From the NCBI GenBank assembly GCA_002269645.1, contig NIVC01000184.1, positions 310,001-374,000 on the forward strand: a DNA stretch of 64,000 bases, written 5' to 3'. Source of the stretch: Macrostomum lignano (lineage: Eukaryota). The translations under genes were made by a program, and so were the position numbers. Position 1 is the stretch's first letter; every line of letters begins with the position of its first letter. Shown piece by piece: positions 1 through 64,000 of the stretch. The notes below the pieces were generated by a model. It saw only the letters and a list, made by a program, of their open reading frames with translations. It had not been told where the DNA came from and ran no database searches.

Positions 1-9
1 TTACCCACC

Positions 10-150
10 ATGCCCTATGCAAGAATATGCTTAATAGACAGGCAGCGCCTGGTTAACAGCTTCAACACTGGACGGGACTGGAGGAGACTGGCCATTGACC
101 TCGGAATCAAAAGGACCACCGCAAACTTGATCCTAAAGCATTCAGACTGA
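10..150 (+). pseudogene. N-terminal HTH fragment of an IS630/Tc1-like transposase
   Basis: Translates MPYARICLIDRQRLVNSFNTGRDWRRLAIDLGIKRTTANLILK. This aligns by eye to the N-terminus of the transposase at 45920-47046 (PYARVSDGDRARLIDAHETGQDYLQLAELMNIKRATAYSIV). Early stop. Confidence 0.6.
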
Positions 151-322
151 GCATTCTGATTCGCGAATTGCATGCCAGCATGCCTCATCTGACACATGAC
201 CACTGCCTACGATGGCACCTGCACACGTTGAGTTACGGACAGGCCTGCTTGGATCGTCGCGATATTTTTGTTTGAAATATCTATGCAACTGATTGACTGT
301 AGCAGACATGTTAGCATAGTGA

Positions 323-571
323 TGTTCTGTTGTTGAATTAACGAACGCAGAAACAAGATAGATAATTATCCGGGCGCTCGGTGGCACCAAAAGAAGGGCT
401 TGGCCAATAGGAGGGCGGCTCGTATATTTATGCACGCGGGGAAGGAAAGTTCTAGAAAGACCGGGGAAGGAAACTTCTGGAACTATGCGTAAACAAGTCC
501 GCGGTGGAAGTTTCTAGAAACGCTGTCCCCGAACTACCCCTACGCATCGCATGCCTTTGCAATACACAACA
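323..571 (-). repeat. 3' LTR (249 bp)
   Basis: Direct repeat of 4618-4866, with the PPT adjacent. Confidence 0.97.
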
Positions 572-590
572 TTCTTCCCCTCCTTCAAGG
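572..590 (-). promoter_or_regulatory. Polypurine tract
   Basis: Minus strand reads CCTTGAAGGAGGGGAAGAA immediately before the 3' LTR. Confidence 0.85.
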
Positions 591-619
591 AGTCCAACAG
601 TCCCCAAGCTTCACTTTAA

Positions 620-1470
620 TCAGTCCCAGCGGCAGTTCATGAAGCGTATCGGCGGGTGCCTGGCTCGCTCAGATCGGCGGGGCGCTGCTGTTCTTGCCGG
701 AGGCTCCGCCGCCGGTGCCGCCGGTGCCGCCGGTGCCGCCGTGCCGGCTCCGGTCGTTGGCGCCGAGTCCACCAGTGGGTCGAACCGCTCTCTCGGCTGC
801 GCCGGGTGCGGCGTTCGGATCAGCCGCTGCTGGTTCCATCTGGTGCCGTCGCTGAGCTCGACCGCGTGGTGTCCCGCCTGACGGAGCACTTGTAGTGGCC
901 GTGAGAGGCGGGTACCCAGCTTGCCCTTCTTGGTGGGCCGTCGGATTCTCACCCAATCGCCGGGGTGGAACGTCTCGGGGCGGGCCCTTCGTCTGGCATC
1001 GGTGTAGGCCTTGATCCGCTGCTGCCGCGCCTCGATTTGCTGCCGCAGTGCCTGAGGCGTCGCCTCGGTCATTGTCATTCCCCCTCCGGGAGACAGCATG
1101 GTGATCGCGGTGCGCCACTTCCGACCCAGCATGAGCTCGGCCGGTGACTTGCCCGTCAGGCTGTGCTTGGAGCTCCGGTAGGCAGACAAGAAGTTGGTCA
1201 CGGCGTCTTGAAACGGCCTGTTCTCCACCATGGCCGCTCTGATGCTGGCGAGTAGCGACCGATTGAGACGCTCCGTCTGGCCGTTGGTTTGCGGATGGTA
1301 GAGGCTGGTCTTGACGTGCCGGATGCCCTGCTCGGCCAAGAAGTCCGAGAACTCGCTGCCAAACTGCGGGCCGTTGTCCGTCAGCACCTTCTCGCACAGC
1401 CCCCACCTTGCGAACAGGCTGCGCATCGCACGGCAGATGGTCTCCGTGGTGATGCTGGCCGTCGGGTCGG
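620..1470 (-). CDS. Integrase catalytic core and C-terminus, out of frame with pol
   Basis: Contains VLTDNGPQF and QTNGQTERLNRS (second D and E of the DDE triad). Frameshifted from the upstream pol by the GTCGG-GTCGG duplication at 1461-1470. Confidence 0.9.
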
Positions 1471-4400
1471 GATGACCTCCGGCCACTTGCTGTGCAGGTC
1501 CGTCACGACGATGAGGTACCTGCTAGAGGCCGGCGCCGCCTGCAGTTCTCCGACGATGTCCACGGCGATCTCTGCCCATGGTGAATCTGGCCAGCGTATG
1601 GTCTTGAGCGGGGCCGGACTGACCTTAAAGTTCTTCTCGGCTGTCTCGCACGCTACGCAGTGTCGCACGAAGGTCTCGACCGCCTTGTCCATGGCAGGCC
1701 ACCAGACTGAGTCGCGGAGCGCCTGCTTGGTGCGCACGATGCCCTGGTGCCCTTCGTGAGCCTGCTCGAGAAGCTGGCCGCGGAGAGACTCCGGGATGAC
1801 CGCTCTCTCCTGGAAGGCAAGGCATTCGCCGTTGTTCCAGACGCTTAGCTGTTCGCGCACCTTCCAGAGCGCCCGCAGCTCGACATCGTCGATGTCAGCT
1901 GGCCACCGGCCGCTAATGACGCTCCTGATGGCTGTCCTCAGTGTCTCGTCGGCTGCGGTCCCTGCGGTAAGTGCTTCCAGTGTGACCGCCTTGACTCTCG
2001 GGCCTGGAGTGTCGGGCAGGTGGATCAGGTTTAGCTCCGATCCGCTGCTCCACCGGGAAAGCAGATCGGCAACGTAGTTGCTGTTTCCTGGCAGGTAGCG
2101 CACGTGGAAGTCGTACTGCAGCAGCCGGTCGCACCACCTGTGGATCCGCAGTGGCCGGTGTCCCGTGCCGGTCGGTCCCAGAAGCAGCTGCTGCAGCGCC
2201 TGATGATCTGTGCGCAGCTCGAAGTGGCGACCGTAGAGGTAGAAATGCCACTTCTCCATCGCCCAGAGGCTAGCCAGTGCCTCGCGCTCGTTCGCGGCGT
2301 AGCGCTGTTCCGTCGTCGTCAGCGCTCGGGCGGCGAAGGCGACCGGTCGCTCGACGCCGTCCTGGATCTGCGACAGCTGGGCTCCGATGGCCTTGGCGCT
2401 GGCATCCGTGGTGACGATAGTGTCGGCCTTCGGGTCGAAGTGGGCGAGCGTCGGTGCCTTGCTGATGGCGTCCTTCACTGCTTCGAACGCCCGTTGGCAC
2501 TCCGGCGTCCAGTCGAAGTTGGAGTCGGCCTTCAGGAGCCTTCGAAGCGGCTCTGTGATGTCGGCGTAGTGCGGCACGAAGCGCATCAGGAAGTTAGCGG
2601 CGCCTAGGAATGACTTCAACGCCTTCTGATCTCCGGGCTGCCGGATGTCCCTGATGGCCGCTGTGGCTGACTCCGTTGGCCGGATGCCGGCCTCCGAGAT
2701 CACGAATCCGAAGAATTCGACCTCTTTCTGCTTGAAGGCGCACTTCTGCTTGTTCACCGTCATGCCCTTGTCCTCGAGGCGCTGGAGCAACTTCTCCAGT
2801 CGTCGATCATGCTCCTCCTCGCTGCGCCCGTACACGATGAAGTCATCCAGGATGTGCTCCACTCCGTCGAGGTCGGCGGCCTGATCGTCGAGCATGCGCT
2901 GGAAAGCAGCTGGTGCCGATGCCAGGCCGAAGGGAACTCGACGATAGCGGAAGAGCCCCTTGTGCGTGATGAAGGCTGTCAGATTGCGGCTCGATTCATG
3001 CAGCTGCATCTGCATGTAGCCCGACTTCAGATCAATCTTGCTGAACACTCGGCCACGGCCTTTCTTGATCTTCGAGGCAATCTCGTCCAGCTGTGGCATC
3101 GGGTGCTTGTCGACGATCAGTGCCTTGTTCGGCTCGCGAACGTCGACGCAGATTCGGATGCTGCCATCCTTCTTCGCCGTCACCACTAGATTGGAGACCC
3201 ACTCGCTAGCGTTGACTCGCTCGATGATGCCGTCCTTCTCCCTCTTGTCGAGTTCGGCACCGACCTGCTCCTGTCGCATGAGGGGCAGGCGGCGGAGTGG
3301 CTGCTGGACGGGTCGCACTGCTGGGTCGACCTTGGGCTGGTGTACAGCGCCGGCGCAGCATCCTATCGCACCGCTGAAGGTCGTTGGGTACCGCGCCTGC
3401 AAGTCCGCCGTCAAGTCGCTGACCTTCGCGATTCCGGGTGGCTGCCCGCTAAGGTCGACTCGGAAGCCCAGCTTCTCCATCAGGTCTCTACCGACGATGT
3501 TGTCGCCGCCTGGCGCAACGAAGAACCGGTGCTGCATCGCCTTGTCGCCGTAGCGCACCTCCAGCTCGGTGACACCACTTAGCTGGATCGGCAGTCCACC
3601 GTAGGCACGCAGCTTCGTCGTGGTGGGAGAGGTGACTGCACCTGAGATCCGATCGGCGGTCTGTCGGGACAGCAGCGACACCCTTGCGCCGCAGTCCACC
3701 ATCAGGCTGACAGCGGTCCTGTCCGGTCCGAGTTCCAGCGTCGCCCGGACCTCCCTGTCGCCACCCGGCACTGCGTAGACTGTGATCACCTCGTCCGCGG
3801 CATTGACAGCAGCCTGCTGGCTGCGACAGCAACTCCGGAAGTGGTTCTTCTTGCCACAGGTGTCGCATGTCTTGCCCTTGGCCGGACAGGGGGTCGTCGG
3901 TCCGTGGTCTCGCCCACATCGTGTGCAGGCGCCGCCGGGTTTGGCCGTCCTGCCAGCTGGTGCTGGGCGGTGCCTCCCCTTTGCAGCGACCTTCTGGCCC
4001 CTCGGCTGTCGGATCGATTGGACGGCTGCCGTGCTCGAGGTTGATGGCGCCATCGCCTTGGCTTCTTTGGAGGCTTCCTCGATGGAGACCGCGATGCTGA
4101 GCGCTTTCGCCAGGTTGAGGTCCTCCACCTTCTCCGTCAGCAGCCTCTCTCGGATTCTGGGGTTACTGGTCTTCTCAGCCAGCTGGTCTCTGATGAGATC
4201 GTCCTGTATCGCGCCGTAGTTGCACAGCTCCGTCAGCTCCCTCAGGGCTGCCACGAAGGTCTTGACGTCCTCGCCGGGTAGCTGCTGGCGCTGGCGGAAG
4301 CGATATCTGGCTACCATCACGTTGGGCTTCTCGCCGAAGATCTTCTCGAGCTCCGCCTTGGTTGCTGCGAACGTGTCGTTCTCCTTGATTGCTTGGCGTG

Positions 4401-4605
4401 CTCGAGCAACCCGCTGACCTTCAAATCCAAGCAGATGGAGCAGAAGGCTCCTCTTCAGCGGTTTCGCCTCTTCCTTCCCTTCGGGCTCCTTGAATTGGGC
4501 CGCCTCGTAATAAAATTCAAAGGCCTCAATCCATCGGCTCCATGGTACTGTCGGTGATCCGCAGTTCGCCAGGAAGGGCGTGGGTGCAGGGATGCTAGCC
4601 GCCAT
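1381..4605 (-). CDS. Gag-Pol polyprotein (gag, protease, RT, RNase H, integrase N-terminus)
   Basis: Double zinc knuckle CTRCGRDH...CDTCGKKNHFRSCC; protease LMVDCGA; RT VPFGL and HILDD; RNase H TTDAS and TDHQAL; integrase HEGH...CVAC and VDIVG. True ATG at 4605. Confidence 0.95.
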   Translation of the reverse strand: MAASIPAPTPFLANCGSPTVPWSRWIEAFEFYYEAAQFKEPEGKEEAKPLKRSLLLHLLGFEGQRVARARQAIKENDTFAATKAELEKIFGEKPNVMVARYRFRQRQQLPGEDVKTFVAALRELTELCNYGAIQDDLIRDQLAEKTSNPRIRERLLTEKVEDLNLAKALSIAVSIEEASKEAKAMAPSTSSTAAVQSIRQPRGQKVAAKGRHRPAPAGRTAKPGGACTRCGRDHGPTTPCPAKGKTCDTCGKKNHFRSCCRSQQAAVNAADEVITVYAVPGGDREVRATLELGPDRTAVSLMVDCGARVSLLSRQTADRISGAVTSPTTTKLRAYGGLPIQLSGVTELEVRYGDKAMQHRFFVAPGGDNIVGRDLMEKLGFRVDLSGQPPGIAKVSDLTADLQARYPTTFSGAIGCCAGAVHQPKVDPAVRPVQQPLRRLPLMRQEQVGAELDKREKDGIIERVNASEWVSNLVVTAKKDGSIRICVDVREPNKALIVDKHPMPQLDEIASKIKKGRGRVFSKIDLKSGYMQMQLHESSRNLTAFITHKGLFRYRRVPFGLASAPAAFQRMLDDQAADLDGVEHILDDFIVYGRSEEEHDRRLEKLLQRLEDKGMTVNKQKCAFKQKEVEFFGFVISEAGIRPTESATAAIRDIRQPGDQKALKSFLGAANFLMRFVPHYADITEPLRRLLKADSNFDWTPECQRAFEAVKDAISKAPTLAHFDPKADTIVTTDASAKAIGAQLSQIQDGVERPVAFAARALTTTEQRYAANEREALASLWAMEKWHFYLYGRHFELRTDHQALQQLLLGPTGTGHRPLRIHRWCDRLLQYDFHVRYLPGNSNYVADLLSRWSSGSELNLIHLPDTPGPRVKAVTLEALTAGTAADETLRTAIRSVISGRWPADIDDVELRALWKVREQLSVWNNGECLAFQERAVIPESLRGQLLEQAHEGHQGIVRTKQALRDSVWWPAMDKAVETFVRHCVACETAEKNFKVSPAPLKTIRWPDSPWAEIAVDIVGELQAAPASSRYLIVVTDLHSKWPEVIPTRRPASPRRPSAVRCAACSQGGGCARRC

Positions 4606-4616
4606 CCTCGTCGCCA
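4602..4616 (-). promoter_or_regulatory. Primer-binding site complementary to the tRNA-Ser(GCU) 3' end
   Basis: TGGCGACGAGGATGG lies 1 nt after the 5' LTR and is complementary to the ...CCATCCTCGTCGCCA end of eukaryotic tRNA-Ser(GCU). Confidence 0.85.
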
Positions 4617-4617
4617 A

Positions 4618-4866
4618 TGTTCTGTTGTTGAATTAACGAACGCAGAAACAAGATAGATAATTATCCGGGCGCTCGGTGGCACCAAAAGAAGGGCTTGGCC
4701 AATAGGAGGGCGGCTCGTATATTTATGCACGCGGGGAAGGAAAGTTCTAGAAAGACCGGGGAAGGAAACTTCTGGAACTATGCGTAAACAAGTCCGCGGT
4801 GGAAGTTTCTAGAAACGCTGTCCCCGAACTACCCCTACGCATCGCATGCCTTTGCAATACACAACA
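4618..4866 (-). repeat. 5' LTR (249 bp)
   Basis: Direct repeat of 323-571. Confidence 0.97.
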
Positions 4867-5100
4867 AGTGAATTACAGAATTTGTTGCTTTAATTTGAGA
4901 GCACTGTTCAAAATAAACCTTTGTTTCGTTATCTGTTCAGTGGACAGATTTGAAGTTACTTTTGACAGAATTGATCTGAGCTTTAACCATAGACTCTTAA
5001 GTTGGCGCTCGGCTTGCGAGCTGAATGTATGCCTTTCTGCTATCTACGGCAGATTTGAAGTTACTTGTGACAGACTTGGAGTGGAAAAGTTATATTAAAA

Positions 5101-5238
5101 TTACTTTTTGCGGGCATCAATGTAGAATTTTGAGGGCGCGTAACTTTGACTGGGGAGCTGACTTTTAAAGAAGTGCGGCCCAAAGACGCGCATTTTGCGC
5201 CCTCACAAAATTCTACATTGATGCCCCGCAAAAAGTAA
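5101..5238. repeat. Small inverted-repeat (MITE-like) element
   Basis: About 40-bp imperfect inverted arms (TTACTTTTTGCGGGCATCAATGTAGAATTTTGAGGGCGC and its reverse complement). Shares the CGGGCATCAATGT motif with the adjacent element. Confidence 0.7.
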
Positions 5239-5248
5239 TGTTTATATT

Positions 5249-6073
5249 ATTGTCATTAATGCAAGAGATTTCCGGGCATCAATGTCGAAAATTCCGGGCT
5301 CTGTGTTATTACATAGAATGCAGTTGAAATGTCTATGGCCATTCTTTCTTTTGATTTGCGAGCTCTGGGCCATAGACGAAGTTTTGATGGTCCAGGTCTA
5401 GAGACGGACAGTAAAACTGAAGGAGCTAGAAAAATGCTAAATGTATATTTTTTCAAATCTGTCAGGACTAAGCTGTGCTTGAGTTCTGAAAATGATCAAC
5501 CATTTAATTAATTATTCCAATCTGCCGGGAGAAATGGTTTCCGGTATGTCGACCGAAGAGCTGGCTTGGGTATCATCCGAGTCGAACAGCCGGTATTTGG
5601 AGGAACTGAGCGAAGAATTTGCGCGCAAGATCGAATCAGAAGAGATTCTCGACATTCCGGAGGACGTGATGCAAGAGTTAAATCAGCTTGAAGAGGTGGA
5701 ATACCGGACTCCTCCGCCCGGCAGATGGAGGACAATGTGAGCCGCTTCAAGACTTTTTCTGGAAGAAATGAAACTGTCAACGGATCTGCTGCGAATTCCA
5801 AAGTCGATTCTGGCTAATTATTTGCGTTTCTTCTATTCGACACTATTCGAGTCTCATCTGCATTAGAGCCGGACTGCATCGCTTCTTCTGTCTCAGTCGC
5901 CCAGAGATTAACATTAACATTAACTTCTGCTGTTATTTGTTTGCCTCTGTTTCACACTGTTGTTCTATTTCGCTCTATTACTTAAATAGAAAATACCATA
6001 GACAATCCAAGGCACGAATTGCCACATTGACGCCCGGAAAAGGGACGCTTAAGCCGCAAAAATTAATGACAAT
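5249..6073 (+). mobile_element. Internally deleted Crypton-like (DUF3504-type tyrosine recombinase) element
   Basis: Inverted ends ATTGTCATTAAT...CCGGGCATCAATGT. Frameshifted coding remnant VSRFKTFLEE...IPKSILANYLRFFYS and SLICIRAGLHRFF, typical of the N-terminal part of Crypton-type YR proteins. Confidence 0.6.
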
Positions 6074-6596
6074 ATGACAAATACACGTTTCTTACGGCCC
6101 CGAGTAAGTGCATTAACGTTCTTACTTCAGCTAAAAGACAGGATTTTCAATTCCTTTTACCATTGGCCCTGTAGTATACATGTAATATGCCATTAAAACT
6201 TGACAAGGTTGGAATCCAAAGTAAGTATCAGTGTGTTGATCATAAAAACAATCCAAAATCATAACGTTTCTTTAATCACTTAACTTCGTGAACGCTGATG
6301 CAGTTGCAGATGCGTGAATTATAAAGAATTTATTGTCATTGCTATACCAAGAAATTGTCACCTGTACAGAAAATTAATATGAAAACATTTTTATGCTAAA
6401 TGTAATCTTTTAGACAAGATAAACACTAATTACAATATTATTAATAATTAAAACGGAATTGTAGAAAAGAGAAAATTCGTTACCAGAGAAATAATTCGCG
6501 CATTCAATTACAACTGTTACAGACAAATGCAAAACAAATTAAGCAGCTAGCTAATGCATGAAAAAATAGGTAATTGTCTAACAAGCATGAATCACC

Positions 6597-6820
6597 TGAA
6601 GGCTGCGTACGGCTGTTCAGTCCAAGGACTGGGGGGGGGGTCGCCATACACACCCTCAATTACAGCTATTGCTGGCACCCATTTTACAGCTGGGTGAACT
6701 GAAGCAATGCAGAGTTAAGTGTCTTGCTCGGGGACACAAATTGATCCGAGAGAGTCGAGAGTCGAACCCCCGATCTTCCAGTCGTGAGTCCGACGCTCTG
6801 ACCACTAGTCTACAACCCCC
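6597..6820 (-). mobile_element. tRNA-derived CORE-like SINE (family 1)
   Basis: tRNA-like head with A box and B box (GGTTCGACTC), followed by CACTTAACTCTGCATTGCTTCAGTTCACCCAGCTGTAAAATGGG. Other copies at 12201, 22344 and 50750. Confidence 0.8.
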
Positions 6821-7024
6821 TAATGCACATGCCTATTCTAACGTACATGTAGATACAAACAGGTAAGATACGACGTCACAATGCAAAGTACACATAAATT
6901 AGGAATTCTTAAAGGTGCATGTGCACGCTTGATTATTGCAATAGCTGAGTGGCATAAATCGACCACAACAGAAAAACTTCAGAGTTTATTCTAGACTGCT
7001 TCAACACTGCTTATTCTAGAACTC

Positions 7025-7492
7025 TCATTCTTTCCCTCGAGAGCGGAACTGCGGATTCAAGGCCCAGTCTGGCGCACCGGCTGGCGGCATTCGTTGACTT
7101 CGCGTTGTCGAACTTAACGTCTGGACAGCATCGTCGACGGTCTGTCGCCTACTAGTCAGCTCGTCTCGTTGACGTTTGGTAGCGAATCGACGCAAGAACA
7201 GGTCGTCAAGACGACGCTTGATGTCGCGGACGCGGTCACTTTCCCAGTAATGTCGACGGGCGCGCAGCCTCGGTCTACGACAGCTGCTGCTGCCGCTGTC
7301 TCCTGCCCCATTGGATCCGCTCTCCTCTTCCTCTTCATCCGACGTTGTAAACTCGCGAGTCAGCACTACGCCGTACTGCTCCATCTCTTCCGGCTGGAGG
7401 CTCGATATGATTTCCTCGAATGCCTTTTGACGTCGAGCCAATTTCTGCGTTGGTGAATTTTGAGTGACGTTATATTTTTTCTCTTTGTTCAA
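7025..7492 (-). other. ORF fragment of unknown function, probably TE-derived (possible Kolobok-like element 6913-7735)
   Basis: 155-aa open frame with an acidic TSDEEEEE stretch and a YWESDRVRDIKRRLD motif. Weak TTAA|AGGTGCAT ... ATGCGTCT|TTAA termini. Confidence 0.3.
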
Positions 7493-8089
7493 GTTGCGAC
7501 CAAGGAAGACTTGATTGGGACGGGAAACTTCGTTTCTAAGAAAAATAGACTACGGAGATACAGTACCATTTTTGTCATTGTTTAGTTTAAAACATGGTTA
7601 CCCAAAAATAGAAAAAAATTGTATTGGATAAATCCCTTGCTTTTACAAAAAATGCTTTACAGAACATGAAAATTTTCAATTTTTTCAAAGAAACCAGGAT
7701 TCCCGCAAGTCGGGGTTTTCAAAGGAAATGCGTCTTTAAATGATCGGATAGAACGATTTGAGTAGCTTATCTATAAAGAGGAAGTCTGCAGACTGGAGTC
7801 TATCAAGGTTAGGGTGCAGAATACGGATGTTGTTATTTGATTTTGAAAATTTTTAGACCGATGCCCAGCTGGCATCCTGGCTTTCAATTTTGACCTCCTG
7901 AATTTTGACAATTTTGACGCTTTAGAAGGCACAGGAAAATAAATGTAAAGATAAACATAGATTAACTTTTTTTCCAACGCGTTTCGGTCCGACGTCAGTC
8001 ATCTTCAGGGTCTTTGATGTATTTTCACTCACGCAACAACCTTTCATAAGAAATAAACAAAAGTCGGTCGGTCAATACGTTACCAGAAA

Positions 8090-10328
8090 TCAAATTTGAA
8101 TTCTCAGCTTTCTCACAGTGGTGTGGGCCATTTGCTCAAGGTATTCTAAGTGAAGGCACAAACCCGATCAATGTACTCGCAATCTCCATACTTTGCTCAC
8201 TTACCTTGAACGTTCTGCCCCTGATATGACCTTGGACTGTACAGTAAACGCCAGTTGTTGACCGAAACGCGTTGGGAAAAGTTATACGTTGATCTGCCTA
8301 CGTGGCAACGCAGAAAATACAATTGTGTTTTGCATGTATACTCAGCAACATCTCTCAACTTAGCTATGCCGTGGCAGACTTGAGTTGAGGAATGAAGTTG
8401 GGCAGCGGTGTGCGAGGGTTGGACGGATATTAAAGCTACCCCGATAAGTTTTCTCGTATCTTTCATTTAAGAATAGTCCAAGAGGAATTGCTTACTGGCG
8501 CATAGAGTGGCGACTTTGCAATGTTGCTGAATATATACCAATGGGTGCTGCAGAGAATTGCTATCTTTCAGCTTGACCCTCAGTGGGTTCTCACTGTCGA
8601 TATGGACAGATTCGGTCCAAGAGAAATCCAAGTTAAAACACGTTTACGGAAATAGCAAGCAACTACCTTCATCTCGTATGCTTCATCTCGTATTGACAAT
8701 TATTGACATTATGAGGTGATAAAAAACGATTCCGAATAGACTTGACATCCTTTCTTTTTTTATTAGAGGCAGGGGGGGTTGTGTGCACCCTGGCGCACTT
8801 TAAGCGACATAGGCACACAACCGGCAAGAGGCATTACTGCCCATTCCGCCGACTCCCCTGAGCAGGCACACAAGCGCGCGGATACGTACGCAGGCACACA
8901 CTCACACAGGAGTGTACAGCGGCCCTAACTTTATTTTATCGTTAGGCATGTACACTTCACTGCGCCTTGGGGGGTTGGCTCTCAAGGCCGTTAATTGCAC
9001 GAGCAGAGCCAAGCCGAGATTCCAATTCAGCCCCAAATTAATGTGACTGCACTTGGAATCGAGCCTGGGTCGCTGGCACACCAGAGCCTGTGCTAGACCG
9101 CTGGGCTACGGCCCCCCTGACATCCTTTCTTTACTTACCTGCTGCTTCCAGCGAGTCCGAGTGTAGCTTTTCTTATTTTTCAATCGATACGGGCCGAAAA
9201 CGTTGAAAATTGACGAGCGCAGAATGGCTACAGAAAAATTATGAAATTGATAATTAAAAAAGATGCAATATTTGCTTCAGAAGTGACTTGAACTTGGAAT
9301 ATTGGGAGCTTACACATCAGATCGTCTTTACTAAGACCGAGAGTGCCAGCCGTGCGACTAGCAGTCACACGGAGCACTCTTTCAGCTACTGACTGGTTGG
9401 TCTCGTGTTCGAATCTGTAAAACAATATAACAGTGTCCCAGTGTACATCAAAATATGGACTGGCCGCACCAATAGTTTTACGTCTACAAGTCACTCTAAT
9501 CGTCTTGATATTTTTATAAAATATAGTTTACGCATTCTATAAAGCAAGTATGCCTAATGCTACGCCTAATTTCAGAGATTTCAGTCCGCATATGGCGATC
9601 TCACGGTTTCGAAAAATCAAACGGATGCAAACTGCTACCCTTGATGGACTGGTAGCTGTCCTTCAGTGCTGCCTGCAAGAGGAAATAAGGCGGATTACTG
9701 CACACGCTTGAGCTTGAGATTAAAATGGAACTGTTACTTAATTTACTTTTTCTATCTACCATCTCTCCTGTCGACAAGATTAAAAAAGGCCAATCACCTC
9801 AGCCCTCGTTCTGGCTTCAGACGCACTACTATCCTCAGCAGCGGCAATCGAAGTTGTAGCTTCATTAAGCTCATCAACTATTAAACAGTCGTCCGAATAT
9901 TCGCTAGCATAATCCATATTGCTGTCTTGTTGAGCAAACTGACAATCAGACAGCATAGTGGCAGCTTTCAACGAAGACTTTGACTCAGTTTTGACAGCAA
10001 CGGTAGTAGACAAATAGTTCGATTTCTTATCAACCGTTGAGTCCGATACCTGCTGGCTTGTAGCGGCAGGCTCTTTCGCTGGTTCATTCGGATCAAAGCA
10101 TGTTTTATAAGCATTGGCCAGACGGCAAGCGTCGCCTACTGAAGGCTCCATCACATCTACAATGCGACCGTGAAGGGTCGAGAGAAAGCGGAGCGCCAGC
10201 ACCAAGTCTGTTGGCGGCATCGAGTCGACAAGCATGCCGGCGTTGGCCAGAGTGCATTCAAACAGGTGCAACGGACTGAAGCCACTTTCCAATGAGATGT
10301 TACTAGTGGCGTCCACTGCGACAGACAT
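8090..10328 (-). CDS. Multi-exon gene with C2-domain-like segments (exon boundaries partly approximate)
   Basis: Exons 10328-9798, about 9503-9295, 9230-9139, about 8460-8205 and 8145-8090, possibly with one more near 8500-8640. The 59-nt intron 8146-8204 is canonical and frame-preserving. Motifs SPYFDVHWDTVILF, LSKDDLMCKLPI and KLIGVALISV resemble C2 strands. Confidence 0.45.
8757..9117 (-). mobile_element. tRNA-derived SINE (family 2)
   Basis: tRNA-like head (GGGCCGTAGCCCAGCGG...GGCTCGATTCC), A-rich tail and a 14-bp TSD TGACATCCTTTCTT (8743-8756 and 9118-9131). Confidence 0.85.
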
Positions 10329-10393
10329 GCTTGAAAATTCAATAATTTTGCTGCAATATGAAATGTAGCTTTTGCTTTACAAACATCTTACTG

Positions 10394-10528
10394 GCTGACT
10401 GACTGACTGACTGGCTGACTGACTGACTGACTGACTGACTGACTGACTGACTGACTGACTGACTGACTGGCTGACTTGAGTGAGTGGCTGACTGACTGAC
10501 TGACTGACTGACTGACTTGAGTGAGTGG

Positions 10529-10560
<32 letters not shown>
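10394..10560. repeat. (GACT)n microsatellite
   Basis: Directly visible, with an internal GACTTGAGTGAGTGGCT higher-order interruption. Confidence 0.97.
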
Positions 10561-10561
<1 letters not shown>

Positions 10562-10728
10562 ACAAATAACCAACAAAAAATAAGTCCATTTTGTCAAAAA
10601 ACGTTTTCGTAATTAATTTATGAGACTAACAAAAGCTCAAAAGGTAAATAGAAGAAGACACTGTAAAGGCATAAAGCTAGCAAACAAAAATGGGAATTGG
10701 TTTCATTGTCTGCTACGCCAAACACATT

Positions 10729-11172
10729 TTAAGACACTGCTAAGTCCAGCTTCATGAGAGGCAGGTCCCGCTCCCACTGCTGCCACAGAGCCTCCTCGAT
10801 CCTCCCCCAGTCTTCGTCACTGAACCGGTCGCGGAATGACCGGATCATCTCGGCTGGTCCGTCCGAGTACTCAACAATGCTCACACTGCCGGCTGAGTCC
10901 ATGCTCAAGTTGGCCTGAATGAACACGCGCCTCGGTTTGCGCCGAGCAATCACGATGTCGCGCAGACGCTGGAAGTAGGCGTCAACGGTTGAGTAGGACT
11001 CAAAGAATGCCCGGCCGGCTTCCACACTGCAGGTGGACTTGAAGCTCTGCAGGCGCTTCAGGAACTCGCCAATGGCCGGCTTGGCCACGCTGGAGATCTT
11101 GGAGCGGTCCAGGCGGACAGTCAGGTCCGGCTTGCCGTCCTCGCCCGTGATTTCGTCAATGGTGACCAGGCC
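10729..11172 (-). CDS. DPP3: DPP3-A exon 6
   Basis: GLVTI...RLDRSKI...RRKPRRVFIQ; CAG acceptor; TAA stop. Confidence 0.93.
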   Translation of the reverse strand, partial: GLVTIDEITGEDGKPDLTVRLDRSKISSVAKPAIGEFLKRLQSFKSTCSVEAGRAFFESYSTVDAYFQRLRDIVIARRKPRRVFIQANLSMDSAGSVSIVEYSDGPAEMIRSFRDRFSDEDWGRIEEALWQQWERDLPLMKLDLAVS

Positions 11173-14100
11173 CTGGTGATTGTTCGGCAAGGAGATTAGG
11201 AGATTTGCATAATTTGAAGGGAAATTTAAACACGTTGACTGCTTCCTTAAAGTAAAATGGATCTAAACCGAAGCCTACTAAATAGGAATTTACGAGCACC
11301 TGAGATGAGAGTAGAGAACTCTGCATAGCTAAGTCACTTACTGCAGCTAATGCTTTTGAGAGTGGCACGCTAAGAAGACATGAAATCCTCTAGTATAGAT
11401 TGTCGGGTAATGGTTTCAAAACCAAGCTCTCTGGCGCAGAGACGGATGCTCTAGAGAAAAAAATAGTGAATTTTCTTATTCTTGAAAAAAGTCAAGGAAT
11501 ATCAAGGCCAGAGATTTCTCAATTTGGCAATGCGATGTCGCACCTTCGACAAAGGTCGTACCGGTTTCCAAAGTCCAATTAAAAGTGGCAACAAAATTAG
11601 GAACGGAATTACATGCAAGTCAAATAGGCTATATAACTTTTTACCTTTTAAAAGGTAACATTAAAGGTAAGATGGCAGAAACTCACCTGTCCAGCCTCCA
11701 GCATCACGCGGAGCATAACAAATGCCGCCTGACTGTGCGCCTGACGCCAGGTGCCGCCATTCTCAGGTGAGTACATCTCTAACGAAGAGATACCATACCG
11801 AGCAGTGCACAGCCAGTTCACGTAGATCACCTCGTCGGCCTCTGCTTTGTCCGGATGGCCGAACACGGCCAGCACTTCGGGCACGTCGCACAGGTAAACG
11901 CCAACGCACTCGGCGCGGCACTCTTCAAAAGCCGACGCCAGATTGCTAAATTTGCCATCCCAGGTTTCGCCGACTTTGTACCAGCTGGCAACCGGCTTGC
12001 CAGTGACCAGATCTACCACCGAGCTCGGGTCGAAGTTGAACTTGCCGTCAGAGTCCTGCTGGAACAGCTTGCCGCTGCCGTGGCCAAGGAGTTCGTGCAG
12101 GCCTACCTGTGTTGGGCACAGGTGAGAGAAGACACAATTGAATCTCACTACAAGATGGCCAGGTGTGGCAACCAACATCACAACGGATAAAACGGATAAC
12201 TTGAGCAAGACGCTTAACTCTGCACTACTTCAGTTCACCCAGCTGTAAAATGGGTGCCAGCTTTAGCTGGGGTAATTGAGGCTGCGTGGCGACCCCCTCC
12301 CCCCTCCAGTCCATGGACTGGACAGCCGTAGCAATAGCAATAGCTGCGGCTGAGCTGTCGGTTGCACATCTTATTATATTATTATCACTGGAAATTGATA
12401 ACCAGTGACAGTGACATGCTGTCCAAGTGTAGTTGGAACTTTTATATAAGCTCCCCGTGATAAATTTGAACGGGAAATCTCGGATATAGTTTTAAATTTT
12501 AAAAACCTTACTGCATAAAATAAAGTATTTTACCCAACGATTCGGGATGACCGAGAAATATTCAATGATAATAATATTCCTTTTTACGGCCTAGTTGGTA
12601 CTGCAAGCTTTCACTTTAATCATAGATACGGAAATCAGGCATGTGAGACTGAAAATTTTCTGTCTATGGTCGACACTCGCTGGCATAGTGGAATTTAATT
12701 TAATCTTGGGGGCATCAATTTGATCATTCTATGCATTCAATGCACATTTTTACTGTTAGCGAAACCTGTTTTTAACTTGTTTTTACATCATATGATTTTC
12801 AGGGAGACTATGAAGGCAGTCAGGTTCCAGACGTTCATCAATGATCTGGTGCAAAGCGTGACGAGTCGTGGTGATGTACCTGATGGCGAGGAGTCTGTGT
12901 GATCATGGATGACGCCCGTTTTCATCATGGAGTGACAATCCCAGATCAATTTCAGCCCGCTTGACGCCTGGTGACATTGCCTCCATACTCGCCATTCCTC
13001 AATCCTGTGGAGAACCGCGCACGCCTGCCTGAAGGCAGCCATCAAAAGCCAACTGGCTCAACCACAACTGCAAGAGAGCTGGACACTCCGCCTGATGGTC
13101 ATTCGCTACGAGAGTGGCGAATCCTTGTCCTACAGAGGGTTGCACAGGACGCAACCCGTGAAGTAACCGTTGCAAAATGCGGAGGCTGGTACCGGCAGAT
13201 GCTGAGGTTTATTCCAGCCTGACTCGACGACATCCGATGCTAAAGCTTTTATTTGTTTATTTTATTGTTCTGTTTTTTTATTTTCTCAATGATAAGTAAA
13301 CGACTTGTGTTATAGCACTGGATATTATATTAATATAGACTGGCTGTTGAGGACTGAAATGAACTGAAACGTTTAAACGTGCTAGGTTTAAACGTGCGCC
13401 TAGTCCTCAACTGGCTGTTGAGGACTGAAATGAACTGAAACGTTTAAACGTTTCAGTTCATTTCAGTCCTCAACAGCCAGTCTATATTAGTGTTATGGGT
13501 AGGCTGAAGCGCGAACGCACAACGCGGTTTCACGTCCACAGAAACTGTCTATGGTTGAAAAAGCTTTAGCTACGAGTATATGCTTCGTGGCGGTTTCGCA
13601 GTCCGCGGAGACTGTCTATGGTTGAAACCCAAATAGAGTTTGAAGCATTCTTCTCTTGGTGGGTTGGAGAGAAAATAAGATTTAAACAGCTTGAAGGTTC
13701 GGAATTAGCCATGTTTTACTGGGAATGTGTGGTGGTGTGGAGAAGACAGTAACGGCGGACGACCCAACCACACGAAAGTCGATCATTTTGGCCGAAACGC
13801 CGACTGACCCGAATACGTGTCCGGTTCGTGCGATGGAGATGTACCTAGCAAAAATACCAGATGACGTCGGTTGTCTGTGGCCTAAACCGCTGGAACGAGG
13901 GTTTTCCATGGAAGGTTTCTGGTATCACAAGAGCCTTGTACTCGGCAAACACTGGCTTAATGAGTTCATGAAGAAATTGTGTGAGCTGGCGGGACTGAGC
14001 AATCGTGCGCACACCAATCATTGCATACGCGCCTCCGTTGTAACCAACTTAATGGAGGATGGCGTCAGCGTTTCCGAGATTCAAGCCGTGACCGGTCACG

Positions 14101-17080
14101 AACGAGCGGAGAGCGTTGAACATTACAACAAGAGATTGAAGTTCTCCAAAAAAGTCAACCTATCCTGAGCAATCAGTGGGCGACTCTCTGGCACTGCGGA
14201 ACAAACCCTGGCATCGGCTGGTCAGAGCGCCAGCAACGCGGGAACAAGTTCGACTGCTGGATGCATCGTACTGTCACAAAATACGACTGCGTTGGGCATG
14301 CCTGGGTCAACTGTAGCTAACCAGGGCGTATCGATTGGTGCCAACCAGGCGAGCGTTTTTGAGAACTGCAAATTTGAGAATTACACATTCAACATTATAT
14401 GATTAGAATGATCAAATTGATGCTCCCAGAATTAAATTGAAATCCGCTATGCCAGCGAGTGTCGACCATAGACAGAAAATTTTCAGTCTCACAAGTCTGA
14501 TTTCCGTATCTATGATTAAATTGAAAGCTTGCAGTACCAACTAGGCCGCAAAAAGGAATAACAAACCAGAAGTTGCTATGGTAACTATGCTGTAGCTATA
14601 TAAATTGATAGTGAGCCTCCAATACTCTAATACCGTCATGAACAGGTGTACAAGCTTACGAGTAGTCAAAGCTGATACCAAGCTAATAAAACAACAAGCT
14701 GTGAAGTACCTGCAACTCGTTCGCCTGTACAATTCGCCTCATCCAGACATCTCGGTCCTCAGCAGCGAGAAACGTAGTCTTTGGATCCGAGAAACTGCTA
14801 GACAACACGTTACCCAGCGAAACGTTCTTGAATCCCTCCGACTGTCTGATGTCATCGTAGTTGGGAATGTTGATTCCAAGTGGCGGCTCGCTGCTAGCAA
14901 AAGTCACAATCTCCAGCGCAGTGAAGTCAGGCTGCAGAAATTTGTCCTTTTCATAAGCAGCTGGCCACGGAAGCAGCGGCAGAAACTTCTCAGCGTTGGA
15001 AACGAGAGCGTTGAACTTGGCGCTCTGCTCTTTGTTCACCACGGCTACGAAGCTTTCGAATTCGCCGCGAACTCCGAATGGATCTCTGTTGTCAGTAGAT
15101 GGAGCATCGAGTTATTTATTGGCATCTATTATTATCTACTTGTCTAAATTTAAGTTTCGATGGAGTTATAAAGAAGGTACCAATAGTTTGGCCAAATGGG
15201 GAGTAAAAACGCTGTTGGAGACCAGGAGAAGTCAGCCTTGAATCCTTCCCGCCACTGTTTCACTTGTTCCGTGTGACGCTGTATCTTCTTCTTCTGCTTC
15301 GGACGTCTTCTTTACCCTCTTAGGTCCCTTGTGTTGCTTTGTTTTCTCGCGAGACCGAGCTTTCCATGAGAAACTCGGCACCCGAATCAGCAACTTCTCC
15401 CACCCTCTCTGTGGACCGACTCTCGCCCCTTATAGACTTTGATTGCTCCTAAATCCCCACGATCTCCTCAATAAGCACCCGCCAACTGTACTTCCTACTC
15501 CCCTATCGTTTGCGACTTCCCCTAACACCTACCCCAATCCGAGGCTTTCGGATCGTCCGTGACTGTACTGATTCACCATGAGTCGCGGCATGATCAGAGT
15601 GAGTAGAGAGTGCGCCTGTAGCAGAGCATGGAATAGAAGTTGAGGATCAGAGTGGATGATCACCGAGTCTGAGCCGAATCCAGCCAAATAACCATAGCAG
15701 TAACAGTATTCCTAAGTAAGTCCCTGTAAGATGTGCATCACGAGAGAGCTCTGACATTTCTAGTACAGTTGGCGTCAAGAACCTTCGTCTGTTACAGACC
15801 GAGAGTCCCGTCTCGTTAGCGGGAGTTTTCACCGGATGCACTCCCGCACTGGTGACTGGTGGCGGCCACGCCTCTGGCGTGTACACCTTTAAACAACCCG
15901 GGCCCGCTGTCTAGATAATGGGATCTTGGCACTATCCAGAGGCGGACAAAGTCTAGGGGACAAGGCCTGGCGTCTGTACCTATCAGAATATTATTTGCCA
16001 CGCCCGAACCTGTAGGACTCGATGAAGCCCATGTAGGTCTCCACAGCCGGTCCCTTGTCGCGAATCCAGGCCCTCGACCCGGCCTTGTGCTCGTCGATGC
16101 TGCCGCCGGCGAACGAAGCCGCGTAGCGACGCAGCATCTCCGCTTGGTTGGCGTTGAGCGCGGCCGCTTCGGCGTTGCGCAGATGCGGCAGCGCCAGCGA
16201 CATCAGCTCGCGGTAGTCGCCCCGCTCGACACTGAACTTGCCGCTGCGGCCGCTGGCCTCGTCGGTGAAGTCGGTCGGCTCGGCCACGACGCTCGACTCT
16301 GCCGCAGCCTGACGGATGAGTCAGAAATGAGCGATGGGGTTGCCCACTGGTTTTTAATTAGCGCGGCTCTTAAAAACAATTTCTGAATCTGAAGAGCCAC
16401 AATATTTTGTATTGATTTTATCGCCAGGTTATCGATCGCAACTCAGATACCATTCAGTATAAACACGAGCCACACTGAGCAGCTGACCGGTGAAGCGAGG
16501 CTTATGTTGTAAAGAGAATCCCATTAGAGAAAATTCGCACCTGCACGATCCGATAAGAGCCTCCGTCAGCACAATTGAACAGCCTCTAATTAATCTAAAT
16601 TTCGCACCTGCACGATCCGATAAGAGCAGCCGCCTGCAGACTTGAACAGCCTCGTGTTGTAGGCGCTGATCTGCCGGCTGTCCAGAAATGCTTGCGCCAG
16701 TTTCGCGTCAGACTCGTTGCAGTTGTCAGAGAAATAGGCGGTGATCCCGGCTGTGCCGAGGCCCAGCTGCCTGTTGCGCTCCGTGAGGCTGCTGGCAGCA
16801 GCTCGAACGCGTTGCCAGGCAACCCGGACTCGCTCGCTGGAGGCGTGCGCCTCCGAAGCCGTGATGATCCTGGATTTTACCAACAAAAACTAGCTAGAGT
16901 TTAACAGTTAAAGGCTAGCGAGCGAGAGAGGAGAGAGAGAGGAGAGAGAGAGAGGAGAGAGAGGAAGAGAGGGAAGAGAGAGAGAGAGAGGGAGAGAGAG
17001 AGGGAGAGAGAGAGAGGAGAGAGAGAGAGGAGAGAGAGAGGAAGAGAGGGAAGAGAGAGAGAGAGGGAGAGAGAGAGAGG

Positions 17081-17135
<55 letters not shown>

Positions 17136-17898
17136 AGGAAGAGAGGGAAGAGAGTGAGAGAGGGAGAGGAAGAGAAAGAGAGAGAGAGCTCTTGGCATCC
17201 TCTGTTCTGATGTCTATAGCCGAACTAGCAACTTTTTGCCTTTTTATCAAATTGCTCATAAGATCATACACATATATATGCAGCCAAGGTATTTCAACTC
17301 AGCGAAGACAGCAAGTCACGTGACAGCAATCTGCGCAGCCACAAATGAACGAGAACATAGATAATACTCACTTGTCGAGCGCCTCCTCAGATAGATCCGG
17401 CAGAATTTTCGTGTCGCCAAATGATTTATAGTTGCCCAAGTTGCCCAGCACCTGAGTGGCGTACATGAGAAATGCGTCCCAGTCCGCATCGGAGACGCCA
17501 GCTTTGCAGGCGGCTCGCAGCTGCTCAGGCGTCTGTCGCCGGAACACCGACTGCAGCACCAGGAAGAGTCCGGGAGACTCAGCGCTGGTCTGGTGCAGGC
17601 AGATCAGGCCGCCTATCCAAGAGGCCCGGTACAGGTGATAGGCGTACGCCTTCTCAGCCTGGCTCAGCTTCTCAAATGCGGGCCCGCAGGCCAAAAAAGT
17701 CACCGGGGCGTCTGTGGGCACCGTGTAGAGAGATCGGTCCATAACTGGCTGCTGAGTTGCTTGGAGACTCGCTGAGAACAGAGCTACTTGCTGCACTGGT
17801 TGCTGGGTGGGTAGCGAGACTGCTGCTGCTGCTGTGCTTGGCAAGGTTCCAAATCGAGAGGCGGCTGCCACAAGCGGACGAAGCGACGACTTCAAGAA
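10729..17898 (-). CDS. DPP3: Dipeptidyl peptidase III, copy A (intact, six exons)
   Basis: Exons 17742-17372 (extension from 17898/17889), 16869-16608, 16308-16010, 15085-14710, 12106-11687 and 11172-10729. All junctions are GT-AG and phase-compatible. Motifs [21 protein letters not shown] and RQAH. Confidence 0.96.
11687..12106 (-). CDS. DPP3: DPP3-A exon 5 (zinc-binding HELLGH and EECRAE)
   Basis: 420 nt, phase 0/0, GTGAGT donor. Confidence 0.95.
12201..12345 (+). mobile_element. SINE family 1, 5'-truncated
   Basis: CORE-like segment matching 6597-6820. Confidence 0.75.
12810..13222 (+). pseudogene. IS630/Tc1-like transposase C-terminal fragment nested in the Crypton-like element
   Basis: VIMDDARFHH...LPPYSPFLNPVE...KCGGWYRQMLRFIPA, with a frameshift and a stop. 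Confidence 0.75.
13331..13489. repeat. Fold-back MITE-like element containing a 70-bp perfect palindrome
   Basis: 49-bp inverted arms at 13331-13379 and 13441-13489; 13411-13480 is fully self-complementary. Confidence 0.9.
13725..14168 (+). pseudogene. Tyrosine recombinase catalytic C-terminus (DUF3504/Crypton type)
   Basis: CPVRAMEMYL, PLERG...WY...LGKHWL, TNHCIRAS (HxxR), VTGH and EHY. Confidence 0.85.
14710..15085 (-). CDS. DPP3: DPP3-A exon 4
   Basis: [11 protein letters not shown]...[23 protein letters not shown]; 376 nt. Confidence 0.95.
16010..16308 (-). CDS. DPP3: DPP3-A exon 3
   Basis: RGDY...WIRDKGPAVETYMGFIESYR; 299 nt. Confidence 0.94.
16608..16869 (-). CDS. DPP3: DPP3-A exon 2
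   Basis: GLG..GITAYFSDNC...ISAYNTRLFK; 262 nt. Confidence 0.93.
16921..17190. repeat. GA-rich polypurine microsatellite in DPP3-A intron 1
   Basis: About 270 bp of degenerate (GA)n, compared with about 30 bp at the homologous site in copy B (43971-44000). Confidence 0.95.
17372..17742 (-). CDS. DPP3: DPP3-A exon 1 (from the conserved Met)
   Basis: MDRSLYTVP...GNYKSFGDTKILP; GTGAGT donor. Confidence 0.94.
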
Positions 17899-18580
17899 CT
17901 TAAATAAATTGTTGAGACATTCAATAGTAATCACAAGACATGCTTTACCGTAAAATGGGAGTTGCTGAGATGCAAGGACTCAAAGAGGTTTCATTCTTTT
18001 TTATCCCAATTTTAAATCTGACAATAGTGTCCATGCAAAGCTTTTTTTATGCAGTCCACTACACTAGAAGGTATGTCATAGAGAAGCTTAAAACCTATTC
18101 ACCTTAGTGTTTATAAAAAGCGAAAATAAAAAATGTTCAACAAACTTAATGGAATCGATAAGGTTTTATTACTTGGCCAGCTCAGAAACCGGGCAAACGA
18201 TTTGACAACAAAAATCGAACAATAATTCGTAGAAAAAAGACTATTTCCACTTTTTGTTTGTCTTTTATAATTGTCTTCTAGCTTAACAATTAGCAGCAGT
18301 TGACGGCATTTAGGAGCAGAATTGGCAGACTGGTTACAAAGTAAGCATATTAAAAACTACAATTGGTTTACGGCAAAACGCCAAAACATACGAGTAACTA
18401 CAAAGTCTATTAGTAACTTATTTTAATTTTTCTGTTTTCTTAAATCTGCCAAGTGTCACTCAGGACTATCAATTTTGAATTATAAGACTAAATCAACAGT
18501 CAATTTTAAAATTATGATAACTATTTTGAGTTCGATCCATCAACATGGAATAAATCAGCCAGACAACCGAATCCGCGTGC

Positions 18581-19012
18581 TCAGGCCAGCTTCATGAGAG
18601 GCAGGTCCCGCTCCCACTGCTGCCACAGAGCCTCCTCGATCCTCCCCCAGTCTTCGTCGCTGAACCGGTCGCGGAATGACCGAATCATCTCGGCTGGTCC
18701 GTCCGAGTACTCAACAATGCTCACACTGCCGGATGAGTCCATGCTCAAGTTGGCCTGAATGAACACGCGCCTCGGTTTGCGCCGAGCAATCACGATGTCG
18801 CGCAGACGCTGGAAGTAGGCGTCAACGGTTGAGTAGGACTCAAAGAATGCCCGGCCGGCCTCGACACTGCAGGTGGACTTGAAGCTCTGCAGACGCTTCA
18901 GGAACTCGCCAATGGCCGGCTTGGCCACGCTGGAGATCTTGGAGCGGTCCAGGCGGACAGTCAGGTCTGGCTTGCCGTCCTCGCCCGTGATTTCGTCAAT
19001 GGTGACCAGGCC
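18581..19012 (-). CDS. DPP3: DPP3-B exon 6
   Basis: Near-identical to 10729-11172; ends LPLMKLA*. Confidence 0.92.
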   Translation of the reverse strand, partial: GLVTIDEITGEDGKPDLTVRLDRSKISSVAKPAIGEFLKRLQSFKSTCSVEAGRAFFESYSTVDAYFQRLRDIVIARRKPRRVFIQANLSMDSSGSVSIVEYSDGPAEMIRSFRDRFSDEDWGRIEEALWQQWERDLPLMKLA

Positions 19013-19306
19013 CTGGTTATTGTTCGTTTCGAATATTTATAGTTATGGTAGAAAATATCTTAAATTTTACATCTGCTCCTAGTTGAGAATATTGAGACAA
19101 ATTCGCCATAGAGTGGTTTCAGAGTGGTTGCAGGTAACATAGGAAATAGGAAAGTTAAATAGGAAAGAAGTGACTCTAGCTAGACGACCCTAAAACGACG
19201 AGATATCACAGTAAAATGATTTCGGGGCCGTTGTTGAATCTGAAGCGGGCTGGAGTCGCTGGATAATCACTGATTTGCGTCCACAGATACTATTGTAAAA
19301 TAACTA

Positions 19307-20054
19307 CCTTAGTGCGTCCAGAAAGTTCTTGGACACCCCTCCTATCTCTGCATCTGTTCAATCGATTTTTATAAAAATTTACACAAACAGGAACCAATAT
19401 GTAATGAGTTCAGTGCTAAAGTTTCAGCTTAATCGGGTTGACAGAGCAAAAGCAATCGATCATTTACTGAGGAAGCTACGAAATTAGCAATACGATTTAA
19501 AACTCAACAAAATGCAAAAGTTAACGAGCAAACAGTTCAAACTTCAAACTGACAAGTTCCAGAACTTCCGAAAACAGATCACCAATCGTGAAAATCTTCA
19601 GAAGAATCTTCATTCCGTCGAATTGGCGATTCTTTTGCTGTTAAACCATCTGAGGCCGGTTCCGCGTCTCAGCATCTGAATCTGGCTATGCTGCTTACTG
19701 CTTTGTTCTTTTTTTGCTCTTTAATCTACTGGCTAAACCTTCACAGCTTGCATTATTATTAACTCAATTAAGGTATTTATCAATACTCAGCGAAAGCAGT
19801 GATATTTTGCTGATTAATTTTTAGAAAAATGAGCTGCAATGTCACCACTGGAGTCCAGATTCGATGCTCTTCAAAAATCGTTTTGCTAATTTCATAGGTT
19901 CCTCAGTAAATGATCGATTGCTTTCGCTCTGTCAACCCGATTAAGCTGAAACTTTAGCACTGAACTCATTACATACAGGTCCATGTTTGTGTAAATTTTT
20001 ATAAAAATCGCAGAGATAGGAGGGGTGTCTAAGAACTTTTTGGACGCACTAAGG
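19307..20054. mobile_element. Tc1/mariner-type MITE
   Basis: About 190-bp imperfect TIRs starting CCTTAGTGCGTCCA; TA TSD at 19305-06 and 20055-56. Confidence 0.85.
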
Positions 20055-20056
20055 TA

Positions 20057-20507
20057 GATGGGCCACTCAGGCATACATGCGTATTAAAACTGCTTTCTAC
20101 TTTCAGTTCAGTAGCAAAGAATAATGCATAAGCTACTCTATAAAAAATAAGGCAGCTGAAATGACTTTGATAAGTTTAGAAGCCACAAGCTTGCAGGTGT
20201 AAACAACTTGCTAATTGGTTCAGCAATAATGTACATTTGCCACTCCACTGAAATGTACAGGGCAGCTTTAGGCTGGAATTCCGAGAAAGGCAATAAAAAT
20301 TGGGGCGGGGCGGTGCGCGGGGGTAGTGTGGAAAGGCGCCGGTTGGAGGGTTGAGGCTGTTGGGTAGCCAATAAATGGCCAAAATAGCTAAATAGCCAAT
20401 AAATAGACAATAAATGAGCCTTGGCTATAAAATACATCAAGATGCTTCTGTTTAACTTACTACTGAACTGAAAGTAGCTTACGTGCAAATGTGCTGAGTG
20501 GCCCATC
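20057..20507. mobile_element. TA-flanked MITE abutting the previous one
   Basis: TIR GATGGGCCACTCAG and inner CTACTTTCAGTTCAGTAG, both inverted at 20460-20507. Confidence 0.7.
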
Positions 20508-21071
20508 TAGTCATTTTAGAATTTGTGGTTGCGTCTAAATTTGTCTAATTGACTCATTTATGTGACTCGACAGTTGTCTGTCTGTCGCCATACAGTCGTT
20601 TGAGTCGTTTAAACGATGAATTCGATTGGGATAAGTGCTACCTAGAAACTTAGCCCAGATGTCAAAGGCTCATTGTGGGAATTGCAGAAATACTGTGGCT
20701 CAGATGCTTTGAGTCAAAACTCATACGCTCGTAGAGGATCTGATATCTCAGGCTAGATAGCTGGCTTTCAGAGCATGGATGCTTTTTTGCTTTAAACCAT
20801 TGTCCTTAAGAAATTAGTAGTGACTCTTCAAGGTCAAAACCTACATCTATATAAGCTCGAAGTTTATACAAAAAAATGTGGCAGGTGCAGATTGCTAGTT
20901 GGAATTTTAACATTGCATTTGCCATGCCAAAATGACATCAACTTTTTTTCAGACAAATGTCTACACAGCTAGTAAAAACAAGCTAAACCACATTGGCCTC
21001 GACACTACTGCAACAATATAAAGGTGACAGTAGAGATTACGACAGGCACTGAACAGTAAAACAAAACTCAC

Positions 21072-21491
21072 CTGTCCGGCTTCCAGCAGAGCGCGCAAAA
21101 TAGCGAATCGAGCCCGACTGTGCGCCTGACGCCAGGTGCCGCCATTCTCAGGTGAGTACATCTCTAACGAGGCCACCCCGGCCCTGGCCATGCACAGCCA
21201 GTTCACGTAGATCACCTCGTCGGCCTCTGCTTTGTCCGGATGGCCGAACACGGCCAGCACTTCGGGCACGTCGCACAGGTAAACGCCAACGCACTCGGCG
21301 CGGCACTCTTCAAAAGCCGACGCCAGATTGCTAAATTTGCCATCCCAGGTTTCGCCGACTTTGTACCAGCTGGCAACCGGCTTGCCAGTGACCAGATCTA
21401 CCACCGAGCTCGGGTCGAAGTTGAACTTGCCGTCAGAGTCCTGCTTGAACAGCTTGCCGCTGCCGTGGCCAAGGAGTTCGTGCAGGCCTAC
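21072..21491 (-). CDS. DPP3: DPP3-B exon 5
   Basis: HELLGH and EECRAE; 420 nt. Confidence 0.94.
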
Positions 21492-21612
21492 CTGTTCAAA
21501 TAGGCCGCAGATAAGAGAAGTTGATGAAGCAAGTTCGCAAGAGTTAAAATTACGAGTAAAATAGACCGAACTAGACAAACTAAACGAGCAAATACATATA
21601 CAAATTGTCTCA

Positions 21613-21860
21613 GTGCTCTGGTGAGGCGCTCTGATGTGCCAGAGGCCCAGGCTCGATTCCAAGTTCAGTCACATCGACTTGGGTCTCCTCGTGCAGTTAG
21701 CGCCCTTAAGTGCCGACCCCCCCCCCCCAAGCCACCGTGAAGTGTACATGCCTAACGATAAATAAAGTCAGGGCCGCTGATCAGGGGAGTTGGCGGAATG
21801 GGCAGTAATGCCTCTCACGGGTTGCAGGATAATTTCGCTTAAAGTGCATCAGGTTGCACA
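21613..21860 (+). mobile_element. SINE family 2, partial
   Basis: Reverse-complement match to 8757-9117 with an internal deletion. Confidence 0.7.
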
Positions 21861-21926
21861 CAACCTCTGCCTCTGGTAAAAGGCTATAAATTTATACAAA
21901 TTTATAGCAGATGCAACGTGACCAAC

Positions 21927-22301
21927 CTGGACTTCAAACGACTGTGCAATACGTCGAATCCAGATATCTTTATCCTCAGCAACGAGAAACGTAGTCTTTG
22001 GATCCGAGAAACTGCTAGACAACACGTTGCCAAGCGAAACGTTCTTGAATCCTTCAGACTGTCTGATGTCATCGTAGTTGGGAATGTTGATGCCCAGCGG
22101 TACTCCGCTATTAGCAAAAGTCACAATCTCCAGCGCAGTGAAGTCAGGCTGCAGAAATTTGTCCTTCTCATAAGCAGCTGGCCACGGAGCAGCGGCAGAA
22201 ACTTCTCAGCGTTGGAAACGAGAGCGTTGAACTTGGCGCTCTGCTCTTTGTTCACCACGGCTACGAAGCTTTCGAATTCGCCGCGAACTCCGAATGGATC
22301 T
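21927..22301 (-). CDS. DPP3: DPP3-B exon 4 (frameshifted near 22187)
   Basis: CCACGGAGCAGC here vs CCACGGAAGCAGC in copy A. Confidence 0.9.
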
Positions 22302-22343
22302 CTGTATAGAAATTGAGAATTGTATAACTTATAATTTTTACTA

Positions 22344-22461
22344 TAGCGGATTAAGAGCTTCGGGCTTCACTGAAAGGTCGGGGGTTCGATTCTTGACCTA
22401 CTCAGGAACAATTTATGACCTTTACCAAGACACTTAACTCTGCATTGCTTCAGTTCACCTG
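22344..22461 (+). mobile_element. SINE family 1, head plus core
   Basis: B box GGTTCGATTC followed by CACTTAACTCTGCATTGCTTCAGTTCACC. Confidence 0.7.
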
Positions 22462-23345
22462 AAGAAGACTACCGGATCAAGGGCGCCCGCATCACCAACT
22501 TATTTAGGCTTTTTTTTGAAGCCCGCAATAGCAGACTCAATAAGGATGCAGCAGTAGCTGTCCAAAATGCTCGGGAGGCAGCTAACCAGCTTGACAATGA
22601 CATCAAGCGTGGCTTGCGCAAGAGGCATTTGCAGTCCTGAATATAAATTAAACTAATTTATAAATATATTTTATCAATGCAAGTGCAAACTGCTGTGTTT
22701 CTTGCTATTTTATTCAATCTAATCTACTATTCTTGGCTACGCCAGACAGTTCGAAAGTACTATACTTGTATAGAAAAATATTTTGTTGGTAGAAATTTTA
22801 GGAAACTTTAGCTGAGCTACATACCGAATCGTGTGCAGTTTAAGTACAAGCTAAAGATAAAGATACTAAAGATACTACGTACATTACTTAGCAATTTGTG
22901 AAGGTTATACTCATAAAATTTAGTTTAAAATGTCTTCGTATTGTCAATTCCTACCAGAGTTTCTGGAGATAACAACTGGATGCCTACTAGGTCAGCTGTA
23001 GCCATCTATAATCATAATAAAAACTATAATTTTTCATTTTTATTTCATACTTCATAGTCAAATTGTTTGATTATATGTCATTTGCTATTACTTTTGGCTT
23101 AATGGCATTAGTTACATTTCTAAGCTAAATATACAGTCACATGAAAGTTATTTGTTTTTTATCTATTTTGTTAAAAAACCTTCTCCTCATATTTATTTAC
23201 TTTTTTAACGTTTAAAGTTTCTCTTCAAATTATCCCTTTAACTTTTGCTATTCCAGACTCTCCAGACAGGTGCCTAAAAAACAGGATCTGGCCTACTATG
23301 CAAAGCAAAAGGCAAAGCGGCGCCGAGTTGCCATCCTATCAATAT

Positions 23346-26300
23346 TGTAGTGAGCCGCTAGTTTAGTGTTAGGCGTCGCACTTGGTCAGCAGTTTTCCTC
23401 GCCCTCGCCCTCGCTCTCGCCCTGGGTTGCTGTCTGCCGCTGGTCAGCTTCCCGCCTTCCCTTGTCTGCCTGTTTGCTGCCCGCTTTTCCCGTTTGCTGC
23501 CCGTTTCCTGCGCCTCTGTTCACAGCCCTCAGCTTCTCTGCTGTGGTCTGTCCTTGTTTCGTTCCAGTCCTGTTTCCTCTGTCATGTGAGCAAGTCACAT
23601 GACAGATCTTGTTTTCTTGGAGTCCTAAAGTGCAGTAAACATGTTTACTGCACTCGCTGGTCCTGTTTACGGGAGAATCACGTGCCTAAGGTCCTTAACT
23701 TATCTAAGGAGAGGAGTGACTCATGTTTCTAAAAATAGACACAGAGTCACAGCCTGGCGCACTCTGCTTAATTTACCTCAAGTGACGTCAGTTCTAAAAA
23801 TACAACAAAGTCACGAGTTCTTGTGCGCTTTGGGGCAGAGGAGAATCCCGCGCAACAAATAGGACCCCTCCCCCTTGTTTCCGTCAAGGAGTTTCTCTAG
23901 AGTCTAAAGTTCCGAGTGTTCAGCGTCCTGTCTGAGCGTTAGTCATTCGTTCTCTAAGTGTCTGAAACGCCCGTTCTGCGTCTGCGTACATTTGCTTTCC
24001 TATAATTGGTCTGACTGAGACCCCTCTAAAGCCAACCCCGAGCCTACGGCAGGCTGACACAGCCCTCCAATCCACCCACCAAGCCCCCACCAGGCGAGCG
24101 AGACGCTTTAAGGATCTGCTGATGAGACGCCCTGTACGTTGAGCTGCAAATCTGCACACGGTGCTGAGTTCGTTGACTTGTTTATTTCGTTCCGACGGGA
24201 AGCTCACCTCATCGAAGGCCGAGACCATGAAGGAACTGGTGGCAGCACTACCTACGCTACTAAGAGCTAAGAATGCTTCCGATAGAAGAGGCTCGAAACT
24301 TAAGGTAAACTTAAGTGCCTAAACCGGGAAGCCAACAGCGTCTACTTCATTGCTGAAGCAGCGGTGAGATCCGACTACGACACACCCAAGCCAACCGCTC
24401 TTTCGAGAACGACGTCGGCCAGCAACTACGACGAGATCAACATGTTCAACAAGCGAGACGAGAGCCGGTGCAGCAGCCGGCTAGATCAGCACGTCAGCAG
24501 TTCGAGGCCTGCGGCAGCAGACGCCGCCGCGGCAGCAGCAGTGAGCAACGACTTCTGTCAGCAACCGACGCCGAGGCGAGGTGCGAGAAGCGATGTTCCC
24601 GACGACCCACCAGACGATCTTTTGCAAGGCCTGGACAACATTGGCCAGAACATCACGCACCAGGACGTGAGGACCATGATTGCAGTCCTGCAGCAACAGA
24701 TGGAGCGGACCGTGAGTAAATAAGTTAAGATTTTCAAATTTACTGCAAGTCAGGGCATTCATGTCTGGCTTGCCGCGTTCGAGCAGCGTTGCAATGTGGA
24801 GCGCATCGTCGACCCGTTCGAGATGAAGCAACACCTCATCGCGAGTCTTGGCTTAGCTACTGCGTATACTGCCTTGCTTGGTATGAATCTTCCGCGCTTC
24901 GCCAGCTACGAGGAGGTTAAACAACGTCTGATAGAGCGATTTGCCCGTCATGGTGGTGCTGATGAGTACCGAGAATTGCTGCGACGTCGTCAACAAGGCA
25001 AGAATGAGTCAGCAGAAGAGTTTGCTGACGCCTTGAGAACTTTGGTGAACGTGCGTATCCTCGAATGCACCCTGAAGACCGCGAGAAGGAACTTGCCGAT
25101 CAATTTCTTGCTGGTATCCGGACGACTCCAGACTTGCGTGAACGGCTTTACTGGATTCGCCCAAATAATCTTCTCGCCGCGATTCGTGAACTACGACGAC
25201 TAGAAGGCGCCAAAGAGTTGGCGCAGCGATCCGCTCAACCCCCGGTTCGGATGTTTGACGGGGAGCAGGACGGCGACCCGAAGCCCGACGTCACCGCCCA
25301 AGCCTTGCTAACTCCAACCGATTTGATCGAGAAGCAGCAGCGACTGCTTGATCACCTGGTGCAGCGTGACCAACAGCAGACAGCAAGCCCGTCATCGAAG
25401 GCTGTGATCTGCTACGGATGAGGACAGCCCGGTCACCGAAGTGCACAATGCCAGTTTCGCCAGAACCAGGGAAACGGCCAGCCGGAGAGCGACAACGGCA
25501 CCACCCTCCGAGAGGTCCAAGCCAAGGCTACTTGGCAGACTCCGAGAGATCACCAGAAGAAGAGAATGTCGGCTGTGCAGGCGCCAATGCCCAGTCCGAC
25601 AGTCGCTCGTCAGTAAGTGACGCGGAGTGCGGAGGTTTCGTGGACACCTCCCTGAATAAAAAAATCCATGCGCATGAGGCCGATCCGTACGTCACAGGCC
25701 GAGTAGCGAGTCGAGAGGTCCCTTTCTTGCTAGACAGCAGCAGCCGGAAAAACTTCCTTGGTTCGTCAACCTGGGCCGCTATTACACCTCGGATGCCTCG
25801 TTGTATTATATCGCATGCTCTATTCCCGATTGCGTAACTATGTATGATGGGACGCAGCTCCCTCTTGCTTGCAGGGTGTCCGCCGCGTCAAGCAGATCTC
25901 TCTAAAGGGCCAGGCTGCCCCGCAGGTGCCCATCTCCGACGGGATCGCCCGCAGCATTGCCATGATTCACAAAAAGGTTGAGGCAGACATGGCTTAGGAA
26001 GCCGCAGCCGCCAACCAGGAGCAGTCCAAGCCCACGCCAGCTAGCCTCGAAACGACGGGCCGTGAGCATCGCCGTTCCCAAACTGCAGCTCACATCTTCA
26101 TAGACCTGACAGAGCCGGAGACTCCGATGCCTCGTCCCGAGAGCGAGATAACCCAGGCCGGCCCTTCCGTCACTGAGGTCGTGGCGAAGAGTGTCGCTAC
26201 AGCTTCAGCATCACCGATCAGCGGCAAGCGGGTCAGCGGCGTTGGTGACCAAGGCCGAGCGACGAGACGCCCGACCGGAGACGTCCGCTGACGCTGGCGG

Positions 26301-28164
26301 ACCACTGGCGGACACTAGTTTCTTTTGTAGGGTCGGCTAGGAGCGTCGGATAGAGCCGGCCTCACCACCTCGTGACGACGAGACCTGGCTGCCAACGGTC
26401 CCAGAGCCCGAGGTCTCGGAGGACCCAGAGCAAGCCGAGGCTGCCTGCCAGACCGAAGACCTCCCCGAAAGCCGAGATCCCTATGCGGCCGCCTGGACCG
26501 AGCTGGCTACGGAGGTCCGCCGGGCCCTGGCCCCCGGCCATTCGGAACCCCCAGCGCCGCCGAATTCGCCGGATCCGCAGGCGGCGGTCTCGGGAACGGC
26601 CAGAGACGACGATGGAGAGCCAGTGCCGGCGAACCTCGCGCCAGAGGTCCAAGCCGCCGTCAATCACTACATCAAGGCGGTGGATTACCGGGCTCAATTA
26701 CTGACGGGCGCCGCTCAGCTGGGCACCCTGCCAACCCTTGCGGGGTGGCCGCGGTGGGCCAGCCTCCGCGCCCTGAGTGACGACGACCGATAGCGGCTGA
26801 TGGACGAGGCCGCCCAGCTGTCCGCGCCAACCCTGCGAAACCCACCGCACCGGGAGACGGCCCGCACAGTCACCCGCTTGATCGCTGGCCGGGCTCCCGA
26901 GGTTCCGGACATTGTGCGGATGTGCGACCGGGTACCAAGGCTAAGCCGCGTGTGCTCATGACAGTGACCAGGAGAGACTAGTTAATCGGCACTGGCCCTT
27001 TCCCCTTTTAACTTGCCTAGGCCTGTGCTTGAAGGCGCATTTCGTTCGCTCCCAATCTCTAGCCCCTTTTTCTGCAGTCCAGGGGCAACTGCATTGCGTA
27101 CAAGCCTTTGAATCTCGGGTTTTCTTTACGGTTAGCCCGGCCGCATTTAACCCGTAAATTCGCCTTTTACGAGGTATTTTCCCCTTTCTGCCTTCCTCGG
27201 AAGCGCCCATTGTTCCCGCGGGCTCTGCCAATTGACTCCCGGCATCCCACCATATTTAGGCGCTAATTTTCTGGGCCGGCGCCCCCAACCTGCTACTGAA
27301 TTTTAATTTTTGCTGCCATTGTGCCCGAGAGGCTGGCCCGAGAGGCTTGCCAGCCTGTTCGTTTTTAAGCTCCATTTTAGGGCTCTGCCTTGGCGCGGGC
27401 AACCACTTTTAGGCCTCCGGTGCTGCGTAGGTTTGCCAAGTTTTAAGCAACGTCTGCTGCCCTATTTTTTAGCCTCTCGGGCTCTGCCAGCCTTTAAGGC
27501 ATCCCGCCATATTTAGGCGCCTTTGCTTCGCAGGGGCTGGCGCCCCCCGCTACGCCATTTCGGGCTACAATCCCGGCCTTGGCCCAGCCGTGCAATAATT
27601 CTGCAAGACAATTTTTAAGTTTGCTAAATAAATTTGCCAGACATTTTTAAGTAAACCCATTATTTTCAACTATTAAATAAAAGCACGCTCCGCTTTCACT
27701 TCGCCTCTTTATTTGAACGGGAAGAGTGTGAGTGAGCCGCTAGTTTATTCATCTAAAGTCATCCGTTCTCTAAGTGTCTGAAACGCCCGTTCTGCGTCTG
27801 CGTACATTTAATTTCCTATAATTGGTCTGACTGAGACCCCTCTAAAGCCAACCCCGAGCCTACGGCAGGCTAACACAGCCCTCCAATCCACCCACCAAGC
27901 CCCCACCAGGCGAGCGAGACGCTTTAAGGATCTGCTGATGAGACGCCCTGTACGTTGAGCTGCAAATCTGCACACGGTGCTGAGTTCGTTGACTTGTTTA
28001 TTTCGTTCCGACGGGAAGCTAACCTCATCGAAGGCCGAGACCCGAAGGAACTGGTGGCAGCACTACCTACGCTACTAAGAGGTAAGAATGCTTCCGATAG
28101 AAGAGGCTCGAGACTTAAGGTAAACTTAAGTGCCTAAACCGGCAAGCCAACAGCGTCTACTTCA
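23346..28164 (+). mobile_element. Non-autonomous LTR retroelement (gag-protease only, no RT or integrase)
   Basis: 5' LTR 23346-24349 and internally deleted 3' LTR 27727-28164 share about 400 bp. TG...CA ends, 4-bp TSD ATAT, degenerate tRNA-Leu-like PBS at 24351 and PPT at about 27715-27726. Confidence 0.8.
24364..25840 (+). pseudogene. Decayed gag and aspartic protease
   Basis: RRRQQGKNESAEEFADALR and DQFLAGI; zinc knuckle CYG*GQPGHRSAQC; protease VPFLLDSSS. Several stops and frameshifts. Confidence 0.8.
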
Positions 28165-28492
28165 ATATCCAGTTCTTCAGACTCTGATGATTTTCGTTTG
28201 GGTCTAGAAGATGCAACCCATGGACATGCAGAAGATTGGCAACCACGAGTGACTTCGAGTCCAATTCTATTTGACCAATCAGATTCACACTCAAGTGGGT
28301 CATTGCAGGACTCGAGCATCTCGTCGTCAGAAGGCTTGTTTGGGAATGCGACAATGAGTGTTGATTAATTTAAAAGACGGTTTACATCACTAGTTGCAAG
28401 CAAGCGTGTCAATGACACAACTGCCGCTGCCTTTCTTGGCCACTGTGCCAAAACCTTAGCATGATAAGCAGTCACTTCCTCAATCTTGCAAC

Positions 28493-28605
28493 TTACAAAA
28501 TCGCTTCTCCAGACATGCAGCTTGGCACATAACACAGCATATGGCGGAACCAGCCGCCACACTTCACAGACATGACTTCTGCCGTCGCCTCCTCCGCAAT
28601 TCTAT
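28493..28605 (-). pseudogene. IS630/Tc1-like transposase extreme C-terminal fragment
   Basis: RIAEEATAEVMSVKCGGWFRHMLCYVPSCM resembles RVAQDATREVTVAKCGGWYRQMLRFIPA at about 13135-13220. Confidence 0.6.
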
Positions 28606-30063
28606 TCAGAACAAGGATTCGCCAACCTAATTCAAAATTTAGGCCAACCTAGGCCAACCTAGCATTAGGCCAACTTAGGCCAACCTAGTGCGATACATTC
28701 TTGCACCTTCATTTTTCCTTCTAATAATACTTTTGTGCCTATTTTTCGTTTTTAACTATAATTTCACAGCACAACGTACATGTCCATTCGTTAGTTTTTT
28801 TGTTTTTAGTTGTATGTTTTCATACTTTCTTTAATATTTGGAATGTTATCAAAACATCAATTATGTTAACCAATCATGTTTTTATATTTCAACTGTCTTG
28901 TTAGTTTTTAAAGAAAGACAAATATACATCTTCTTGCATCGAATATCAACTTTTGCAAAAGTTGCAATTGCGCCCTTGTAATGTGCCCTTCGGTTTGAAT
29001 TAAAAAACTTGAATTTGTGGCTAGTTCGTCTGTTATTTTTTAGTCCTCACTGAAGCTCTCTTGATGTATAGGCTCCATAGGCTCTCATTGTTAAGCGTGT
29101 TGCGTTTGCTTCATAAACAAAATTTTATGAACGTTTTAGACGTTTTGTCAATTTATTTATATAAATATATACATATAAAATATATATATACTGGCAGAGA
29201 AAGCGAGGATCAGCGATTGGCTATTTGCTCAGTGCACTACTCCAAGTAGGATAGTAAAAAACGTTATGTAACATGATAATTGCAATAAAATTGCTATTTA
29301 CAATAAATTTATTTTAATCCTCATGCAAGTTATATGTAATTGACGTGCCATTTTTGTGCAATTAAATTGCAAGAAAATATCTTACCGAAATTGCAACTAA
29401 AGTGCAATTTAGCTTAGGCTTCTCGCAATTAAAAGAACAATTCACTTGTAATTCGCTTGCAAGAATGGCGAAATTATTGCGTCTCCGATTGCAATTTTTG
29501 GTAATTCTGCGCAATTTTTTTATCTAGTGTTACAAAATATTTTTTGAAAAAAAATGGCGCTTCATATCGGTAGCTGATTATTTATGCTTCTAATTTCTTT
29601 TATCCGCGAGTTTTACTGCCTGCAATAGAACTTTTTTTAATTTGTTCAGTTGCAACTTTTATGCTCATTCTTATTCTGCAATACATTATAATAATATTAT
29701 AGTACACTATACAGTTATTGTGCGGCTCCTAAATACTTGCTCGTCGAATAGTTTCTTTAAATTATCCGTGATGACATTATTCTTCATTCTTTGTTAACTC
29801 CAAACCCATTGGATAAGTTCTGAAATTTTATTTCCTTATACTTTTTGTAAACAAGTCACCTAAATCAGTTTGAATTGTGAGAAGTATTTATAGCTTGTAT
29901 AAAACTTTGCATATTTGAAAGTATTTGAGAAGTAAGTCGAGAAAACATTGCATACTTGCCACGAGATTGCATTATTGACTTACGAAGTACTTAGCAAGTT
30001 TTTTTTATCTGGTTAGGTCCAAAATCACAAGTCATGGCTTTTTGGTCTTCAGTTTAGTCTTAG

Positions 30064-31138
30064 CCCGTCGAACTTTTCACCCGGAATTTCGCCCGGAATT
30101 TTTTGCGTTCACCCGGAATTTTTTCCTATTCCAGTAATGCAATCTGATCCGGGTGGAAATTCCGGATCTGTAACGAAAGTTTACAGAATCCGGGCGAAAT
30201 TTCCGGATCAAAAAGAAAAATTCCGGAAAATAGACCCGGATCGCTAAAAAAAATCCGGTGACTGTTCCGGGTGCGATCCGGGCGAGTGGAACGGATCAGC
30301 ACACAAATCCAGGCTAAATTCCGGGCGACGAAAACCGGATCAACACACAATTCCGGGCGAGTGAACCGGATCAGCACACAAATCCGGGCTAATTCCGGGC
30401 GAGTGAACCGGATCAGCACACAAATCCGGGCTAATTCCGGGCGAGTGAACCGGATCAGCACACAATTCTGGGCGAGTGAACCGGATCAGCACACAATTCT
30501 GGGCGAGTGAACCGGATCAGCACACAATTCTGGGCGAGTGAACCGGATCAGCACACAATTCTGGGCGAGTGAACCGGATCAGCACACAATTCTGGGCGAG
30601 TGAACCGGATCAGCACACAAATCCGGGCTAATTCCGGGCGAGTGAACCGGATCAGCACACAAATTCGGGCGAATTCCGGGAGAGTGAACCGGATTAGCAC
30701 ACGAATCCAGGTGAATTCTGGATGATTGAACCGGATTTGCAGCCAAATCTTGGGCTTATCACAGTAGCAGAAAATTAAATAAAGAACGGGTCATTGTTCC
30801 ATACATTTTCCACGACTACGAATTGAATCGAATTCGATTTAGCCGTCCACGAACAGAAATACTGAATTCAGTTGTGCACAACTGTAAATCGTATATTTCT
30901 ATGCACTTCTACGTACATAGAATTCCATGGTGTTCCGGGTGAAAAATTCCGGAAAATCAGACCGGAACAGCTTTCCTTTTCCCGAAAATTTTCCGGATCA
31001 TATTTCCGGATTTTTTTCCGGAACAAGGGGCTGTTCCGGGCCAAAAAAGCTGATCCGGGCCTTCACCCGGAAATCAATTAAAAATCGGGCCCGGATCACA
31101 AAAATCCGGAAAAAATTCCGGGTGAAACGTTCGACGGG
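30064..31138. mobile_element. Non-autonomous CMC/EnSpm-type element
   Basis: TIR CCCGTCGAAC.TTTCACCCGGAATTT, 2-bp TSD AG and dense subterminal CCGGA motifs. Confidence 0.75.
30270..30740. repeat. Internal tandem array of 31-bp and 42-bp units
   Basis: AATTC(C/T)GGGCGAGTGAACCGGATCAGCACAC, with or without AAATCCGGGCT. Confidence 0.9.
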
Positions 31139-31586
31139 AGTCTTAGATATAAGTTGGACTCTCAATCTCAGCGAGTCAGTTTGATGACCTCAGTCAGTTC
31201 AAAGACAACTTAATCACTCAGGACGGGAGTCTCGCCATTCGTGGTGATTGAGTTGTCATTGAGTCGTCATTGAGTCAGTTACTTTTTGTGGGAACAGATA
31301 GATTTATGGCACTGTTTTCGCGCACAGCAAAAGATATTCAATTCATTTTTTCTCGCTACTACTCATTAGTAGACGATCTGCTATACAACACCGTAATTAA
31401 CGGCAAGTAGAAAAATTAAACCCTAGCACGTTTTCATCAATTTCAAAGGTTTTTAAAGTAAGTCAGGCTGAATATTATGAATCTACTCCAGTAGCTGGGT
31501 AGATATTTGGCACCTGTCTAATAATCATCCTGGATAATAATCATAAAAATTTAAATTGAACCAGCCACTGAAAAAAATGCCCGAAC

Positions 31587-31885
31587 CTGTAGGACTCGAT
31601 GAAGCCCATGTAGGTCTCCACAGCCGGTCCCTTGTCGCGAATCCAGGCCCTCGACCCGGCCTTGTGCTCGTCGATGCTGCCGCCGGCGAACGAAGCCGCG
31701 TAGCGACGCAGCATCTCCGCTTGGTTGGCGTTGAGCGCAGCGGCTTCGGCGTTGCGCAGATGCGGCAGCGCCAGCGACATCAGCTCGCGGTAGTCACCCC
31801 GCTCGACACTGAACTTGCCGCTGCGACCGCTGGCCTCGTCGGTGAAGTCGGTCGGCTCAGCCACGACGCTCGACTCTGCAGAAGC
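31587..31885 (-). CDS. DPP3: DPP3-B exon 3
   Basis: 299 nt, near-identical to 16010-16308. Confidence 0.93.
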
Positions 31886-31914
31886 CTGACGGATGAGTCG
31901 GGAAGGAGCGATGA

Positions 31915-32285
31915 TGTTTTTTTTATTAGATTAGAGGCAGGGGGTTGTGTTCACCCTGGCGCACTTTAAGCGACATAGGCACACAACCGGTGAGAGGCAT
32001 TACTGCCCATTCCGCCGACTCCCCTGAGCAGGCATACAAGCGCGCGGAGACGTACGCAGGCACACACTCACACAGGAGTGTACAGTGGCCCTAACTTTAT
32101 ATTATCGTTAGGCATGTACACTTCACTGCGCCTTGGGGGGTTGGCTCTCAAGGCCGTTAATTGCACGAGCAGAGCCAAGCCGAGATTCCAATTCAGCCTT
32201 AAATTAATGTGACTGCACTTGGAATCGAGCCTGGGTCGCTGGCACACCAGAGCAGCTGCGCTACCGCTGGGCTACGGCCCCCCTT
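31915..32285 (-). mobile_element. SINE family 2
   Basis: Full copy with a 9-bp TSD GAGCGATGA (31906-31914 and 32286-32294). Absent at the homologous site of copy A (about 16330). Confidence 0.88.
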
Positions 32286-33578
32286 GAGCGATGAGGTTGC
32301 CCATTGGTTTTTAATTAGCGCGGCTCTAAAACAGTTTCTGAATCTGAAGAGCCACAAAATTACAACTGCCTCAACGTGCCTTGACTTCAGTGCCGAAGCA
32401 TATATGGCTGATTTTCTCGCCCTCCGATCAATAGGCGGAATAGCCACACTGTAGACACAAATACTAGGTTTAGGCTAGGCGTAAAGTCTCAAGTTCGAGT
32501 CTGCCTCCCCGCGGACAATTAAAATTGAATTTTTTTATTCATTTGTAGCTTGTGCATCGACTGATTGGAACATTTTTTGTTCAATTAGCAAGGCACACTT
32601 ATTGAATTAAATTTGCTATTCGGCACAAGTCGCATATCAAGGCTGACGGGGGGGATTACTGAGATTGCTTGCCTTTGGCAGATGCTTGCTATTTAGGGAT
32701 ATATGCTACAGGGGATGCTTTCTATCGGAGGATGCTTGCTATCTTGGGGTTTTTGAAATCGAAATCTGAAGAAAGAGATTAAATAATGCTATAGTGGAAA
32801 TTTTCATGACAAAGACAGCCCCGTGGATTTTTTGAGTGGAACAACCAAGGGATGGAGTTAGGATGGCAAGCTCCGACTGGGGTTGGAATTGGCTAGTCCA
32901 CTCTACTATTACCAAATATATAGTTGTGTTGGCCGAATTTCATAAATTTAGCTGTCGCTAACTTTTTTATCTTGATTGTACATTATCTGCTATTGTACAT
33001 TATTATTATTATTATTATTAGATTAGCATTCAGTTATGTTAATGTGGTCATGTATCGAGCGGCTAGTTTAGTGTTAGGCGTCGCCCTACTGTCAGCAGTT
33101 TCCCTCGCACCGCTTTGGGTTGCTGTCTGCCCCTGGGCAGCTTCCCCTTTTTTGGTCATACTGTGCTCCGTCCCTTTCCCTTTGCTCTGCGTTCTTGTTT
33201 GCAGCCATGGGCATCTCTGCTGTGGTTTGCTCTTGTTTCGCTTCTGTCCTGAGGTCACGGCAGTAGCCTGTTTTCCCTTGTCACGTGAGCAAGTCACATG
33301 ACAAGCCAAGCCTAAAGTGCAGCACACATATTTTTTTGTTTATTTCTGTTTATTTATTCAATTTTTATTTCTGTTAAGGATTCTCTATTTTTTCGGATAT
33401 CTCAATTTCTCCGTACAGTTCAATTCAGTTCGTCTCCGCTCGCGCGTGTGCGTACATTTGAACACTTTTGTTATTGGCCTGACTGTCCATTCAAAGGCAC
33501 CAAGCCAACAAGAGGCTAACTCTGCCCTCCCAACCGCCCATCGAGCCCGACAGGATCTGCTGACGAGACGCCTTAGTA

Positions 33579-35139
33579 CACTGCGTTCCAAGTTATTAAA
33601 CAAAGAGAGATAAATTGAATATTTTCAAAATTATTGATCGCAGCGACTTGCTGCTTGTGTCAGGTGTACATCAAGCTAGTACACACTCTGTGCAGCTCTG
33701 CCAATCACTAAACTTCTTGCTAGCACGTGCCAACAAACTTTCATTGCGCAACACAGCTGCTACACTGTTCCAACTTATTATGCAAGTCACAGAATTTCAC
33801 TGTGTGGTTCTGCAGCTGAATTTCTCTCACAATTTTCTGTGTGTATCAACCATGGGCAAGCGCCAGGATCTCTCCGATAAGGAAAAATCTCAAATCGGGC
33901 AACTTTTGGCAACTGGCCAAACTACTTTGTCTATCTCCAAGCAGCTTGGCAGAGATCATCGTACAGTAAAGAAATTCTTGGCTGATGTCACCAAATCAAG
34001 GCAGCGGACTCGCAAAACTAGTGTTCGAGGCATTTCGAATCGAAAACTTCGAGAAATCAAAAGAGAAATCCTTAAACATCCATTGGCCACCAGCAAGTTC
34101 ATCTTTGAGCAAGTGGATCTTGGTCATGTGCCAAGAACTACGCGGTGCCGCACTCTTGCATCTATCGCTCAATGCCGCAAGGCTGTCGCCAAGCCGATGC
34201 TGACCTCTCGCCATCGCCAGCTGCGCCTCAGCTGGGCGCAGAAGTATTTGAAGGCTGACTTCAGTTCAGTCATTTTTACAGATGAGACCAGGGCCACTTT
34301 GGATGGGCCTGATGGCTGGGCCAGAGGCTGGATGGTTGGAGACGAGGTGTCAGGGCAGCGCGTGAGGCGTCAGCAAGGCGGTGGAGGCATCATGATCTGG
34401 GCTGGCATTGTCAACGACACCATCATTGGCCCATTCCGTGTTCCTGATGGCGTCAAGGTCACGGGTGAAGCTTACCGTCAGTTGCTGCAGCTGAATTTTG
34501 TTCCCTGGCTGCGACGCCAGCCAGCAGCTCGCCGAAAGAAGCTGACTTTCATGCAGGACAATGCTCCCTCCCATGCTGCGAAGCTGACGACCAATTTCTT
34601 GAATGACCTCGGGTTCAAGGACGACAAGCTGATGGATTGGCCTTCGAATTCTCCGGATGTAGACGCCAAAACTCTGCCATCTTTGGAGCATTTTGAAGCG
34701 TAGCTTGTACAGCAATGGTAAGCAGTATCATTCCAAGCATGATCTGTGGGCTGCTGTGCAAGCTGAAGTGTCCAAGATACCTAAATCACATGTAAAGAAG
34801 CTGACATCATCGATGGACAGTCGCTTGGTAAAAATATTGCAAGTGAAGGGTGCCCGCATTAACTATTAATTGTGTGTTGCTGCTTGGGAGACTAAATTCT
34901 CCGATTTTCAATCAATATTTCATGCTGACGATGTTTTATTCCTAGTTGCATAATTATCTGGAACAGCAGAAAAGTCAATTTTTGATTATCATTTTGAAAA
35001 TACGCGTTTAATTTCATTCAGTTTTGGTGGTTAGTCTTATTGTTACGAAATACATTTCCTGCTAAAAAATTATGACTTTTGCTGCTTCATGAAAAAATTA
35101 TAAAAAAAACTGATTTGCATAATAAGTTGGAACACAGTG
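33579..35139 (+). mobile_element. TRT-like (DD37E) Tc1 transposon
   Basis: TIR CACTG(C/T)GTTCCAA(G/C)TTATTA, TA TSD and an inner repeat near 33760. 1561 bp. Confidence 0.9.
33852..34869 (+). pseudogene. Tc1 transposase with a disrupted catalytic Glu region
   Basis: GRDHRT, FTDETRATLDGPDGWARGW, RRQQGGGG and FMQDNAPSH. The expected LNPIEN after WPSNSPD is replaced by 22 unrelated nt, causing a frameshift. The downstream LWSILKR frame runs to TAA at 34869. Confidence 0.9.
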
Positions 35140-38099
35140 TACGTTGAGCTGCAAATCTGCACGAGGTGCTGTGTTCGCTCGTCTGCTATTTCTTCGCGAA
35201 GGAAGGTCACCTCACCGAAGGCCGAGACCAAACGGGCTGGTGGCAGAACTAACTACGCTACTAGGAGAATGCTTCCAAGAGGACGCGAGACTTAAGTATA
35301 ACTTAAGTGCCAGTAAATTGGGAAGCTAAAGCTCTGTACTTTAGCAGTCACGTTAATTGCCTGAGGAATTTAAGATCTCGTGAAGACGTTTAATTCCAAC
35401 TAATGAGACTCTTTTATTTCAGTCAGCAAAATTCGCAAAAGTTTCCTTGACTTTCTTTCTTTCTTTCCTGACTATCATTCAGTTTACGACTGGCAAGCAG
35501 CAATGCGCCATCATCAATGACGACGACGACATTGATGGCTATCGAACTGTTGGCCATCCAGTGTCTGTCATCACCGCAAACACGAATAAAAAACGGCTAC
35601 TCGTCATCTAGCCAAAATCGTCAAGGGTCCGTATGCCTCATTAAACCAAGTAAAAAAATTCCAAAACTCTGCCAAACCGCCGCAAATTCACAGGATCAGC
35701 AGACAGTGGTAGAAACCTGCCCGAAAAAAGAGGAGCAACTCCGGAACCTCAAAAGTGTAAACTCGGCTCTTCATCAGGAGCTCGCTGTGTCATTCGACAA
35801 TTCACGGCCTGGAGCAGCAGCTTGACACCCAACAAAAGACGAGTCAAGATTTAATAAAAGAAATTTTATTTCTTTTCTTCTTCGCACTTCTCTCCGTTTT
35901 CGCGGCTATTACTGCTCTAGCCAACGACGACAAAGGCGACACAGACGATGAAAATGAGAATAGCAAAGCCACGCCTTCTGACTACCAGGCACAACTGCTG
36001 CGCAACGTAGCGCAGCATGCTGGGTCGTCTAAAAACCATGACCGGGTTCTTGTGCCCCTGTCAGCCGCTCTGACGGACACTTTGGTATGCAGGGGTTCAT
36101 TATATTGCGTACGTACATTAATAGGTGTCGGAAATTCAGTTTGAATTTCTTACTCCGGTATTTTATTCACAACACCCGAATTGAATTTGTCTGCTTTTCA
36201 AATAATGAATACATAAATTATTATGACAATGAATGAATGAAAACGTATTCATTAAAATAAGCAACAGTTGCGTTCAATCGACCGAACTATATAAACGACG
36301 TAATAAGCAAGTATAAGACGGCAGCTAACATCGACGCTGTTTGCAAAGTTTTTGGAAACCTGCGCACCTTCATTAGAGCGCTTTCTCCAAAGAGGACCTT
36401 GTTAATTTGTCCTTTACAGGCCGCAGCTAAAGCGACGCAGTGCGTCAACTCGCGGACGCCCATAGGCTGGATGTCATTGTTACACATCTAAACAATAATG
36501 GCGTCGAAGTAGCTCGGAAGGAGCTGCAGCGGGTTTACGCGGCCTGTGTCGATGCCGTTTGGCAGGCCCAAAAGCGCAAGGCCCACTTGCCGTCCAATGC
36601 CAATGCCAATGCCAAGCTGCACAAGCAAAGCGCTGCTACCCTGGTACATGTTCCGCTAGTGCAGCCACCGACGCCGGTTTAGCAAAGAGCGATAATGGTT
36701 TAGTGTTGTGAGAAGCTTTTAAAAATGGAAAATCGTTTAAATTTCAGTGTAGTACGCTCGTATACTTTAGTATACACTGAGTATCAGAAAAGGGTGCGCT
36801 TTCGGATAATTTCTAGAATTTTGAGACAGGCCAATGGCGTAGGGGTGAGTACGGTAGTACCGTAACAAGGCAAGTTAGCAGAGAGCAGAAAGCGCAACTG
36901 ACAGTGCATAGTGGAATGACACCATTGCCAATTGTCGGGATTGCCTCTAGAACTGTCTGTCCTTTACTTAAAAAATTATTTTAATCGATGAAAATCGGAG
37001 CTATATACACCGTCCTATTTCTCCACAGATAAAAGCCCACGTTATTTTGGGTCAAAGTCGGAGTTGTTCGGAGCTACGGCGGAAGCTACGGCGCTAGTTC
37101 CGGCGCCAGCTACGACGGCGGCTACGGCGCCAGTTCCGGCGCCAGCTACGGCAACAGCTACGGCGCCAGCTACGGCGGCAGTTACGGCGCCAGCAGCGGC
37201 GGCAGCTACGGCGCGGCCAATAACAATGGCGCGGCCAGCTACACCGCCAACTTTGGCACCCATGCAAACCGGAAAGACCGACAGCTAGCCAATCCGGCGA
37301 GCGAGAGCTGCGCTGAAAGAGTCTGTAAGAGCTGGGCAGGACTACAAGTGCCCTTTTTGTACAGGGTGCGTTGTGCGCAGGTCGAGATTTGCGCAGCACG
37401 TTAAAGTGTGTCATCGCCTTGTGTACGAAAACTTTCTGAAAGAGCATGATGGCGATGCTTTAAAAGTGAACCATGCTCTGAGGGCTTTTATAAAGGCGAA
37501 GGACGAGCAAAGCAGGTAAGCAGGTAGGCTTTTGGAGGTAACCACAAAATCATTTAGAAATGGGGTTTTAGAGCTGTAGTCTATAGTTTCTAAGACTTAC
37601 TGGTAGTGATACTGCTTTTATTTAATATTATTATCAGCTTTATTTATTGATAATTATTATCAATTGGTATCAACATTATCTTAACTATTTTCATAATGCT
37701 TAGCTTCAGTTATAACTTAATGAGGAGCTGTTTGTGCTACCTTGGCAGAAAATAATTGTCCTAGCAAAATCTAAAATTCTGCAAACTACGAGTATGCCAA
37801 TTGGCATATTATTTTCCTCAACTGTCCTTTTGGCATAGTTGGCACAGTTATGACATGATGTGAGTCAAGGTTAAGATAATAAGCGGTGCAAAGTTATCGT
37901 TTGTATTTGACGGTTGAATCATGAATCTTGAGCGCGTAGCTCTAGACGGGGTCTTGAGGGGAAGAAGGGGTGAAACCGAGGAAGCTCTGCGAAGAAATAG
38001 TGTAATTCCATAGACTAACTAAACAGTAACAGAACGAAAGTTGAGCGAAGCTTAAGTCACAACAGACAGAAAAACAATAATGCTATAGGCTGAGCTCTA

Positions 38100-38705
38100 A
38101 TGCACAACATGTCCCCTTCATGGAACAAAGGGCTTGGACCCTCCTGTCCCGTAGCAGGGGTACCCGGATTTTGGTCGACGTTCGGAACTGGAGCATCGGT
38201 TTCATAGCCCTCCTGTAACTGCATGGCCTCTAGCACGCATTGCTGCTCCCGACTGTCTCGAAGTCAAGCGATCAGCGCCATTCGAATCAACTCTTCCGAT
38301 GGGCTTTGGCTCGAGCGTAGAGTCGAATTTGCAATCGATTGCAAAGCCGAAGCCGGCTCACAAAGTCGCCAATGGACTCGCTAGGCGCTTGACGAACGTT
38401 GAAGAACCGCGCCCGCTCCGCCACAGTCAGCTTCTCTCTGGGTCGTAGGTAGTCCAGGAGTGTTTTCTCAATGTCCGCAAACGACAGGTCGGCTACTGAC
38501 CGAGACACAAGATTTCGTGGAGACGCAAGATCTTGCAATTTTTCAAGTGCAGTCAGACAGCAACAAGCTAGGAAATTGTCGGCGATGCATTTCTTTTCTG
38601 CAGTGTCAGTCCATCCTTTCGCTCTGGCCAACGCTTGGAAGGCAGTCAGCCATGTTTGCGCCCTCTCCGGCTTTTCCAGCGGCAGGTTGCCGAGTTGCGA
38701 TGCTA
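38100..38705 (-). pseudogene. Gypsy gag remnant nested in an intron of the YR gene
   Basis: WLTAFQALARAK...KLTVAERARFFNVRQAPSESIGDFVSRLR. Possible LTR at about 37856-38109 preceded by a purine tract. Confidence 0.65.
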
Positions 38706-40811
38706 TTGATGTGAGTCTATAATTATGCTAATCAGCATATTACTATGTCAGACAGAACAAAAGACAATTGTTACATACTTATTCGAATATAATTGTGCCA
38801 CAACTGTGCCATAACTGTCAATGAAGCCCATTTTTGTTACAAATTAAGAATTATTTTTGTGTTTTTTCTCTGTTTTTTATATGCCATTTGACAAAGTCAA
38901 GGGACAAATATTTCCTGATGTGTTTGTGTTACATTCTTGCACTATCTAAAAATTCTTAATTTCTTATTTTTTTGATATTTTTAGATGCACAAAGTGTCAA
39001 TGCCTTGAATAAAATTTTATTCCCTATCATTCCCTAACTCTAACTCTCTAAAAAACACAGTCTAAACAAAGGCATTAAAAATTGCAGGACAAAAAGCATG
39101 CGCGCCTTATAAGCGATGAGCAGGTATCGGCGCTCATGGCTTTCAAGAGGCAACTGCTGGCCGAAGCTGAAGCCGAAGAAGATCAGGCGAAAGGCATCAG
39201 CGACAAGGAGATGCTTGCTGTCGGAATGGTCATTTGTTTCGGCGAGGGAAATGCTAATTGATGGACGTAGCCTGCAATTTTTACATTGCTGGAGGTGCGG
39301 CAATGGGCCGAGCATCCTGAGAATGAACTTGGGTGAGCCTCCTACGAATTCTTTTACTATGCACTAAGTAATGCCTAGAGTAAAAGTGGCTTTAAACTGT
39401 TCCTTTTTGCAATTGAATTCGTCACAACTACAAAACATTTCGTCCCCTAGACTAACATAGATAGTTAATTAATTTTCTAATACTGATCCTATTAAAGTCT
39501 AAAATAAGTTTAAAGTCGTTATTAAATAAATTAGACTGAGAACGAAAAGTTTTGCAAACTGGGATGAAACAGCGCAAACGCTACTGTCTATGGCATATTC
39601 TGAATTAAGCTCTCCTTTTCGTAGATAAAGTATGTCGCAGTTTGAAAGAATTAAATTGCCAAAAGGTATACTAGAAGTACTAGAAGCACACAATATCTTA
39701 CATTACATGTTCCATTAATCCACCAGCATAAAATTAGGACACTCACAATTTCCAGAAGGGTCACTTTCAAATGAACTTGTATTGTCATGCACTACAAACT
39801 CAGCAGTATAGAGTGTATATAGCAGTATATACGAGTATAAAGTGTGCTTATGTTTAGATCAGAGAATGGTAAGCATTATAAAAAAATCTACTTGGTTTTG
39901 TCAAGCCAAAAATGGTTAAATTTTTTACGATTTCTCTAAAGCTGTGCAATATTTTTTAATTTAATTCAGGTGGCCAAGCACAAGACGACGCAGTACTTTG
40001 GCGCTGCGAAACTGAGTGCCGCAGCCTGCTTCTAGGCCTGCTTCAACGACGCGAAAGCCAAAACACAACTGCCGAGGACGCTGCAAGTCCGTTCATTAAA
40101 TTCAAGTATGGCAGCTTCGAAGGAATGTTCCGAGAACAGGACTCGGTTCAGCGAGTTATTGCACAATGTAACATGCACAAGCTTTCGTGTGTTCATTGAA
40201 ACGAAAGTGAGTATTGCTGTTCCTTAAATTTTATAAACAATTCTTCTGTGTGCCTCTTAATTCTTATCACTGCGAGTCAGCGATTTCTTCCCTTCTTAAT
40301 ATTGTGACCTAGCTAATTTGCAATCGACAAGCGAGGGGTATTTATGGATAATTCTTGTATGTATATTTAGTTATATAATTATTTACACTAACAAATAATG
40401 TCTTTCATATTTATCCTTAATGTCAGAAATTATAAATTTCGATTGTTAATTTGTTTATTAACTTTTATTCATATCATTTTTCCAGGCTCTCCTGGCTGGA
40501 GAAGATAAACAGCTGGTGGCTGACTGACTACCATACTCCAAAAGTGGCACGTGATGCATATCAAGTGCACACGGACTGCTACCGAAGAGCGGGCAGCGAC
40601 GTTCTCATGAAGGCAAATGAAGCGTCGACTGGCCATGTAATTGGAATTAAGAAATTAAAAGTATTTTTTCACTAGCCTTTACGAAAATTATTTCATTATT
40701 ATTATATTTGATCTTAGAAAGTAAATAAAAGCCGTCGAACCTTCTGCCCAATTTAGGTTGCCAGCAATCTGCAAGCAGGAGTGCCACAATGCCGTTCCAC
40801 AGATGCAAAAC

Positions 40812-41522
40812 CGGCTGAGGCCAAGCGCCGCCGGCCGCTTAGCAACGCCACAGCCTCTGGCAACGAGACATCGGCTGAGGCCAAGCGCCGCCGGCCGCTT
40901 AGCAACGCCACAGCCTCTGGCAACGAGACATCGGCTGAGGCCAAGCGCCGCCGGCCGCTTAGCAACGCCACAGCCTCTGGCAACGAGACATCGGCTGAGG
41001 CCAAGCGCCGCCGGCCGCTTAGCAACGCCACAGCCTCTGGCAACGAGACATCGGCTGAGGCCAAGCGCCGCCGGCCGCTTAGCAACGCCACAGCCTCTGG
41101 CAACGAGACATCGGCTGAGGCCAAGCGCCGCCGGCCGCTTAGCAACGCCACAGCCTCTGGCAACGAGACATCGGCTGAGGCCAAGCGCCGCCGGCCGCTT
41201 AGCGACGCAAAAGCCTCTGGCAACGAGACATCGGCTGAGACAAAGCGCCGCCGGCCGCTTAGCGACGCAAAAGCCTCTGGCAACGAGACATCGGCTGAGA
41301 CAAAGCGCCGCCGGCCGCTTAGCGACGGCACAGCCTCTGGCAACGAGACATCGGCTGAGGCCAAGCGCCGCCGGCCGCTTAGCGACGCAAAAGCCTCTGG
41401 CAACGAGACATCGGCTGAGACAAAGCGCCGCCGGCCGCTTAGCAACGGCACAGCCTCTGGCAACGAGACATCGGCTGAGACAAAGCGCCGCCGGCCGCTT
41501 AGCGACGCCACAGCCTCTGGCG
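40812..41522 (+). repeat. Coding minisatellite, about 12 x 60 bp
   Basis: Unit encodes AEAKRRRPLSNATASGNETS; variant units appear toward the 3' end. Confidence 0.97.
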
Positions 41523-42440
41523 GTGGCAGCGAGAATCCGGTCGGAAAGAAGAACGAGCAGGGCGACTTAGTTTGTGCCTATTGGCCGAACGGAAAAGAAA
41601 GCTGGTGGCCAGCCATGGTATGCCGACCATCCTTAAGGAGAAAAACCTTGTCGAGGCGGCCTGCACTTGCAATTTTTTGGCAAGCCGCCAACGCGTGGTT
41701 GGATATTCAACTGGCGCCAGTTTGATAAGCAAGCCGATCTCAAGGGCGAAAGCAAATCCTTCAAAAACAGGCAATTTCGGCTTCGGAGATTCCAAAAAAG
41801 CATGAACGTCTTGAAAAAATTTTGTCAAGCTGTCATTGTCATCGGTGTATAGACATGTAAAGAACAATGTTAACATTTTTAATCATGTTTTCCTATATCC
41901 TAAGTTGTAAGTTTTTGCTTATATGCTCAATTTTCTATTGTAGATTGTTGTGTTTGCGTTGTGCTTTTTTTACTCTCCATTACCAACTGAATGCGTTTAA
42001 CTTTTTCAAACTTCAACCTATGCTATATTTTTTGTCCATATTTAATGCTAACTGTAAAAGTTTTGCTTTGTATGCTTTTGCTGTGATTTTGTGCTGTCTT
42101 ATTGTTTGTATCCTTTTATTGTACTTTATTTTTTTAGCATTTTATTATTCGAACAGTATTAGTTTAATGCTTTTAAAATTTTGATTTGTAACGTACTGGT
42201 GTATGGATCAAATAATGGTGTTTTAGATTGTTGTGTAATAAAACAAAATATATAGTCGTAAAATAAATTGTTTATTATAAAATTTTATAAATTTTAATAT
42301 TGTTTTTTTTGTTTTCATTTTAACTTTATACTTGTATACCTACAGCATTTCGGGTCATTTATCCACTACATGTATATCGAACTGAAACTTATATTTTTAT
42401 TATATAACTTCTTCGACTAGCACTAGCACTAGACCAGCAC

Positions 42441-43447
42441 ATCTGTCCAGTTCGTGTCATTCCTTTATCTGTATAATGTCATTTGTCCGACCAAGGTCAT
42501 CTGTCCATTTCGTGTCATTCCTTTATCTGTATAATGTCATTTGTCCGACCAAGGTCATCTGTCCAGTTCGTGTCATTCCTTTATCTGTATAGTGTTATTT
42601 GTCCGACCAAGGTCATCTGTCCAGTTCGTATCATTCCTTTATCTGTATAGTGTTATTTGTCCGACCAAGGTCATCTGTCCATTTCGTGTCATTCCTTTAT
42701 CTGTATAGTGTCATTTGTCCGACCAAGGTCATCTGTCCATTTCGTGTCATACCTTTATCTGTATAGTGTCATTTGTCCGACCAAGGTCATCTGTCCATTT
42801 CGTGTCATTCCTTTATCTGTATAGTGTCATTTGTCCGACCAAGGTCATCTGTCCAGTTCGTGTCATTCCTTTATCTGTATAGTGTCATTTGTCCGACCAA
42901 GGTCATCTGTCCATTTCGTGTCATACCTTTATCTGTATAGTGTCATTTGTCCGACCAAGGTCATCTGTCCATTTCGTGTCATTCCTTTATCTGTATAGTG
43001 TCATTTGTCCGACCAAGGTCATCTGTCCATTTCGTGTCATTCCTTTATCTGTATAGTGTCATTTGTCCGACCAAGGTCATCTGTCCAGTTCGTGTCATTC
43101 CTTTATCTGTATAGTGTCATTTGTCCGACCAAGGTCATCTGTCCATTTCGTGTCATTCCTTTATCTGTATAGTGTCATTTGTCCGACCAAGGTCATCTGT
43201 CCATTTCGTGTCATTCCTTTATCTGTATAGTGTCATTTGTCCGACCAAAATCATCTGTCCAGTTCGTGTCATTCCTTTATCTGTATAATGTCATTTGTCC
43301 GACCAAGGTCATCTGTCCATTTCGTGTCATTCCTTTATCTGTATAATGTCATTTGTCCGACCAAGGTCATCTGTCCATTTCGTGTCATTCCTTTATCTGT
43401 ATAGTGTCATTTGTCCGACCAAGGTCATCTGTCCAGTTCGTGTCATT
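42441..43447. repeat. Satellite-like array, about 17 x 58 bp
   Basis: Unit ATCTGTCCA(T/G)TTCGTGTCATTCCTTTATCTGTATAGTGTCATTTGTCCGACCAAGGTC. Confidence 0.97.
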
Positions 43448-43658
43448 GCCTGATTAATAGGGCCGTCGCCCGACTGTCGGGGCGTCCGCCCATTTGGTGC
43501 GCCTGGCGGACACCGACGCCCAACCAGGGCGGCCAGTCGGCGACTGCCAGGGTGGAAACTTTTTTCCCACTGGGTTATTTAAATTTCGCACCTGTACAAT
43601 CCGAAAAGAGCCGCCGTCCGCACACTTGAACAGCCTCTAATTTATCTAAATTTCGCAC

Positions 43659-43920
43659 CTGCACAATTCGAAAAGAGCCGCCGTCCGCAGACTTAAACAG
43701 TCTCGTGTTGTAGGCGCTGATCTGCCGGCTGTCCAGAAATGCTTGCGCCAGTTTCGCGTCAGACTCGTCGCAGTTGTCGGAGAAATAGGCGGTCACCCCG
43801 GCTGTGCCGAGGCCCAGCTGCCTGTTGCGATCCGTGAGGCTGCTGGCAGCAGCTCGGACGCGTTGCCAGGCAACCCGGACTCGCTCGCTGGAGGCGTGCG
43901 CCTCCGAAGCCGTGATGATC
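43659..43920 (-). CDS. DPP3: DPP3-B exon 2
   Basis: 262 nt, same phases as 16608-16869. Confidence 0.92.
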
Positions 43921-44183
43921 CTGGATTTTACCAACAAAAACTAGCTAGAGTTTAACAGTTAAAGGCTAGCGAGAGAGAGAGAGAGGAGAGAGAGAGAGAG
44001 CTCTTGGCATCCTCTGTTCTGATGTCTATGGCCGAAGTAGCAACTTTTTGCCTTTTTATCAAATTGCTTATGAGATCATACACATATATATGCAGCCAAG
44101 GTATTTCAACTCAGCGAAGACAGCAAGTCACGTGACAGCAATCTGCGCAGCCACAAATCAACGAGAACATAGATAATACTCAC

Positions 44184-44554
44184 TTGTCGAGCGCCTCCTC
44201 AGATAGATCCGGCAGAATTTTCGTGTCGCCAAATGATTTATAGTTGCCCAAGTTGCCCAGCACCTGAGTGGCGTACATGAGAAATGCGTCCCAGTCCGCA
44301 TCGGAGACGCCAGCTTTGCAGGCGGCTCGCAGCTGCTCAGGCGTCTGTCGCCGGAACACCGACTGCAGCACCAGGAAGAGTCCGGGAGACTCAGCGCTGG
44401 TCTGGTGCAGGCAGATCAGGCCGCCTATCCAAGAGGCCCGGTACAGGTGATAGGCGTACGCCTTCTCAGCCTGGCTCAGCTTCTCAAATGCGGGCCTGCA
44501 GGCCAAGAAAGTCACCGGGGCGTCTGTGGGCACCGTGTAGAGAGATCGGTCCAT
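44184..44554 (-). CDS. DPP3: DPP3-B exon 1 (from the conserved Met)
   Basis: 371 nt, near-identical to 17372-17742. Confidence 0.93.
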
Positions 44555-45543
44555 AACTGGCTGCTGAGTTGCTTGGAGACTCGCTGAGAACAGAGCTACT
44601 TGCTGCACTGGTTGCTGGGTGGGTAGCGAGACTGCTGCTGCTGCTGTGCTTGGCAAGGTTCCAAATCGAGAAGCGGCTGCTGCTAGAGGGCGTAAAAAAG
44701 AGAGCTGCGGGTGTAAAAAATAACGTGTTTTATTTTTACCTGCGACTTTTGTGCCAGTTCTGTGTACCACAGACTAAAGTGCTGACTTCGAATTCGTGAA
44801 ACCTATCTGACCTAGATCATGGATAAATAATATTACTGGAACGCCAGGGGGTGTTGCATAAAATTGATTAGTCGCAAGTTACAAGCTACAAGCTTGACAA
44901 GTGAATAGTGAATGGAGACTTGTGTTGCATAGAGACTTGACTAGTTACAAGTAGGCGATAAGCTACAAGTGAATAGTGAATAGTCGCGCTACAAGCGGTT
45001 TGTTGCATAGAATCTAATGTTGACTAGTGTCATAGTAAATTCGAGTGTGACAAGTTGAGTAAACCACGAGCTATTTAAGCTTGTAATCGGTTGAAAGCAT
45101 ATCGCATCCATTGAGCGAAAATATTCTACGAGTCAGATTCCGAAGATTCCGATGCAGATGAGCCAATTAAGCGTCCCCGAACATTCAAGGAAAGGATAAA
45201 TTTCGACTTTTATGTTGACTACAATGATCATCAGCCGAGGTTTCGCTTGCACGAGGAACATGTCGACGAATTGTTTCATCTGATTGGCGAGCGTCTGCAG
45301 CAGTCGCTCTTGTACTCTCGTACTAGACCAAGCAGGAGCTTGTTTTCGTTTGTTAAAGGCATTATAATAACACTAACTAACCCTGTGTGTGGGATGACAA
45401 CGATGGCTTCTTATCTAACTTATCATTTGACTTATCTGGTCAAGTTCTACGAGCTCGTACAATATAGACCCCAAAAATTTTGCTTGCCCAGTGAATGTCT
45501 ATGGTCAATCGTGCGCACAAGCTTGTAGCTTGTAGAAAACCTA

Positions 45544-47446
45544 CACCTTTTTGCATTTAATTTCAACCAAAGTCGCATTCAATTTCTGCAAGCTGGCATT
45601 CAAAATCGGCAATCTAAATTCAGCCAACCAAATCTTCATTCAATTTAAGCATGCTCGCATTCCATTTTAGCGAACCACATTCAATTTCGGCAATCTGTAT
45701 TTAATTTAATTTTGTCTCAAACTTGTCTGCTCGTCATGGATAAGCCTCATGGATAAACTTTATTGACGCGTGTAGATTTTGCACTCAATCTCGGCAATCT
45801 GCTTTCAAATTCAGCAAAATTTTATTAACTAAACGTAAAACGAAACAAGTGTCGTCCAATACATGTACAGTGCTATAAGGAACAGAAGCAGAAATCGAAG
45901 TCACGTCAAGTGTGGCCCTTCAGTCCCCATTGATGTGCATCCTGGCCAGGCATCTCGGTACAAAGCTGAAGCAGTGATTGTACCACTGGATACACTTGCC
46001 CTGAGTGACGCTCTCGTTCACTGTTAGATCGGCGAAGCGCATCAGCTCGTCCCTTCGATATTCAGCCAGTGTACGCCCAGCGTGAGCTTCGTCGGATGGA
46101 TTGATGAAAACTTCGCGGCTGTCACTGAGTTCGCTTTTAATGGCCGCCTTCCATGCGGAGATGGCGCTCTCAACGGGTGTTAAAAATGGGCTGTATCTAG
46201 GGAGTCGACGGAACTTAGCCAGTCCTACAACCTCTTGTAGTTCAGCGTCATTATGGCTGCTGACATTTATCAAAAAACAGGTATGCAAGTTGGTGCGGCC
46301 AGGCCATTTGAGAGTTACCAATCACAACTTGCAGAAATTCGGCGAATCTCTCCTTTGTCATGCCGCGACTGTACGCTTGATAGTGGATCAGACCAATCTG
46401 AGGAGAAACGGCGACGCAGATGGTGATGCGAGTGCCCTTTTGGCCGGAAACGGTTCTGTAGGCCCGTTGACCGCAGAGCGACATTCCCTGTTGACGTCGC
46501 ATCCAGGTGTCGAATCCGAATTCATCGATGAACACCTTGGGAGCATTGATAACATCGACCGAGCACCACTAGTTACAATTAGCTTCACGCTCTGCTAGGA
46601 CTGCCGGGGAATTGCGTTCTGCGGGCACGTCTTGAACAAGTTTGATAGTGTACGCATGGCCCTCCAGTTGTCGGCTTAGTGTAGTCATCGAAACAGCTGT
46701 TTTGTCCGGAAATCTTATGCGCAATCGATCATTGATTCCTTTTAGCGTCAGAACAGGATTGTTTTCCAGTAGTTCAGTACAATGCTGCAGCATCTCCTCA
46801 TCGAACTTTGAGTACCGCCTTCCGCCCTTACGTCGTTTATATCGGCGGCCTGATCGAACTATTGAATAGGCGGTGGCTCTCTTGATGTTCATGAGCTCTG
46901 CAAGTTGTAAATAGTCCTGCCCTGTCTCGTGGGCATCGATAAGGCGGGCTCTATCTCCGTCAGAAACTCGTGCGTATGGTCCTCGACCTTCTTCTTCTGA
47001 CTCAATGTCTTCGTCACCTTGTTCTTCAATGATCTCATCGTCTCATATCTATGCTCGATTTCTACACTTGCAGTTGAAAAAAACAGAAAGCTGGGGATGA
47101 ATTGAGATGAAAGGATTAACAAAGCCTCTTTGGATGTAAACTGTACATGGAACCGAACATTCGTCTGTGGTTGCAATCCAATGTGTTTTGCTGAATTTGA
47201 AAATTGTCGAAATTGAGTGCAAAATCTGCACGCGTCAATAAAGTTTACCCATAGACGAGCAGACAAGTTTGAGACAAAATTAAATTAAATACAGGTTGCC
47301 GAAATTGAATGTGGTTCGCTAAAATGGAATGCGAGCATGCTTAAATTGAATGAAGATTTGGTTGGCTAAATTTAGATTGCCGATTTTGAATGCCAGCTTG
47401 CTGAAATTGAATGCGACTTTGGTTGAAATTGAATGCAAAAAAGGTG
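45544..47446 (-). mobile_element. IS630/Tc1-like transposon with about 250-bp TIRs, nested in the Harbinger element
   Basis: 45544-45800 is the reverse complement of about 47200-47446; TA TSD on both sides. Confidence 0.9.
45920..47046 (-). pseudogene. IS630-like transposase (one stop, frameshifts)
   Basis: HTH; VFIDEFGF; FDNVSSH after correcting a +1 insertion; LPRYSPFLTPVE. Confidence 0.85.
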
Positions 47447-48399
47447 TACAAGTGCGTGTGTGCAACGAAAATCACATACACTTGTAGCTTGTCACTATTC
47501 AGCTTGTTACTTGTCGCATCACACTAATCAATTCTATGCAACACCCCCATGAAGCTCGATTTTTTCGGTTTAATTCATTGACAAGTACCAGCTTGAACGG
47601 TTGGATTGCTTGAAGCTCAAAATTTTGACTTTCTAAAAATAAACGTGACAAAGTTGAATGCGCGCTTTCACTGTTATGTCTTTGAGCTTGTCGAAGCTAA
47701 GTCACTTAATTTCTAAAGTTAAGATTAAAATGGTATATTGGTACAGTGGGTGAAATTTGTCAACACAAACATGACTGATGGGATGAGGAAAAACTTCAAA
47801 TTCGACGAAATAAGTGAACTGTGTCCCTACAGCCAGCTTGTATCCGTCTCTCTCGTCTCTCTTTACCATTAGCGCTATAATTTGCTTTGCGTTGCAATGC
47901 TTTATCAATCAATACAAACTTTATCAATTCGACTAGCGTTGTACACGCTCAAGACAACATACACGCTGATGAATTTCACTCTTCTCTACCTAAAACACAA
48001 GCTTTTTAACCCTATAGTAGCACACCCTAACCCTATTATTGTGCATGCATGACGAAATCCAAGTTAAAAAGGTATAGCTAGAAATGTTTCAGTAGCGTTA
48101 GAATTGAAACTTTTTACTGTAACAGGATCCCGGCAGGGGTTCAATACTAAAAATTCGCTTTCTACTTTGAGAAAGAAATCAAAACCGATTTTAAAAAATT
48201 TTCCAGTACACAAAAAGGAATAGATTTTGGGTTATTTAATTATTTATTTCAATAAAATAACTGTTGCAAAAAAGTCGAAAGGAAAAACTTCATTAAAATC
48301 TGTTAACTAAAGACACACGATAAAAATGAATACGGAGATGAAAAATGAAAAAAAACCGGTTGAGTGACTGCTTCTCAAATGCATTTCTGTGGGATTAAT

Positions 48400-51300
48400 T
48401 TAATCAGCCACGGTCATAGTCCACCCGATTTCGGCTACAGCTTCGCAGATTCGATCAAACAGCCACTGCCTGGTGCAACACTCATTGATGCCGTTCAGTG
48501 CCACAACCAGTTTGTCGCACACATCCGCCGAGATGCCCAAAAGAAACTGGTGTCGTATCTGTGCGCAACTGTTATTACGGCATGAAACACTGACCAAGCT
48601 GCTGCTGTTGCTAAGGCTTAGCAAAGCTAGCTCGCCTAGTGATTGATGCTCCATTAGAAGTTTAGGACGATGGAGTACAGTTGAGCATAGAAGCTCAGGC
48701 GGAGCTGTTAGCAGAACTGAGTTGCTGGCAGATGACTGAAAAGTTGTGAAGTCAGTTACTTAGTTTTATTTTGCAGGGGGTAGTCGAAGGCGACAGTCAA
48801 CCCGCAGCCAGGCAAGCAGTCATGCCCATTCCACTGGCCCTCAGCATGCACACCGATACCCGATGAAAACGATACCTAGGCAAGAAGCGTCCCAGTCCCG
48901 TATAAAACGGAATGGTCATAAAAAGGTTTATGAAGCGTTTTTGAAGCTTTCATGGTTTCCTGTTACCATTTTGATCGTAGTTTTGTTCAGTTTCACCCTG
49001 TTACCATTCACTGGCGTATTTGTGACCGTTTTGTTCAGCGTCACCTTCTTGTCGTTCACATCAACCGTAATTTTTGACCGTTTTGTTCAGGGTCCCTTGT
49101 TGCCTGCCGTTCACTGTGGCCGTATTTTGTGACCGCTTTGTAACTATATTTTGTGATTATACATCCTACCAGCTCTTGTCGTTTCAATTGAGAATTAATA
49201 GACTGCCAAGACTTCGTTATTTCGGAATGTGGCGCTACGCAAATGTTTGTTGCCAACGTTGTCTGAATTTATATATAGTGTGAAAAGACCTATAGATTTA
49301 AGACAGTACAATATTTTAGGTGTAGAACACATTTTGTTTGAATTCAGCATATAACCCAGTGGAAAAAATAGTTGGCGCGACGGCTGGGCGGCGTCGCCCC
49401 ATAAGGAAAAAGATATAAAATTCGGCAAATATATAGACAGAATTTTGGTCATTTTTAAGATTAGAGCTCTTTTTCATTATCTATCTGATATCTGGATTTT
49501 ACGCGTCACGCGTCGTATTAACTTCTGATACAATTAACGGTCACACAACGTACACACAAGGTCATTAAGTGGTCACAAATTGCGGTCACAGTGAAACGTA
49601 ACATGTGACCCTGGCTTATTTGCATGAACATGAATGGCCCCATTAAATGGTCACCAGCGTTACGAACCACGATCACAAGTGGGACGGTCATTCTTTTTGA
49701 AATCATTTCGTCTTTTACGGGAGAGTCACTTGCGTCGCCTCAAAGTCGTTTCAGAGTCGTAGCAGGTAATACAGGTAAAATAAAGAAACTACTCTTAGAC
49801 GTTTTAAAACGACGAGATGTCACGGTTAAAGTCGCCAAAAAGTCTATTAGAGGCTTTCGTAGTCTGCGACTACGAAACGACGCTGGGACGACACGAGTGA
49901 CATCGGGCCCGCAGAGTCGTACGTGAGGCGTGCCAGAATCGCTGTAAGTGTTAAGTCACTGAGTTGCGTCTAAAGCGCATCTGCGCCACTTCAGGAATTA
50001 AAATCGCATTTCGAATTTACAATGACAACACGGCGACTCTTGGACTTTTTCGCGACTCTGACGATTCTACAACAACATCTGCATTACAGTCGCTTGCATT
50101 GTTTAAAGGTCAACAAGATTTGCTCCAGAGCCGCTAGAGTCACTAGTGAGTTGTTTGCAATGACTCTTTGGCGATTCTTGTCACGGTAACGTTTTGGATA
50201 CGCGCGCAGGCGCACACGCTCACACAGGGGTACAGCGGACATGACTTTCTAACCATCGGGTAAGTACACTATGCGCCTTGGAGCTTGGCCCTCACAGGCG
50301 AAAATCGAGAGACAATTTTTTCGAACCCATTTTAGCATAGACGAGCTCAAAGTTAATGTGCCTGCGCGTGTAAAGGCAAACCTGTTCAAATGTATCATTT
50401 CCATGGTACCGGTCGGCCGTAGCAATCTTAGAATCGGCTTGCCCCGCAGTTGGCAAGGACCGTATTAACACGCAGTTGATCTGGTGAGAGCGAATTATCA
50501 CCTGCTCCTGCTCCCGCTGTTGGAATGGAAATTTAGGGTTTAGCAATACAGCCTCAATCAGGTGGTGAATTACCTTTCATATAGATAATAATAAATGCAC
50601 ACTAACTGTAAACTACAAAATATTTTGCAACTCAGTTCAATCTCAGTTTTGTGGAATAATAATAATAATAATAATAATTGATTACAGCTGCCCTAATTAG
50701 GCCAGATGTGCAACCGACAGCTAAGCCGCAGCTATTGCGCGCGCATCTTAAGACTGCGTACGGCTGTTCAGTCCAAGGACTGGGAGGTCGCCACACACTC
50801 AGTTACCCAAGCTAATGCTGGCACCCATTTTACAACTGGGTGAACTGAAGCAATGCAGAGTTGTGTCTTGCTCAAGGACACAAATTGTTACAGAGATCGG
50901 GAATCGAACCCCTGACCTTCAAGTCGTGAGTCCGACGTTCTAACCACTAGGCTACGGCCCCCTATGTGGAATACAGCATTTATAAGAACTTGCATAACAA
51001 ACATAACTGAATACAGAAATACAGAGTCTAATACAATTCAATGCTAGTGACACTTAACTTGTCTGTGACATTTGACTGCCACAACCAAAAATTAACTGCC
51101 AACCCTAATAACCCTAACAAAAATCGTTGGCAACATTAATTGAACTCACAGATGGCGACTGAGAGCAAGCAGCCAGCAGTGGGCTAGCAGTTTGCTGCTG
51201 ATGCTGCTGTTGCTGAAACAGCGCATTTTCTAAACGACCAACAGCTGCCGAGATTCTCACGGCCAAACTGTCGGCCCGACCAGCAGCTTCAGTGAGGTCG

Positions 51301-52175
51301 CGAGCTCGAGCTCTTAAATCGGAATTATCCCGTCGTAGAGCAGCAACATCGACTTGGCTGGCAAGGAATCTGGCTGCCGGGACATCTGAACAGTCCAATT
51401 GATTGTGTCTGCCCCAGCAGAAGAGGAACACGCATCTGTAGTTAAGAAGACACGTGTCATCTTTACTCGTCTTATTTTCGAAATCTCAAAAATCAATTCT
51501 TTACCCACTCTAATATTTACATTACTGAGCCACTCTGACCCACAAAAGTTGCAGAAGTTTGCAGACTCCAAGGAGCTCAATGATTATAATATTGATAGAT
51601 ACTTTAAGTAGATTATTAATTCAAGACGGAATTCAAATTTTCGAATTTTCGAAGTCCCAGTTAATTAACACCTGGATTTTCGAGTCAAGACTCAAGAGTC
51701 AAAAGTTTTTTTTATTCGAACAAAACATTCACCTTCCGCAGACAATAGCCGATCCGGGCAACAGGTCGCAGCCATCCAGAGTAACCTCAACGCCATTTAC
51801 ATATAAATCGTCCGCGTTATCCTCAACTGATAAAGATGGCGTAGTAGTTTCGCCGCATGCGCTCAACTGTTGGTCAATAATAGGCTCAGCTGTAACCCTG
51901 CCATTGTTGGCATCATAGACTACAGCAAAAAGCGACCGCTGCTGATCATTGGTTCCTGTTGGCGATTCCACAACTGTCCGGCCAGGCTGGAGGCCAAGCA
52001 CTGCCAGGCCCGGCGTCTCAGTGCCATCCTCCAATCTGAGCAGATGCGGCCCGCGAGCCAACAAGCTAACGGACTGTCGGCATAGGCCCTCCCGGCTATT
52101 GCTTCGACGCCTCTTAATGCAAAGACTGGGCAGCGCCGATAAAAGGCGAAGATCTGCGCAGCTGCGCCACTGCGC
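48400..52175 (-). CDS. Divergent FHA-like / coiled-coil / PH-like protein (PHLDB-like architecture)
   Basis: Exons 52175-51733, 51435-51150 and 48735-48400 splice in frame (phases 2 and 0) to about 354 aa. PHLLRL...LQPGRTVV...LYVNGVEV...LLPGSAIVCGRCVFLF; heptad segment VAALRRDNSDLRARARDL; FLLGIS...RQWLFDRICEAV. No ATG found. Confidence 0.5.
50195..50297 (-). mobile_element. SINE family 2 internal fragment
   Basis: GCAGGCGCACACGCTCACACAGG...GCGCCTTGGAGCTTGGCCCTCA resembles about 8890-8985. Confidence 0.55.
50750..50962 (-). mobile_element. SINE family 1
   Basis: Colinear with 6597-6820. Confidence 0.82.
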
Positions 52176-55100
52176 CTGCAATTACATGTAGAGATATGTT
52201 ACCCAATGAAAATGGTACCTAAGCCAAGAAGCGGCTCAGAGTCACCTGCTTCTTCCCGGAGTTCTTCCAGATTTGTTTCAGTTAAAACAGGTAAAATAGA
52301 AAAGAAGTGACTCTAGACGACTCTAACATGTCGCCAAAAAGTCGTCAAAGAGTTGCCCAAGAGTCAAGTTGAGGCGTTTCATTGTCTGCGCCTCATTTTT
52401 TAATCAAGTGACATGATATATTATGCTTTAATTCCCTATATGCTGAATGTGCCTCCCATCCGACCCTTGAAGTGTTTTGCCTAACCCCCATTGTTTGTGA
52501 GTCACTGTTGCACTTGCGTGCTCTACACCCACCAATGCCTCAGCTCTTTGTTGTAGACCCCACCTGACCCTTGGTTTCTCAGTCGCCCATTGTGTTTGTG
52601 CCCCACCCCTCTGGCGCCTGTGTAAGCCTCCCGTGCCTGATTGGCGGAGGCTCGAGCAATGTGTCCCCCCTATTTGTATTGTAGTGCTGTCAACTCCTTC
52701 CCAGCCCTTTTTGCGATGTATCTCCCAGCGCTGGCTCAGCCAGTTGACGTGCTCTCTGATTGGCTGCAGTCTGCCCTGGCCTGCCTATTTATGCGAGGCC
52801 TCTGCAGCTGCAATTATGTAATATGCAATAAGATGACCTTATTACACCAAAGCTGACCCGATGACCAGGCTGGACTGTTGCTATTCAGCGAGCAATACAA
52901 TACTGCCCCCAAAATATACCAAAGTCGACCAAGCCAGGCCTTGGCTTTTCAGTGAGCACATTATGAACAGTCCTACTGCTTTGTCTCTTCGGGATTTGCT
53001 TGCCTATGGCTTAGTCAAGATTAGGAGTATTGTACTCGTACTCCGATTCCGCCCCAACCAGCTAAGTGTACCACTTAGCTAGAGGCCATCATGCATTGTG
53101 CACTCCAGCAGCCTGATCTCAGCCGACTCTGCATCGTACACAAGTATGTTGAATGACCACAGTGTTAAAAGGTCAGTACACGATCGGGGTCAGACAGGGA
53201 GCCTTTGGATTCTTCCCCCAGTTCATTAAACATATTGGAATAAATTTTAAGAACTTGTTGGAAATGCACTATGGTAATCCTAAAGTGGCATGGACAGTGC
53301 TATCATAGCAATCTTCAAAATCCCAAGGCAATGTGGATTATGCATCATGGCAACTTTCAAATCTAAGCTATCAGAGATCTAGCTATTGAAGCATATGACT
53401 TTAGTCACTAAAATATTTGTATATAATGAAAACATATTGACATAGATAACATCTGTGTAAAATCTTTTATTTAAAAAAACCTTAATCATTCATTATTAAA
53501 TTTAAATGATGCCAACCTCAAAAGAAATTGAACTAGAAATTATGCTAACTATATATTGTCATAAAGATACAGATGTTGCATAGGATTGAGACCCTTAAAT
53601 TCTGCACTATTGTCAACTAAAATAGCAACACATTCGTTGAGACCTTTAGAAGCAGTCAAATAGTCAGCACCATCACAGAAAATATCATAAATGTCAAGAG
53701 GAGCTGATTATACCAGCAATTCAAACTCTACTATGAAGCCAAAAAATGTCATAGTTGGATGACAACTAAGAAAACATCAGGTAGGAAAGACTGCATCTAG
53801 TGGCAGCCAAGCATATTTGCCACAACTTGGTAAGAATTGGAATAGATGCAGACTCAATCAATGGAGTGACCCATCTTGCAATGCTCAGTGTCCACTAAAG
53901 CTATAAGGCTGCCAAACACTTAAGGTACAAGTTACACTGTAAATCAAAAGTGGACACAAGTCACGCAATAGTGGCTAGTTGTAAAGTGGCCAGTTGTAAG
54001 TTAGAAAAAACTGAAAAAAAAATATTCAATCCATAATGCGGCGTAAACATAACTGTCTATGTAACAATATTTTTTCATTAAAAGTTGTTGGAATGTTGTC
54101 TATGGGACATTTTCTTCATATGCATGTCACAGTAGCCAGTTGTAAAAATGTCCTAATTGCTCAGTGTTTTAATTTATTTAGTCAAGCTAAATTGTGTTGT
54201 ACAGATCTAGAATTTTGATAATCTATGAAAGCTATTAAAAGTGACTTAAAAATATAACTTTATGTCAAAAATAAGTTTCATTTTTTGTCTTATGCACTAA
54301 TATAAACGCATCTCTTTACTGACTTCTGTTTAAATTATTTTATGTTGAACTGTCCAAAATGCATGTATGCAATCCAAACATATAGCTAATAATAGTCACA
54401 GAGAATGTTATGTAATTCTATCTTCAAGTTTGAAGTCAATGACAAATTTATATTTTCTTAAAAAATGCTAAACACAGTTGTTACTGCAGAAATAATCACA
54501 AAGCTCTTGTTTCAGTCAACCCATAGCTTTGCTTACATTACAAATGACTTCTATTTGCATTGATTTATCTAGACCTATTTAGGGGGGGGGGGGGCTATGT
54601 GCACTACTCACAAGTGCACCCGCACCAACAAGCCAGACTACAGTCCAATTGTAAGAACATCTAAGGCAGCTATATTAAAGCATATTATACAATTTCATTC
54701 TAATACAAATTCTCAAATAACTATGGCAGAATCAAATGAGGCAGATTTAGAATATAGGCCTAACTTTTCAAATGAGATAATTTTTGTAAGTAGTGATCCT
54801 ATTTATGAGGTTATTGATAATCCAGATAGTTTTGCTGTTGAAGAACATCAATCTAACATTACCAAATCCAGCTTAGACTCAGAGGATGACCTAGTATCTA
54901 CTTAAAATTCTAGGCCTATTAAAATAAATAGATCTATTTCCATTAAGTCAGCTTCGGAGTTAAAAGAATATTTAAAAGAGAAGTAGCACTTGCTTTAGTA
55001 AAACATTTTCTTTATACTAAAGACTATTTTAATATTCCAAGCAGCATTTCTAGGTCTCTAACTTTAGAAGTAAAAGAGATTATTTCAGAATTTAGTAAAT

Positions 55101-55249
55101 CATATAATTCTATTGTTTGCCAATTTTTAGAAGAAAAAAAACTTTTGCAAAATGACATTGTCAATTTGAAAGTTTTTGCAACTTCAAGCTTTTTTATGTA
55201 TGTTTTGATATATTGTTACGTGAAACAAAACTATTAAGTTATATTAAAT

Positions 55250-55560
55250 GAAATTTTCCTTTTGTTGAGCCAATTGAAACTACATTAAGCAATAACCATG
55301 ATATTAAAAGTAATTTATGTTCCTGTAGGTGAAAGCATTGAGTCTATTTTGCAAAATGCAGATTTTCAACATTCATTTCTAAATGGAAAATTAAAAGATA
55401 AGTCACCTTTTTTGATAGTTCTTCTTTTCATAGTCTAAATATTGCTCCATAGGTTGAAGATAATACTAATAATGTTGTTTATATTGCATTGTATACTGAT
55501 GAGTTTGAAGTAGCAAATCCTATAGGAAAGTCACAATGTAAGCACAAGATCTGAATGCAA
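55250..55560 (+). pseudogene. Degenerate CMC/EnSpm transposase remnant
   Basis: PFVEPIE, YVPVGESIESILQN and IALYTDEFEVANPIGKSQCKHKI, across frameshifts in AT-rich DNA. Confidence 0.7.
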
Positions 55561-56286
55561 CTTAGTTTTAACAAAAATGCGACAGTTTTTGGCCAAAAAT
55601 GCAACTTACATGTAAAAGATACTCTAAAGCAAAATTAACGCAACTTTGGGTAAACAGCGGGAGTAACTATGACAGTCTTATTAACGCAAAATGCCTCGTC
55701 ATCTACTTAGTACTACTTGTTATAAATATAGGTGGCCATTTTTGCGACTTACCTTGGTTGGCTGCCAAATCAGTTGGCCGAATCGGCCGACTGTTGCGCA
55801 TGTATGCTCCCAGCAAGGATATCTAGGAAAATAGGTAGATGCTAAAGCTTCTACATTGGATCAAACACAGTAATTTCAGATGTGAGTTGGCAATAAAAGA
55901 CAAAGTATGATGGCAAGAATATAGACTTGTACTTTTTGCACAATACAAGCCATTTCCCCCTAATGCATATTTTTCAGATATATATGCTATAGTTAGATAA
56001 TAATTATGATCCAAATCTTTACACTTATTTAGAAGACTAACCATGTAGTTTATAGTTGTCTGTACCTTGCCTGTCTGTACAGGCAGGCCACAAGTGTAGG
56101 ATAGTCTTCAGAAAAGCCAATGAGCGAGCCCGTAAGAAATTTGCTAAACCCTCTCTCGTGCAAACACGAAGATGTGGTCCAGTTTCCAGATATATATAAC
56201 TGAACCCCCTGCGGCTTCATAGACCCGTCAATCACACCTCGCCTAGCTGAGAGCAATCATTCGTAAACAATTATCAGATATAAGTC

Positions 56287-57335
56287 ATGGAGGACGACAA
56301 CTTAGACAATTTTATCAGAGATTTGTTAGGCCTAGATGAGCCAATAGAAGACGACTTGGCAGATCTGCAGCCAGCCACTGCGCCAGCTGAACCAGCCGCT
56401 GAACAAGCTGCCGAGCCAATCGCCGAACAGCAGCAAGAAGCTGCTCCGGCCGAACGACAGCCAGAGGCTCGACCAGCAGCTTGGTCTGCATTGCCACTGG
56501 CAGAATCACAGCCAGCACCATCGGCAGCTTGGCTTGCAGCTCCATCAGCGGCAGGTCAGCCAGCGGAAGAGGATGCACCGCTGAGGTAGCCAACAAGACC
56601 AAAAGCCGTGCTAGGCACGAGCAAGCGGCCATCAGCATCCAACCAACCAGCAGAGTCAATACCAGCAAAGTGGGCTGCGATTCTCGAGGCTCAGGCCAAA
56701 GCTCCAGTAAAATTGGTGGTCGTGAGGCCATGCGGTGAAGAGGGACGGCATGCTCTACAGCTTGCAGCACTGCCGCCTTGGCAGTCGATGCCACGGCAGC
56801 GGCAGCCACGACAGCCAGCGCCTCCAAGACAGCAGCAGCCGCCGCGACAGCCAGCGCCTCCAAGGCAGCAGCAGCCACTGCGACAGCCAGCGCCTCCAAG
56901 GCAGCAGCAGCCACTGCGACAGCCAGCGCCCCTGAGACAACAGCAGGCTCCACAGCCAACGCATCAGCCGTCACTATTACGCCAACTGCTGCAGCCTATG
57001 CCTCAGCCGCCTCAACATCAGCCCAAACGGAACTGTCATGAGGCTGCGTTGAATCTTCTCGCTATGCACGGCGTCCTACTGGAGAGAGTGGTGCACAGTG
57101 TGAGAACGTATCTTAGCAGGATAGCTCATCTTTGCCTCGACCAGGCGCTGCTGCAGCGCGCCTACCTGTGGCTGAGCCTGTGGCATCTGCGGGCTTGCTT
57201 GTCGAGGGAAGAGGCATCGACATCGACACCAGCCGCCAGTTTCAGTGCCAACTCGGTAACATCAAGCTGCGCTGGATTTTTGCGCAAATGGGCTGGCTAG
57301 AATATCGGGACTTGCCACGTAATTGCCGCTTCTAA
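56287..57335 (+). other. GC-rich Ala/Pro/Gln low-complexity ORF chain of unknown origin
   Basis: ATG ORF 56287-56589, followed by about four 33-bp repeats (56790-56930). No recognisable domain. Confidence 0.3.
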
Positions 57336-58235
57336 AAAAATTGAGTTTTCCTTTTAATGCTTTTCAGTATAATACAGCTCTCTTTATTACTCGCACTGCA
57401 CTTGTAGCATTTATTCTTTTTTGACATACTTTCATGCACTTAGTCTATGCACAAATTTGCCAACTTTATACATTTAAGAAATTGTTTATAGTACTCTTAG
57501 CAATCTATGTGTGATCTTCCAGTTTTATTACAAATTTGCCTTTATAGCCATACAAATTTTGTTTGATATATGCATCTAATACCTTGCAATTTATTATCTG
57601 TGAATTTTGATCTAATACTTTGCAATTTACTCACTCAAATTTTTTTTCAATCAATTTTTATTATTCATATATTGCCTATAGGGAAGGCAGGTTGAGAAAG
57701 GGCTTTTGTAATGCAGTATAAATGTTTTAAAAACTTTTCATTTCTACATTTTGTTTTTTAGAAAACTCTAGTTCAAATCCGCGCTAAAAATGAATCTTTT
57801 TGTTTAAATGTTATAAGTTACAAATATATTTTTTGCAATTATTATTTGTTTGAAATGATGAAAAGCTTTGGTATAAATAGAAGCCCCGAGCGGGCCATGA
57901 GAAACAGCTTGACTCACTGCAAGCTTCCAATTGCGAGCAAAATTTAACAAGTCTTTACTAAACAGTTCTTCAAATTGACTTATTCATTTCCTAGAGTATT
58001 AAGCCCCTCATTGGGAGTATCAGAAACTGTAGAAAGCAAGAATCACCTTAGAGCAGTAATTGTAAATTTGCCTCAGGGCAAAAGAACCGCTTAAAGCTGG
58101 AGAATTCACCTCAGGGCAGGGAAAATGGGTAAAGCTGTGACCCTCTGATCCCGGGAATACCAGGACTGAGAGACTAAGAATTAGACAATGCTAATAGACT
58201 GCTCAGGCTAAAAGTACAGCAGTACGTGTATAGAT

Positions 58236-58316
58236 GCTACCAATAGAAGTAGATAAGTAGACGCTACCAATAGAAGTAGATAAGTAGACGCTACCAATAG
58301 AAGTAGATAAGTAGAC
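58236..58316. repeat. 3 x 27-bp tandem repeat
   Basis: Unit GCTACCAATAGAAGTAGATAAGTAGAC. Confidence 0.9.
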
Positions 58317-59811
58317 ACTACTAGTGATAATAGTACATACATGCAAAGGTATATTAAGTAGAGAGACAGAAGTTTAGCCCTGTAACAGCTTGGTAGCAGC
58401 AAGTAAGATTAACAAAAGAATAATTAAAAGCCCTGGGACAGCTTTTGGTGGCATAGTGAAATTATTATTAGAGACAAAAGTAACCCCTAGGACAACTTTG
58501 GTTACAGCGGTGGGATTTCATATCGTATAGGGAATACCCCTACAACAACTTTGGTGCCTGTGGTAGGATAATTTCTAGAAAGAGCTGAAAGGCCTGTTAC
58601 AATATAAACATATCAATCAACTCAATAAAAGCACAGCTTAGATAATAAGTGATGCTGTTTTTAAATAGAACTTTTTGTATGTTTATAAAAAATTATGAAC
58701 CTTAGCAAATTTAGTAAAGTGAACTCTTAGTAGAGGAAAGTGCATTCTTTAGTAAAGTAAAAAATGCACTTTAGTAAACTGAACACATTTGCAATCCTAT
58801 ACTTTCTTTGACTTGTCATTGAGTTGTACAATAACTGCAATTGTTTAATATTATGTTAGATATAATATTTTTATGTTTTAAGTATCACTTTGGTTCAGCT
58901 AATAATCAACACTAATGCAAGTAACTACAACTACAACTACAATTATCACAGGTAACACTATTAACAGGTTCTTTGTTTAACTTAGAAAATTAAAATTAAA
59001 AAAAATTCATATATGGAAAAAGTAAATACAATTTAAATACAACTACCATGGTATATATTTTTAGAATATTAAGTATATTTAGATTATACTCTTATGTCTA
59101 CCTACCTACTAATTTTTTTAGTTTAAACATTTTTCTCCCACAGCTATTCTGTATGTGGCTTGATGTCTCTTTACAAAATTCTGTCTACCTAGAAAGGCAA
59201 AAAAGTATTCATTGATCTGGACAGCCAAAATTTTGATGAATTTATTGCTGCTGAATGTCAAGCTCTCTATATTACAATGCCAATCATCACTACAGAAGAC
59301 AATGTTGAAATCACAAGTGAAAAGACCTGGACAACTCTGTTTGCTGCCAACCTAGAACAAATTTTTGTCTTCCATAAGAATGATAAGTCTACCATCTCAA
59401 AGCCAACCACTGAAGACAAAGTTGATGGCTCAGCTGTCACAGTGTCACCATGGGCCAAAATCCAAAGCCACATGCAATACCTATAAGTATAACCAACAAG
59501 CTGCCAGAATATCTTGCTGACATTATTGGTAGGATAAATTCAGTGCATAGCAAGGAGGCTGCTGCTGCTTTGAAGATGGACTAGTCTTTTGTTAATGTCA
59601 TGCTAAGCTTAACCCTCATCATTAGATTTTTTGTAATTGCTAGGAGCCTATTGAATTGATTGATCAGATTCTTAAAAAACAGTTTATTTATTACAGAGAG
59701 CTTGCATATATGGCAGCTGTCTACTTGGTACTTTAATTGCATATATGGCAGCCATCTACCCAGTATTTTAATTGCACTGCATGCCAGCTAGGAGATAGGC
59801 AATATAGCAAA

Positions 59812-60421
59812 GGTCTGCAGTCATTTCGTCTGCCGCCTTTTTGTCTGCCAAAGAATTTTAGCAGACGAAATGACTTTTTTATTTATGTTTATTTTGGTTC
59901 ACTTATTTAGTATTTTTTATTAGTATAAGCAAGTTTTAAGTATGTTTTCTTATTTATATTGATACATTTTGTTTTTCTTTATTTTCTACGAAACCTAACT
60001 AACCTATATAATACTTTCGACGCATCGATGCGAAGTTATTTTCTGAGAAAGTGGAAAAAAAGTGATCTAATGATAATTTTTTTCCATTTAAGCTACTTGT
60101 ATTTGTGAATAAATTGCATATGAGTTTACATACACGAAAAAAAAGAAAGTTGGAAGGAAACTGAATGGTTGGAGATATTTGCTTCTGGCTTTGTGTATTT
60201 ATATGCAACATATTAGCTCCGGAACTTTCAGAAAAATCCTAGCATTATAATAAATTATAATTAATAAGACATTTACATTACACTTCCATGCAAAGCTTAA
60301 TGACATAATTAGTTATTCCGATTTATATATTATATATATTGGCAGACGAAATGACTATATTGTATATTGGCAGACGAAAAGGCGGCAGACGAAAAGGCGG
60401 CAGACGAAATGACCGTCAACC
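59812..60421. mobile_element. Non-autonomous TIR element with an 8-bp TSD (MULE/Merlin-like)
   Basis: TIR GGT...GTCATTTCGTCTGCC; TSD ATAGCAAA at 59804-11 and 60422-29; subterminal GGCAGACGAAA repeats. Confidence 0.8.
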
Positions 60422-62269
60422 ATAGCAAATTGGACCATTTCTTTCTAATCTATGCTGTTACTAACTAAATCTTATTTATTAATTTGTATTGCTTGTTTTA
60501 TCCCACATACAATGTAATCTAAAGAGATCACTATTTTTGTTAATTTGAATATTAATTCCCAATAATTCAAATAGTATATGACATATTATTTACGAGATAC
60601 AATGGCTGTACATGCAATTAAAACACTGGGTAGATGGCTGCAATACACGCAAGCTCTATATATTTATTAAATTAAATATTATAATAATTTTAAATAAAAT
60701 TCTTTAATCCTAGGCCTATTATATAAAGTTTTAACTAGGGCCTAATCTACTTTTTGTAAATGCTGCTTAGGCCCCTATTTAAATTGGATTAGGCTTAAAT
60801 ACAATCAATAAGCACCTTTCAAAAATTCCAATATTCGATTAGGCCTACATTTTTCCAAAATGGTTATTAATGCATTGTTTTCCAAAGTGGTGTGACGCAA
60901 CCCTTCTTTGTTCGGTGCTGACGGCTATGCACAATCAAAAATAAATTGAGTCTTCGTAGCAAGAGAGTCTTATATTTGAACTTTGACTGATTGTATTTAA
61001 TAGTTTTTTTATTTTAACAGACAGGATTTAAACTATTGCCGTTAAATTATTGGTAGAAAGTTATAGCGAACAGACACCACGCGGCGGACCAACCAAAAAA
61101 CAAGCACAAGACCAACGAAAGTAGAGCGCAATTGCGGCGCAAAATCGCGATTTAACCGTATTTTAAATAATACAATACTCGTATTTCTATGAAGGACACA
61201 GTAAAACAAATTTTAAGCGTACAATATTGAATACTTGAAAATTCGCTAATAAATAGTAGATTTATTAAATCTACTAAATGATTATAATACTAAAGAAACA
61301 TTAATAATGTAAAATTATTTTTAAAAATTAAATATCAACATCGTTACAGTGGACTTTCCTTAATTTTTTGCAAGTGCCAATGAATGGTTTTTGCTAAAAA
61401 TTCCTTTGCCTTTGCCTTTGTCAGAGTGCAACAGACTGAGGAGAGCCTAGGCTAGCCTGCCCTAACCCCTACCGAAGAAGTATAGGCCCTAGGCTGTATA
61501 GATAAGCTGGCAATTTTCTTCTTTCATCTGTTAATTAATTAATTTTTTGTTTGAACACAAATAGTATACTAACTTTAAACGACAAAAAAACAATAACAGT
61601 ATGTTGTGGAAACCTTTGTAACATTTAGAAAAGCATGAAATTGAAATTGCGCCAAGGCGTGTAAGAAAGTGAAGCAACAACTGTCTTTTAGCAATTGTCC
61701 ACAATTAAAACTATAGGGATATCACTAGAAAACTAGAAAGGGGGTACAAAGAAAATAATTTACAAGACGTCTTAAGTTTTTAGTCAGCTACTGCTCAAAA
61801 ACATACAATTATATTCAACGACATGGCTGGTCGCCCTGCAGCACTACATTTATAGTACCCCCTGCCTGCCCCTTGGGAAAGTGTGTCCCGCACTGGAGCT
61901 GTGCAACATTAGTTCCACAATGCGGGAGCTCGCCACTATCACAACAACACCTCGAGACATTATCAACTGGATGGCAACATACAAGTCAAGTATGAGTTTT
62001 TGACTTTTGAACTTCATCATGTTTTCTAGTGATATTTTCTAGTGAAAATTACTTTAACGAACGAAAGAGGAAAATTGCCGATAAGCCTATAAAGCTAAAG
62101 CCTAAAGGCTATAGCGGAGTATAGGACATGATTATTATCCTAAGCTGTGAGGCTAAATAAATTCTAAATTAAAAATAAAAAAACGCAATAGACAAAGATG
62201 ACATTAATTAGGACTAAGTAGTCACTGTACTACTACTACTACTACTAGCTAGTGCTGGCGCTAGTTTAC

Positions 62270-63067
62270 GGCTACGGGACGTTTCGGTGAACAGACGTTA
62301 GGTTAAAGGATCATTTTCGGTTAAAAATCCAAAAAAAAGTTTATAAATAATAAATAATAAAACATTGTGCTACAAGTCAAATGCTACTTTTTAGCACAAA
62401 ATTCACCATTAAGCTGTAAAGAAAAGCTTATTTGTTATAGTGCCGTTAACTAAAAAAGTAACGTCCTTTACTGCTATATGTTAGCGTGAGGTCCCCCGTG
62501 CAGCAATCCGACATTTGGCGACGTCGCTAAACGTTTCCGACACTTATAGAAATCTGCAAGTATGACAGACATGCACTTTTACATAAAACTGACGTTTAAC
62601 CGACGTATGACGTCGCGATGTAATGTAAATTGAAAAGTATGTGTACATTATGTTGTCAGACGTCGATTTCTTCAACAGCCACCCCAGATTGATGTACGGG
62701 TGGCTGTTATGTTATTTTGGATCTTATAAATATAAGCTCTGCTTCTCACCATTGCGTGAGTGAATAGTTATAGTACTCCAAGGCATTTTGACAAATATAT
62801 GCACATGTACAGTGTACGTACATGTAGATGCATGCACGCAATTGAGCTCGATATCTTGCAGCTGCTCATAAATTGATGAACGAAAATTTCCGTCGAGTAT
62901 AACGCAATCATATGAATCTTTATTTTTTCTGTGGCCATTTTTGTTTTCTATACTTTTTCTCGATGGTTATTTTTTCGAAACTTTATCCGTTTAATTTCCT
63001 ACCTTTATCCGAAACAACCAGTTTTTTCGATAATATTACTACTATATAACCGAAACGTCCCGTTGCC
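62270..63067. mobile_element. MULE/MuDR-like non-autonomous element
   Basis: TIR GGC(T/A)ACGGGACGTTTCGGT; 9-bp TSD CTAGTTTAC at 62261-69 and 63068-76. Confidence 0.88.
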
Positions 63068-64000
63068 CTAGTTTACTAGTTAGCTTTAGCTAGTCAAATA
63101 TTTTGGATGTACATGTACGAGCTAGATTAATGAGTTGCGATAAGCTGCCCTCGATCTAGAGGCCAGTTGAATTTAACGTGCGCATCTGTAGTTATGCCAC
63201 TACTTCTATAGTTGTGGGCTATAATTATCCTAGACTACATGATTACCAGTAGTAGATTCTAGAGGTCTTAGGGGGTACACGACTTTTTACACGTCAAAAA
63301 ACGCGGCCACACGCGGAACAGCCACACACCGAAAAACCACGTTAAACAATTATTTGATCTAAATCAGTTGTGTAAGCGTGTAATTAAAGTGACTGTACGA
63401 GGCCAAAACCTTAGCTATGCAATCCGCTAGCTCCCTACTTTAAAAATCCTGGATCAGCCACTGCCTCCAGATGTCGAGGAGTGCAGATTGTGATGAGGAC
63501 GCACTTTTTCCCAAATTCCACGCTAGCACATGCGCTCTAAACTTGCTAGCCTACTAACAGCAGGCTAGCAAGCTTTTTTTTGTTTTCGTAATTTTTCTAG
63601 AATTCATACTAGTAGGACTTTTGTAGCTTTATGAATCTGCCATACTTGTAGTTATAAAAACATGGGCGCGGTTTTTTGCGGCTTTCGGGTCATAAATTAT
63701 TGCTTTTGAGCTGGTCTGACAGCCACCTGCGCCTCACTCAATGCTGAGGCTGGCGCCATGCAGATGGTCTGAGGGGATGCGGGCGGTAGCTTTTTTCTCA
63801 TCATTTATGACAGGCCATCAGATTTATGAGGTCAGGGCCTATTGTTCGTGTTCACTCAAGCGTTCATTGACAGTTCTGACAGCTATGCGTTTTACCCCTA
63901 AAAGTACTTTGGGATTAGTGAATTCTCTTCATCATCTTCACTTTCTACTTAATAAAACCTTTCTAACGTATTTTTTTCATAATTTTTGTAATTCCTACGC

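Follow-up and report, generated by a model that had tools for sequence, protein, structure and literature searches.

In animals, DPP3 is normally a single gene and is strongly conserved. The Macrostomum lignano assembly Mlig_3_7 carries two head-to-tail DPP3 (peptidase M49) genes on the minus strand of the 64-kb stretch of DNA analyzed here (the window), and their coding sequences are near-identical apart from four short, heavily diverged patches. We asked how this mosaic arose, why the patches persist, and whether the two copies are likely to prefer different peptides.

The tandem DPP3 genes

Both genes are on the minus strand, have six exons and follow GT-AG gene models. The downstream copy, A (10729..17742; PAA88517.1, Mlig003174g3), has exons at 17742-17372, 16869-16608, 16308-16010, 15085-14710, 12106-11687 and 11172-10729. 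Its translation is intact at 723 aa and is an exact match to P0123 (PAA88517.1), and the gene set that annotates it is transcriptome-guided (PMC5730564). The upstream copy, B (18581..44554; PAA88518.1, Mlig003174g2), has exons at 44554-44184, 43920-43659, 31885-31587, 22301-21927, 21491-21072 and 19012-18581, and its introns 2 and 3, of 11.8 and 9.3 kb, contain transposon insertions. The B-type proteins that were matched all come from M. lignano, and loci elsewhere in the genome encode full-length intact ones (P0121 and P0001).

Pfam PF03571 matches A with 691.9 bits and the B-type protein P0121 with 714 bits, in both cases over profile positions 2-547/548. Human DPP3 (M49; PDB 3fvy, 3t6b, 5e2q, 5e33) aligns with about 52% full-length identity (E = 5.8e-233); unlike the human gene, the M. 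lignano genes form a six-exon tandem pair. The motifs that define M49, HELLGH and EECRAE (PMC9101112, PMC5667867), are present in exon 5 of A and B, and both copies also contain the conserved regions R1 (ESYR), R2 (GINIPN..R399) and R5 with the oxyanion His568 (RQAH), as described for the family (PMC5667867). Like the human enzyme, both carry E316/Y318, N391/N394, R399, D496, H568 and R669, and in A the zinc ligands, the catalytic residues and the anchor of the substrate N-terminus are unchanged. HELLGH, EECRAE, ESYR and QAH had been reported intact in a preliminary description made from the sequence, and we found all four in each copy. The KEAP1-binding ETGE motif is absent from both copies, where the equivalent stretch reads LVTGKP.

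Old and recent divergence within one gene pair

Over 2154 coding bases the two copies show 89 differences, of which 53 fall inside four patches that total 131 nt and have a mismatch of 32-60%. As many as 12 differences fall within a 20-nt span, and the longest stretch without any is 376 nt; in a permutation test for clustering, neither value was reached in 20000 permutations. Within exon 4, the first 191 nt show a single substitution and, in B, the loss of 1 nt, followed by patch 1 (10 differences in 20 nt; A 14875..14894, B 22092..22111, here and below on the minus strand), an interval with 4 differences in 109 nt, and patch 2 (17 in 53 nt; A 14713..14765, B 21930..21982). Exon 5 has a single difference in its first 301 nt, in line with the one in about 290 nt counted previously, and continues with patch 3 (12 in 20 nt; A 11786..11805, B 21171..21190), 55 identical bases and patch 4 (14 in 38 nt; A 11693..11730, B 21078..21115). 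The interval to which the pattern had been assigned, 11687-22301, is accurate, as it runs from the end of A exon 5 (12106-11687) to the start of B exon 4 (22301-21927).

The patches also differ from the remainder of the genes in age. Heavy silent-site divergence had been noticed in them, and the rates bear this out, with pS of 0.735 and pN of 0.277 in the patches compared with pS of 0.054, dS of 0.056 and dN of 0.007 in the coding sequence outside them. The patches have reached saturation at silent sites, and 22 of their 45 codons still encode an unchanged amino acid; with dS saturated, a dN/dS value for the patches does not tell altered constraint from relaxed constraint. Overall, A and the B-type M. 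lignano proteins are 96% identical, a figure that masks two distinct types for which a functional difference is predicted and which clustering at 90% merges.

Non-coding DNA falls into two parts, and alignment agrees with the earlier remark that intron 1 is nearly identical and that introns 3-5 lack visible homology. Homology between A and B extends to non-coding DNA in a 5′ block of A (16002..17880, minus strand), which consists of exons 1-3, introns 1-2 and the 138 nt that precede the ATG; introns 1-2 are about 95% alike, intron 1 differing further only in the length of a (GA)n repeat. The B counterpart lies in three pieces (43581-44692, 32285-32361 and 31579-31913) separated by insertions of about 11.4 kb. 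For introns 3-5 and the 3′ flank, alignment of A with B found no homology. At the 5′ edges of exons 4 and 5 identity between the copies reaches the first exon base, and at the 3′ ends patches 2 and 4 stop 3 and 6 nt short of the non-homologous introns, respectively.

The same arrangement is found at other copies of the locus. Copies on two contigs other than that of the window show the mosaic; contig NIVC01000749.1 has two B-then-A tandems that carry these patches (L001 and L002), and a protein model in UniProt that belongs to a different gene set shows the pattern too. Patches 1 and 2 in A of L001 and L002 are identical to those of the window A, and patch 4 is A-type in L003 and in the remaining part of L002. 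Patch 3 is A-type in the window copy only and has been replaced by B sequence in A of L002 and of L003/P0134; P0134 looks intact in exons 5-6 despite its B-type patch 3. Patches 1, 2 and 4 are retained in all A copies seen. The B-then-A loci differ from one another by a few percent, like the 1.9-2.4% SNP divergence reported between the M. lignano subgenomes (S, L1, L2; PMC10733133), and orthologous A introns are 93-99.8% identical between loci. The split between A and B long predates that of the subgenomes, as the saturated silent sites of the patches and the unalignable introns indicate.

Gene conversion is still active after the subgenome split. At L002, A and its neighbor B have variants in common that no other copy shows (exon 4, column 106; exon 6, columns 231 and 255), and exon 2 of this A differs at 2 positions from that B and at 10 from the window A. 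An old duplication followed by repeated gene conversion had already been proposed for this pair, and this part of the proposal is well founded in the saturated silent sites of the patches, the unalignable introns 3-5, the dS of about 0.05 elsewhere and the A/B sharing in L002.

Primate red/green opsin genes and RHD/RHCE are examples of concerted evolution in which selection holds islands of divergence, and theory for gene conversion with retained divergence has reportedly been developed by Innan and by Teshima and Innan. Like known paralogs subject to interlocus conversion, A and B have mostly near-identical coding sequence with non-homologous non-coding sequence, short and sharply bounded segments of old silent-site divergence, and locus-mates that share variants which orthologous copies lack. 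The pair is a clear new example of this known process of concerted evolution with retained islands. Unlike cases of the opsin and RHD type, the polyploid genome provides several diverged replicas of the pair, in which three islands are stable and one has been erased. Concerted evolution has also been described for yeast ribosomal protein duplicates (PMC2988524).

Residue changes around the prime-side subsites

Translation reproduced exactly the four pairs of A and B peptides listed in the preliminary description, and its human numbering for G385, F443, A549 and R572 agrees with our alignment to PDB 3fvy. Patch 1 (human 383-389) reads SSEPPLG in A, with G385E and I386P, and NSGVPLG in B, which retains G385 and has Val at 386. 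Patch 2, at the 3′ end of exon 4 (human 428-445), reads AAEDRDVWMRRIVQANEL in A, with S442A, F443N and V445L, and contains the canonical SFEV in B. Patch 3 (human 546-552) reads TARYGIS in A, with M546T and A549Y, and MARAGVA in B. Patch 4, at the 3′ end of exon 5 (human 570-582), reads QAAFVMLRVMLEA in A, with R572A, I575M and L579M, and RARFAILRALLEA in B, which retains R572 and I575 and carries Q570R, V574A and V578A.

Six residues that are invariant in 119 animal DPP3s are replaced in A alone (G385E, F443N, V445L, M546T, R572A and I575M), compared with one invariant residue replaced in B alone; residue 572 is Ala in A and Arg in B and in 119/119 orthologs. When differences between the copies were polarized against the ortholog consensus, 11 were derived in A and 3 in B (p = 0.057 for the A-derived excess). 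The preliminary view of B as canonical and A as altered therefore stands at G385, F443, A549 and R572, where A is derived, and fails at Q570R, V574A and V578A, where B departs from the consensus and A conforms to it.

Documented prime-side substrate contacts lie in three of the four patches. In crystal structures the peptide pairs with Ala388-Asn391, and carbonyls at P2′ and beyond are hydrogen-bonded by Arg572 (PMC4824452); I386, P387 and A388 are assigned to S1′-S3′ (PMC9101112), F443 contacts the P3′ side chain (PMC9967118, PMC8836397), and S1′ is framed by P387, Q446 and H568 (PMC8587566). Arg572 belongs to R5, one of five family-defining regions (PMC5667867), and A lacks this conserved substrate backbone contact, which the Bacteroides enzyme has as well. 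Its loss lowers our confidence that A would behave as a typical DPP III and leaves family membership by homology unaffected. A rough count over exons 4-5 gave no significant enrichment of patch positions for contact residues. These exons supply most residues of the cleft, and 42% of their positions are invariant, so that any leftover patch would adjoin a binding residue.

Retention of the patches

We consider it probable, judging from the sequences, that the pair arose by duplication followed by conversion, that patches 1, 2 and 4 have been kept by selection, and that A has remodeled prime-side subsites while B is conventional. The tandem duplication far predates the recent genome multiplication of M. 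lignano, and interlocus gene conversion continues to copy sequence between A and B. Along the 5′ third it takes in introns as well as exons; the introns of the 3′ two thirds have diverged or been replaced, and conversion there is limited to exons. Most of the coding sequence is accordingly about 5% diverged at silent sites, and four short segments have escaped and kept their original, saturated divergence. In A these segments carry G385E and I386P, beside the substrate-binding strand, together with F443N, M546T, A549Y, R572A and I575M. Selection would remove conversions that overwrite patches 1, 2 and 4 because A works with remodeled prime-side subsites, and A would be a peptidase with an altered S1′-S3′ and a changed preference for substrate length or sequence, next to a B that is the conventional enzyme. 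A different peptide preference for A is plausible. We infer the selective basis of retention from the identity of the residues. In its favor, changes found only in A fall on ligand contacts that are otherwise invariant, and patches 1, 2 and 4 are stable; against it, two of three diverged A lineages have lost patch 3, two patches lie at exon ends, and positional enrichment is not significant.

The last three of these points fit conversion in which the patches are random remnants of the old divergence, mechanically retained, with the substitutions in A tolerated rather than selected. For the two patches at exon 3′ ends, homology stops near the exon boundary and the distal homology needed to complete a conversion may be lacking, and mismatch as high as that of all four patches could lead to heteroduplex rejection; patch 3 has also been erased in other A copies with no obvious harm, and the large invariant background makes proximity to contacts unremarkable. 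We nevertheless think this explanation unlikely, since identity up to the first base at the 5′ edges means that conversion is not stopped by an intron boundary as such, and since the internal 20-nt patch 1, with converted sequence on both sides and a marker of post-split conversion 86 nt away, was retained in every A copy seen. A further point against it is that residues invariant in 119 orthologs and documented ligand contacts are altered in A alone. We find it quite improbable that A is degenerating or partly disabled, with relaxed constraint on the groove, repeated repair by conversion from B, and patches that represent unrepaired damage. Half of the codons in the patches still specify the same amino acid although their silent sites are saturated, which argues for long constraint; the catalytic, zinc-binding and N-terminus-anchoring residues are all intact; the window A has an uninterrupted frame and an annotation from a transcriptome-guided set (PMC5730564); and omega among A copies is 0.12-0.24. 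What speaks for decay is the loss of the universally conserved R572, F443 and G385, a Pfam score 22 bits below that of the B-type, and, in A of L002, a 29-nt deletion that breaks the frame and takes the QAH region with it.

The remaining explanations concern how the mosaic itself was made. Spliced RNA could have served as the template for conversion, which would account for the exon-exact 5′ limits of the homogenized tracts, but we consider this far less likely and assign it little weight. A recent duplication into which patches were imported singly, by template switching or micro-conversion from a third diverged DPP3-like donor, would suit the short (20 nt), sharp-edged internal patches, as multi-nucleotide events can have this form. 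It is very improbable, as a search of the 64-kb window for a donor of any patch gave longest matches of 9-12 nt, the level expected by chance, no third diverged M. lignano DPP3 is among the listed protein matches, and unalignable introns 3-5 and 3′ flank are unexpected for a recent duplication. In a polyploid genome rich in repeats, collapsed or chimeric haplotypes could produce a false mosaic, and Mlig_3_7, a polished PacBio assembly, has known redundancy and chimerism (PMC5730564, PMC10733133) and a homopolymer-like 1-nt deletion in B. However, the same patches occur in three separately assembled loci with different introns and private variants and in the protein model of another gene set, and in the window both genes, with distinct introns, lie on one contiguous stretch. 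Repetition of the mosaic in other locus copies argues that it is not an assembly artifact, and we give this explanation almost no credence.

Returning to retention by selection, we tentatively propose, with somewhat less than even confidence, that A is a neofunctionalized DPP3 whose S1′-S3′ subsites were rebuilt through the loss of Arg572, Phe443 and Gly385, with selection resisting continued conversion from its conventional neighbor and the three subgenomes serving as natural replicates in which patch 3 was lost. If A is neofunctionalized and defended by selection, the conversion-selection balance and the share of each patch in DPP3 specificity would be directly measurable. For enzymology, a copy that keeps the catalytic machinery and alters Arg572, Phe443, Gly385/Ile386 and Met546/Ala549 offers a natural experiment on M49 prime-side preference. 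In molecular evolution, the pair provides a compact, statistically clean case of concerted evolution with retained islands, replicated across recent-polyploid subgenomes, with one island caught after its erasure.

Some copies of the locus may be decaying, the window B being frameshifted and A of L002 carrying its 29-nt deletion. The frameshift in B exon 4 (22186..22187, minus strand) is a CC run where B of L001 and L002 has CCC and A has TCC; this 1-nt loss disrupts the frame between ESYR and HELLGH, and the annotated B product (P0122, 420 aa) ends after it. It was overlooked in the preliminary description. The deletion resembles a homopolymer error, and in UniProt A0A1I8FUN5, from another gene model set, the frame is intact across this site.

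A head-to-tail pair of DPP3 genes

Comparison of the window with itself, combined with splice-site mapping, identified two DPP3 (peptidase M49) genes lying head-to-tail on the minus strand, with copy B upstream and copy A downstream. Each gene has six exons, with GT-AG introns at matching positions. The exons of A are at 17742-17372, 16869-16608, 16308-16010, 15085-14710, 12106-11687 and 11172-10729, and those of B are at 44554-44184, 43920-43659, 31885-31587, 22301-21927, 21491-21072 and 19012-18581. A gap of 838 nt separates the B stop codon from the A ATG, and the interval considered in the preliminary description extends from where A exon 5 ends to where B exon 4 begins. The frame of A is intact over 723 codons and its product is identical to PAA88517.1, and PAA88518.1 (420 residues) corresponds to B. 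The top protein matches were Macrostomum lignano entries, followed by animal DPP3s at ~52-54% identity. Both full-length types matched Pfam Peptidase_M49 across the whole profile and matched human DPP3 structures with E = 5.8e-233. By every sequence criterion tested A and B belong to family M49; the one family feature that failed is Arg572 of conserved region 5, which is missing in A.

The Mlig_3_7 assembly was built from PacBio reads with Canu and polished with Pilon, and its gene models derive from a genome-guided transcriptome (PMC5730564). We found that B exon 4 is one base short, with CC at 22186-22187 where other B copies have CCC, a difference that the preliminary description missed. 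The B frame as assembled breaks between ESYR and HELLGH, and the GenBank annotation of B is a shortened 420-aa product (PAA88518.1). The B-type proteins P0121 and P0001, encoded elsewhere, and the UniProt model A0A1I8FUN5 all read through this site. Either a homopolymer error left in the assembly or a defect in this single copy accounts for the frameshift.

Three further loci were found through other M. lignano proteins and were compared exon by exon. NIVC01000749.1 contains two of them, L001 and L002, each with B and then A, and the third, L003, has A exons 5-6 and lies where NIVC01000748.1 ends. Relative to the window, L001 is 99.84% identical across its A region, and L002 and L003 diverge by 3-7%, introns included. 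The M. lignano genome comprises three subgenomes (S, L1 and L2) with ~2% SNP divergence, in addition to assembly redundancy (PMC10733133, PMC5730564), and the divergence of L001-L003 fits this arrangement. The gene model P0001 (PAA77353.1) is apparently a hybrid, with an annotated range running from B exons to the last exon of L002 A.

Divergence islands and continuing gene conversion

A and B differ at 89 of 2154 aligned coding bases, and 53 of these differences fall inside four patches totalling 131 nt, located at exon 4 columns 192-211 and 321-373 (patches 1 and 2) and exon 5 columns 302-321 and 377-414 (patches 3 and 4). Among 20000 random placements of the 89 differences, none gave 12 differences in 20 nt or a 376-nt identical run, and the outcome was unchanged with exons 4-5 alone. 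By the Nei-Gojobori method, the patches have a pS of 0.735, which is saturated, and a pN of 0.277, compared with a dS of 0.056 and a dN of 0.007 for the remaining 673 codons. A sensitive search detected no A-B homology beyond the stop codons or in any of introns 3-5. Between A and B, intron 1 is ~95% identical apart from (GA)n length, B intron 2 consists of A intron 2 plus ~11.4 kb of insertions, and upstream homology ends 138 nt before the ATG. Our alignments reproduced all of the sequence statements in the preliminary description, which had reported homogenised paralogues interrupted by four divergence islands.

We found the B patches in all three B copies. Patches 1 and 2 are A-type and unchanged in every A copy that includes exon 4, and patch 4 is A-type in L003 and in its remnant in L002. 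Because this pattern is repeated across loci, the mosaic is real and not the consensus artefact of collapsed haplotypes considered earlier, and the A/B duplication is older than the subgenome split.

Several features of L002 and L003 indicate that sequence passed between A and B after the subgenomes diverged. A and B of L002 have common variants absent from all other copies (exon 4 column 106; exon 6 columns 231 and 255), L002 A exon 2 has 2 differences from the neighbouring B and 10 from the window A, and the first 27 columns of L002 B exon 3 are A-like. Patch 3 is the exact B sequence in the A genes of both L002 and L003, and column 46 has the B state in L003 (P0134) and not in L002. This transfer spared patches 1, 2 and 4 and overwrote patch 3 in two of the three diverged A lineages. 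Exon 5 of L002 A (42288-42678), in which patch 3 reads as B, has also lost 29 nt, a deletion that takes out the RQAH region and disrupts the frame.

We conclude that the A/B duplication is old, because patch silent sites are saturated and introns cannot be aligned between A and B, whereas orthologous A introns are 93-99.8% identical between loci. We also conclude that conversion is continuing, in exons and introns within the 5′ third and in exons alone elsewhere. Patch saturation, the unalignable introns and the L002 and L003 transfers support and extend the history first proposed, an old duplication under repeated gene conversion. The pair fits a known pattern in which tandem paralogues exchange sequence by interlocus gene conversion but retain divergence islands.

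Patch residues and proposed selection on copy A

Patch residues were compared in an alignment with 119 animal orthologues, using human numbering fixed by alignment to 3fvy. At six positions where the other sequences are invariant, A alone is substituted (G385E, F443N, V445L, M546T, R572A and I575M), and at four nearly invariant positions it carries I386P, S442A, A549Y and L579M. The G>E, F>N, A>Y and R>A substitutions noted at the outset correspond to G385E, F443N, A549Y and R572A. The changes found only in B are V578A, at an invariant position, and Q570R and V574A, at nearly invariant positions; A388L is common to both copies. Relative to the orthologue consensus, 11 patch differences are derived in A, three are derived in B and six differ in both (binomial p = 0.057). 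The zinc ligands, E451, E316, Y318, N391, N394, R399, D496, H568 and R669 are unchanged in A and B.

According to published structures and simulations of human DPP3, the strand A388-N391 pairs with bound peptide, and the R572 guanidinium bonds to carbonyls of the substrate at its fourth and sixth residues (PMC4824452). I386 has been assigned to S3′, P387 to S1/S1′/S2′ and A388 to S1′-S3′; inhibitor contacts involve G385 and S384, and N545 touches a ligand in the cleft (PMC9101112). The P3′ side chain is packed by F443 (PMC9967118, PMC8836397), S1′ is delimited by P387, Q446 and H568 (PMC8587566), and the QAH..R segment is conserved region 5 of the M49 family (PMC5667867). These published roles place prime-side subsite residues in patches 1, 2 and 4; the sole link of patch 3 to the cleft is the neighbouring N545.

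We propose that conversions across patches 1, 2 and 4 would have been eliminated, since A would function with an altered S1′-S3′ region. Half of the patch codons retain their amino acid despite silent-site saturation, and omega among A copies is 0.12-0.24, which argues for constraint rather than decay. Selection on the S1′-S3′ region of A is further suggested by the A-specific changes at otherwise immovable residues and by patch 1, a 20-nt island within the exon that is bordered on either side by converted sequence in every copy. Patches 2 and 4 may instead persist because conversion cannot resolve beyond the adjoining non-homologous introns, from which they end only 3 and 6 nt away. However, homogenisation at 5′ exon edges reaches the very first base, so a boundary by itself is no obstacle; this weakens an exon-edge effect as the sole cause, and since patches 1 and 3 are internal we reject it for them. 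No obvious damage accompanies the loss of patch 3.

Of the columns in exons 4-5, 42% are invariant, and most of the cleft is encoded there, so that almost any segment left over would be expected to lie beside a binding residue. In a rough literature count, with contact residues taken from later open papers, ~8 of ~32 named contacts fell within 45 of 265 codons compared with ~5 expected, an enrichment that was not significant and was therefore given no weight. A local donor or template-switch origin of the patches was also rejected, since matches elsewhere in the window were only of chance length, and the lack of a donor there argues against import in a single event. In a protein database search, all matches above ~62% identity were from M. 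lignano, with no DPP3 from another Macrostomum, and full-text literature and M. lignano paper supplements yielded no expression data for the A and B gene identifiers. A new substrate preference of A is plausible but unproven. A would be expected to stay active on short dipeptidyl arylamide substrates and to differ in its binding of longer peptides, from four residues upwards, given its missing R572 and F443 contacts and its extra Glu385.

Repeats, mobile elements and leader

At the start of intron 2 there is a tandem duplication of a 67-nt unit (43575-43704 and 16535-16616) that includes the splice donor of exon 2 together with the final bases of the exon; in B of L001 and L002 (about 11130-11750) the unit is expanded to at least five copies, giving a row of equivalent donors. 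The (GA)n tract of A intron 1 spans 270 nt (16920-17188) and is much shorter in B. Just downstream of A lies an (ACTG)n tract of 170 nt (10390-10561), whose L002 counterpart is much longer.

A long minus-strand ORF (620-4617) in the G+C-rich first 4 kb has domains for protease, reverse transcriptase, RNase H and integrase, arranged as is typical of Ty3/gypsy-type LTR retrotransposons. A plus-strand ORF fragment in A intron 4 (13725-14168) matches the tyrosine recombinase (Phage_integrase) family and is probably what remains of a Crypton- or DIRS-like element. In B intron 2, a plus-strand ORF (33615-34703) weakly matches a Tc3-type transposase HTH domain, below the Pfam cut-off, and minisatellites of 60-nt (40812-41521) and 58-nt (42440-43447) units in 12-17 copies lie near it. 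B intron 3 has direct repeats of ~409 nt (23941-24349 and 27757-28164), 97.6% identical and 3.8 kb apart, which together with the G+C-rich segment between them may form a small LTR-bounded element. A dispersed short element of ~370 nt occurs downstream of A (8751-9118) and in B intron 2 just upstream of exon 3 (31917-32284; 94.6% identical), with a more diverged copy in B intron 4 (21628-21881).

Upstream of the A ATG, ~64 codons are open without containing an ATG (17743-17934), and the last 138 nt are common to B (44555-44692). The GenBank proteins carry the label 'partial' and include this leader. In UniProt A0A1I8FUN5 it links B exons 4-6 with A, a structure suggestive of read-through or polycistronic transcription across both genes.

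What the first reader, a model, noticed from the sequence alone, without database searches (positions are those of the whole stretch)
35921..41852. Intron-containing tyrosine recombinase fused to a PWWP chromatin reader and a C2H2 finger, nested antisense in a DPP3 intron
Seen: plus-strand segments bounded by AG/GT signals, mostly invisible to the ORF track because of stops. In order they translate to a C2H2 finger (CPFC-x12-H-x4-H, about 37355-37425), YR-like motifs (GMVICFGEGNAN*WT*PAIFTLLEV; VAKHKTTQYFGAAKL; NVTCTSFRVFIETK; LVAD...HTPKVARDAY), 12 KRRR-containing repeats, and a PWWP domain (GDLVCAYW..KESWWPAMV; LHLQFFGKPPTRGWI). The last three junctions (40206/40486 and 40636/40757) are phase 0, so YR and PWWP would share one polypeptide once the +1 lesion at about 40530 is corrected. 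Knowledge: YRs use an R...HxxR...H...Y catalytic set; Crypton DNA transposons carry spliced YR genes; PWWP domains bind H3K36me2/3 nucleosomes in gene bodies, as LEDGF does for lentiviral integration. Inference: a Crypton-like transposon with a built-in reader that steers insertion into transcribed gene bodies, which fits its position inside an intron. I do not know of a described YR-PWWP element. This copy is dead and its ends are not identified.
Basis: partly seen in the sequence, partly recalled or inferred. Interest (0 to 1): 0.85.

Follow-up and report, generated by a model that had tools for sequence, protein, structure and literature searches.

The report
Dead zinc-finger/PWWP gene in DPP3 intron
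A broken, intron-containing gene for a nuclear protein with one zinc finger, a run of basic repeats and a PWWP chromatin-reader domain sits inside an intron of a duplicated DPP3 gene, but the proposed recombinase (transposon) identity of its middle part failed every test I could run.

Summary
The sequence features are real. On the plus strand, 35921-41852 holds GC-rich exons with AG/GT borders separated by AT-rich introns. They encode one C2H2 finger, a 12-fold KRRR repeat and a PWWP domain. One spliced frame, read as it stands, links the last central exon to the start of the PWWP. The gene is dead, with about ten disabling lesions. It lies antisense in an intron of a DPP3 (peptidase M49) gene, inside an ~11 kb TE-rich block that the neighbouring compact DPP3 paralogue lacks, so it most likely arrived by insertion.

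The tyrosine-recombinase reading is not supported. Pfam, PHROGs, NCBIfam and PDB gave no match. Profiles built from 150 Crypton-like proteins plus Cre and lambda Int did not separate the exons from background. A block test that recovers left-out recombinase families at the top 0.004-0.5% places this region only in the top 3-12%, and gives nothing for box I. No relative, intact or not, was found anywhere, and no ends were identified.

Best reading: a dead gene carried in by mobile DNA and encoding a chromatin-tethered protein. I put the recombinase reading at about 0.25-0.3. A copied cellular gene is a serious rival.

The parts
35921..41852 (+). Broken multi-exon gene, listed as one part. Exon model: 35921-36084, 36420-36643, 37029-37515, 39088-39332, 39970-40206, 40486-40636, 40757-41852. 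It carries about 3-4 premature stops and 6-7 frame disruptions.
   Evidence: AG/GT borders and exon GC 0.50-0.61 against intron GC 0.26-0.42; translations; codon-usage frame scores. Whether the two most upstream exons belong to the gene is inferred from GC content and splice signals only.
37349..37414 (+). Single C2H2 zinc finger (C-x2-C-x12-H-x4-H)
   Evidence: PDB phmmer: Tramtrack finger E=0.004, SUZ12 Zn E~0.15. Pfam Zn_SUZ12 E=1.3e-4, zf-Di19 E=0.0075.
39088..40636 (+).
   Evidence: The quoted strings are present. No recombinase signal in Pfam, PHROGs, NCBIfam or PDB, in custom HMMs or in block PSSMs.
40812..41521 (+). 60-bp tandem repeat, 11.8 copies at 96% identity, coding 12 basic 'KRRRP' units that look like nuclear localisation signals
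   Evidence: TRF score 1273; 12 KRRR in the open spliced frame.
41561..41835 (+). PWWP domain, interrupted, with SWWP and FFG motifs
   Evidence: Pfam PF00855 E=0.0019. PDB best or near-best matches are DNMT3B PWWP for the first part and NSD2/MSH6 PWWP for the last part, in the same order as in those domains.
41853..42439 (+). AT-rich (GC 0.26) 3' region after the stop codon, with AATAAA at about 42237; a candidate 3' UTR
   Evidence: Sequence read directly.
38287..38631 (-). Gag-like retroelement fragment nested in the long third intron of the gene, on the opposite strand; not part of the gene
   Evidence: BLASTP to the gag part of the window's Gypsy-like polyprotein, E=0.002.
32360..43580 (.). 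About 11.2 kb block present in this DPP3 intron but absent from the paralogous intron (copy 1, ~16400-16535); its edges are not sharp
   Evidence: Self-BLAST and edge alignments.
44180..44770 (-). Upstream DPP3 exon (N-terminal part) flanking the intron
   Evidence: 98% identical to the paralogous exon at 17153-17868; ORF.
31541..31864 (-). Next DPP3 exon, flanking the intron on the other side
   Evidence: Pfam Peptidase_M49 E=5.6e-26, profile positions 89-169.
33765..35139 (+). Neighbour in the same block: Tc1/mariner element with 24-nt terminal inverted repeats, TA duplication and a 362-aa ORF
35138..35329 (+). Neighbour: LTR-like fragment, 77% identical to the LTRs at 23941-24349 and 27757-28164
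42440..43447 (.). Neighbour: 58-bp satellite of about 17 copies at 97% identity, just downstream of the gene

Best explanation
This is a dead but complete copy (first exons to stop codon and a candidate polyadenylation signal) of a spliced gene for a nuclear, chromatin-tethered protein. The protein had an N-terminal low-complexity stretch, one C2H2 finger (DNA contact), a central region of about 230 residues of unresolved function, twelve basic KRRR repeats (nuclear import or DNA contact) and a C-terminal PWWP domain (nucleosome/H3K36me-type reader). It entered the first large intron of the upstream DPP3 paralogue as inserted DNA after the DPP3 tandem duplication, along with or next to other transposon debris. 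It has since decayed at a neutral pace. The most likely source is the coding gene of a DNA-type mobile element, with the finger and the PWWP serving DNA and chromatin binding. Shown: the exon structure, the finger, the repeat, the PWWP, their linkage in one frame, the decay, and the paralogue-specific position. Inferred: arrival by insertion, mobile-element origin, and any role of the PWWP in target choice. Whether the central region is a very divergent tyrosine recombinase is open; I put that at about 0.25-0.3.
For: Exon/intron model with canonical signals and a strong GC contrast. C2H2 finger. PWWP. One open spliced frame from the last central exon through 12 KRRR into SWWP. The two DPP3 paralogues are 93-98% identical where they align, and the compact copy (about 7 kb) has a roughly 1 kb intron where this copy has about 12 kb. 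The extra ~11.2 kb also holds a Tc1/mariner element with a TA duplication, an LTR-like piece, a SINE/MITE-like insert and a satellite. About ten lesions in roughly 1.9 kb of coding sequence is what a few percent of neutral divergence would give (my estimate), which is compatible with decay since an insertion after the duplication. No homologue of the finger exon or the first central exon exists among 5.8 billion protein clusters by word search. That is more usual for lineage-specific element genes than for conserved cellular readers. Capture of reader domains by transposons is a documented phenomenon (bioRxiv 10.1101/2021.11.30.470311).
Against: No second copy, no termini, no target-site duplication and no terminal repeats were found. 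No catalytic domain of any transposase class was recognised. Seven or more exons is many for an element gene and ordinary for a cellular gene. PWWP is common in cellular chromatin proteins and was not among the reader domains that study named as fused to transposons. A deletion in the compact paralogue, rather than an insertion here, cannot be strictly excluded because the block edges are not sharp.
Confidence: 0.45

Rival explanations
1. One reading: a Crypton-like DNA transposon whose tyrosine recombinase is fused to a PWWP reader, which tethers the recombinase to H3K36-methylated gene bodies and so directs insertion into introns.
For: In consecutive exons, and in the order and approximate spacing of the recombinase catalytic set, one can read a K-x-K-T string, an x-x-x-R string followed by T and G at the usual distances, and H-x8-Y. 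Codon-usage scores favour the frame that holds the K-T string at the start of its exon. At the registers expected from those strings, the two box II blocks score in the top 3-12% of the window background. The H..Y exon is in the same spliced frame as the PWWP. Animal Cryptons lack terminal repeats (PMC3212892), so the missing termini are not an argument against.
Against: No significant match to any recombinase model or structure. No signal with an HMM of 150 Crypton/DUF3504-type proteins or with mixed HMMs that include Cre and lambda Int, using all filters off. Pairwise scores to Cre, lambda Int and the window's own Crypton-type ORF are no better than shuffles. In leave-one-family-out calibration, real recombinases of an unseen family reach the top 0.004-0.5% for each of three blocks; here box I gives nothing (71-96th percentile) and the box II registers were chosen after looking. 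Only four of the six catalytic positions can be read as the expected residue. Animal Cryptons are described as having no C-terminal domain (PMC3212892). None of 150 Crypton-like proteins carries a PWWP.
Confidence: 0.25
2. A DNA-level copy (unprocessed pseudogene) of a cellular multi-exon chromatin-reader gene with the layout C2H2 finger, unknown domain, PWWP. It was placed in the intron by a segmental insertion or captured and carried by another transposon. The recombinase-like strings are chance.
For: Seven or more short-intron exons, its own stop codon and AATAAA. The domains are typical of cellular chromatin proteins: the closest structures are Tramtrack and SUZ12 fingers and DNMT3B/NSD2/MSH6 PWWPs. 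All recombinase tests were negative (as above). The surrounding block is a mosaic of several unrelated elements that could have carried or accompanied it.
Against: No homologue was found by word search for two exons among 5.8 billion clusters, nor in metagenome or viral contigs. A recently duplicated conserved cellular gene would be expected to have relatives there, unless the lineage is unsampled. Insertion of exactly one whole gene into an intron is unusual for segmental duplication.
Confidence: 0.3
3. Not one gene: the PWWP/repeat exon, the finger exon and the central exons are unrelated fragments that happen to lie on the same strand.
For: Two exon junctions are out of phase as they stand. 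The upstream exons have no domain match.
Against: Uniform GC contrast and canonical splice signals across all seven exons. The last two junctions are in phase and give a 361-codon open spliced frame. The level of decay is similar throughout.
Confidence: 0.05

Closest known systems
Crypton DNA transposons (Kojima & Jurka 2011, PMC3212892)
   Same: A single large gene that can contain introns, no terminal inverted repeats in animals, and dead copies known inside introns of host genes (e.g. ATF7IP). The proposed catalytic strings occur in the recombinase order.
   Different: No detectable similarity to Crypton/DUF3504-type recombinases, whereas a true member in the same window scores E=3e-53 against the same profile. 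Animal Cryptons are described as having no C-terminal domain; here there is a PWWP. Copy number and ends are unknown.
Transposons that have captured chromatin readers (chromodomain Gypsy 'chromoviruses'; PHD/Chromo fusions, bioRxiv 10.1101/2021.11.30.470311)
   Same: A C-terminal histone-mark reader attached to an element-encoded protein, thought to tether insertion to a chromatin state.
   Different: The enzyme partner is unidentified, and element status is itself unproven.
LEDGF/p75 tethering of lentiviral integrase (established knowledge)
   Same: A PWWP that reads H3K36-methylated gene bodies would bias integration into transcribed genes.
   Different: In that system the PWWP is on a host cofactor bound by the integrase, not fused to the enzyme. 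Nothing here shows binding or targeting. In the alignment to DNMT3B, the residue before SWWP, which is aromatic in DNMT3B, is not aromatic here.
Crypton-derived cellular genes with DUF3504 (ZMYM2-4, KCTD1, QRICH1, KIAA1958; PMC3212892)
   Same: Zinc fingers combined with a recombinase-derived domain that has lost catalytic residues, in chromatin or transcription regulators. This would also explain incomplete catalytic strings.
   Different: No DUF3504 or Phage_integrase match, and no PWWP in that family.
Cellular PWWP proteins (DNMT3B, NSD2, MSH6) and the C2H2 fingers of Tramtrack and SUZ12
   Same: Closest sequence matches of the two recognisable domains.
   Different: The matches are domain-level only (E 0.004-0.4). 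The overall architecture matches none of them.

Membership tests
Tyrosine recombinase / phage-integrase superfamily | Significant sequence or profile similarity to the catalytic domain | tested here: not met
   No hit in Pfam, PHROGs, NCBIfam or PDB for any exon read as it stands. Custom HMMs with filters off: the exons rank inside the window background. Power is reduced by the frame breaks.
Tyrosine recombinase / phage-integrase superfamily | Catalytic R-K-H-R-H/W-Y set in order, inside conserved boxes I and II | tested here: inconclusive
   Four of six positions can be read as the expected residue, in the right order. Block PSSMs at those registers: box II in the top 3-12%, box I no signal. 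Left-out true families reach the top 0.004-0.5%.
Tyrosine recombinase / phage-integrase superfamily | Integrase/Cre catalytic fold | not testable with these tools
   A fold prediction needs an uninterrupted protein.
Crypton transposons | Recombinase that groups with Crypton recombinases | tested here: not met
   The HMM from 150 relatives of the window's Crypton-type ORF finds that ORF (179 bits) but gives at most about -1 bit for the exons of the finding.
Crypton transposons | Repeated, dispersed copies with shared ends | not testable with these tools
   There is no other copy in the 64 kb window. The source genome is not available. Exact-product look-ups found nothing.
Crypton transposons | No reverse transcriptase or DDE transposase in the element | tested here: met
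   No such domain on the gene's strand. The gag-like piece is a nested fragment on the other strand.
PWWP domain | Profile match plus the (S/P)WWP motif, followed by the FFG strand at the right distance | tested here: met
   PF00855 E=0.0019 (19.1 bits, below the 25.6-bit gathering score, on a part-domain). SWWP and FFG are present. DNMT3B and NSD2/MSH6 PWWPs are the best or near-best PDB matches of the two parts, in the same order as in those domains.
PWWP domain | Aromatic cage for methyl-lysine | tested here: inconclusive
   The positions aligned to the WW and FF residues are aromatic. The position aligned to the aromatic residue before SWWP in DNMT3B is not. The copy is decayed, so the original residue is unknown.
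C2H2 zinc finger | C-x2-4-C-x12-H-x3-5-H with similarity to known fingers | tested here: met
   C-x2-C-x12-H-x4-H at 37349-37414. Tramtrack finger E=0.004; Zn_SUZ12 E=1.3e-4.

The most novel reading that the evidence does not exclude
A previously undescribed lineage of intron-bearing tyrosine-recombinase DNA transposons, too divergent for current profiles, whose recombinase is fused through a basic repeat linker to a C-terminal PWWP reader and preceded by a C2H2 finger. This would be a built-in version of the LEDGF-type tether that biases insertion towards transcribed gene bodies.
Probability: 0.22. Interest if true: 0.7.

Novelty: new variant of a known kind. Interest (0 to 1): 0.35.

Why it matters
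If the central domain were a recombinase, this would be the first transposon of that class seen with its own PWWP reader. It would be a natural parallel to the LEDGF/integrase tether and to chromodomain retrotransposons, and an example of how mobile DNA chooses 'safe' sites in gene bodies. As the evidence stands, it shows something more modest: an orphan zinc-finger/PWWP gene, without detectable relatives in very large databases, was inserted into a recently duplicated gene's intron and then died. The compact DPP3 paralogue next door serves as an approximate 'before' state for that intron, with edges that are not sharp. It also shows that motif strings read by eye in the right order can fail calibrated tests.

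Tried and rejected
1. Word-index homologue searches with the first central exon, the finger exon and the window's Crypton-type ORF: nothing.
2. My one exhaustive HMMER search went to the Crypton-type ORF, to obtain a recombinase comparator set (2247 relatives). It was therefore not available for a segment of the finding.
3. Viral contigs with four segments and metagenome contigs with two segments: no relatives.
4. Exact-product look-ups to identify the source assembly: not on record. The organism remains unknown. The nearest named relative of the other Crypton-type ORF is a bivalve protein at 33% identity.
5. Pfam, PHROGs and NCBIfam on all exon fragments, and PDB phmmer: no recombinase.
6. 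Pairwise Smith-Waterman with shuffles against the Crypton-type ORF, Cre and lambda Int: z between -1.2 and 0.9, apart from one z=2.2 alignment at a non-catalytic position.
7. phmmer of 152 recombinases against all fragments of the region: only a low-complexity artefact.
8. Custom HMMs and block PSSMs, with leave-one-family-out calibration.
9. Search for terminal direct or inverted repeats across the whole block: none beyond the Tc1 TIRs and the two tandem arrays.
10. tRNA and Rfam scans of the window: nothing.
11. Literature: no paper contains both 'Crypton' and 'PWWP'. The papers with 'PWWP' and 'tyrosine recombinase' are unrelated.
12. Rejected idea: that the gene is part of the neighbouring LTR element. 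It has introns and shares no similarity with that element's interior.
13. Rejected idea: that the SUZ12-like finger implies a VEFS-type Polycomb protein. There is no VEFS match.


Full report
WHAT IS THERE. The window is eukaryotic and rich in transposons. On the plus strand between 35921 and 41852 there are seven GC-rich segments (GC 0.50-0.61) separated by AT-rich spacers (GC 0.26-0.42). Every segment is preceded by AG, and every one except the last, which ends at a stop codon, is followed by GT. After the stop codon comes a 590-bp stretch with GC 0.26 and an AATAAA. This is therefore a complete spliced gene and not a collection of chance ORFs.

RECOGNISABLE DOMAINS. The third exon carries a single C2H2 finger (37349-37414; C-x2-C-x12-H-x4-H). 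Its best solved-structure match is a Tramtrack finger (E=0.004), followed by the zinc region of SUZ12 (E about 0.15). Pfam gives Zn_SUZ12 at E=1.3e-4. The last exon starts with a 60-bp repeat, 11.8 copies at 96% identity, which encodes twelve KRRRP units. It ends with a PWWP domain. Pfam PF00855 scores E=0.0019 on the first part alone. The first and last parts, searched separately against the PDB, take DNMT3B and NSD2/MSH6 PWWP domains as their best or near-best matches, at the correct positions and in the correct order. Each of these hits is individually weak. Their agreement, order and spacing make the PWWP assignment secure.

ONE POLYPEPTIDE. Exon F is 237 nt and exon G is 151 nt. The downstream frame of exon G splices in phase to the last exon and gives, as the sequence stands, 361 codons without a stop. 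Those codons include the H-x8-Y string, all twelve KRRR units and the SWWP motif. Two more upstream junctions are out of phase as they stand.

STATE OF THE GENE. It is dead. Using frames chosen by domain matches and by a simple codon-usage score, I count roughly three to four premature stop codons and six to seven frame disruptions (frameshifts or out-of-phase junctions). These fall in both the central region and the PWWP region. A gag-like fragment of a retroelement lies on the opposite strand in the long third intron (38287-38631; E=0.002 against the gag part of the window's Gypsy-like polyprotein).

CONTEXT. The minus strand carries two tandem DPP3 (Pfam Peptidase_M49) paralogues. One is compact, about 10.7-17.9 kb. 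The other is expanded, about 18.6-44.8 kb. The finding lies antisense in the intron of the expanded copy between the exons at 44180-44770 and 31541-31864. The aligned flanks of that intron are 93-98% identical between the paralogues. The compact copy has about 130 bp where the expanded copy has about 11.2 kb (32360-43580).

That block also contains a Tc1/mariner element with 24-nt inverted repeats and a TA duplication (33765-35139), which is inserted into an LTR-like sequence. It also contains a 58-bp satellite (42440-43447). A ~370-bp repeat insert (31914-32284), bounded by a 9-bp duplication when compared with the compact copy, lies in the same intron just left of the block.

The tandem unit must have been compact when it duplicated, because otherwise several precise deletions would be needed. 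The simplest history is therefore that the gene arrived by insertion after the duplication. About ten lesions in about 1.9 kb of coding sequence is what a few percent of neutral divergence would be expected to produce; that figure is my own estimate, not a tool result. The block edges are not sharp, and no terminal repeats or duplications that would delimit the gene's own carrier were found.

THE RECOMBINASE CLAIM. By eye the central exons do show, in order and with plausible spacing, a K-x-K-T string, an x-x-x-R string followed by T and G, and H-x8-Y. I tested this in every way the rules allow, using each exon or in-phase splice product exactly as it stands.

(a) Pfam, PHROGs and NCBIfam profile scans and PDB phmmer gave no recombinase hit.

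(b) The window contains a genuine Crypton/DUF3504-type recombinase ORF at 13695-14168 (Pfam Phage_integrase E=3e-9). I used it for the one exhaustive search and obtained 2247 relatives. An HMM built from the best 150, run with all filters off on every six-frame fragment of the window, finds that ORF at 179 bits. It gives nothing for the finding, with best fragment scores around -1 bit.

(c) I fetched Cre (phage P1) and lambda Int from the phage collection and aligned them with 58 full-length Crypton-like catalytic domains. The catalytic R, HxxR, H/W and Y columns align across the three families. HMMs built from this alignment again left the finding's exons inside the background. The best fragment ranked 20th of about 2080 at 1.2 bits, and it is not a catalytic block.

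(d) Pairwise alignments with shuffling against the ORF, Cre and lambda Int were no better than chance.

(e) Ungapped block profiles for box I, the HxxR block and the H..Y block rank the true ORF first for both box II blocks.

(f) Calibration. When each family was left out in turn, its members scored in the top 0.004-0.5% for every block. The test can therefore see remote recombinases, and the finding is 10-1000 times weaker. The registers were also chosen after looking.

The region is thus not a member of the Crypton/DUF3504 group, and it has no statistical support as a recombinase. A very divergent recombinase cannot be excluded, because the frame breaks cut the domain into short pieces and no fold test was possible.

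RELATIVES. None were found. Word-index searches with two exons, four viral-contig scans and two metagenome scans and exact look-ups were all negative. None of 150 Crypton-like proteins carries a PWWP. No paper in the library contains both 'Crypton' and 'PWWP'. Kojima & Jurka state that animal Cryptons have no C-terminal domain and no terminal repeats (PMC3212892). Capture of reader domains, mainly Chromo and PHD, by transposons is documented (bioRxiv 10.1101/2021.11.30.470311).

INTERPRETATION. The best-supported statement is that a complete, spliced gene for a zinc-finger, basic-repeat and PWWP nuclear protein was inserted into this intron and then decayed. I favour the coding gene of a DNA-type mobile element as its source (0.45 including all catalytic possibilities). 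The reasons are that one whole gene arrived in a transposon-accreting intron and that it has no detectable relatives in very large protein collections. A copied or captured cellular chromatin-reader gene is a serious rival (0.3): the many exons and the cellular flavour of both recognisable domains speak for it. Chance juxtaposition of unrelated exons is unlikely (0.05). Any statement about H3K36me binding or target choice is inference from what PWWP domains of DNMT3, NSD and LEDGF do (established knowledge). In the alignment to DNMT3B, one aligned position that is aromatic there is not aromatic in this copy.

NOVELTY AND SCORE. Under the favoured reading this would be a new variant of a known kind, namely a mobile element with a captured chromatin reader. 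Under the rival it is an ordinary unprocessed pseudogene of an orphan gene. With a single dead copy, no relatives, no ends and a failed recombinase test, I score interest at 0.35. The most novel reading that remains possible would deserve about 0.7.

Noticed in passing
window 13695-14168 (+): A genuine Crypton/DUF3504-type tyrosine-recombinase ORF (Pfam Phage_integrase E=3e-9, HxxR and GH..Y intact). It lies antisense inside the compact DPP3 paralogue. It has 2247 relatives in the representative library; the best is 66% identical (a JGI metagenome contig), and the second-best hit, at 33% identity, is a Tegillarca granosa protein named as Tyr-recombinase domain-containing. The upstream part of its gene is decayed.
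   Followed up: partly
window 5741-6074 (+): Two overlapping fragments match the N-terminal part of the Crypton-like profile (E=0.002 and 0.03 within the window). This may be another Crypton-type remnant.
   Followed up: no
window 10729-17934 and 18581-44770 (-): Tandem duplication of DPP3 (Peptidase_M49). One copy is compact at about 7 kb; the other has expanded to about 26 kb through transposon insertions. Aligned parts are 93-98% identical.
   Followed up: partly
window 322-4866 (-): Gypsy-like LTR retrotransposon with 100% identical 250-bp LTRs (322-571 and 4617-4866) and long open gag-protease-RT-RNaseH-integrase frames (1078 aa plus 288 aa). This looks like a very young insertion.
   Followed up: partly
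window 23941-28164: Second LTR element with 409-bp LTRs at 97.6% identity and gag-like ORFs (24796-25837). A 77%-similar LTR-like piece lies at 35138-35329, just upstream of the finding.
   Followed up: no
window 33765-35139 (+): Tc1/mariner element with 24-nt TIRs, a TA duplication and a 362-aa ORF (HTH_Tnp_Tc3_2, weak DDE_3), inserted into the LTR-like sequence.
   Followed up: yes
window 45542-47448: Long inverted repeats of about 270 bp (45542-45819 and 47186-47448, 91% identity) flank minus-strand ORFs with HTH_32 and DDE_3 matches. This is another DDE transposon, upstream of DPP3 exon 1.
   Followed up: no
window 42440-43447: 58-bp satellite of about 17 copies at 97% identity, directly downstream of the dead gene's AT-rich 3' region. 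Whether it belongs to the same inserted unit is unknown.
   Followed up: no
window 31914-32284; also 8751-9118 and 21628-21881: A repeat family of about 370 bp (SINE/MITE-like). The copy at 31914-32284 is flanked by a 9-bp duplication when compared with the compact DPP3 paralogue, which provides an empty site.
   Followed up: partly
window 37072-37214 (+): A 12-bp tandem repeat (about 12 copies) inside the finger exon. It reads as a Gly/Ser/Tyr-rich stretch in one frame and an Ala/Thr/Pro-rich stretch in the finger's own frame. Which frame was used is unresolved.
   Followed up: no
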